Positions 1-40,829 of a stretch of 40,829 bases of DNA are shown here, piece after piece. This DNA comes from Methylococcaceae bacterium (lineage in GTDB: Bacteria > Pseudomonadota > Gammaproteobacteria > Methylococcales > Methylococcaceae). Within the stretch, counting starts at the first letter, position 1, and the number at the start of each line of letters is the position of its first letter. The position numbers and the translations under genes are program-made. The notes beneath the pieces are model-generated. The model worked only from the letters and a program-made list of their open reading frames with translations, was not told the origin of the DNA and did not search any database. Location of the stretch: positions 1 to 40,829 of the forward strand of contig JBILXN010000001.1 of assembly GCA_044378425.1 (NCBI GenBank), in the 5' to 3' direction.

Positions 1-1
1 C

Positions 2-316
2 GATGAGGTGCGGGAGATGGATCCGGGACTCATCGACGTGTTCTTTGCCCTTTCAGCTTTGACCGGCACGACCGGCACATTCAAAGTCCTGTCCGGCTAT
101 CGTTCCCCCGAAACCAACAGTTGGCTACGGCGCTTTAGTCACGGCGTTGCAGAGCACAGCATGCACATTGAGGGCAAGGCGGTAGACATTCGCATGGATG
201 AACTCAGCACCCACGAAATCCACCAGGCCGGTCTGGCTCTGGCTATGGGCGGTGTCGGCTATTACCCCCGATCTGACTTCGTTCATCTCGACACGGGCAG
301 CATCCGCTCCTGGTAA
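2..316 (+). CDS. mepK: DUF882 / peptidase M15 family protein (YcbK/MepK-like murein endopeptidase); N-terminus lies left of the window
   Basis: The frame is open to the left edge. The translation carries HSMHIEGKAVDIRM and YYPRSDFVHLDTG, the zinc-ligand pattern of YcbK-type DUF882 proteins. It neighbours a YcbB-type L,D-transpeptidase, as in E. coli. Confidence 0.8.
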   Translation, partial: DEVREMDPGLIDVFFALSALTGTTGTFKVLSGYRSPETNSWLRRFSHGVAEHSMHIEGKAVDIRMDELSTHEIHQAGLALAMGGVGYYPRSDFVHLDTGSIRSW

Positions 317-399
317 ACCCAAGCCCCCGAGCGGCGGCAACCTGGCCCGGGATACCACTGCACAGCGACTGTCACGCAAAGAAATACAGCAGATAAAGT

Positions 400-606
400 A
401 TGAACATTGATGACGACGGCAACATGGAACTCAGCGCCGAAGAAAATCAGAGTCTGATGGATCAACTCGAAATAGCGGTGAGCGACTATGATGACCCGCC
501 GGTTGAAATCGAATGCCTGGGCATGGATGAAAACGCCGCCACTTTCAGGGCTATCAACACTCGCACCGGCAAAGAGGTCGAGCTGGTTTTCGACCTGATG
601 ACCTGA
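400..606 (+). CDS. Hypothetical small acidic protein (68 aa)
   Basis: ATG ORF in the gap between two convergent genes. It has 18 D/E against 3 K/R. No family recognised and no clear Shine-Dalgarno. Confidence 0.35.
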   Translation: MNIDDDGNMELSAEENQSLMDQLEIAVSDYDDPPVEIECLGMDENAATFRAINTRTGKEVELVFDLMT

Positions 607-641
607 GTCAATCAAGAGGCACCGTTGACCTGCTGCGGCGG

Positions 642-2348
642 TTACGGGTAGGGAAACCCTCGGGCCAGTAAAACCTGGAGGGTTCTGTCGTGACCGTAGA
701 TGTCCTCGTAAAAGCTCACCCGACCATCCGGATCCGCCATTACGGTTGAGTAGAAAATATACACGGGTATCGGCTTCTTCAGGCCTACCCTGAGCGACGA
801 CTCACCCTTTTCCATCGCCTCGACCACCCGCTCTCGCGGCCAGTCGCCATTGTCGGTCAGGACCCACTCCGCCAGCGCTACCGGGTCCTGTACCCGAATG
901 CAGCCATGACTAAAATCACGCCGCGCCCTGTTGAACAGATTGATGCTGGGCGTACTGTGGAGGTAGACATTATTGTTGTTCGGGAAGGAGAACTTGACCA
1001 ATCCCAGCGCATTTTTGAGGCCCGGCTTCTGCCGTAATTTGAGCGTCCCATTGCTCAGTTTGGCAATCGCCGCCGGATCAGCAGCCAATGGCACTGCCGT
1101 TGACGCAAAGCTGGCAACGATCTCCATATTATTTTTCTGCAGATAGGCGGGATCCTTGAGAATTTCCGGTACCAGTTCCTTGATGGCGATGGCATCCGGC
1201 ACGTTCCAGTAGGGTCGAAAATTGACCGTCGTCATATCGGCATGAAAGACCGGGGTACTGCGCCCATCTATGGCCTCTCCCACAACCACGTTCATCTGGA
1301 TGTCGAACTGACCCAACCCATCTCCGATCCGTGAGCCATAGAGCTTGAATGATGGGATATTGACGATCAGATACAAGCCACGCACATCAGCAGGCAGCCA
1401 GCGCAGCCGCTCAAGACCCAACTGAATCTGCTTCAGTCGCTCCGCAATGGGGGTGGACAATCGCGATAGCGTACCCTTGCCGATCACGCCATCGTCAGCA
1501 AGGCCATGGCGTAACTGAAACGCCTTTACCGCTCGCGCCAGAGCCTGATCATAAATTTCGGAATGTTCCGACCCCGGCGTTACTTCCGATAGGTCACCGA
1601 GCGCGACCAACATTTTTCTGAGCGCAGGCACATCCCTATGACTCATGCCGGGCGAGAATTTGGCTGGAAATCCAAACCGCAGGAACGGCACCTCCCTGGC
1701 CAGGGCGCGGTAGCGAATCAGCGCATCTTTGAGCGGCCCGTAAATGGGAAAATGCGGTTCCATTTCCGCCACCAGAGCCTCAGGCTGGAGACTCAGTGCA
1801 ATTTCCCTCACCCGCTTCGGCAGATCAAGCCTTTTGAGCTCAATATTAAGGCCAAAGCCGACACTGCGTGGATTGATGCGGCCGAGATAAAGATTTGACA
1901 CATAGCGCATCACGGCGACGCTCAAGGCAACATCAAAGGCAGCCACCTCAACCGAATTAACGCCATGCTGGCCCAACGTGGACGACCAGTGCTTCAGCAG
2001 GTCAACATCGTAATCGGCCGCATGAAGCCCCCTGTCCTCGGCCCCGGCGAGACTCTCGATCATCGCCACGGCCTGCGGGGTCGGTCTCCCCTCCTTCAAC
2101 CAGACTGGCGCGCCTGCCTGCTGTGCGTAAAGCTGGACCAGCGCTCCCCGGACGTCGGAAAAATCGCCCCACCGCAGGCGCGGATGCCGGGCGCTCTTAA
2201 TTAAAGCCTGAATATCGCCCGTCACACCCTGACCCGGCACCGTTGCAGACACTGCCGACGCACAGATCACCGACAATAGCCATATCCCTAACAGTTTGGC
2301 AGCAAACCCACCCGCACGAACCCGAACAGCATTCATCAAACGTGACAT
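642..2348 (-). CDS. ldtD: L,D-transpeptidase, YcbB/LdtD family (peptidoglycan-binding domain plus YkuD catalytic domain)
   Basis: N-terminal signal/anchor. PG-binding-like segment AVKAFQLRHGLADDGVIGKGT. Catalytic YkuD motif YLHSTPSINLFNRARRDFSHGCIRV. Confidence 0.9.
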   Translation of the reverse strand: MSRLMNAVRVRAGGFAAKLLGIWLLSVICASAVSATVPGQGVTGDIQALIKSARHPRLRWGDFSDVRGALVQLYAQQAGAPVWLKEGRPTPQAVAMIESLAGAEDRGLHAADYDVDLLKHWSSTLGQHGVNSVEVAAFDVALSVAVMRYVSNLYLGRINPRSVGFGLNIELKRLDLPKRVREIALSLQPEALVAEMEPHFPIYGPLKDALIRYRALAREVPFLRFGFPAKFSPGMSHRDVPALRKMLVALGDLSEVTPGSEHSEIYDQALARAVKAFQLRHGLADDGVIGKGTLSRLSTPIAERLKQIQLGLERLRWLPADVRGLYLIVNIPSFKLYGSRIGDGLGQFDIQMNVVVGEAIDGRSTPVFHADMTTVNFRPYWNVPDAIAIKELVPEILKDPAYLQKNNMEIVASFASTAVPLAADPAAIAKLSNGTLKLRQKPGLKNALGLVKFSFPNNNNVYLHSTPSINLFNRARRDFSHGCIRVQDPVALAEWVLTDNGDWPRERVVEAMEKGESSLRVGLKKPIPVYIFYSTVMADPDGRVSFYEDIYGHDRTLQVLLARGFPYP

Positions 2349-2480
2349 CCGACAAAAAGGAATATCGGAAAAGTATACCGTTGATCAGCCAATCGACACT
2401 TCAGACCCTGCAATAGCTGACAACTTTACTTGGGATTTAATCAGGACTAAAATGGTCCTCAATAAATCAAGGCCGCTATC

Positions 2481-2954
2481 ATGCTCCGCATCAGCAAGCT
2501 CACCGACTACGGCATCATCGTACTAGGCTACATGGCAAGGTCTCCCGGCGAGACCTACACCGCCACCGATCTTGCCGATCAGGCCCAATTAGCGGGGCCG
2601 ACCGTCAGCAAGGTGCTCAAGGCACTGACCCGGGCGGATGTACTGACCTCCACGCGGGGCTCGCGGGGCGGGTATCAGCTGACGCTGCCGCCCGAAAAAA
2701 CCACCGTCGCCAGCATCATCAATGCGCTGGAAGGGCCTATAGCCCTGACCGAATGTGGGCTTGACCCTGTCCATTGCGAACAATCCTCGTCCTGCCATGT
2801 GCGGGGCAACTGGTCCGTACTGAACCGGGCCATACAGACGGCGCTGGAATCCGTCACCCTCTCCGACATGGCCCATCCCATGACGCATGCCCCGGAGGGA
2901 TTCATGATTCCGCTCAGCAGTATCACCGTTCAGCCAAGACGATTAACGGAGTAA
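2481..2954 (+). CDS. Rrf2-family transcriptional regulator, SUF-system type
   Basis: Rrf2 wHTH start [12 protein letters not shown]. Cys cluster C-x6-C-x5-C ([16 protein letters not shown]). Lies 4 nt upstream of sufB. Confidence 0.85.
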
Positions 2955-2958
2955 AACC

Positions 2959-4404
2959 ATGGCCGCGACCGCAGAAACACTGGAAAAAATCATTCAAAAA
3001 GAATATGCACCCGGCTTTGTGACGGACCTTGAGTCCGAAACGCTGCCGCCGGGCCTGAACGAAGATGTCGTTCGGGCCATATCCGCCAAGAAAAACGAGC
3101 CCGCATTTATGCTGGAATGGCGGCTTGAAGCCTACCGTCACTGGCTCACCATGACCGAACCAACCTGGGCCTACGTCGATTATGAACCGGTCGATTACCA
3201 GGCCATCAGTTACTACTCGGCCCCGAAGGTCAAGGAAGCACCCAAGAGCCTGGATGAGGTCGATCCCAAACTGATCGAAACCTACAAGAAACTCGGCATA
3301 CCCCTGTATGAGCAGGAGCGGCTTGCGGGTGTCGCTGTTGATGCCGTATTCGACAGTGTGTCCGTGGCCACCACATTCAAAGACAAACTCGCGGCAGCAG
3401 GTGTGATTTTCTGCTCAATGTCGGAGGCCATCCAGGAACATCCGGAGTTGGTCAGGCACTATCTCGGCACCGTGGTGCCGCCGTCTGACAATTTCTTTGC
3501 CGCACTCAATTCTGCGGTCTTTTCTGACGGCTCCTTCGTCTATATCCCGAAGGGGGTGCGCTGCCCGATGGAGTTGTCCACCTACTTCCGCATCAACGCC
3601 GCCAAGACTGGTCAATTCGAACGCACACTGATCATTGCCGAGGACAGCAGCCATGTGAGCTATCTGGAAGGCTGCACCGCGCCGATGCGTGATGAAAACC
3701 AGCTCCATGCCGCCGTCGTTGAACTGGTTGCGCTCGATAATGCACAGATCAAGTACTCAACCGTACAAAACTGGTATCCGGGCGATGAGGAAGGCAGGGG
3801 CGGCATCTACAATTTTGTCACCAAACGCGGCGACTGCCGGGGCCGCCACTCAAAAATCTCATGGACACAGGTCGAGACCGGCTCAGCCATTACCTGGAAA
3901 TACCCCAGCTGCATTCTGCGGGGCGATGATTCGGTCGGCGAGTTCTATTCGGTCGCCGTCACCAACCATTATCAGCAGGCCGACACCGGGACCAAGATGA
4001 TCCATATCGGCAGGAATACCAGCAGCACCATCATCTCCAAAGGCATCTCGGCCGGGCGGGCACAGAATAGCTATCGCGGCCAGGTCAAAATCCTTAAAAG
4101 CGCCGAGAATGCGCGCAACTACACCCAATGCGATTCACTGCTGATCGGGGATCGCTGCGGCGCGCACACCTTCCCATACATTGAGGTCAAACAGCCTTCG
4201 GCACGACTGGAGCACGAGGCGACCACATCCAAAATCAGCGAGGACCAGCTGTTTTTCTGTCAGCAGCGCGGACTGTCGGCTGAGGATGCTGTTTCAATGA
4301 TCGTCAACGGCTTCTGCAAGCAGGTATTCAAGGAACTGCCGATGGAATTTGCCGTAGAAGCCCAGGCCCTGCTCGGGATCAGCCTTGAAGGCAGCGTCGG
4401 CTAA
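2959..4404 (+). CDS. sufB: Fe-S cluster assembly scaffold SufB
   Basis: 481 aa with typical SufB length and sequence (for example [21 protein letters not shown] and the C-terminal EGSVG). First gene of the sufBCDS order. Confidence 0.95.
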
Positions 4405-4437
4405 TCCCACAACACCAGATATCCCATACGCAACACC

Positions 4438-5190
4438 ATGTTAAGCATCAAGAATCTCCAAACCCGTATCGAAGATAAAGCCATCCTCAAAGGCATCAGC
4501 CTGGACGTGAAGCCAGGTGAAGTCCATGCCATCATGGGGCCGAACGGCTCTGGCAAGAGCACCCTGTCGCATGTGCTGGCGGGTCGGGCCGGTTACGAAG
4601 TGACTGGCGGCAGCGTGAGCTACAAAGGCAAGGACCTGCTGGACATGAGACCGGAGGAGCGTGCTCGCGAAGGCGTTTTCCTGGCCTTCCAATATCCGGT
4701 GGAAGTCCCCGGCGTCAGCAACATCTACCTGCTCAAGGCGGCGCTTAACGCCATCCGCAAGCACCGCGGAGAAAATGAAGTTGATGCGATGGACTTTCTG
4801 CAACTCGCCAAGGCCAAAATCAAGTCGCTGAGCCTGGATGAACAATTTCTCTATCGCGGCGTTAATGAAGGCTTTTCAGGCGGCGAGAAGAAGCGCAACG
4901 AAATCCTGCAGATGGCCATACTCGAACCCAGCCTATGTATCCTCGACGAAACTGACTCAGGTCTCGACATTGATGCCCTCAAAATCGTGGCAGAGGGCGT
5001 GAACTCACTGCGTTCACCGGACCGATCATTCATCATGGTGACGCACTACCAGAGACTACTGGACTACATCAAGCCTGACGTCGTGCATGTGCTGGCTGAT
5101 GGCCGCATCGTCAAGTCAGGTGGTCCGGAACTGGCGCTGGAACTGGAACAAAAGGGATATAGCTGGATCGACCCGACTGTCAGCACCTGA
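4438..5190 (+). CDS. sufC: Fe-S cluster assembly ATPase SufC
   Basis: Walker A GPNGSGKST, ABC signature FSGGEKKR, Walker B CILDETDSGLD. Confidence 0.95.
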   Translation: MLSIKNLQTRIEDKAILKGISLDVKPGEVHAIMGPNGSGKSTLSHVLAGRAGYEVTGGSVSYKGKDLLDMRPEERAREGVFLAFQYPVEVPGVSNIYLLKAALNAIRKHRGENEVDAMDFLQLAKAKIKSLSLDEQFLYRGVNEGFSGGEKKRNEILQMAILEPSLCILDETDSGLDIDALKIVAEGVNSLRSPDRSFIMVTHYQRLLDYIKPDVVHVLADGRIVKSGGPELALELEQKGYSWIDPTVST

Positions 5191-5203
5191 GGGAAACCGA
5201 ATC

Positions 5204-6511
5204 ATGCATTACGCCGAACATTACCACGACCACGCCGTCAGTTTACCGGGACAGGCACTGCCCTGGCTCAAGACCCTGCGGAAATCAGCTGAAATCCAGT
5301 TCGCCACCCAGGGCTTCCCCTCCATGCGTGAGGAGGAATGGCGTTACACCAATCTCGCGGCATTGGCAAAGACGCTCTATACACCCAGCCCAGCATCTGG
5401 CAGCACCCGGGACATAGCGGCCTTAGTCGAACGTTACCGGCTGGCGGATAGCCTTGTGATGGTATTCATCGACGGTCGTTTTTGCGCGGAGCATTCTCAG
5501 CTCTCCGAACTGCCCGCCGGTGTTGAACTGCTCTCTTTGGCTGTTGCGCTGACCGCCTGCCCGACCAAGATCGAGCCGCTCCTTCACCAGACTGCCTCCA
5601 GCGAGGAGCATGGTCTGATCGCTTTCACCACCGCCTATTTCAGCGATGGATTATTTCTCCATGTACCGGAAGCCATCATCGTCGAACGGCCGATCCAGCT
5701 GCTGTCTATCGGCAGCCGCAGCGAGGGACTTGCGGCTCTACGCAACATCATCGCCCTGGATCGGCACGCCCAGGCCAGCGTGGTCGAAACATGGACCGGC
5801 GCAGACAGCGCAAACTACCTGACCACCTCCATCACTGAAATCAAACTGGCGGAAAATGCCCGGCTTGATCACTACAAACTCCAGCTGGAAAGTAGCAAGA
5901 GCCAGCACTTTGGTGGGATCTATGCCCACCAGGCCAGCCACTCCCGCCTTCACCAACAGCATGCCGCCTTCGGCGGGCTGATGGCCCGCACCGAAATCCA
6001 CAGCACACTCGGGACGTCGGCAGAATGTGATCTGGATGGTCTGTTTCTGGCAAGTGGCCGGCGTCACCTTGATACCCACACGAGGGTTCGGCATGCTGAA
6101 GCGCACGCCAGTAGCCGCGAAAATTATCGCGGCATCGCCTCGGATCGTGGCCGAGGCGTGTTCTCCGGCCGCATCATAGTCGACAAGGCCGCCCAGAAAA
6201 CGGACGCGGCGATGAGTTGCCGCAATCTATTACTCTCGGCCGATGCGGAAATTGACAGCAAGCCACAACTCGAAATCCACGCGGATGACGTCAAGTGCGC
6301 CCATGGCGTCACCGTCGGGCAACTGGACGCTGGCGCGGTGTTTTATCTGGAATCGCGCGGCATCGACGAAGCATCGGCCCGCAACATGCTGACCTTTGCC
6401 TTTGCGAATGAGATGGTCGGGAATATCCGGATTCCGGGCCTGAAAACGCAGGTTCAGGAAGCGCTACTGGCACATCTGCCGCAAGCCGATATCAGGGGTG
6501 AGTGGTTATGA
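5204..6511 (+). CDS. sufD: Fe-S cluster assembly protein SufD
   Basis: The tracked ORF starts at 5087 inside sufC. The ATG at 5204 follows GAGGGA and lies just past the sufC stop. The C-terminal SufB/SufD beta-helix region is recognisable (HADDVKCAHGVTVGQLD). Confidence 0.85.
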   Translation: MHYAEHYHDHAVSLPGQALPWLKTLRKSAEIQFATQGFPSMREEEWRYTNLAALAKTLYTPSPASGSTRDIAALVERYRLADSLVMVFIDGRFCAEHSQLSELPAGVELLSLAVALTACPTKIEPLLHQTASSEEHGLIAFTTAYFSDGLFLHVPEAIIVERPIQLLSIGSRSEGLAALRNIIALDRHAQASVVETWTGADSANYLTTSITEIKLAENARLDHYKLQLESSKSQHFGGIYAHQASHSRLHQQHAAFGGLMARTEIHSTLGTSAECDLDGLFLASGRRHLDTHTRVRHAEAHASSRENYRGIASDRGRGVFSGRIIVDKAAQKTDAAMSCRNLLLSADAEIDSKPQLEIHADDVKCAHGVTVGQLDAGAVFYLESRGIDEASARNMLTFAFANEMVGNIRIPGLKTQVQEALLAHLPQADIRGEWL

Positions 6512-7743
6512 ACAGACCCGCTCCGACCTATGATCTGGCCGCCATCCGCAACGATTTCCCTATCCTGCAGCAGCGCATCAACAACCGGCCGCTGGTATAC
6601 CTCGATAACGCCGCATCCACCCAAAAGCCGCGGGCGGTCATCGACAGCATTCGCAAAGTCTATGAAGAGGATTACTCAAACGTCCATCGCGGGGTGCATA
6701 CGCTGAGCCAGCGCTGCACCGATCTTTTCGAAGGCGCACGCGAGAAAATCCAGCGTTTCCTGAACGCCGAGCATGCCCACGAGATCATTTTCGTGCGCGG
6801 TACCACCGAAGCCATCAATCTGGTGGCACAGAGCTTTGGCCGCAGCCAGTTGGGGCCTGGCGACGAAATACTGATCACCGCGATGGAGCACCACGCCAAC
6901 ATCGTGCCCTGGCAAATGCTGTGCGAGCAAACCGGCGCCGTACTGAAAGTAGCCCCGATCTCGCTGAGCGGCGAGTTGTTGATGGATGACTTCGAAGCAT
7001 TATTGTCCGAGCGCACACGACTGGTCTCTGTGACCCACATGTCCAACGCCTTGGGCACCATCAACCCGATTGAGCAGATCATCGCTCTGGCCCATACCAG
7101 GGGCGTCCCCGTACTGCTGGATGGAGCCCAGTCCGCCCCCCACATGGCCGTGGATGTCCAGGCACTGGATTGCGATTTTTATGCCCTGTCCGGCCACAAG
7201 CTTTACGGCCCCTCAGGTATCGGGGTGCTCTACGGCAAGCAAAGCCTCCTGAAAGCCATGCCGCCCTATCAGGGAGGCGGCGACATGATCCGCCGCGTTA
7301 CCTTTGAAAAGACCGAGTACAACGAACTGCCTTACAAGTTCGAAGCCGGAACGCCCAACATTGCTGACGCCATTGCGCTCGGTACTGCACTGGATTATGT
7401 CAATGCCATCGGCCTTCCAGCCATCGCTGCCCACGAACACAATCTGCTGAGTTACGCCACAGAGCAGGCACTGACCATCCCTGAACTCAGAATCATCGGG
7501 ACCGCGCCCCATAAGGGTGCCATTCTGTCCTTCACGCTTGACCGCATCCATCCTCATGACATTGGCACCCTGCTGGATCACCTCGGCATTGCCATCCGGG
7601 CCGGCCATCATTGCGCGATGCCGGTGATGGATTTCTTCGAGGTTCCGGCCACCGCCCGGGCGTCTTTCGGGTTGTACAATACCCACGATGAAGTCGACAT
7701 GCTAATGGATGGCATTCGTCAGGTTATTACCCTGTTCGGCTAA
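6508..7743 (+). CDS. sufS: Cysteine desulfurase SufS (class V aminotransferase)
   Basis: The ATG at 6508 overlaps the sufD stop as ATGA. PLP-lysine context SGHKLYGP. Catalytic Cys context RAGHHCA. An in-frame GTG at 6502 is an alternative start. Confidence 0.9.
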   Translation: MNRPAPTYDLAAIRNDFPILQQRINNRPLVYLDNAASTQKPRAVIDSIRKVYEEDYSNVHRGVHTLSQRCTDLFEGAREKIQRFLNAEHAHEIIFVRGTTEAINLVAQSFGRSQLGPGDEILITAMEHHANIVPWQMLCEQTGAVLKVAPISLSGELLMDDFEALLSERTRLVSVTHMSNALGTINPIEQIIALAHTRGVPVLLDGAQSAPHMAVDVQALDCDFYALSGHKLYGPSGIGVLYGKQSLLKAMPPYQGGGDMIRRVTFEKTEYNELPYKFEAGTPNIADAIALGTALDYVNAIGLPAIAAHEHNLLSYATEQALTIPELRIIGTAPHKGAILSFTLDRIHPHDIGTLLDHLGIAIRAGHHCAMPVMDFFEVPATARASFGLYNTHDEVDMLMDGIRQVITLFG

Positions 7744-7827
7744 ACTTTGAGCGCACCCAAGAAAACCTGGCCCTAAGGCCATATCCTAACCATTACGTCA
7801 CCCGCTCTGGCGACGAGAGTACCTACC

Positions 7828-8283
7828 ATGCTGGATCAGATCAGAGACCTTTATCAGGAAGTGGTTTTCGACCATAACCGTAATCCCCGCAACTTCCGGG
7901 TGATGGAAGACGCCAATCGCACGATTGAAGGCTTCAACCCCCTGTGTGGCGATCGCATCACGCTCTACGCCAAGGTCAATGATGGCGTGATTGAGGATGT
8001 CAGTTTTCAGGGATCGGGCTGCGCGATATCGACCGCCTCGGCATCGCTCATGACAGAAATTGTCAAGGGCCAGACTGAGGCGTCTGCAGAAGAACTGTTC
8101 GAGTTATTCCATCGCATCACCACCGGTAAGAGTGGCGACGACTTCAACATGGATGAAATTGGCAAACTGGCGGTGCTAGCGGGTGTTCGCGCCTACCCTG
8201 CCCGCGTCAAATGTGCCACCCTTGCATGGCATTCGTTGCAGGCGGCCCTCAAGAATGAGGGCGAGACCATCAGCACCGAGTAA
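7828..8283 (+). CDS. sufU: SUF-system NifU/IscU-like Fe-S assembly protein (SufU type)
   Basis: 151 aa with NPLCGD, GSGCAIS and KCATLAW cysteine motifs. Directly follows sufS. Confidence 0.8.
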   Translation: MLDQIRDLYQEVVFDHNRNPRNFRVMEDANRTIEGFNPLCGDRITLYAKVNDGVIEDVSFQGSGCAISTASASLMTEIVKGQTEASAEELFELFHRITTGKSGDDFNMDEIGKLAVLAGVRAYPARVKCATLAWHSLQAALKNEGETISTE

Positions 8284-8307
8284 CACTGAGTCTGGAGAGT
8301 GTCCTAT

Positions 8308-8622
8308 ATGAACAACTGGATAGACGCGGGCCGCGACGGCAGTCTGGCTGACGGCGAATACATCACCCTGGAGATTGATGACCAGCCGGTAGCGCTATTC
8401 CGGGTCGAAGGCGACTACTACGCCATCCGCGATACCTGTACCCATGATGGCGCCGAGATTGCCAGCGGTCGACTGGAGGGCTGTAACATCGTCTGCCCCC
8501 GCCACGGGGCAAAATTCTGCCTCAAGACCGGAGCAGTGCTGTCGCCGCCCGCATATGAAAACGTCGAGACCTACGACGTACGCACGTTTGAAGGGCGCCT
8601 ACAGATCCGTGAAAAGCCCTGA
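8308..8622 (+). CDS. Rieske [2Fe-2S] ferredoxin-like protein
   Basis: CTHDG ... CPRHG Rieske ligand boxes. GGAGAG lies 8 nt before the ATG at 8308. The tracked ORF begins at an upstream GTG at 8299. Confidence 0.8.
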   Translation: MNNWIDAGRDGSLADGEYITLEIDDQPVALFRVEGDYYAIRDTCTHDGAEIASGRLEGCNIVCPRHGAKFCLKTGAVLSPPAYENVETYDVRTFEGRLQIREKP

Positions 8623-8794
8623 CATGGCCTGAAAACTTTTCCCTGTGTTGGCCCCGTACCCCCAAGCCTATTGCTTGCTACCGGCAGGACACTCGGCGAC
8701 AGTACCGACTCCCGACGCTGATGACCGGCTCAGGGCAAAATCCACTCTATCTGTAGTACCATTTCCCGTTTAACGTTACGTCGGCTTATCCACC

Positions 8795-9893
8795 ATGCGC
8801 GAACTTAATCCCCTCTACGCTCAAATCAAAGACCTCAGGAGCCGCGAAGAGGCTCTTAGGGGGTATCTTTGACTTCGAGGAAAAACAGGAACGTCTAACC
8901 GAAGTTCTGCGGGAGCTCGAAGACCCCAAAATCTGGGATAAACCGGAATTGGCCCAGGCACTTGGCAAGGAACGTACCCAACTGGAAGGCGTCGTTCATA
9001 ACCTGACCCGTATCAAGCAGGGCGTCGAGGACACCGAGGAATTGCTCACACTCTCGGTGGAAGAAGACGATGAGGATAGCGTAGAGTCGATTGCGAGCGA
9101 TCTTGCCGCCTATGAATCAGACATTGCCGGCCTGGAATTTCGCCGCATGTTTGCCGGCGAAATGGATCCGAACAATGCTTTCCTTGATATACAATCCGGC
9201 TCCGGCGGCACCGAGGCTCAGGACTGGGCGGCCATGCTGGAACGCATGTACCTGCGTTGGGGCGAGCGACGCGGCTTCAAAACCGAACTGGTCGAAGAAT
9301 CGGCCGGCGATGTCGCCGGTATCAAAAGTGCCACCATCCGTTTCGAAGGTGAATATGCCTATGGTTGGCTGCGAACCGAAACAGGTGTTCACCGCCTTGT
9401 GAGAAAGTCCCCCTTCGACTCAGGCAACCGTCGCCATACCTCATTTTCCTCGGTTTTCGTGTCACCCGAAGTGGATGACAACATTGACATCGATATCAAC
9501 CCCGCAGACCTCCGCACTGATGTCTATCGAGCCAGTGGCGCTGGCGGGCAGCATGTTAACCGGACCGAATCTGCCGTACGTATCACGCACCTCCCCTCAG
9601 GCATTGTCGTTCAGTGTCAGAGTCAGCGTTCACAACATGCCAACCGCGACACCTGCATGAAGCAGCTTCGCGCAAAGCTTTATGAAATGGAAATGCAAAA
9701 ACGCAACGCCGAAAAGCAAAAGCTTGAGGACTCCAAATCTGACATTGGCTGGGGCAGCCAGATCCGTTCCTATGTCCTAGATCAGTCCCGGATCAAGGAT
9801 TTACGCACCAATGTCGAAACCAGCAACCCGCAACCGGTGCTGGATGGCGACATTGATATGTTCATAGAAGCCAGTTTGAAGAGCGGTTTATAA
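8795..9893 (+). CDS. prfB: Peptide chain release factor 2, decoded with a +1 programmed frameshift at 8870
   Basis: A short frame-0 ORF (ATG 8795, [25 protein letters not shown]) stops at TGA 8870-8872. The +1 frame continues from GAC 8871 into the 314-aa tracked ORF, which contains SPF and GGQ ([16 protein letters not shown]). Confidence 0.95.
8858..8873 (+). promoter_or_regulatory. RF2 autoregulatory frameshift site AGG GGG TAT CTT TGA C
   Basis: An internal Shine-Dalgarno-like AGGGGG lies 3 nt before the slippery CTT followed by the TGA C stop context. This string matches the classical E. coli prfB site as I recall it. Confidence 0.9.
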
Positions 9894-9896
9894 ACG

Positions 9897-11387
9897 ATGA
9901 GTGATGTGCAAGACGAAAACAAATTGACCGCCCAACGCCGCGAGAAACTCTCAGCGCTGCGCCAACACGGTCAGGCCTATCCTAATGATTTCCGCCGCGA
10001 TTCACTCGCGAAGGATATCCATGACCAGCACGGAGGGCTTAGCGCCGAGGAACTGGATACTCAGACCCTCTCGGTCAAACTTGCCGGCCGACTCATGACC
10101 AAGCGCATCATGGGCAAGGCATCGTTTGCCCACCTACAGGATATGTCGGGGCGTATTCAGATTTTCCTGCAACGCGACACTCTACCCCAGGGTGTTTATG
10201 AAGCATTCAAATCCTGGGATCTCGGCGATATCGTGGCGGTGGAGGGCCAGTTATTCTTGACCAAAACTGGCGAACTCTCGATTCGTGCCGCCAACCTGCG
10301 CCTGCTGACCAAGTCCTTGCGCCCATTGCCTGAAAAATTTCACGGCCTGACGGATGCCGAAACCATTTACCGGCAACGCTACGTCGATCTCATCATGAAC
10401 GAAGAGTCTCGCCGGGTTTTCCTGCTGCGCAGCGCAATTGTGCGCTATATCCGAAATTTTCTAGACCAACGCGGCTTTCTCGAAGTCGAAACCCCCATGA
10501 TGCAGGTGATACCCGGCGGCGCACGGGCAAAGCCCTTCATCACCCATCACAACGCACTGGATATGGATCTGTACCTCCGTATCGCACCAGAGTTGTATCT
10601 AAAACGTCTAGTGGTCGGGGGGTTTGAAAAGGTATTCGAGATCAATCGGAGCTTTCGTAACGAAGGCTTATCGACCAAACACAATCCCGAATTCACCATG
10701 ATTGAGTTCTATCAGGCCTATGCAGATTATCGCGACCTGATGGATCTGACGGAGACACTCTTGCGGAGTATGGCGGAACACCTGCTAGGCGGCAGCGAGA
10801 TCACCTATCAGGGAGTGACCTACGATCTTGGCAAACCCTTCCGCCGCATGACGGTTATCGAGTCCATTTTGCACTACAACCCGGATATTGAACCAGAACA
10901 ACTGGCGGATATGGCCAAGGCCACCGCAGTGGCGCGCGGCCTCGGTATCAAAGTGAGTGGCAGTGATGGATTGGGCAAGATCCAGACTGAGATATTCGAA
11001 AAGACCGTTGAAGACAAACTCTTCGAACCGACCTTCATAACGGCCTATCCGGCCGAAGTATCCCCCTTGGCACGACCTAATGATGCCGACCCGTTCATCA
11101 CCGACCGATTTGAATTCTTCGTAGGTGGTCGCGAATTGGCTAATGGATTCTCGGAATTGAACGACCCTGAAGATCAGGCCGAACGCTTCCGCAAACAGGT
11201 GGAGGATAAGGATGCCGGTGATGAGGAGGCCATGCACTTCGATGCAGACTACATTCGGGCGCTGGAATATGGCATGGCTCCCACGGCTGGCGAAGGTATA
11301 GGCATTGACCGACTGGTCATGTTTTTCACTGATTCAGCATCAATCCGTGACGTCATACTGTTCCCGCACATGCGGCGGGAAAGCTAA
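9897..11387 (+). CDS. lysS: Lysine--tRNA ligase, class II
   Basis: 496 aa with class II motifs ([32 protein letters not shown]). Classic prfB-lysS arrangement with a 3-nt gap. Confidence 0.95.
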
Positions 11388-11521
11388 ACATTAGGGCAGC
11401 ACATCAATAGGATAGGTCGCCCTAACAAACACGCGACCTGTCAGGGCACTGATTCATTGGCATTTTCGATCAATATCGTGATATCACTCCCGGACGACAC
11501 GTAACCCGTGATTCCGGTAGG

Positions 11522-12373
11522 CTACTTTGCAGCAATGGTTTTACCGTCCTTATCCACCATCGGGATTCGATAGGACTGGACTAATGCCTGTATCTTCTCA
11601 GCATTCTTGACGATCAGTTCATCCAACTGCTGCTTTCGCTGTTTGTCGGGAATTCTAACCCCCATGGATATGGGGAAGTCGAACTTCAAACCTTTTTCGG
11701 TATTCATCGGAATCACTTCATACTGTGCGGGATCTTGGGATGCGATGTATCCAGCCATCGGACCCCAGATAATGACCATGTCAATCTTGTCTGCAGCAAA
11801 ATCACGAGCCAAAACCTGTGCGGCATTCTCACTGACGTCACCCGTCATGGTCTGATAGGGAATGCCCTGACCTATTAAACCGTGATTAAGCAACCAGGTT
11901 GTACCGGGCGCACCATCGAACATGGCAATTCGCAAAACCGACTTCTTTTCATTAGACAGTTTATCGATATCTTCAGGCGTTTTTACTGAATCAAGGCCAT
12001 GGCCACGTTTGTAAACCAGCGCATAGACCGATCGGTAATAAGGGGATGTGGTGGCCGCTAGTTCAAACCCGGTGGGTACCCCCATAACCACATCACATTG
12101 ATACCCTTCGCCATCCACTCGCTTTGCTTTTAGAGTGTTGCGAATAAAGCCGAGCCTCTGTGGAAACCAGGTGTACTCGAGTTGCTGCCCCAAATCGGCC
12201 GCAAACAGTTCTGCAATTTTGTTTTCAAGACCGTCGTTTTTGCGAGTGGAAAGCGGCGGGTTATTGGGGTCTGCACAAACCTTGAACACCGACTGATCCG
12301 CCTGACTTACCGTTGCCGACAGCATCAGTGATAACAGACCACCTACCACACGCCCTCTGGTTATATGCCACAT
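11522..12373 (-). CDS. xoxJ: MoxJ/XoxJ-like periplasmic binding protein associated with quinoprotein dehydrogenases
   Basis: Signal peptide and a periplasmic-binding-protein-like sequence (FKVCADPNNPPLS). Lies immediately downstream of xoxF on the same strand. Confidence 0.75.
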   Translation of the reverse strand: MWHITRGRVVGGLLSLMLSATVSQADQSVFKVCADPNNPPLSTRKNDGLENKIAELFAADLGQQLEYTWFPQRLGFIRNTLKAKRVDGEGYQCDVVMGVPTGFELAATTSPYYRSVYALVYKRGHGLDSVKTPEDIDKLSNEKKSVLRIAMFDGAPGTTWLLNHGLIGQGIPYQTMTGDVSENAAQVLARDFAADKIDMVIIWGPMAGYIASQDPAQYEVIPMNTEKGLKFDFPISMGVRIPDKQRKQQLDELIVKNAEKIQALVQSYRIPMVDKDGKTIAAK

Positions 12374-12473
12374 TAATCAATCTCCTGCGTAAAGTTCTGA
12401 ATCGACTGTTTGACCCGCAAATCCATCAAAATTCATGCTCTGACAATTGCCTTTTTACAAATCATCAGGCCCC

Positions 12474-12540
12474 ATAAAAACAAAACCCCGGTTGACGAAT
12501 CAACCAGGGCTCGGGTTTACGAGGGTCCCGGAGGACCCTC
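12474..12540 (-). terminator. Tandem hairpins after xoxF, including an intrinsic terminator
   Basis: On the minus-strand RNA, GAGGGUCC-UCCG-GGACCCUC lies at 12521-12540. It is followed by CCCUGGUUGA-UUCG-UCAACCGGGG (12486-12509) and then UUUUGUUUUU. Confidence 0.7.
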
Positions 12541-12552
12541 CCTCACCGCGTC

Positions 12553-14415
12553 TTACTTAGGCAGAGCGAATACAGTGAACACGCCGCCCAGCTTGGTGTG
12601 AGCCCCAAGGCTCTTGTAGGCACCTACAGCGCCAAGGCCTTCGCTATCACCCTCAAGACCCGCCGCCATACCTACACCAGCCCAGCCACCAATACCAGAC
12701 AGTACGCCGATGTACTGCTTGCCATTGTGAGTCCAGGTACTAACGTTACCGATGATTCCGGATGGCGTTTTGAACTTGTACAGTTCTTCACCCGTGTTGG
12801 CATCACGAACTTTGAGGTAACCCTCAAGGGTGCCGTATATAACGATGTCGCTAGCGGTAGAAACCATGCCACTCCATAGGGAGAACGGCTCATCAATCTG
12901 CCATGCGATTTTTCCGGTGGTCGGATCCCATGCAGTGAAGGACCCCATATGCTGCTTTTCTTCCTTCTCCCCGGTCTTGACATTAGTCTTGGCCGGATAG
13001 ATGTTCAGGGTAGCTCCTACATAAGGCTGACCTGCAGTGTATTCAACCTGGAACGGCTCATAATCCATACAAGTATGGTTGCCAGGGATGTAGATCAACT
13101 TGGTCTTGGGAGAGAAGGTAACGGGGGGTTCGTTCTTAGCACCCATCGCCGAAGGACAGATGCCCTTCTGGTTGTGATCTTCGCCACCGGCCTGTGTAGA
13201 GTACTGGCTCACTACCTGAGGACGACCTGTCTTGGCGTCAACATGGCTTGCCCAGTTCACCATTTTGTCGAACTTCTCGGCAACGAGCAGTTCACCGGTA
13301 TTACGATCCAAGGTATAACCGAACCCGTTGCGGTCGAAGTGGGTCAACAGTTTGGTGTGCTCTTTGCCTTCCTTGTCCTTCATGGGCAGGTCGATCAGGG
13401 TCATTTCGTTGATCCCGTCGTAATCCCATTCATCGTGCGGAGTCATCTGATAGACCCACTTGGCAGCACCAGTATCAGCGTCGCGTGCCCAGACGGTCAT
13501 TGACCACTTGTTATCGCCAGGACGCTGAACCGGGTTCCAGGTAGAGGGATTACCTGATCCGTAAAAGATGAGGTTTGTGGCCGCATCATAGCTGACCCAG
13601 CCCCAAGTAGTACCGCCACCGATCTTCCATTGGTCACCCTGCCATGACTTCAAGGAAGAATCCTTGCCGACCGGTGCCATTTTGCCGTCGGTCCAGGTCG
13701 TGGTCTTGTCGGGATCGATCAGCATTTCGGCATCAGGACCGGTACTGTAACCCTTCCAGGCCAAACTGCCATCCTTGATGTTGTAGGCCGCCATGAAGCC
13801 GCGTACGCCAAATTCTCCACCGGAGATACCGATCAGAACCTTATCCTTCACAACAACCGGAGCACTGGTGTTGGTCATACCCGCCTTCGGGTCACCATTC
13901 TTCACCTTCCATACCATCTTGCCGGTCTTCGAATCCAAGGCAACCAATGTTGCATCACCCTGTGCGATGAAGACCTTACCGTCACCATAGCCGAGACCAC
14001 GGTTGACGACGTCACAGCACATTACACCGATAACCTGTGTCGGGTCGGTGCCTTTATCAGGAGAGTAGTCGTATTCCCACACCACGCTATGGGTGTCCTG
14101 ATCAAGCGCATAGATCTTGTGCGGGAAACCGGTATGGATGTAGATCAGTCCATTGACAACCAGAGGACCACCTTCATGACCACGCAGAGCACCTGTTGAG
14201 AAGGTCCACATGGGCTGGAGGGTTTTGGCGTTGTCCTTGTTGATCTGGGTCAGGGTGCTGAATCGGCTACCATAGTAGTCGCCACCCCAAGTTGCCCAGC
14301 TTGCTGGGTCATGGGTCAGTTTCTCGACCTCGGCATTGGCGAAACTCATCCCGGGGGCAGCGATCGCAGTCGCTACAGCGGTCGCGAGCAGCCATTTTTT
14401 GACGGGGTTATTCAT
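12553..14415 (-). CDS. xoxF: PQQ-dependent methanol/ethanol dehydrogenase, XoxF (lanthanide-dependent) type
   Basis: 620 aa with a signal peptide and the vicinal Cys pair GVMCCD. The WDYDG motif (Asp331-Tyr-Asp333, nt 13417-13425) carries the extra Asp that distinguishes XoxF from Ca-dependent MxaF (DxA). Confidence 0.9.
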
Positions 14416-15280
14416 TTTCTTTCCTCCTCGAAATCTGTTGCTACAGACAACTTTGATTTGTTACTGACAAGGTACCCTAAAATCCTTGGACGAAGGTCTG
14501 GGTCCACCGGACAGGAGCATCATAACTATGCACCAAGACCTTGGGCCCACTCGTCTGCGTGCGTAAATTGAAGGATTTCACTTTAAAAGTCAACGATACA
14601 TTTACAGTATGGAAACAACTGCTAAGGCTTGACTTGCGAGAGGGCTTGTTGCCTGTCGGGGCTATAAGGTCTCGCTGGTGTTGGACTGTCAAACCTTTGG
14701 GAGGTTCTCTCGCGTCTCAAGTGAAAAGCCCTTGATGCCGGGCCGGACCCAGGAGGGGCACAATCATACAGATTATTGATTTATATAATAAATAATGAAT
14801 ATCGACCACGCCGCAAAGCGACTTTAATCCGCTGCCCCTCAGCGACCGTCCCAACAAGGCTGAGCATCATTCGGTTCTCTTCCGCTCTGAGCGGGAAACA
14901 GCATAACCAGGTGGACCGTTTCAGCCAGCATTGAGAAGATTTCGGATAGGGTGGCCACCTCGGTTTTCACCGCCGCTCTCGGTCTTAATGATCCTCGGAA
15001 AGTCCGTGAGATTCGTGTCGAGCCTGATGTTAAGGTGAGATCCACTTTGCAAAACGGCTGGATTGCCCAGCCTGAACTGCGGGCGATCCATCGATTCACC
15101 GCTCGGATCCAGCGGGCCTGGATGCTGAAGTCACACTAGAATTAGTGGACCGTTGCTTCAGTCACCCGTGTAAAAACGGCTGTGACATGCTAAACACTTG
15201 GTAGGGGATTGCATCATCCATAGCATCGGATATCCACTGCCCCCAAAATCTTCAACCTGATCTTCCGGTGAGGACCGTCC

Positions 15281-16219
15281 ATGCAGGCACAAAAGCGAGA
15301 CCTTCGATTACGCTACATTTTGCTTCTATTCTCGGCGATAGCCTCAGCGGCGACCGGCGAGGAACTTGCACTGGCAGAAATAGCCAGTGGGGTTTACGTT
15401 CACCAAGGCAAGCATGAGTGGCCGGACACCCAAAATCATGGAGAAATAGCCAATATCGGCTTTATCGCAGGCGATCGCTGCGTAGCCGTGATCGACAGCG
15501 GAGGCAGCCCCGAGCAGGGGTTGGCGCTTAAAAAGGCTGTGCAGGCAATCACCCGGACCCCCATCTGCTATGTGATCAACACGCACGTTCACCCTGACCA
15601 CATCTATGGCAACCTGGCGTTCAAGCAGAGCGGCGTCAGTTTTATCGGCCATCATAAACTGGCACAGGCCATGGCGCTGCGGGCCTCTTTTTACAGCACG
15701 CTGGCCCATCGGGAACTCGGTCTGACTCTCACGGACGATCATTTCATCCCGCCGGATCACCCGGTAACAGGTGTTGAACAACTGGATCTCGGTGGTCGCA
15801 CGCTCGTACTAACGGCCCACCCAACCGCTCACACCGACAATGACCTCAGTGTTTTTGACGCCAAAACAGGTACGCTCTGGCTAGCCGACCTGCTGTTCAT
15901 GGGCCATATTCCAGTAGTGGACGGCAGCCTTACGGGCTGGCTAAAGGAAATAGAAAAGCTTAGAAGCCAGCCAGCCCAACGGGTCGTGCCAGGTCACGGC
16001 CCCGTTCGGGCAGCCTGGCCCCTATCGTTGATCGGCGAAGAACGCTACCTGCAAATGCTGCAGACCGAGATACGCAGCGCCATCAAAGCCGGCAAGACCA
16101 TGGAGCACGCCATGAGTGAGATCGGCACTTCTGCTCGCAACGAATGGCAACTGTTCGATCAATTCCACAAACGCAACATTTCCACGGCATTTGCCGAACT
16201 GGAATGGGAAAATGACTGA
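15281..16219 (+). CDS. Periplasmic metallo-beta-lactamase-fold zinc hydrolase (quinoprotein relay system metallohydrolase-like, SoxH-like)
   Basis: Signal peptide. HxHxDH motif (NTHVHPDH) plus later His/Asp ligands. Divergent from xoxF and directly upstream of the SoxYZ-like carrier. Confidence 0.8.
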   Translation: MQAQKRDLRLRYILLLFSAIASAATGEELALAEIASGVYVHQGKHEWPDTQNHGEIANIGFIAGDRCVAVIDSGGSPEQGLALKKAVQAITRTPICYVINTHVHPDHIYGNLAFKQSGVSFIGHHKLAQAMALRASFYSTLAHRELGLTLTDDHFIPPDHPVTGVEQLDLGGRTLVLTAHPTAHTDNDLSVFDAKTGTLWLADLLFMGHIPVVDGSLTGWLKEIEKLRSQPAQRVVPGHGPVRAAWPLSLIGEERYLQMLQTEIRSAIKAGKTMEHAMSEIGTSARNEWQLFDQFHKRNISTAFAELEWEND

Positions 16220-16241
16220 CCGCCACAGGAGAACCTTACCC

Positions 16242-17054
16242 ATGAAAATAAAAGCACCCTGTCTCGTACTGTTCGCCGCCCTATCAGGTCTGAGCCTGGC
16301 ATTTGGCCCAGTCTATGCTGAGGGCGAAGATGAAACTGCCTGGAACACTGTCCTAAAACAGAAGTTTTTTGCCGATCGCCCCATCGCCGAGGATACCCTC
16401 GTGGAGATCACAGCCCCCTATCGGGCGGAAGACCCCGGACTGGTCCCGATTCAGGTCACCAGCAAGATTCCCCAGACAGCAGGTCACTTCATCAAAACCA
16501 TCACCGTTGTGATCGATAACAACCCGGTGCCGTTCTCCGCTGCCTTCGACTTCACCCCAGACAGTGGCAAGGCGGACATTGCGACCCGCATGCGATTCAA
16601 CGCCTACACCCATGTGCGTGCCATAGCGGAGACCAATGACGGCAAACTTCATATGGCCAAAGCTTTCGTCAAGGCTAGCGGCGGCTGCTCCGCCCCAATC
16701 GGTACCGATCTGGAGGCTGCCATGGCGAGACTCGGCAAAATGAAGTTCAGGCTTGATGGCGACAAGGTAACGCCACGGCAACCCAACCCGGTGCAGTTGC
16801 TTATCAGTCACCCTAATATAACCGGCATGCAGATGGATCAGATCAGCCGCATGGTCAAGCCAGCCCACTATGTTGACGAGGTGAAAGTCAGCTTTAACGG
16901 TAAGGCGATCATGAACGCCAAAACCGACATTGCCATTAGCGCGGATCCAAACTTCCGATTTTATTTCGTACCGGACAACGCGGGGGAACTGAAGGTTGAG
17001 ATAAAGGACAATCTTGGCAACCACTACTCTGCAACCCAGTCAGTGTCGCCTTAA
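16242..17054 (+). CDS. Quinoprotein dehydrogenase-associated fused SoxYZ-like carrier
   Basis: The ATG at 16242 follows AGGAGA. The tracked ORF start at 16116 lies inside the previous gene. Signal peptide MKIKAPCLVLFAALSGLSLAFG. Internal SoxY-like carrier motif KASGGCSAP (Cys149, nt 16686-16688), followed by a SoxZ-like half. Confidence 0.75.
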   Translation: MKIKAPCLVLFAALSGLSLAFGPVYAEGEDETAWNTVLKQKFFADRPIAEDTLVEITAPYRAEDPGLVPIQVTSKIPQTAGHFIKTITVVIDNNPVPFSAAFDFTPDSGKADIATRMRFNAYTHVRAIAETNDGKLHMAKAFVKASGGCSAPIGTDLEAAMARLGKMKFRLDGDKVTPRQPNPVQLLISHPNITGMQMDQISRMVKPAHYVDEVKVSFNGKAIMNAKTDIAISADPNFRFYFVPDNAGELKVEIKDNLGNHYSATQSVSP

Positions 17055-17126
17055 TCGACGCTGACATTCAAAAACGTCAGGAATAGCGGTCCGGGTCCAT
17101 CATGACCCGGATGGCAATGGGCTGTT

Positions 17127-19238
17127 TCAAGAATAGTCGGCCACCAACATCACCAGGCTGTGGTCACGGACTCTTAAAGCGCTTTCACGCGACACCCTGA
17201 CACCCTGCCCCGGCAAACAGAGATCCATCGGCGCTGCTGCCCCAGTATCCATGACCCTGACCCAGACCTGATTTTTGGCAAGCGCCGGCAAAACAAAACT
17301 GATGGCCTGACCCATAGGATTAGCGATAAGACACAGCGACTGGATGCTATCGTCGGCATGAATATGACAGCCTATCGCGCTGTCACTATGCCAATCCGGC
17401 CGTCCTCCCCCCGCATTGAACCAGCTAATTTCCTCCGGCCGGTAGAATCGCTCGCTAGAGAGCACAGGATAGCGTCGACGCAAGGCGATCAGGCCCTTAA
17501 CGAAGGTGAAGAACTCCTGATTCTTATCCGCCTGCCCCCAATCAAACCAGGACAACTCATTGTCCTGGCAGTAGGCATTATTATTGCCGTGCTGGGTCCG
17601 GCAAAACTCGTCCCCGCCCAGCATCATCGGTACACCGCGCGACAGGAATAACGTCGCCATAAAGTTCTTCATCTGCCGTAAGCGCAACTGCCTGATGGCA
17701 GGATCATCCGTGGCACCCTCACAGCCATAATTGGCGCTGAAGCTTTCACCGCAACCGTCGCGGTTGTTCTCCCCATTTGACAGATTATGCTTGCGCTCGT
17801 AGCTGACGAGATCGTTCAGTGTGAAGCCGTCGTGACAGGTGACAAAATTGATGCTGTGCACGGGCGCCTTGCCACTATGCTGATAAATATCGGCACTGCC
17901 ACAAAGCCGGCTGGCAAAAGCGCCCGCCATTCCAGCATCTCCGCGCCAGTAGCGACGGATATCATCGCGGTAGAGGCCATTCCACTCCGACCAGCGTTCC
18001 CCGGGGAAACGCCCGACCAGATAAGCACCGCCAGCATCCCAGGCTTCAGCAATCAACTTGACGCCCCGCAGGATTGGATCTTCGGCGATCTGTTCCAGCA
18101 AGGGCGGGTTAGCCACCAGATTACCGTTGCAGTCCCGCCCGAGTATGGACGCAAGATCAAAGCGGAAACCATCCACATGCATCTCCACCACCCAGTAGCG
18201 CAGGCAGTCAAGGATGTAGTTGCGAACCACCGGATGGTTGCAATTCATGGTATTGCCACAGCCCGAGTAATTTTTGTAGCGTTTGCGGTCCTCTTCAAGG
18301 ATGTAGAAGATGCTGTTATCAAGACCACGAAAATTCAGCGTCGGCCCGGTTTCGTCGCCTTCCGCCGTGTGATTGAACACGACGTCCAGCAGTACCTCGA
18401 TCCCAGCCTTGTGCAAGGCCTTGACCATGGTCTTGAATTCATCGACCTGACAACCGGGATAGAGGCGGGTACCGTAACCTTCATACGGCGCGAAAAACGC
18501 GATGGTGTTGTAACCCCAGTAATTACTTAAGCGTTCGCCGGTTGCGGGATTCCGCATCGTCACTTCGCTGGGATTGAATTCCTGTAGGGGCATGAACTCA
18601 ATAGCGTTTATCCCTAACTCCTTGAGATAGGGAATTTTGTCGATCACCCCAAGAAAAGTGCCCGGTGATTTGGCATTGGCCGAGGGGTGTATGGTCAGCC
18701 CCCGAACATGGGTTTCATAGATCACAAGGTCAGACCAACGATGGTAGAGCGGGCGGTCGTCTTCCCAATCGAAGCCATTTTCGGTCACAAGGCACTTGAC
18801 CAGGGCCTGACCGCTGCCGACCTTGCCGCCCGCCGCACAGAGTTGGCCGAAATCCAGCCGGTCAGGGCTGGTCACCGCTGTCGCGTAGGGGTCTATCAGC
18901 ACCTTGGTCGCATCAAAGCGGTGACCCCGTTCAGGCGCGTGAGGACCATCGACCCGAAAGGCGTAAGCTAAACCCCGTCCGGCACCATGAACCCGGATAT
19001 GCCACATATCACCGGTTTTATTGCGATCCGGGTCAAGCTCAATAGTCTGGCTGGGCGCAGTCGCGGCAATGTCCTTGAACAGCAACAGCCAGACGCGGGT
19101 GGCATGGCGACTGAAAATCGCAAAATTGACGCCATCTCCCTGCAGATGAACGCCATGCGGCAACGGGGACCCCGGTGAGCACGAAAAATCCGGTTTAATC
19201 GAGGACAGTAATTCCAGAGCGCGTTCGGCTATTTTCAT
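17127..19238 (-). CDS. glgX: Glycogen debranching enzyme GlgX (GH13)
   Basis: 703 aa with an N-terminal CBM48-like region (GVNFAIFSRHATRV). GH13 catalytic blocks DVVFNHT, GFRFDLASIL, EAWD, FVTCHDGF. Confidence 0.92.
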   Translation of the reverse strand: MKIAERALELLSSIKPDFSCSPGSPLPHGVHLQGDGVNFAIFSRHATRVWLLLFKDIAATAPSQTIELDPDRNKTGDMWHIRVHGAGRGLAYAFRVDGPHAPERGHRFDATKVLIDPYATAVTSPDRLDFGQLCAAGGKVGSGQALVKCLVTENGFDWEDDRPLYHRWSDLVIYETHVRGLTIHPSANAKSPGTFLGVIDKIPYLKELGINAIEFMPLQEFNPSEVTMRNPATGERLSNYWGYNTIAFFAPYEGYGTRLYPGCQVDEFKTMVKALHKAGIEVLLDVVFNHTAEGDETGPTLNFRGLDNSIFYILEEDRKRYKNYSGCGNTMNCNHPVVRNYILDCLRYWVVEMHVDGFRFDLASILGRDCNGNLVANPPLLEQIAEDPILRGVKLIAEAWDAGGAYLVGRFPGERWSEWNGLYRDDIRRYWRGDAGMAGAFASRLCGSADIYQHSGKAPVHSINFVTCHDGFTLNDLVSYERKHNLSNGENNRDGCGESFSANYGCEGATDDPAIRQLRLRQMKNFMATLFLSRGVPMMLGGDEFCRTQHGNNNAYCQDNELSWFDWGQADKNQEFFTFVKGLIALRRRYPVLSSERFYRPEEISWFNAGGGRPDWHSDSAIGCHIHADDSIQSLCLIANPMGQAISFVLPALAKNQVWVRVMDTGAAAPMDLCLPGQGVRVSRESALRVRDHSLVMLVADYS

Positions 19239-19703
19239 GGTTTTGAAATCAATGGCCTGACAGGATATGGGAAGTCGGCTCCCGCCGCAGGTGTCTGCAG
19301 CACATCGCCACCAAAAGGCTGACCGTGGGTTTACCGACAGTATACGAATGGTACCACTCTGCCCAAACCAGTCGCAGCACCTAACGGGCCAGCAGCAGAC
19401 CCAGTGTCATCAACTGTACCGCCAGATTTTCCGGTTCATGAGCGAAGCTCGGGGTTTAGCCACGGCATCTTTGCGCACATGATCGGCGATGGCGGCACAC
19501 CAGAAAGCAGAAAAAGCCCAACAACCGCTAATGGCAAACCATGTGCGCAGCGGGCGCCATCCCCGTTACCGCGTAAGAAGGGCAACGGTGGCGACTTGGA
19601 GCGCCAAAACAGCGGTCAAAAATAAGCAGCATTACGATGACGCCGCTCTATGCCACCCGCCTGAGCCACAGTGAACACCATTGTCCGGACCGGCAGCAGG
19701 GCT

Positions 19704-20351
19704 TCAGCGAGGGCGTACCAAATCTCTGATCGCCGCAGCAATATCCCGATTCAGACGCGACAGACATTGACTCTCCACCGCCACCATCAGCGCATAATCG
19801 CTGGACGATGCGGGCTGGCGGCAGGCGAACCTGCGATTGAGGCTCTGAGCGAAATCCTTGCCGTAACGCAAACTCCAACCGGCGTCCATCACGACCTGGC
19901 CCAAAGGGTCAACATGCAGCGCCCGAATGTTAATGGCCACCTGCACATCCGGCTTGGGCTCCCGCGGCCAGGGCTGCAGCAGAACACGATCAGTAGGAAT
20001 CAGGCTCGACAGGTTCTGAGCCGACACCCGTGCGATGTTCACATCAAGCCGCTCGGCCCAGCGCTGCTCATCTGCCAGCCGATATTCCTGCCCGGACAGC
20101 GCGGTCACCATCTGTGGCCGATCTAGGTAGGCCGGCACCTTGATTGGCCCAAGCCCGACCAGGGGGCCATCAGCGGCAGGTGCAACCGGGCCGGAGGCAT
20201 CAAGTGCCTGCAGCATGTAAAACTGATCCGACTTACTGGCCCTGAAGCAACCGCTCAATAGCAGCGGGAACATCAGACCCATCAAACCCAGCCTCATGAC
20301 CGGGAATTGCAGCATATTAAAAAGTCTCATCATGTTTCCGAGGGTTAGCAC
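19704..20351 (-). CDS. ABC-transport auxiliary lipoprotein (DUF330 / PqiC-YmbA-like)
   Basis: Lipobox LLLSGC. Last gene of the MCE operon. Start uncertain: GTG 20351, ATG 20333/20330, or ATG 20297 (MRLGLMGLMFPLLLSGC). Confidence 0.75.
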   Translation of the reverse strand: MLTLGNMMRLFNMLQFPVMRLGLMGLMFPLLLSGCFRASKSDQFYMLQALDASGPVAPAADGPLVGLGPIKVPAYLDRPQMVTALSGQEYRLADEQRWAERLDVNIARVSAQNLSSLIPTDRVLLQPWPREPKPDVQVAINIRALHVDPLGQVVMDAGWSLRYGKDFAQSLNRRFACRQPASSSDYALMVAVESQCLSRLNRDIAAAIRDLVRPR

Positions 20352-20415
20352 ATATAGCCGAACGATCTGCGGTTCCAGACCACTTCTGGCAAGAATATCA
20401 CGCAGACATAAGCCC

Positions 20416-21435
20416 CTAATCGGGCTTGCCGAACAGCACCGCGTCGGGATGGCGCTCCAGGTAATCCGTCAAATTCCGAATCGATTGAGCCGCGTTGCGC
20501 AACTCGACCACAGCATCCTGCAGGCCGGAATCACTGCTGGTAGCGTCGGCAATGTTACTGGCCGCCCCTTTGGCCGAGTCCAGTGCAGCACTCGCCTGTA
20601 GCAGCGTCTGCTCCGCCGCCTTCATGACCGGCCCGGTCTGGCCCTTCAGTTCACGTACCAGCCCCGAAGTGTCCCGCGCCGTCACGCCAACATCGCGAGA
20701 GGTCTGATCCATGGTTTTCATCAGTGCAGGTAACTGCTTTTCCAGTTCGGCCAGGATCACCTGTGCGTCCACCAGGGCCCTGGTCAACGCTGCCTGTGAT
20801 TTACGGGTTTCATCAGATCCAACCAAGCTCCGGATATCTGCCAGCGTCGCCGCAATATCATTGACCATCGCGTCCAGAGGCATGTTACGGATCTTCTTCA
20901 TCACATCTTCCATGGTGCTCATGACTTCGTCCACGGTGGGCGGTACCGATGGCACTTCAGGCAGACCTTCAAAGTTAAGACCCGTCAGTCGTTGCTGTTG
21001 GTCGGGGCGAAAATCAAGATCAACATAGAGCAATCCGGTCAGGATGCTCTGCACTTCAAGCCTCGCCTTGAGGCCCGTCTCAATCAGCCTCCTGACCTCC
21101 TCATGGCGGCCAGTGCTCATGGGGATAGTGACGGGCTCACCGTCCAGTTTAGCCAGTCGCCAAGGCTCGATTTCCAGCACGACCGGCTTCCACAGGCGCT
21201 GGCTTTTACCATCAAACTGCAGCTTAATTTCCTTGACGATACCGACCTGAACGCCTTGCACCTTGACCGGCGCCCCGACATTGAGGCCGTTCAGCGACGT
21301 ATTGAAATACACCACCCAGTGAATCCTGGGTTTGAAAAACTGGCCGCCGCCAAACACCAGCAAGGCCGTTATCAGGAGGGCGATTCCGCCGACGACAAAG
21401 CTGCCGATGGCCATGGGATTCACAGGTTTGCTCAT
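20416..21435 (-). CDS. MCE / MlaD-family substrate-binding protein
   Basis: N-terminal TM helix, then an MCE domain (YFNTSLNGLNVGAPVKVQGVQVGIVKEI). Long helical C-terminal region. The start overlaps the ATPase stop by 4 nt. Confidence 0.85.
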   Translation of the reverse strand: MSKPVNPMAIGSFVVGGIALLITALLVFGGGQFFKPRIHWVVYFNTSLNGLNVGAPVKVQGVQVGIVKEIKLQFDGKSQRLWKPVVLEIEPWRLAKLDGEPVTIPMSTGRHEEVRRLIETGLKARLEVQSILTGLLYVDLDFRPDQQQRLTGLNFEGLPEVPSVPPTVDEVMSTMEDVMKKIRNMPLDAMVNDIAATLADIRSLVGSDETRKSQAALTRALVDAQVILAELEKQLPALMKTMDQTSRDVGVTARDTSGLVRELKGQTGPVMKAAEQTLLQASAALDSAKGAASNIADATSSDSGLQDAVVELRNAAQSIRNLTDYLERHPDAVLFGKPD

Positions 21436-22208
21436 GGACAGGCTCCTTGGGCTTTACCACTCAGGGAATCCCGGGTCAAAAACCGGATCACTTTCGGATC
21501 CCTCGACTCAGCCAACAGTTGCTTGGGCGGACCACCGGCGATCGCGGTTCGACTCTCGGGATCAAGAAAAATCGAGTTGGTGCCAATCGCAAAGATGCTG
21601 GGCAATTCATGGGTCACCACGATAATGGTCGCACCGAGGCTGTCACGAAGACTCTGAATCAGATCATCGAGCAGTTTAGCGCTGATCGGATCAAGGCCGG
21701 CCGAAGGCTCATCAAAATAGAGGATCTCAGGATCCATCGCCATCGCGCGAGCCAGGCCCGCCCGTTTCTGCATCCCGCCGCTGATCTCGGCGGGGTAATA
21801 ATCCTCGAATCCCGCAAGCCCGACCAGCGCCAGCTTGTAGGAGGCGATTTTGCTGATCTGGCGTGAGGACAGCGTGGTAAATTCAGCCAGAGGCAAGGCG
21901 ATATTTTCCGCCAGGGTCATTGAGCTTAACAACGCTCCGCTCTGGAACAGCACACCAATCCGGCGCATGATTTTTTCGCGCTCCGCCGGACTCGCCTGCC
22001 AGAAATTCTGCTGACCATAAAATACATCACCCCGCGCCGGTGACTGCAGACCAATCAGGTGCATCAGCAACGTGCTCTTGCCGCAACCACTGCCGCCCAT
22101 CACGATAAAAATATCGCCGCGATTCACCGTAAAACTGAGATTTTGTTGAATAACAAAATCCCCATAGGCCATGGTCAGATTCCTGACGCTAATAACAGGT
22201 TCGATCAT
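21432..22208 (-). CDS. ABC transporter ATP-binding protein, MlaF-like
   Basis: Walker A GGSGCGKST, signature ISGGMQKRAGLARA, Walker B ILYFDEPSAGLD. Confidence 0.9.
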   Translation of the reverse strand: MIEPVISVRNLTMAYGDFVIQQNLSFTVNRGDIFIVMGGSGCGKSTLLMHLIGLQSPARGDVFYGQQNFWQASPAEREKIMRRIGVLFQSGALLSSMTLAENIALPLAEFTTLSSRQISKIASYKLALVGLAGFEDYYPAEISGGMQKRAGLARAMAMDPEILYFDEPSAGLDPISAKLLDDLIQSLRDSLGATIIVVTHELPSIFAIGTNSIFLDPESRTAIAGGPPKQLLAESRDPKVIRFLTRDSLSGKAQGACP

Positions 22209-22216
22209 GGGTAAAG

Positions 22217-23350
22217 TCAGATATTCAGCCGATTACAGATCAGCGTGATGATCGAGTCGGCGATGACGATGAATACGATCCCTGTCACCACTGCCGAAGT
22301 AGCAGCATCACCGACTGCAGAAGCACTGCGCCCGCACTGCATGCCACGCAAACACCCCGCTAGCGCTATTAGCACACCAAACACACCACATTTGAAAAGA
22401 CCCACAAAGAAATCGCTCAGTTTTACCGCCTCGGCTGTGCGGTGCAGATATTGGGTGAGCGGCGTATCAAAAAACGCCACGCTAACCATCCCTCCCCCTA
22501 TGATGCCCAGCAGGTCGGCGTAGAGGCATAGCAAGGGCATGACCAGAATCAGTGCCAACATGCGCGGCAGAACCAAAAACTCTACCGGGCCAAAGCCCAT
22601 TACCCGCAATGCCGATAGTTCAAGATTCACGTTCATGGTGCCTATTTGTGCGGCAAAAGCAGCGCCCGAGCGCCCCGACATAATGATGGCTGTCATCAGC
22701 GCACCCATTTCACGGGTCATGCCCAAAGCAACCAGATCGGCAATGTACAACTGGGCGCCGAACAGGGCCAGCTGCACGGCGCCCACAAAGGCCAGTATCA
22801 GACCGACCAGCAAACTGATCAGCGTTACGATGGGCACAGCCGCCGGGCCACATTCCTGAATCTGCAACCAGAGATCAATCGGCCGAAACCGTGCACGGGC
22901 TCCGGCCAGCGCGGCAAACGCCAGTACGGCCTCCCCGACAAAACGGGTCAGAGCCAGACCATCCAGCCATAACATGCGCGTAGATTCGCCAATCGTCTGA
23001 AGCCACTGAGCACGGTTCGCATCCCGTCGAGCACCCTCGCGCTCTGGCACGGCGGTGGCAAGATCAATCAACTTGATAACGCCCTCCGGCAACTTTGACC
23101 GGTCGGGGCTTAGGCTAACGGCCTGTGCCTTCATGAGATCAAGCAGGAATGTCATCAGGACACTGTCCCACTCACCCAAGGCCCTGCCATCCAGGGTGAC
23201 CAGCGCAGCCTCGGGATAGTGTGCCAGCGCCTCCAGCACCTCCTGCGCATCCGTGGTCACACGCTCTGACACCGTCCAGTCACCTCGCAGAACCAGGGAT
23301 ATAGATCCGGGGGCGCTCTGTTCAAGTTGCCAGTGAGGGGAAACGGTCAT
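22217..23350 (-). CDS. MlaE-family ABC permease with an N-terminal STAS-like domain
   Basis: 377 aa. The first roughly 110 aa are soluble and STAS-like (ISLVLRGDWTV...). The remainder is a multi-TM MlaE-type permease. Confidence 0.85.
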   Translation of the reverse strand: MTVSPHWQLEQSAPGSISLVLRGDWTVSERVTTDAQEVLEALAHYPEAALVTLDGRALGEWDSVLMTFLLDLMKAQAVSLSPDRSKLPEGVIKLIDLATAVPEREGARRDANRAQWLQTIGESTRMLWLDGLALTRFVGEAVLAFAALAGARARFRPIDLWLQIQECGPAAVPIVTLISLLVGLILAFVGAVQLALFGAQLYIADLVALGMTREMGALMTAIIMSGRSGAAFAAQIGTMNVNLELSALRVMGFGPVEFLVLPRMLALILVMPLLCLYADLLGIIGGGMVSVAFFDTPLTQYLHRTAEAVKLSDFFVGLFKCGVFGVLIALAGCLRGMQCGRSASAVGDAATSAVVTGIVFIVIADSIITLICNRLNI

Positions 23351-23425
23351 CGGTTAGCAGGCTCAGAGGTGATGGCTGTGAACCCATAGTACATAACTGA
23401 ATCGATTTTTGCCGCTTCGTTACCC

Positions 23426-23441
23426 CCACAGGAACCTGTGG
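23426..23441. promoter_or_regulatory. Perfect palindrome CCACAGG-AA-CCTGTGG in the divergent intergenic region
   Basis: 7-bp arms and a 2-nt spacer, read directly. Lies between the MlaE operon start (23350) and the STAND gene start (23567). Confidence 0.3.
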
Positions 23442-23566
23442 CATCAACCAAGCAGGCACTATGGATCCGGTAAATCAGGCTTATCCGAGAGATGGGAATC
23501 GCCGGCCACCCATTCGGGATACAATAGAGCCACCTTCAGCCAGCCCTCTCAGCAGGAACAACGGAT

Positions 23567-26470
23567 TTGTCCGGCCCCCTCGACTTATTCATCAGCCACG
23601 ACCACAGCTCTCAGGCCGAGGTGAAGCGGCTCTCCTCCGCACTGGCGGCCAGAGGCTTGTCATGTTGTGCAGTTGAAACCCAGTACGGGACCGAACTGCA
23701 GCCGCGCATGGCAACCGCCAAAGTAGTGCTGATCTGGGGTTCGGATGCTTTCTTCAGATCCCGCAATGGTCAGACTCATCTGGCTCTGGCCTGGATCGCC
23801 TGTCACCAGCCCAGACCGACCCAACCCGGCCGGATTGTCATCATTAACGCCGAACCCGGCTTGAAGCACATTTACCCACTGGCCCTGCGGGAGCATGTAC
23901 TGGCTGCAGCACCAGGTCTTGAGGGTGCCCCCGATGCGACCGCTCTTGCAGAAAAAATAGGCCGGCACTGTGAACAGTTCAGCGGCACACTGGGCGGTCT
24001 TTACCCGGCAGTCGTGGGCGGCTGGCGTGAAGCCTATGACATGGCCAGCCGACCCTCTCCGCATTTTGCCGGCCGTGAACGGGAACTCTGGGATATTCAT
24101 ACTGCATTATCCCCCCGCACAGAGCCGGGACCGGCTGACCGGTGCACGCCTCGCAGGGTGGTCATCTCGGCCGGTGCCGGGCAAGGAAAATCCACCTTGG
24201 CACGCGAATACGCCTTTCGTTTCGGTGCTGCGTACTCAGGCGGTGTCTTCCGACTGTCGGCTCGTGATGCACTGCCTGCCGCCAGCATAAGGGAGCTGGC
24301 TGAAAATCCGGCACTGAAACCTCAGTTGCTGGCATTGCTGCGAGAACTGACACCGGAATCCGCCCTTGACGATAGCACCGGGCTTGCCACCGTAACGGCG
24401 AGCCTCGAATCTGCGCTAACCCGTGACGCCAGGCCCTTTCTTTGGATTGTCGACGATATTCCCGAGGGTATTAATGGCCCGGCCCTCCAGCAGTGGTTTG
24501 CTCCTGACCGTTCGGGATTCTGGGGCAGTACCCTCCTCATCAGCCGCAGCCAGCGCTACGACCACCGGGCAGAGCCCATTCACCTGCCAAGCCTCGACGA
24601 TGATGCCGGTTTCACCTTGCTCACCCGCGGCCAGCAGGTCACCCGCCCCGACGAGCGCGATGCGGCTCACTGGTTGGTGGATGCGCTGGGACGACATGCC
24701 CGCTTTGTCACCATTGCCGGTGGCATCACCGCATCACAACGACGTGGTCGCCGATCGCACTACGGTCATCTGCTTCACCATTTTGAAAAGAAAAACCGCC
24801 TATCCGCCGATCTGGTGTCTCGCCACCCAGGGGCATTTCCCGAAGGTCACGCCCCCACCGCGGCAACAGCACTGGCCGATGGCATCCTCGCCCTTCATGA
24901 ACCCGCCCGTAACATTTTGCTGCTCGCGGGTGAACTGACAGATTATCCCCTGCCTGCTGACTTCATCGTGGAGTGCTTCATCCTCGCAGGGCTGAATAGC
25001 GCGGATCACGGGGACGACCGATTCAGCATCCGTATCAATGCCCCCGAAGACGAGGCCATGACGATCGAGACTGGCCCGCACTATGTCGAAGCCGGTGCCA
25101 GAATGCTGGAAAACCTGGGACTGGCCGAACTGAACGACCAGTCACTCTCGCTCTACCCGGTCGCTATTGCGGTAGCAGACACATTAATCCCGGCACCTGG
25201 CCGACAAGCCAACTTTCGTGAAGCCGCCCTGCAGGCACTTTATGTCGTTGCCGAATCCTGCCTCGCCAGTGGCGATTGGCGGCAGCTGGCAGCACTGGCC
25301 CCCCATGGCCACAGGCTGCTTGGCGATATCCGCAACCGCCCCATAGATGCCGAGGACTCTACCGCGGAAATTACCGGACGCATCCGTCTTGCCCTGCATC
25401 TGGCGGACATGGATCTGCGACATGGGGCGCGCAAGCGGGCGATCCAGCTCTATCGCGCCACCAATGCCTATCTGGTCCGTGCGATGGCGCTCGAACCCCA
25501 CAACGGATCAAGGCAAAGGGATTTCGCCCGCATTCAGGAGCAGCTCGGTGACCTGCTGTTCGATCAGGGCGAACTTTCTTCTGCCCTTGACCATTTTCGT
25601 AAAAGCCTTGGTGTTCGCTCTTTCATGGCGAAGCAGGATCCGGCCGGCAGTGAACTGCTGCAAGACCTGCTGCGACATCACGGCAAAATAGGAAAAATAC
25701 TGATCACCCAGCAGGATTACGAGGCTGCCCTGCAAAGTTATCGCGCCGCCCATGCCATCACGGCCAAACTGGCGCAGGAAACCGCTAACGACACCAACCT
25801 GCAGTTTGATCTGGCCGGGAGTTACGAGCGGCTGGCCGGAATCTACAGTCGTCTTGGCAATGCCAGAGCCGCCATGTCGGCACTGGCGCTGGCCCAGCCT
25901 ATCCTCGAAACACTGACCGACCGCCAGCCTCGGGAGATTCGCTTTGGCAAGGCGCTGGCCGCCGTGCACAACATGACGGGCGACCTACTAAGGATCCAGG
26001 ATGATTTGTCGGGCGCACTGAATCGCTACCGTATGGCACTGTCGATTGCCGAAAACACTGCCCGACTGGCGCCCGACGAACATGATTTACAGCGCGATAT
26101 CGCTGTCTGTCACGACAACCTGGGCGAAACTCTCTCGGGTCTTGATGACCCCAATGAAGCCCAGAACCACTTCCTGGCCTGCTTGTCGATTGCCGACCAC
26201 CCGGACAATCGACCCGCGTTCAGCGGACTCAGGCGCCGCGACATTGCGGTGGTCATGATAAAACTGGGGATGCTGCAGGAAACGGCAAAGGATATCGATG
26301 GTGCCCTGAACCGCTATCAGGGCGCTCGCAGTATCATTGAGCGGTTGGCCATTGACTTACCCGATAACGAGGCGTTAAGGGAAGACCTCTCCTGGCTAAG
26401 AAAGAAACTCGACCGCCTCAACGACAAGAAAGCCGCCGAATTACGCAGACGTGCCCGGGAAACGCGTTAA
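23567..26470 (+). CDS. TIR-like / P-loop STAND NTPase (NB-ARC-type) / TPR-repeat protein (967 aa)
   Basis: TTG start. N-terminus GPLDLFISHDH... resembles the first strand of TIR-type domains. FAGRERELWDI is followed by Walker A GAGQGKST (24173-24196), Walker B FLWIVDDI (24437-24460) and TLLISRS. The C-terminal roughly 350 aa hold at least 6 TPR-like units. Confidence 0.8.
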   Translation: MSGPLDLFISHDHSSQAEVKRLSSALAARGLSCCAVETQYGTELQPRMATAKVVLIWGSDAFFRSRNGQTHLALAWIACHQPRPTQPGRIVIINAEPGLKHIYPLALREHVLAAAPGLEGAPDATALAEKIGRHCEQFSGTLGGLYPAVVGGWREAYDMASRPSPHFAGRERELWDIHTALSPRTEPGPADRCTPRRVVISAGAGQGKSTLAREYAFRFGAAYSGGVFRLSARDALPAASIRELAENPALKPQLLALLRELTPESALDDSTGLATVTASLESALTRDARPFLWIVDDIPEGINGPALQQWFAPDRSGFWGSTLLISRSQRYDHRAEPIHLPSLDDDAGFTLLTRGQQVTRPDERDAAHWLVDALGRHARFVTIAGGITASQRRGRRSHYGHLLHHFEKKNRLSADLVSRHPGAFPEGHAPTAATALADGILALHEPARNILLLAGELTDYPLPADFIVECFILAGLNSADHGDDRFSIRINAPEDEAMTIETGPHYVEAGARMLENLGLAELNDQSLSLYPVAIAVADTLIPAPGRQANFREAALQALYVVAESCLASGDWRQLAALAPHGHRLLGDIRNRPIDAEDSTAEITGRIRLALHLADMDLRHGARKRAIQLYRATNAYLVRAMALEPHNGSRQRDFARIQEQLGDLLFDQGELSSALDHFRKSLGVRSFMAKQDPAGSELLQDLLRHHGKIGKILITQQDYEAALQSYRAAHAITAKLAQETANDTNLQFDLAGSYERLAGIYSRLGNARAAMSALALAQPILETLTDRQPREIRFGKALAAVHNMTGDLLRIQDDLSGALNRYRMALSIAENTARLAPDEHDLQRDIAVCHDNLGETLSGLDDPNEAQNHFLACLSIADHPDNRPAFSGLRRRDIAVVMIKLGMLQETAKDIDGALNRYQGARSIIERLAIDLPDNEALREDLSWLRKKLDRLNDKKAAELRRRARETR

Positions 26471-26560
26471 TATCCCGCCTGAACCAGCCCTGCACTGCCA
26501 CAATTGACGCGCTTTTTAGGATAATACCCACCTTCAAATCCGCTCATTACACCCCTCCCC

Positions 26561-28321
26561 ATGAAAAAACGCCTCGAACGCTTGCTGCAGGAAGCTGTTG
26601 CCATTCTGAAAACCGACGGAACACTGCCGCATGATAGTGATCCCGTCACTACGGTGGAGCGCGCCCGCGACGCACAGCATGGCGACTTCGCCACCAACCT
26701 TGCCATGGCGCTGGCCAAACCGGCCCGCAGCAATCCGCGGCAACTGGCAGAGAAGATCATCGCCGCACTGCCTCACGACCCCGCCATTCTCAAGATCGAG
26801 ATTGCAGGCCCAGGCTTCATCAACGTTTTCATCGATCCCAAAGCCCAGTTTGGCGTGATCAAGGCCATTCATGAAGCGGGTCCGGCCTTTGGCCGTCATC
26901 AAATAGGCGCAGGCCAAAAGGTTCAGGTCGAGTTTGTCTCCGCCAATCCCACTGGCCCCTTGCATGTCGGTCATGGCCGGGGCGCCGCTTTTGGCGCGGT
27001 TGTAGCCAACCTGCTGGCGGCTGTCGGTTTCGACGTCCACCGTGAATATTATGTGAACGATGCTGGCCGGCAAATGGATATCCTTGCTGCCAGCGTGTGG
27101 CTCCGCTATCTGGAAGAATGCGGCGAATCACTGATTTTCCCCAGCAACGGCTACCGTGGCGATTATGTCCGCGCAGTGGCGTTTGAACTGCATAAAGTCC
27201 ACGGCGAAAAGCTTCGCCACACGGCAACCGAGGTTTTCAAAGACCTGCCGCTGGATGAACCAGAAGGCGGCGACAAGGAGATTTACATTGATGCCGTAGT
27301 CACCCGCGCCAAGACCCTGCTGGGCGCCGCGGGCTATGACGCGGTATTTGATAGCGGACTCAACAGCATACTGGCCGATATCCGGCAGGATCTTGAGGAA
27401 TTCGGCGTACGCTACGAGGACTGGTTTTCCGAACGCGGGCTCACCCGGTCGGGCGCGGTAGAACGGGCGTTGGCCACATTGAAAGCGGCGGGCTATCTGT
27501 ATGAGAAAGAGGGTGCCATCTGGTTTGCTTCCAGCCAGCTGGGGGATGAGAAAGATAGGGTCGTCGTGCGCGAAAACGGACAGATGACCTATTTCGCCTC
27601 CGACATCGCTTACCACATGCACAAACTGGAGCGCGGCTATGACCGCATTATCAACATTTGGGGTGCTGACCATCATGGCTACATACCCAGGGTCAAAGCT
27701 GCCATCGGTGCACTCGGCGGCGACCGCGATAAGCTCGAAGTCCTACTGGTGCAGTTCGCCGTGCTTTATCGCGGTGAAGAGAAAGTACAGATGTCAACGC
27801 GCTCCGGCGAATTCGTGACTCTGCGGCAATTGCGTAACGAGGTCGGCAGGGATGCCGCACGATTCTTCTACGTCATGCGAAAATCCGATCAGCATATGGA
27901 TTTCGATCTCAAGCTGGCCACCTCGCGCACCAATGAAAATCCGGTGTATTACGTTCAGTACGCCCACGCCCGCGTCTGCAGTGTATTCCGGCAATTGGAT
28001 GAAAAAGCACTGCCACGGGATCTGGCCAGCGGCATGGCTCAACTGGAACTACTGGTGGAGCCCCATGAGACGGCGCTGATTACCCGTCTTTCGCGTTATC
28101 CCGAGGTTATTGAGCAGTCCGCCTTGCAGCATGAACCGCATCATCTGATTCACTACCTGCGTGAGCTGGCCTGTGAGCTGCATACTTACTACAACGCCCA
28201 TCAGTTTCTGGTCGAAGACGTTGCGCTGCGGGATGCCCGACTGAATTTGATCGCGGCCGTCCGTCAGGTCATCGCCAATGGCCTGGCGCTGTTGGATGTA
28301 TCTGCACCGGAATCTATGTAA
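26561..28321 (+). CDS. argS: Arginine--tRNA ligase
   Basis: 586 aa. HIGH-type motif [25 protein letters not shown] (KMSK-equivalent). C-terminal anticodon-binding domain. Confidence 0.95.
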
Positions 28322-28325
28322 GGTC

Positions 28326-28874
28326 ATGGCCAAGGATCTCAAGCATCGCGTTCCGGCTTTTCGCACACGCAAAAAGAAAGCCCTGAACCGCTGGTTCCTA
28401 GCCTGCATCGGCGTGACGGTGATCAGCGTTGCCTTGATCGTCGGTGTTGGTCACCAAAAGACACCCGCCGGAAGCAGTTCCGCAACCCCTCAAAAAATGG
28501 CAGACGCGCCCACTGCGCCACCCAAGCCTCGCATCGGCTTCTTTCAATTGTTACCGGACAGTGAGCAACGCATCAGCGACGCCGATATCAAGGCAGAGTT
28601 GAATGAAATCCGCTTGGGCAAAACTGCTCGTTCAGGGTCCTACTTGCTCCAGACCGGGGCATTCACTGAACAAGCAGAAGCGGAGTCTTTAAGGGATGAA
28701 CTGCAGCGCCTCACCAAAACCAGGCCCAGACTTGAACTGATCAAGATGGAGTATGCCACCTGGTTTAGGGTCATACTTGGACCCTACAGGACGCTGCCTG
28801 ACGTCGATAAAGTCCGCAGTTTTCTGACAGAACACCACGTTGACAGTATCGTCCAGACATCAATAGATCCCTAG
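28326..28874 (+). CDS. SPOR domain-containing membrane protein (FtsN-like)
   Basis: The ATG at 28326 lies just after the argS stop. The tracked start at 28278 lies inside argS. One TM helix. C-terminal SPOR-like segment YLLQTGAFTEQAEAESLRDEL...WFRVILGPY. Confidence 0.7.
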   Translation: MAKDLKHRVPAFRTRKKKALNRWFLACIGVTVISVALIVGVGHQKTPAGSSSATPQKMADAPTAPPKPRIGFFQLLPDSEQRISDADIKAELNEIRLGKTARSGSYLLQTGAFTEQAEAESLRDELQRLTKTRPRLELIKMEYATWFRVILGPYRTLPDVDKVRSFLTEHHVDSIVQTSIDP

Positions 28875-28944
28875 ACGGCACCGGAAGCCTTGCTGCCGAA
28901 CCTTCCAACAGTTCAATCCTCCCGTTTCACTCCATTGATTTACC

Positions 28945-29358
28945 ATGAGAATACTCCACACCATGTTGCGCGTAGGCCATCTTGATCGCTCCATCGCCTT
29001 TTACACCGGGGTGTTGGGCATGCGCCTGCTTCGGCGGCAGGATTATCCCGAAGGCCGCTTCACACTAGCTTTCGTCGGTTATCAGGACGAAATAGCAGGC
29101 AGCGTGATAGAACTGACTCATAACTGGGATACCGACCAGTACGATCTGGGGGAAGGATTCGGCCACATTGCCATTGAAGTCGATAGTGCCGCCACGGCCT
29201 GTGACCTGGCGAGGCAAAAAGGCGGTAATGTGGTGCGCGAAGCCGGGCCGATGAAGCACGGCTCAACCATCATCGCCTTTGTTGCCGACCCTGATGGTTA
29301 CAAGATCGAATTCATTGAGAAAGCAGCTGGTTTGCATACCCACTCATTACACCGATGA
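28945..29358 (+). CDS. gloA: Lactoylglutathione lyase (glyoxalase I)
   Basis: [21 protein letters not shown]...ELTHNW...GHIAIEV...GYKIEFIE is the typical GloA pattern. Confidence 0.9.
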
Positions 29359-30392
29359 CCCATGAGATCGAAGTCGCTGTTCTGAAACTCAGGGAAGGTG
29401 GCGTGGTCGCCTTTCCCACCGAGACCGTCTATGGACTGGGGGCCGATGCCTCAAACCCAGCGGCTGTCCGCCGTATATTCGATATAAAGGGGCGGCCGGC
29501 CAATCATCCATTGATCGTTCATCTAGCCGATGTCGCTCAGGTCCCCGACTGGGCCAGAACGGTACCGCAGGAACTGCACCTACTCGCCCGGCATTTCTGG
29601 CCCGGCCCACTCACACTGATCTTGCCGCGTGGCAATGCCCCGCTTGCCGTCACAGGGGGTCAAGACAGCGTTGGCTTGCGGATACCGCAACATCCGGTGG
29701 CTCTGGCCCTGCTGGAGGCTTTTAATGGCGGCATTGCTGCCCCATCAGCCAACCGGTTTGGCCGCGTGAGCCCGACCCGAGCCATTCATGTCGCTCAGGA
29801 ACTGCAGGGGGATGTCGATCTGATTCTGGAGGGTGGCGATTGCGACGTGGGACTTGAGTCCACTATTGTCAGTCTGGTCGGAGATCAACCCCTGCTGCTG
29901 CGGCCGGGCGCGATTGGCCTGCCTGCGCTGGAGGCCGTGCTGGGCAGAGCCGTATCGACCCGGCAAGCCACTGACAATATTAGAGCACCAGGTATGCTGG
30001 AATCGCACTATGCGCCCACAACTCCGCTCTACCTGTCGTCACCCTGTACGCTGCATGATCGCCTTGCTGCGCTAATCACTGCGGGTAGGCGCGTCGCCCT
30101 GATGCACATTCAAACTGATTTGGGTCAGCTTTCTGACCATCCCCTGCTACTAACGCTCGCCATGCCTGACACGGCCGATGCGTATGGCAAGTCGCTCTAC
30201 GCCGCTTTGCGTCAACTGGATCAATCCGTCGTGGATGTTATTGTCGTTGAACGACCACCCGATCATGAAGTGTGGGCGGCTGCCAATGATCGCTTGCGAC
30301 GAGCCAGCCATGGCCACCAGATATTTAGCGAAAGTGGCGCGCTAGCGAGCCCTTTTCAGACACATCAAGGATCCAGGATACTTGCACCATGA
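29355..30392 (+). CDS. tsaC: L-threonylcarbamoyladenylate synthase (YrdC domain plus Sua5 C-terminal domain)
   Basis: YrdC-fold motifs [41 protein letters not shown]. Longer Sua5-type C-terminus. The ATG overlaps the gloA stop (ATGA). Confidence 0.85.
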
Positions 30393-31741
30393 TGACATTA
30401 GGCCAACTTGCAGCAGCCATTCCTGGATCAACCCTGCAGGGTCCCGCTGAGACCGCTTTTGCCTTAGTGTCAACCGACACCCGGGCACTGCCTCCCGAAT
30501 GCCTGTTTTTTGCTCTAAGGGGCGAACGCTACGATGCCCACGACTTCGCTCATCTTGCCGCCGAAGCCGGCGCGGTAGCCATGGTGGTTGAGCGACCGCT
30601 GCCGCTCACCCTCCCGCAACTCGTCGTCACCGATAGCCGACGTGCCCTGGGGCTGGGCGCCACCGCCTGGCGTAATCGCTATGTGTTGCCGCTGATTGCT
30701 GTAACCGGCAGTAATGGCAAGACCACGGTCACACAAATGCTCGCCAGTATCCTTGCCGCTGCTTCTGGTGATAGGGGTCGGCTTGCGACCAGAGGCAATC
30801 TCAATAACGAGATAGGCGTACCGCAAACCGTGTTTGGCCTCACGACTGAGCATCGTTACGCCGTGGTTGAACTCGGCATGAATCATCCGGGTGAGATTGA
30901 ATATCTGGCGAGGATCGCTCAGCCTACAGTGTCGCTGGTCAACAATGCACAAAGGGAACACCAGGAGTTCATGGGCACAGTAGAAGCCACTGCGCGAGAA
31001 AATGGGGCTGCCATATCTGCTCTGCCCGCCAATGGGATCGCTGTTTTCCCGGCCGATGATGATTGCGCGTTCATATGGCGAGTACTTGCCGGTTCCCGCC
31101 AGGTTATGGACTTCACGCTCTGCGGTGCTGGTGCAGCCGCCGTAACGGCTACTTATGTTTCCGTCAGCGATGGCATCGAACTCACCATCACCACTCCGAG
31201 CGGTCGAATCGAACTAAGACTCGCTTTATCGGGGGCTCATAATGCCCATAACGCAGTTGCTGCGGCCACGAGTGCCCTCGCCGCTGGTGTGGCCATTAGT
31301 GATATAAAACGAGGACTCGAAGCATTTGTCCCGGTTGCCGGCCGGGGGGTATTACTACGTTCCACCGCGGGTGGCAGAGTGATTGATGATAGCTACAACG
31401 CCAATCCGGATTCTGTCATTGCAGCTATTGATCTGTTATCGGGCGTTGGTAAACCGCGCGTACTGATACTCGGCGATATGGGCGAGGTTGGTGAACAGGG
31501 GCCTGATTTTCATGAGGAAATTGGTACCTATGCGAGGCTCAAGGGGATTGATGCGCTGCTAGCCATAGGTGAATTGAGCCGGCATGCGGTAGAAGCCTTC
31601 AATCAGGAGGGTGGTGCGCATTATTCCGAAATTGACGAATTAATTGCCGCCGCTCGGCCCCTGGCAAGCGCCGAGGCGACCGTACTGGTCAAAGGGTCGC
31701 GCTTCATGCGGATGGAGCGCGTCGTAAAATCCCTCTGTTAA
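30389..31741 (+). CDS. murF: UDP-N-acetylmuramoyl-tripeptide--D-alanyl-D-alanine ligase
   Basis: Mur ligase P-loop TGSNGKTT. STDTR and RGERYDAHDF N-terminal motifs. DDSYNANPDS. The ATG overlaps the tsaC stop (ATGA). Confidence 0.9.
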   Translation: MMTLGQLAAAIPGSTLQGPAETAFALVSTDTRALPPECLFFALRGERYDAHDFAHLAAEAGAVAMVVERPLPLTLPQLVVTDSRRALGLGATAWRNRYVLPLIAVTGSNGKTTVTQMLASILAAASGDRGRLATRGNLNNEIGVPQTVFGLTTEHRYAVVELGMNHPGEIEYLARIAQPTVSLVNNAQREHQEFMGTVEATARENGAAISALPANGIAVFPADDDCAFIWRVLAGSRQVMDFTLCGAGAAAVTATYVSVSDGIELTITTPSGRIELRLALSGAHNAHNAVAAATSALAAGVAISDIKRGLEAFVPVAGRGVLLRSTAGGRVIDDSYNANPDSVIAAIDLLSGVGKPRVLILGDMGEVGEQGPDFHEEIGTYARLKGIDALLAIGELSRHAVEAFNQEGGAHYSEIDELIAAARPLASAEATVLVKGSRFMRMERVVKSLC

Positions 31742-31814
31742 TGACATTAACTGCGCAGTACTGAGCGGATCGAACTACTGGCTCAGGCCCATTCTTCCGG
31801 TTACCCGACACACG

Positions 31815-33419
31815 ATGTTTACCCCTGACTCTTCTGGCCTCGATCTTCGCTTCGATAACAAGTATATCCGTGAATTGCCGGGTGATCCTGATACCAGTCC
31901 TAACCGGCGGCAAGTGTATGGCGCCTGTTACTCATATGTAACGCCTTTGACCACCCCCTCACCTCACTTGGTAGCCTTTTCACCTGACCTCGCAACCGAA
32001 TTAGGGCTATCGCCAGAGGCGTGCCGATCGGCAGCATTTGCAGATGTTTTCAGCGGAAATCGACTCCTAGCAGGCATGTCACCCTATGCGACCTGTTACG
32101 GCGGTCATCAATTTGGACAGTGGGCAGGCCAACTCGGCGATGGCCGGGCCATTAATCTCGGGGAAGCCATAACGGAGGCAAAGAGTCGACTGACCTTACA
32201 GCTCAAAGGCGCGGGTCCGACACCTTATTCGCGCTCAGCTGACGGCTTGGCAGTATTGAGGTCCTCTGTCAGGGAGTTTCTCTGTAGTGAGGCCATGCAC
32301 GCTCTTGGGATTCCTACGACACGCGCCCTGAGCCTGGTAGCCACTGGCAGGACGGTTATTCGCGACATGTTTTATGACGGCAGACCCCGGGCCGAGCCGG
32401 GAGCCGTTGTCTGTCGCGTCGCTCCCTCATTCACCAGATTCGGTAACTTTGAGTTATTTGCCGCTCGGGGCGATCGTGAAACCCTTAAACAGTTGGTAGA
32501 TTACACGCTCGATGACAGTTTCCCTGAGCTAGGTTCGCCATGTCCCGACGCTTATGTTGCATGGTTCGATGAGGTTTGCCGAAGGACAGCGCGGCTAATT
32601 GTTGAGTGGCAACGCGTGGGCTTTGTACACGGAGTGATGAATACGGACAACATGTCCATATTGGGCCTCACCATCGATTACGGCCCATACGGTTGGCTGG
32701 ACGATTACGATCCCAACTGGACCCCAAATACTACGGATGCTCACACTCGACGGTATCGGTATGCCAATCAGCCCCAGATTGCTTACTGGAACCTGGTCAA
32801 ACTTGCCAACGCGATATATCCGCTCATTGGTTCCGAACAGGCGCTGCAAGATGCGCTCACTAGTTATACCTTGACTTATAACGCCGCGTGGCAGGACATG
32901 ATGGCCCGAAAATTGGGCCTACCCAAGTATCATCCCGATCTTGATGATCATCTAATATCCGAACTGCTAACGATTCTTGCAGCCGTTGAAACGGATATGA
33001 CCCTTTTCTACCGTCGTCTCGCCTTAATCGATACCCGTATGGTGGACTCTTGCAATGAGTCAATCATAAGCCCACTAACAGAAGCGTATTACAACCCAGA
33101 TCATGTCACGGATGGCGAAAAGGCCACACTAGCACAGTGGCTACGACGTTACCTTGATCGACTCAGGATTACCAATGAGCCAAATAGCGTACGGACAAAT
33201 CGAATGAACTCGACAAATCCCCTTTACATACCGAGGAATTACATTACTCAGGAAGCTATTGATAAGGCTGAAACAGGGGATTATGCAACAATCGAGCAGT
33301 TACTCTCCGTTTTCAAGACACCTTACTGCGAGCAACCCGGTCTGGAGAAACTTGCCGCTAAGCGTCCGGACTGGGCTAGGAATCGGGCCGGTTGCTCGAT
33401 GCTCTCGTGCAGTTCCTAA
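31815..33419 (+). CDS. selO: Protein adenylyltransferase SelO (YdiU/UPF0061)
   Basis: 534 aa with GGHQFGQWAGQLGDGRA, LKGAGPTPYSR, HGVMNTDNMSILGLTIDYGPYGW and the C-terminal MLSCSS. Confidence 0.9.
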   Translation: MFTPDSSGLDLRFDNKYIRELPGDPDTSPNRRQVYGACYSYVTPLTTPSPHLVAFSPDLATELGLSPEACRSAAFADVFSGNRLLAGMSPYATCYGGHQFGQWAGQLGDGRAINLGEAITEAKSRLTLQLKGAGPTPYSRSADGLAVLRSSVREFLCSEAMHALGIPTTRALSLVATGRTVIRDMFYDGRPRAEPGAVVCRVAPSFTRFGNFELFAARGDRETLKQLVDYTLDDSFPELGSPCPDAYVAWFDEVCRRTARLIVEWQRVGFVHGVMNTDNMSILGLTIDYGPYGWLDDYDPNWTPNTTDAHTRRYRYANQPQIAYWNLVKLANAIYPLIGSEQALQDALTSYTLTYNAAWQDMMARKLGLPKYHPDLDDHLISELLTILAAVETDMTLFYRRLALIDTRMVDSCNESIISPLTEAYYNPDHVTDGEKATLAQWLRRYLDRLRITNEPNSVRTNRMNSTNPLYIPRNYITQEAIDKAETGDYATIEQLLSVFKTPYCEQPGLEKLAAKRPDWARNRAGCSMLSCSS

Positions 33420-33772
33420 TGTGGCCTCGGGAAATATGAAGTCAAAGGGAAATCTGGCGATTCCTTTGTGTTGCCGGCCGATAAAGATAGATTTCCCAAC
33501 TCCAGCACTAGCGGAGTTCAACAGAAGCTTTACCTCGATAGAGGGCGTTGGAGTAGGGCTTGGGGTAGGTGTCGATGAAGGGTTAGCTGGCTAAATGGGG
33601 AGGGCTGAAGATGGATGCGTCGTGTTGAAACGACGGGTCCTCGCGCACCCCAATGAGCTGCCAACCGCTGTGCTTAGGTTGATGCGCGCCAGTCACCTGT
33701 ACTTTTCAGGTTTCTTTCCTATAAAATTTGCCTACTTTCAACACATAACATTATAAAAAGAGGCCCCCTATT

Positions 33773-35776
33773 ATGACGCTTGAAGTACGGCTTAGAATAA
33801 TACTTCTTTTACTGTGCGCATTCTGGGTAGGCTTTGCAACCGCAAAGCCTCTAACCATAACAAACATCAGCTTTATCGCAAAAAATAAAAAAATACCGAA
33901 TGTCGCCATGAATCCGGGCGATGAAACCACTATAACGTGGACATTCTCAGAGCCAGTCAAACGTTTTACCATTACTTACACTAATGGATCTATTCTTTCT
34001 CAGCCAATCCCGCTAGATGAGTCCGGTCAGCCAAGCGAACTAGATGGGTATGCAAGAATCTGGACAGCAAGGGTTGTCGGAGTACCGTGGAAAGAATTCT
34101 CCAGCGTTGATTCTTTTGTTTATCAGTCTGCTGATGATATTCTGGCTTCAGACGTTTATGTTGTGCCTTATGCGTTTTGGTATGTGGCAGACAGCGGCCC
34201 CCCCTATGTGAGCACCGCCCCGCTGGACCCTGGCGCCGCTTGGGTACGCGTCGATCGTGAACCCAGCTATGCCAAATGGGGCCCCGACTATAAATCGATT
34301 AGCTTTGATCCGCCGCCGTTGTCAGCCCTGATGCGGCTGAAACAAACTCTGGCGGCAGCCAACATCATCTCCAGCGCAGGGGCCAGCGAAACCACCCTTT
34401 CCGCTAACGCCACATCCCCCACATACGCATTCAATATTGGGAGCTATATTATTCATGTGGTTCCGGGGACCATATCTTCGGGGGGCAGTCAGGTAGCTGC
34501 CACTTTTCAGGCGGGGCTGGACGGGAGCGCACTGACGGTAGTCCCTCACGGAACGGATGCACCGCCCTATCAGGTTCAAGTTTTTGATGCAGGGACCGGG
34601 GAAGCCGTGACGGGTGTGATTGACTTGACGCCCACGACCGGAAGCCAATCTGCCTTCGTTTTGGCAACTCCTCAAAATTCGGGAGTACCGATTGATATCA
34701 CACAGCATGATTTCTCGCCGGACACCACGCTTGACATCAGTGCCGGCACAATTTCGGCTCAGCAACTACAGGTGCCACATCGGACTAGCACAGAGAGCCA
34801 TAATTTGGGTTCTGTACCGAGCATTACGGATATCTCTCAGGCTTCCGGCGACGTGGCGGGTGGGACTGAAGTTATCCTCACAGGATCCAATCTGCTTGAT
34901 GTAACGAGTGTCAAATTTGGGCCAAACAGTGCGGCATCTTTTACCGTAGTGAGCGCGACGGAAGTCAAGGCGTTTAGTCCCGCAGGTGTTGCGGGTACTG
35001 TGGATGTCTCCGTCACATCCGCCGTGGCCACAGACTATCTTCGCAACGCTTTCACCTATACCGGACCATCCTCGGATAAAACGCTATCGAACCTGGTATT
35101 AGATGGCGGCACCTTGTCGCCGCTGTTTACACCAGAGACGGCCCATTACATGACGTCCGTCGCTCATTCGGTGAGCAGCATTACGGTGACGCCGACGGTG
35201 AATGAGCCTCACGCTACAGTCAAGGTGAACACTCGCTCTATAACGAGTGGCTCCCCTTCGGATGCTATTAGCCTTGCGGTAGGGGCCAATACGATCTCGG
35301 TCGAGGTAACCGCTCAGGATGGCCAGACCACAGGCACTTACAACGTGGTCGTCACACGAGCAGCCCCTTCCTCCTCAGGAGAGGGCGGAAGTAGCGTCGA
35401 TCCTGCACCGCCAGTCGATCCAATACCAATGCCAGTGCATCTCCAGACCCGGGATGACACCATCAACACGTGGATCAGTAAGGCGATCAACGGCAATGTG
35501 GCGTCGAACGATACCTTTCCGTCGGGAGCGATATTCTCGCTCGCTACTGATGTCGGCCATGGCAGGCTGGCACTGATGTCAGATGGGGCCTTCAGCTACG
35601 TGCCGATGAAAAAATTCAAAGGCATGGATAGCTTTACCTACAACGTCTGTTCAAGGCAGCTACGAGCAACTGCTCAACATCGACCTCAACGATTAACGTC
35701 GGGATCTACAAACTGGCTCAACATGTGCTGGCACTCTCAGTCAGCAAATGGGAAATACCGCCTCGCGCCTGGGTAA
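33773..35776 (+). CDS. Secreted repeat protein with IPT/TIG, cadherin-like beta-sandwich and Ig-like (VCBS/tandem-repeat type) domains; the reading frame breaks near 35651-35655
   Basis: Signal peptide. IPT-like PSITDISQASGDVAGGTEVILTGSNL. Cadherin-like LSNLVLDGGTLSPLF...GTYNVVVTR. DSFTYNVC is followed by out-of-family sequence in this frame. Confidence 0.7.
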   Translation: MTLEVRLRIILLLLCAFWVGFATAKPLTITNISFIAKNKKIPNVAMNPGDETTITWTFSEPVKRFTITYTNGSILSQPIPLDESGQPSELDGYARIWTARVVGVPWKEFSSVDSFVYQSADDILASDVYVVPYAFWYVADSGPPYVSTAPLDPGAAWVRVDREPSYAKWGPDYKSISFDPPPLSALMRLKQTLAAANIISSAGASETTLSANATSPTYAFNIGSYIIHVVPGTISSGGSQVAATFQAGLDGSALTVVPHGTDAPPYQVQVFDAGTGEAVTGVIDLTPTTGSQSAFVLATPQNSGVPIDITQHDFSPDTTLDISAGTISAQQLQVPHRTSTESHNLGSVPSITDISQASGDVAGGTEVILTGSNLLDVTSVKFGPNSAASFTVVSATEVKAFSPAGVAGTVDVSVTSAVATDYLRNAFTYTGPSSDKTLSNLVLDGGTLSPLFTPETAHYMTSVAHSVSSITVTPTVNEPHATVKVNTRSITSGSPSDAISLAVGANTISVEVTAQDGQTTGTYNVVVTRAAPSSSGEGGSSVDPAPPVDPIPMPVHLQTRDDTINTWISKAINGNVASNDTFPSGAIFSLATDVGHGRLALMSDGAFSYVPMKKFKGMDSFTYNVCSRQLRATAQHRPQRLTSGSTNWLNMCWHSQSANGKYRLAPG

Positions 35777-35991
35777 CATTGAGTGCTCGGGGTGGCGATG
35801 TAAAAACCCCTCCGACCTTCAGAGTCGTTGCCAGCGAAGGCGCCCGGTGTGTGATTCGGGGTCGACGTGCCAATCGCAGGCTTCGGGTAACGGGCTCATC
35901 AGGCGCATCCTGTTCCGTGACTGCCACTAAGCCCGGCAACAAGATCTTCGACGCGGTGACGTCTGATACGGTCACGGTGACGTTGCGGTAA
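35650..35991 (+). CDS. Probable C-terminal continuation of the repeat protein in the other frame (KAATSNCSTSTSTINV ... SCSVTATKPGNKIFDAVTSDTVTVTLR)
   Basis: In the frame with codons starting at 35653, the sequence after FTYNVC reads like the normal end of an Ig-like repeat and then a further Ig-like domain. It stops at 35989-35991, just before a terminator. Confidence 0.5.
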   Translation, partial: FKAATSNCSTSTSTINVGIYKLAQHVLALSVSKWEIPPRAWVTLSARGGDVKTPPTFRVVASEGARCVIRGRRANRRLRVTGSSGASCSVTATKPGNKIFDAVTSDTVTVTLR

Positions 35992-36031
35992 TCGCCGGCC
36001 GGCTTAGAACCCTCTAAAAACCATCTAAATG

Positions 36032-36062
36032 GAACGGACGCCTCGGCGTCCGTTCGGCTTTT
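36032..36062 (+). terminator. Rho-independent terminator after the repeat-protein gene
   Basis: GAACGGACGCC / GGCGTCCGTTC inverted repeat with a very short loop, followed by GGCTTTT. Confidence 0.7.
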
Positions 36063-36206
36063 GGGGTAGGGGTTAAACCGCCATGAACAAACGGGCTCTC
36101 AGACCGACCTCCCTCATCCCCCTATCATTGCGGAGAGCTTTGCCCGTGTTTCAGCCTTTTCGGTCTCGCTCATCCCTTTGATCGTATCGTGCTCTGCTCT
36201 CCCCTA

Positions 36207-37010
36207 GGTCCTGTTAACACATAATAGGGTATAATTCGCGCATGGAAATCAGCGAAACCCAATACGAACAGATCGCCCATTGCCTCCCAGTTCAGCGCGG
36301 TAATGTGCACCTCTCCAACCTTCAGGTACTCAATGCCATTCTGTATGTCGCCGAACAGGGCTGCAAATGGCGGGGACTCCCCATGCATTTTGGACCCTGA
36401 CACACTGTCTATACCCGCATGATGCGCTGGGCCAAAAGCGGCGTCCTGGATCAGGTCTTCGAGGCCCTGCAAGCTCGGCAAATCATCCAGATCAAGATCG
36501 AAGCCGTTTCCCTCGACAGCACGATCATCAAGGTGCACCCCGATGGTACTGGCGCTCAAAAAAAACGGTCCCCAAGCTATCGGCAAATCCCGCGGTGGCT
36601 GGACCACCAAAATTCATCGGGTTGCCGCGAGTGATCGCTGCGCAATCACCTTCAGACTCTCCCCCGGCCAAGATCACGATGCGCCCGCAGGACGCCAGCT
36701 TCTGATCGATTTTGGGCCGATGGCAGAGCCCACCCCGCTGATCATGGACCGCGCCTATGAAGGCGATGAAACACGCCAATTGGCGCTGGGTCTCGGCTAT
36801 GTCCCCGTCGTACCGCCCAAGAGTAATCGTCTGGATCCCTGGGAATACGATAAAGCCATGTATCGAAAGCACAATGAAGTCGAACGGCTGTTTCGCCCAT
36901 TAAAGGGCTTTCGCCGTGTCTTCTCACGCTTTGACAAACTCAATGTCATGTTCGCTGGATTCATCCATTTCGCCCTGATCGTAAACGCGCTCCGCATGTG
37001 TTAACAGACC
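36207..37010 (+). mobile_element. IS5-family insertion sequence (IS427/IS1031-like, about 0.8 kb), probably defective
   Basis: Terminal inverted repeats GGTCCTGTTAACACAT (36207-36222) and ATGTGTTAACAGACC (36996-37010). Flanked by CTA direct repeats (36204-36206 and 37011-37013). Two overlapping DDE transposase ORFs inside. Confidence 0.85.
36242..37004 (+). pseudogene. IS5-family DDE transposase, interrupted
   Basis: orfA (ATG 36242) has an in-frame TGA at 36398-36400 where the family has Trp (FGP*HTVYTRMMRW). orfB (MVLALKKNGPQAIGKSRGGWTTKIH..., to 37004) lies in the +1 frame and overlaps at an A8 run (36558-36565). Confidence 0.75.
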
Positions 37011-37096
37011 CTAATTGGGCTTGCGTCAGACCGGTGCGAGCCCAGCCATTCGGCCACTGCACCGATGGCCGCGAATGCGCACGATCGTATGGATTT

Positions 37097-38230
37097 TCAG
37101 ATGCGCCCGGTTGAATACTCGTCCAATACATAGCGTGTACTGCGCCCACCCGCATCCATTTTCCGCAGCACGCCCCGCGCCAGCAGATCGTTGATGTCAC
37201 GCAGCGCCGTATCCGGCGAACACTTGGCGATGGCAGCCCATTTGCTGCTGGTGAGCTTGCCTTCAAAACCATCAAGCAGTTTGTTGAGTAACTTTACCTG
37301 CCGCTCATTGAACGGCATAGTCGCCCAGTGTTGCCAGAACCGTGTTTTGGTCAGCACAGCGTCAAGCGTATGCTGAGCCTGGTCGACGGCGCGATGGAGC
37401 GTGTCGAGGAACCAGACAAGCCACTCAGTCACATCCATAGAACTCTTTTGGGTCCGCTCCAGGATGTCGTAGTAGGCCTTGCGTTCACGCTGAATCTGCG
37501 CTGACAAACTGTAGAACCGTTGAGGACTGCCGTCCGCACGCGCCAGCAGAAGGTCGCCGATGGCCCGGGCAATACGGCCATTGCCGTCGTCAAATGGATG
37601 CAAGGTGACAAACCAAAGGTGGCATAGGCCGGCCTTAAGTAGTGGTGGTTCGCTCAATGGAGCATTCAGCCAGTCGAGAAAGCAGCTGATTTCGGCTTCA
37701 AGGCGATCGGCAGGCGGTGCCTCGAAATGCACCCGCTGCCGACCAATGGGGCCAGACACCACTTGCATGGGCCCGCTGGCATCGTCGCGCCAGCCGCCGA
37801 CCTTGATCTTGGCTAGACCGGAGTAGCCGGTGGGAAACAGCGCGGCATGCCAGCCGAACAGCCGCTCCCGCGACACACTTGTATCACAGTTAGCGGTCGC
37901 GTCGAGCACCATCTCCACCACACCTTCGACATGACGATCCACCGGAGCGAGCGCGCCGATGTCGACTCCCAGCCGTCGTGCGATAGATGAGCGCACGGAC
38001 TCAACGTTGAGCTGCTCGCCCTCAATTTCGCTAGTCTTGACCACGTCCTCGGTCAACGCGGCCAGGCTTGCCAGGTCACGCAGCGCCATGCCCACGTCGG
38101 CCAGACGCCCTATCAGCAAACCTTGGGCACGACTCACATCCGCCATGGGCCCGGCGAGCGCCGCCAGATCGAAGTGCCAGTTTGGCCAGTCACCCGCCTG
38201 CCAGATGTATTTGTAATCTCCGCTATTCAT
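37097..38230 (-). CDS. Fic family protein (DUF4172-type N-terminus, canonical AMPylase motif, C-terminal wHTH-like region)
   Basis: HPFDDGNGRIAR at nt 37565-37600. Inhibitory-helix-type motif TSEIEG at 38018-38035. N-terminus YIWQAGDWPNWHFD. Confidence 0.9.
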   Translation of the reverse strand: MNSGDYKYIWQAGDWPNWHFDLAALAGPMADVSRAQGLLIGRLADVGMALRDLASLAALTEDVVKTSEIEGEQLNVESVRSSIARRLGVDIGALAPVDRHVEGVVEMVLDATANCDTSVSRERLFGWHAALFPTGYSGLAKIKVGGWRDDASGPMQVVSGPIGRQRVHFEAPPADRLEAEISCFLDWLNAPLSEPPLLKAGLCHLWFVTLHPFDDGNGRIARAIGDLLLARADGSPQRFYSLSAQIQRERKAYYDILERTQKSSMDVTEWLVWFLDTLHRAVDQAQHTLDAVLTKTRFWQHWATMPFNERQVKLLNKLLDGFEGKLTSSKWAAIAKCSPDTALRDINDLLARGVLRKMDAGGRSTRYVLDEYSTGRI

Positions 38231-38257
38231 GCGGGGATTATGGGCGGCATTCTCCGC

Positions 38258-38644
38258 ATGCTCAAGTTATTCACCGCATATTGTGCGGCGATTGATTCCA
38301 TTATTCCCCGTGCGCGACAAAAGTTACCCATCGGGAATTTTGAAACACGCGACGCTCTCATCATTCGTATTGCCACCCCACAAGATCTTGGACATGCCGT
38401 ACGCGCGGCTCGAAAACAGCTCTGTCTCACTCAAGCGCAGCTGTCTCTGGCTGCCGGTGTGGGTTTGCGGTTTATCGTCGATCTGGAGGCAGGCAAGCCC
38501 ACGCGCCGTCTTGAGCATGTAGTGCGTGTCGTCGATTCACTCGATAGCGAATTCAGCTTGAATGGGTTTGCGTCAAGCCATCCGGTCACCGCACCGGCTG
38601 CCGTCAGTGCGCGGACCCAAGAACTCAAGATGGGATACGAGTAG
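38258..38644 (+). CDS. XRE-family HTH protein, HipB/Y4mF antitoxin-like
   Basis: PQDLGHAVRAARKQLCLTQAQLSLAAGVGLRFIVDLEAGKPT is the typical HipB-like HTH. Start uncertain (ATG 38258 or 38240). The tracked start at 38123 lies inside the divergent Fic gene. Confidence 0.7.
   Translation: MLKLFTAYCAAIDSIIPRARQKLPIGNFETRDALIIRIATPQDLGHAVRAARKQLCLTQAQLSLAAGVGLRFIVDLEAGKPTRRLEHVVRVVDSLDSEFSLNGFASSHPVTAPAAVSARTQELKMGYE

Positions 38645-40829: not shown

Follow-up and report, generated by a model that had tools for sequence, protein, structure and literature searches.

An NLR-like TIR–STAND–TPR protein with a degenerate TIR catalytic motif, encoded directly upstream of argS in Methylococcaceae

The gene and its position upstream of argS

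The stretch of DNA analyzed here, called the window in the following, comprises 40,829 nucleotides of a Methylococcaceae genome (assembly GCA_044378425.1, contig JBILXN010000001.1). On its forward strand an open reading frame (positions 23567–26470) with an invariant TTG start codes for a protein of 967 amino acids that consists of a TIR domain, an NB-ARC-type STAND module, and seven TPR-like repeats of 48 amino acids. A preliminary description of the window had given exactly this reading frame. A Shine–Dalgarno sequence (23554–23558, forward strand) is located 8–9 nt 5′ of the start codon; it reads AGGAA in the window and AGGAG in most orthologues, and its GGA is invariant. Further upstream a −10-like box TACAAT (23520–23525, forward strand) lies within GGGATACAAT, a sequence common to seven of the nine lineages in the alignment of the mlaE–gene intergenic region and with three columns invariant in all nine. 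A consensus promoter scan reported no site; from its conservation, the TACAAT box is probably the gene's own promoter. Start codon, AGGAG-type Shine–Dalgarno sequence, and −10-like box are all conserved across lineages, and the conserved TTG start suggests a low expression of the gene.

Downstream follow argS, the gene of arginyl-tRNA synthetase (26561–28321, forward strand), which is the invariant neighbor, and its conserved partner, a SPOR-domain gene (28278–28874, forward strand). Upstream, a divergently oriented mlaE-like permease gene (22217–23350, reverse strand) is found in most, not all, carriers. The Mla operon and argS had already been recognized correctly as the flanking genes. No terminator-like site was found in the 90-nt spacer between the gene and argS. 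This spacer contains the invariant GATAAT −10 box (26520–26525, forward strand) of a conserved sigma-70-like promoter, which indicates that argS has a promoter of its own. The neighbors are housekeeping genes, and searches of the neighborhood for mobile elements, tRNAs, and Rfam RNAs found none.

The carriers are Methylococcaceae including Methylomagnum (MishRS11D_25830 in Methylomagnum ishizawai), with 33–62% protein identity, and full-length intact reading frames of ∼950–1000 amino acids are present in more than 60 clusters at 90% identity. In every carrier contig reaching far enough, a single-copy orthologue is situated directly 5′ of argS–SPOR at a distance of 79–320 bp from argS. The linkage was seen in 17 of 17 species-representative loci with enough contig and in addition in metagenomic carriers, a count that covers those clade members whose contigs reach far enough. 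The upstream neighbors differ among the carriers: Mla genes, PKD and rib genes in Methylomagnum, DsbB–PhoBR, or AAA_15 and DUF4276 genes. The argS-linked proteins are monophyletic with 98% bootstrap, and the carriers form one clade in an argS tree calculated without bootstrap. A few lineages nested among them in the latter tree carry no copy of the gene at the argS locus (L059; L058, L060, L061). As it is absent there, the gene is dispensable, like accessory defence genes. It is not universal at the Mla-to-argS interval, for which the preliminary description had raised presence/absence variation. In most related bacteria argS–SPOR is present without the TIR–STAND–TPR gene.

Domains, motifs, and selection

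All features of the protein given in this section are encoded on the forward strand. The AF2 model of the full-length protein has a pLDDT of 89.7 and a pTM of 0.79. Amino acids 1–135 (23567–23971) form a TIR-fold domain, in agreement with the TIR-type N-terminus that had been proposed. The model of amino acids 1–150 (pLDDT 90.5) has the flavodoxin-like five-fold beta–alpha topology, and in a Foldseek search against the PDB all 17 matches with E ≤ 1e-3 are TIR domains (TM ∼0.44–0.68), among them MAL, RUN1, AbTir, TLR1, PdTIR, and TcpB, with the MAL filament structure 5uzb as the top match. A TIR profile matched solved TIR structures at ∼1e-11. Pfam TIR_2 (PF13676) aligns to amino acids 8–108 of the window protein with 27.3 bits, just below the gathering cutoff of 28 bits, and is matched by 40 of 42 family members (E ≤ 0.1; best 1.2e-8).

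The alpha-C catalytic motif of this domain is degenerate. Aligned with the SRxCQWEL motif of the parent family, the family of prokaryotic TIR–NB-ARC–TPR proteins described below, the window protein reads SRNGQTHL (amino acids 65–72, 23759–23782), with H71 in the column of the catalytic glutamate and T70 in that of the tryptophan. Across 42 aligned clade members the glutamate column is occupied by H28/Q10/E1/L1/P1/R1, that is, glutamate in only one protein, whereas the residue is kept in all 48 sampled relatives outside the clade with 48-amino-acid repeats (14/14, 4/4, and 30/30 in three alignments). The column aligns with the catalytic glutamate of the solved NADase TIRs AbTir, PdTIR, BtpA, and Cat1, and this glutamate is needed by TIR enzymes (PMC9806590). 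Two argS-linked members, P0071 and P0039, have a glutamate at this position. The BB-loop region after beta-B (around amino acids 36–47, 23672–23707) is shortened by a deletion of six residues compared to the parent family, and the D-E-x-x-I-x-D-F-x-x-I pattern of the loop is lost along with it. With the catalytic glutamate and the neighboring tryptophan gone and the BB loop shortened, NAD+ cleavage is most likely impossible and the NADase activity of the clade most likely lost. In the clade alignment no invariant acidic residue was found in the TIR domain that could replace the glutamate, except D6 in beta-A. The residues Q69, R89, N94, H101, Y103, and P104, which show no or almost no variation, may constitute an unconventional active site. 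Despite the loss of the catalytic residues the domain is conserved (dN/dS 0.05–0.21), and for this reason its present role is probably non-enzymatic, as a surface for assembly or as an adaptor.

The NB-ARC-type nucleotide-binding domain (amino acids 166–345, 24062–24601) opens with an invariant FxGRERELWD motif. In Walker A, GAGQGKST (amino acids 203–210, 24173–24196), G205 and K208 are invariant, the latter being the Walker A lysine, as previously noted. In Walker B, FLWIVDD (amino acids 291–297, 24437–24457), L292 and W293 are invariant and D296 is D or E in 42 of 42 proteins; the second acidic residue, D297, varies (D33 N4 G4 E1). The RNBS-B/sensor-I region TLLISRS (amino acids 322–328, 24530–24550) has R327 where the parent family has TTR; the arginine is kept in 28 of 42 clade members (others E5 H2 C2 N2 K1), the parent family being uniformly T[TS]R-like. 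The helical and winged-helix part of the module (amino acids 346–598, 24602–25360) contains a GLPL-like LGRHARF at amino acids 374–380. Its MHD position is Y530 in the window protein, Y13/H12/P6 and others in the clade (histidine in 12 of 42), and a conserved VH in the parent family. An insert around amino acids 476–500 (24992–25066; consensus SADDRKEDLFTIFLNEPxExP) is modeled with low confidence and occurs only in the argS-linked clade; neither the parent family nor the sister protein P0072 has it. The variation of the sensor-I arginine and the MHD histidine suggests that ATP hydrolysis and ADP-locking are altered.

A profile of the NTPase region built from the clade and the parent family matched Apaf-1 (4e-12) and AfsR (3e-11), as well as ADR1, NRCs, Roq1, and the STAND–TPR protein PH0952. 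Parent-family members pass the Pfam NB-ARC cutoff, and the best Pfam NTPase match of the window protein is AAA_16 with 27.6 bits (cutoff 32.6 bits). The profile matches together with the intact Walker motifs bear out the earlier assignment as a P-loop NTPase with the motif order of NB-ARC proteins. Membership in the bNACHT group was considered and rejected, as Pfam NACHT matches are weak and limited to five of 42 members (best E 0.018) and the NTPase groups with NB-ARC in the profile search.

The C-terminal part consists of seven TPR-like helix hairpins of exactly 48 amino acids each (amino acids 599–934, 25361–26368) and a capping helix seen in the AF2 model (amino acids 935–967, 26369–26467). 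The preliminary description had correctly seen TPR-like repeats but had counted at least six units of about 40 amino acids. The identity between units is 0.20 at the 48-amino-acid period, compared to 0.076 ± 0.008 in shuffles and 0.057–0.078 at all other tested periods. Pfam TPR_12, TPR_8, TPR_2, TPR_11, and TPR_1 score above their cutoffs, and the AF2 model has seven helix pairs. The period is 48 amino acids instead of 34. In the argS-linked members the repeats are diverged and not homogenized (0.11–0.21 identity between units). Repeats that differ from each other but are each conserved suggest that the ligand is fixed and not the target of an arms race.

Purifying selection acts on all domains (dN/dS 0.02–0.26; 0.04–0.21 overall, 0.02–0.20 in the repeat array). 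The protein diverges much faster than its neighbors, with 36–55% identity compared to 67–84% for argS and 50–70% for MlaE. This would also fit a gene that is still in conflict.

Relationship to other NLR-like proteins

The parent family combines TIR_2, NB-ARC, and TPR_10/12 domains in the same order as the window clade and is homologous to the window protein over amino acids ∼5–475 with 27–35% identity. Common to both are the motifs FxGR..LW.IH, GxGKS..A.EYA.RFG..YPGG.F.LS, LW[IV][IV]D, W.AP, and NPE..HI.P. The tripartite layout and the homology to prokaryotic NLR-like proteins, both proposed earlier, are supported by profiles, folds, and this family. In contrast to the window clade, the parent family keeps the CQWEL motif, the full BB loop, TTR, and the MHD-like VH motif, lacks the winged-helix insert, and has repeats of 42 amino acids, at times near-identical. 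It is patchily distributed across phyla, at times in several copies and near mobile or Abi genes, whereas the window clade occupies one fixed locus. Some of its members adjoin AbiEii, transposase, or SLATT genes, and its TIR domains match the PADLOC models of ThsB and SAVED-TIR. In the sister protein P0072 all motifs are preserved and the repeats are almost identical (lag-48 identity 0.51); its gene adjoins a SLATT gene. PADLOC TIR models recognize the parent family as well as P0072 and P0074; for the window protein, P0071, and P0073 they gave no match. Upstream of the gene for P0073, a deep member, an AAA_15/AAA_21 ATPase and a DUF4276 protein are encoded, a pair which we take to resemble defence modules. 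To the question whether the window protein belongs to a described defence subtype, PADLOC gave a negative answer (no family at E ≤ 1), and NCBIfam had no match either.

Bacterial and archaeal NLR-like proteins of the TNP type with TIR, NB-ARC, and TPR domains have reportedly been described by Dyrka et al. in a bioRxiv preprint of 2020 (10.1101/2020.01.06.895854). Prokaryotic TIR–NB-ARC–TPR proteins are also mentioned in a study on plant TNPs (TIR–NBARC–TPR, formerly XTNX), according to which the bacterial proteins resemble the plant TNPs in the NB domain only (PMC9806590). Plant TNPs have the same layout as the window clade and are likewise a conserved, low-copy, non-diversifying branch of a fast-evolving receptor class, with an unclear physiological role (PMC9806590). 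Unlike the window clade they keep the catalytic glutamate and the TTR, GLPL, and MHD motifs, and ZmTNP-IIa causes cell death dependent on the glutamate and the P-loop (PMC9806590).

In whole-chain comparisons the best match is PH0952 (PDB 6mfv, E 1.3e-12), which covers the NTPase, helical, and TPR modules but has no TIR domain and only 12% sequence identity. Avs3 (PDB 8dgc) is also among the whole-chain fold matches. Avs (antiviral STAND) proteins, said to have been described by Gao et al. in 2022, follow the same logic of effector, STAND module, and TPR-like sensor. The window protein differs from them, as its NTPase is nearer to the NB-ARC of Apaf-1 and AfsR and its effector domain is degenerate in the catalytic motif; PADLOC Avs models gave no match, and the gene lies outside variable defence islands. 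The animal adaptors MAL/TIRAP and MyD88 have a TIR fold without NADase chemistry that assembles cooperatively; beyond the fold there is no sequence relationship to the window TIR (14–16% identity), for which a scaffold role is putative.

A proposed repurposed switch and competing explanations

Because the gene has stayed beside argS throughout the clade and has lost the key residue of TIR enzymes, we suggest that it is an exapted ("domesticated") NLR-like STAND switch that was once a mobile TIR–NB-ARC–TPR conflict gene, an explanation to which we give somewhat better than even chances. According to this proposal an ancestor from the scattered, mobile prokaryotic family would have been captured once, immediately 5′ of argS, in the ancestor of a Methylococcaceae subclade comprising Methylomagnum and uncultured lake lineages of the "Methylococcus"/UBA6136 type, and since then would have been inherited vertically as a single copy under purifying selection. 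By homology to Apaf-1, plant NLRs, and Avs, the protein is probably still a nucleotide-dependent oligomerizing sensor: the repeat array would bind a ligand, and nucleotide at the intact Walker A/B site would drive oligomerization of the NB-ARC module and bring the N-terminal TIR domains together. In contrast to the parent family and plant TNLs, the clustered TIRs would most likely not cleave NAD+; as in MAL and MyD88, they might recruit a partner or only stabilize the oligomer. The physiological process could be a residual immunity via an effector acting in trans or a cellular regulatory role.

Retained Walker A/B motifs and an NLR layout are precisely the features expected of an active immune sensor. 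The preliminary description had proposed a stand-alone anti-phage gene of the Avs/TNL type, in which the repeats sense a phage protein, the STAND module oligomerizes, and the TIR domain depletes NAD+ or produces a signal. The Avs3 fold match, the Thoeris/SAVED-TIR matches and mobile or Abi neighbors of the related family, the fast amino acid divergence, and the absence from some related lineages would agree with such an abortive-infection gene. However, with the catalytic glutamate gone in 41 of 42 clade members, beta-A D6 as the only invariant acidic TIR residue, the deletion in the BB loop, no match in PADLOC or NCBIfam, a fixed locus among housekeeping genes, low dN/dS in every domain, and frozen repeats, we regard it as improbable. 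In another explanation the protein is still an immune sensor, whose TIR domain without the glutamate would not cleave NAD+ but, on activation, would recruit or activate an effector encoded elsewhere in the genome, the gene being a conserved "core" defence gene that recognizes an invariant phage feature. This adaptor-type sensor shares the structural evidence with the domesticated switch and would agree with MAL as top TIR fold match, the raised divergence, the dispensability in some lineages, and the gene pair upstream of P0073. But argS and SPOR are the only constant neighbors, with no conserved effector gene nearby, PADLOC is blank, the low dN/dS of the repeats is compatible without being an argument for it, and the same data fit a non-immune regulatory role, so that we consider it rather unlikely.

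The degenerate positions (TIR glutamate and tryptophan, BB loop, sensor-I arginine, MHD histidine) could also be read as decay of a defence gene without current function. This is contradicted by the low dN/dS overall and in each domain, and the widespread intact reading frames, the invariant Walker A lysine, the conserved promoter, Shine–Dalgarno sequence, and start codon, and the confident AF2 model leave such a relic scarcely credible. A STAND transcription regulator of the MalT/AfsR type, or a factor functionally coupled to argS–SPOR, would fit AfsR as second-best family in the profile search, AAA_16 as best Pfam match, the strict argS linkage, and the spacer without a terminator. Yet Pfam and AF2 revealed no LuxR HTH or SARP/OmpR-type DNA-binding domain; instead, the protein has an N-terminal TIR fold, an outcome opposite to the non-TIR regulator that the preliminary description had named as an objection to a defence gene, and TPR-like repeats at its C-terminus. 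In addition, argS has its own conserved promoter, and argS–SPOR mostly occurs without the gene. We therefore think this explanation very improbable. The preliminary description had also held that a gene syntenic and universally conserved in relatives would speak against defence, and with the argS linkage in every species-representative locus with enough contig this is largely what we see.

Within the domesticated-switch explanation a more specific scenario is possible, which we advance tentatively and with clearly less than even chances. The immune gene would have entered the core genome of these methanotrophs and acquired a non-defence function, sensing an endogenous ligand, with the TIR turned into a structural adaptor as an independent counterpart of the adaptor TIRs of the animal TLR pathway. 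The order of events would be recorded by P0072 (mobile, intact), P0071 and P0073 (argS-linked, partly degenerate), and the core clade (fully degenerate).

Bacterial NLR-like STAND proteins are generally seen as accessory anti-phage genes with a fast turnover, and their TIR domains as NADases. The clade described here has the opposite life history, with a single origin and one housekeeping neighbor kept through several upstream rearrangements; its catalytic residues were specifically lost while the TIR fold was maintained, its repeats are frozen, and purifying selection acts on each domain. For automated annotation this means that a TIR–STAND–TPR layout alone is no proof of an NAD+-depleting defence gene. 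If our interpretation is true, the clade would provide a graded natural series for sorting which NLR motifs serve which activities and would test whether prokaryotes have a non-enzymatic, adaptor-type TIR function. It would also be a tractable case of immune-gene domestication in bacteria, as Methylomagnum ishizawai is cultured and its genome is complete.

Domain structure of the TIR-STAND protein

The open reading frame at 23567..26470 (+) codes for 967 amino acids and starts with TTG, exactly where the preliminary description had placed it. This start codon is credible because the N-terminus (M)SGPxD[LIV]FI is kept from residue 2 in all homologues. When the upstream intergenic regions are aligned across lineages, the TTG (23567–23569 in the window) is invariant (including the loci L009, L011, L014, L016, L018, L023, L025, and L026), the adjoining strong Shine–Dalgarno sequence of the AGGAG type is conserved, and so is a −10-like box (GGGATACAAT). 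The invariant TTG beside a strong Shine–Dalgarno sequence suggests that selection holds the translation initiation rate of the gene fixed and probably low.

In Pfam several TPR families score above cutoff (aa about 630–940), and TIR_2 (aa 8–108, 27.3 bits vs. a cutoff of 28) and AAA_16 (aa 167–298, 27.6 bits vs. 32.6) fall below it. The PADLOC scan, proposed previously as a check for a known defence subtype, and the NCBIfam scan gave no match for the protein, and a single-sequence PDB search returned just weak matches to the TPRs of OGT. The full-length AlphaFold2 model, calculated with 42 orthologues as input, reached a pLDDT of 89.7 and a pTM of 0.79, and the TIR region, that is the N-terminal 135 residues, has a five-fold beta–alpha topology in this model. 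As the whole-chain Foldseek search was dominated by TPR proteins and uninformative on the TIR, residues 1–150 were modelled separately from an alignment of the window fragment with intact homologues (pLDDT 90.5). All 17 PDB matches of this model at E ≤ 1e-3 are TIR domains (MAL, RUN1, AbTir, TLR1, PdTIR, TcpB/BtpA; TM about 0.44–0.68), and the profile of the TIR region matches solved TIRs at about 1e-11.

The NTPase region has a Walker A motif with invariant G205 and K208 and a Walker B motif with invariant L292 and W293 and D or E at position 296 in the argS-linked clade (42 aligned orthologues). Its profile matches Apaf-1 (4e-12), AfsR (3e-11), ADR1, PH0952, NRCs, and Roq1, which places the NTPase in the NB-ARC/AP-ATPase clade of STAND. 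A NACHT-type classification was considered and rejected. The best whole-chain fold match is the STAND–TPR protein PH0952 (6mfv), and Avs3 and SAMD9 are also among the matches. The C-terminus is composed of seven helix hairpins with an exact period of 48 residues (aa 599–934) followed by a capping helix; the identity between units is 0.20 vs. 0.076 ± 0.008 in shuffles and 0.057–0.078 at every other period tested. By fold-level definition the protein has a TIR and an NB-ARC domain, and the repeats qualify as TPRs. The tripartite TIR/NB-ARC-type STAND/TPR layout is thus borne out, the sole correction being that the tandem TPR-like units, which are real, number seven of 48 aa and not six of about 40 aa.

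The argS locus

A search of 5.8 billion proteins yielded about 60 full-length homologues of 950–1007 aa with 36–62% identity; the named ones are few and all from Methylococcaceae or Methylomagnum, and past them there is a sharp drop to partial matches. Wherever the genomic context was examined, argS comes directly downstream of the gene and is itself followed by the gene of a SPOR-domain protein, all on one strand. This order is found in Methylomagnum ishizawai (36% identity), in two lake-metagenome lineages, and in all 17 GTDB species-representative loci with enough contig; it refers to those clade members whose genomic context is known. The M. ishizawai locus comes from a protein look-up and was not among the loci returned by the species-genome contig scan, although its protein sequence matches the patterns used there. 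The spacer to argS measures 79–320 nt across carriers. In most carriers a divergent Mla-type ABC operon lies upstream; exceptions are Methylomagnum, with a PKD protein and a riboflavin operon there, and the locus L022. The MlaE-like permease of the window (22217–23350 (−)) is long at 377 aa and carries about 110 extra residues at its N-terminus; the faint STAS_2 annotation of its L006 orthologue suggests that the permease is fused to a regulatory domain.

The window, which comprises a suf operon, prfB–lysS, a PQQ dehydrogenase gene, a glgX-like gene, Mla genes, argS, the SPOR gene, tsaC/sua5, mpl, and selO, is a housekeeping region. No mobile elements were found in it, and Rfam and tRNA scans of the whole window found nothing; therefore, there is no tRNA-linked integration site.

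Several other features of the window were recorded. The gene prfB for release factor 2 (8796–9893 (+)) has a classical programmed +1 frameshift at 8852–8873 (AGGGGGTATCTTTGAC, an internal Shine–Dalgarno sequence and then CUU UGA C) upstream of the long open reading frame 8949–9893, whose Pfam PCRF match does not begin before profile position 24; downstream, lysS occupies 9897–11387. A patch of low GC content (11000–12500, 0.48 vs. about 0.56 for the window) holds a 283-aa open reading frame without Pfam match (11522–12373 (−)) and adjoins the gene of a 620-aa MxaF/XoxF-like PQQ-dependent dehydrogenase (12553–14415), which fits a methanotrophic host. The region 32500–35776 contains a second such patch (0.47–0.50), which spans the 3′ end of selO and the intergenic region downstream of it, and then the gene of a surface-type protein of 667 aa (33773–35776) that carries TIG, cadherin-like, and Big_9 domains. 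The sole genes with an accessory or toxin-like flavour are two Fic/DOC-domain genes near the window end at 37097–38230 (−) and 38839–40236 (+), one coding for a DUF4172–Fic protein of 376 aa and one for a Fic protein of 465 aa.

With the window argS as probe on metagenome contigs, the TIR-STAND gene was present in 4 of 47 loci with >3.2 kb upstream of a 65–81% identical argS. In a neighbour-joining tree of argS (no bootstrap) all carriers fall in one clade and every lineage outside is devoid of the gene; nested within the carrier clade are the non-carriers L059 and a group of L058, L060, and L061, in which nuo genes, or else dnaN and a CHASE–PAS–GGDEF gene, lie upstream of argS–SPOR. Conserved synteny together with universal presence in relatives had been named previously as speaking against a defence gene; the synteny was found, whereas the gene is not universal, these nested non-carriers lacking it at the argS locus. 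The distribution points to one acquisition followed by vertical descent with few losses or relocations.

An alignment of the 90-nt spacer before argS revealed a conserved sigma-70-like promoter with a TTGTCA-like box, ∼18 nt, and an invariant GATAAT. In ten lineages this promoter lies ∼35 nt before the start codon ATG of argS (26495–26525 in the window and orthologous spacers); the window copy has a weaker −35 box (CTGCCA) and a spacing of 19 nt. A scan of this spacer found no terminator-like hairpin. In both intergenic regions flanking the TIR-STAND gene a consensus scan returned 0 promoters and 0 terminators; the conserved −10 boxes of both genes were seen only in the cross-lineage alignments. 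Given separate conserved promoter signals for the two genes, their linkage need not reflect an operon, and a shared operon as its cause was rejected because argS has its own conserved promoter. The linkage may simply reflect a stable insertion site.

Parent family and intermediates

Proteins of TIR–NB-ARC–TPR architecture have been described from bacteria and fungi and, as TNPs, from plants. Searches of the accessible literature for the argS-linked clade or for Glu-less TIRs in prokaryotic NLR-like proteins found nothing specific. Distant relatives from the species-genome scan (27–31% identity, limited to aa 1 to about 470) occur in Dadabacteria, ANME archaea, Skermanella (two copies), Kutzneria, Streptomyces, Verrucomicrobia, and others. 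This parent family has TIR_2 (43–63 bits), NB-ARC (above cutoff in several), and TPR_10/12 domains, and its TIRs match the PADLOC models ThsB, SAVED-TIR, and PDC-S66. An exhaustive phmmer search with aa 1–600 against 1.84 billion representatives gave 834 relatives (164 at E ≤ 1e-30); matches over the full 600 residues form just about 11 clusters at 50% identity, and below these the scores fall from 226 bits to 172 bits, where the parent family begins. Two Kutzneria members (L044:5899–7839 and L042:5848–7689) have a Walker A motif without lysine (GIGTSS instead of GxGKS) and a different C-terminal domain in place of TPRs; here motifs of the parent family have degenerated independently.

The clade differs from the parent family in several motifs. 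The catalytic motif of helix alpha-C in the parent family is SRxCQWEL, with Glu in 14/14, 4/4, and 30/30 of the sampled sets, whereas the clade has SRxCQxHL with the column H28/Q10/E1/L1/P1/R1. The BB loop, of full length in the parent family, is six residues shorter; the sensor-I Arg (TTR), uniform in the parent, is kept in 28 of 42 members and the His at the MHD position, a conserved VH in the parent, in 12 of 42. In addition, the clade has a winged-helix insert of about 22 aa which the parent family lacks, and a repeat period of 48 instead of 42 aa. The clade has kept both Walker motifs. AbTir (..NYEL), PdTIR (..QKEL), BtpA (..AREL), and Cat1 (..WDEL) have their Glu in the column of the parent-family Glu, and TIR NADase activity and cell death require Glu at this column (PMC9806590). 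The TIR-STAND protein lacks the catalytic features by which NADase TIRs are defined. By operational criteria, too, it differs from known anti-phage STAND systems: it matches no HMM of such a system and is not encoded at an accessory locus. The gene does not amount to the novel defence system hoped for in the preliminary description.

Four deep-branching relatives from the exhaustive search (P0071–P0074) bridge both states. P0072 (L136:316–2997; 36% identity over the full length including the 48-aa repeats) retains the Glu, the full BB loop, TTR, and VH, has no winged-helix insert, and is still detected by PADLOC TIR models; its repeat units are near-identical, with a lag-48 identity of 0.51 and as much as 90% from unit to unit. 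It adjoins a SLATT-domain gene and not argS. The P0072 gene is followed (L136:3745–4758) by two small open reading frames (one DUF2283), a gene with SLATT_1/SLATT_3 domains, and a gene for a 645-aa protein without Pfam match; of these neighbours, the 103-aa open reading frame and the SLATT and 645-aa proteins had no PADLOC match. These genes may be an effector module for the NLR-like sensor. P0074, whose contig ends just after the gene, has lost the Glu, but its BB loop is still long and its repeats are still homogenised (0.48). P0071 keeps the Glu and has lost the Trp; its gene is directly upstream of an argS 71% identical to that of the window, with DsbB and PhoBR upstream. P0073 (L140:6001–8721) has lost the Glu and is encoded upstream of argS–SPOR. 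Upstream of it (L140:2410–5937) are genes for an AAA_15/AAA_21 ABC-type ATPase and a DUF4276 protein, a pair which we take to resemble known defence modules, and for a 492-aa protein without Pfam match. The site upstream of the TIR-STAND gene appears recombinationally variable, the gene–argS junction does not.

In a neighbour-joining tree of the TIR and NB-ARC region (200 bootstraps) the clade holding all known argS-linked members is supported by 98% and the wider clade with 48-aa repeats by 100%. The argS-linked clade is monophyletic and resides at a single locus, and a graded series of intermediates connects it to the parent family. In fungal and bacterial NLRs, high identity between repeats marks sensors that evolve fast by shuffling their repeats. 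In the argS-linked members the repeats are diverged and "frozen" (lag-48 identity 0.11–0.21), and this loss of inter-repeat identity fits a fixed ligand specificity.

Selection and possible function

At the same loci the protein (36–55% identity) diverges faster than ArgS (67–84%) and MlaE (50–70%). Nevertheless, the dN/dS ratios of close orthologue pairs (Nei–Gojobori) are well below 1 throughout the gene: 0.04–0.21 overall, 0.05–0.21 for the TIR, 0.06–0.17 for the NTPase, 0.03–0.26 for the helical region, and 0.02–0.20 for the repeats. Thus, purifying selection acts on every domain. The domains have similar mean pairwise identities (0.48 in the TIR, 0.55 in the NTPase, 0.40 in the helical region, and 0.47 in the repeats), and there is no hypervariable sensor.

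All functional statements on the protein derive from sequence and predicted structure. On balance we lean towards an exaptation, in which a TIR–NB-ARC–TPR gene was captured next to argS and the NLR-like switch was repurposed. The protein would still be a nucleotide-dependent oligomerising switch whose TIR no longer cleaves NAD+ and serves as an assembly or adaptor surface, and the repeats would bind an invariant ligand. That the protein is still an immune sensor, signalling via a partner acting in trans, appears to us distinctly less probable; such a sensor could do without the catalytic Glu. Abortive infection by NAD+ depletion, as originally proposed, is improbable with this Glu replaced in nearly the whole clade. 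Even less credence is due to the two remaining readings taken together: a pseudogene or relic was rejected on the low dN/dS, and a STAND transcription regulator with a non-TIR N-terminus was rejected as the N-terminus has the TIR fold and there is no DNA-binding domain. The argS-linked clade offers a clean and testable candidate for the domestication of an NLR-like gene in bacteria.
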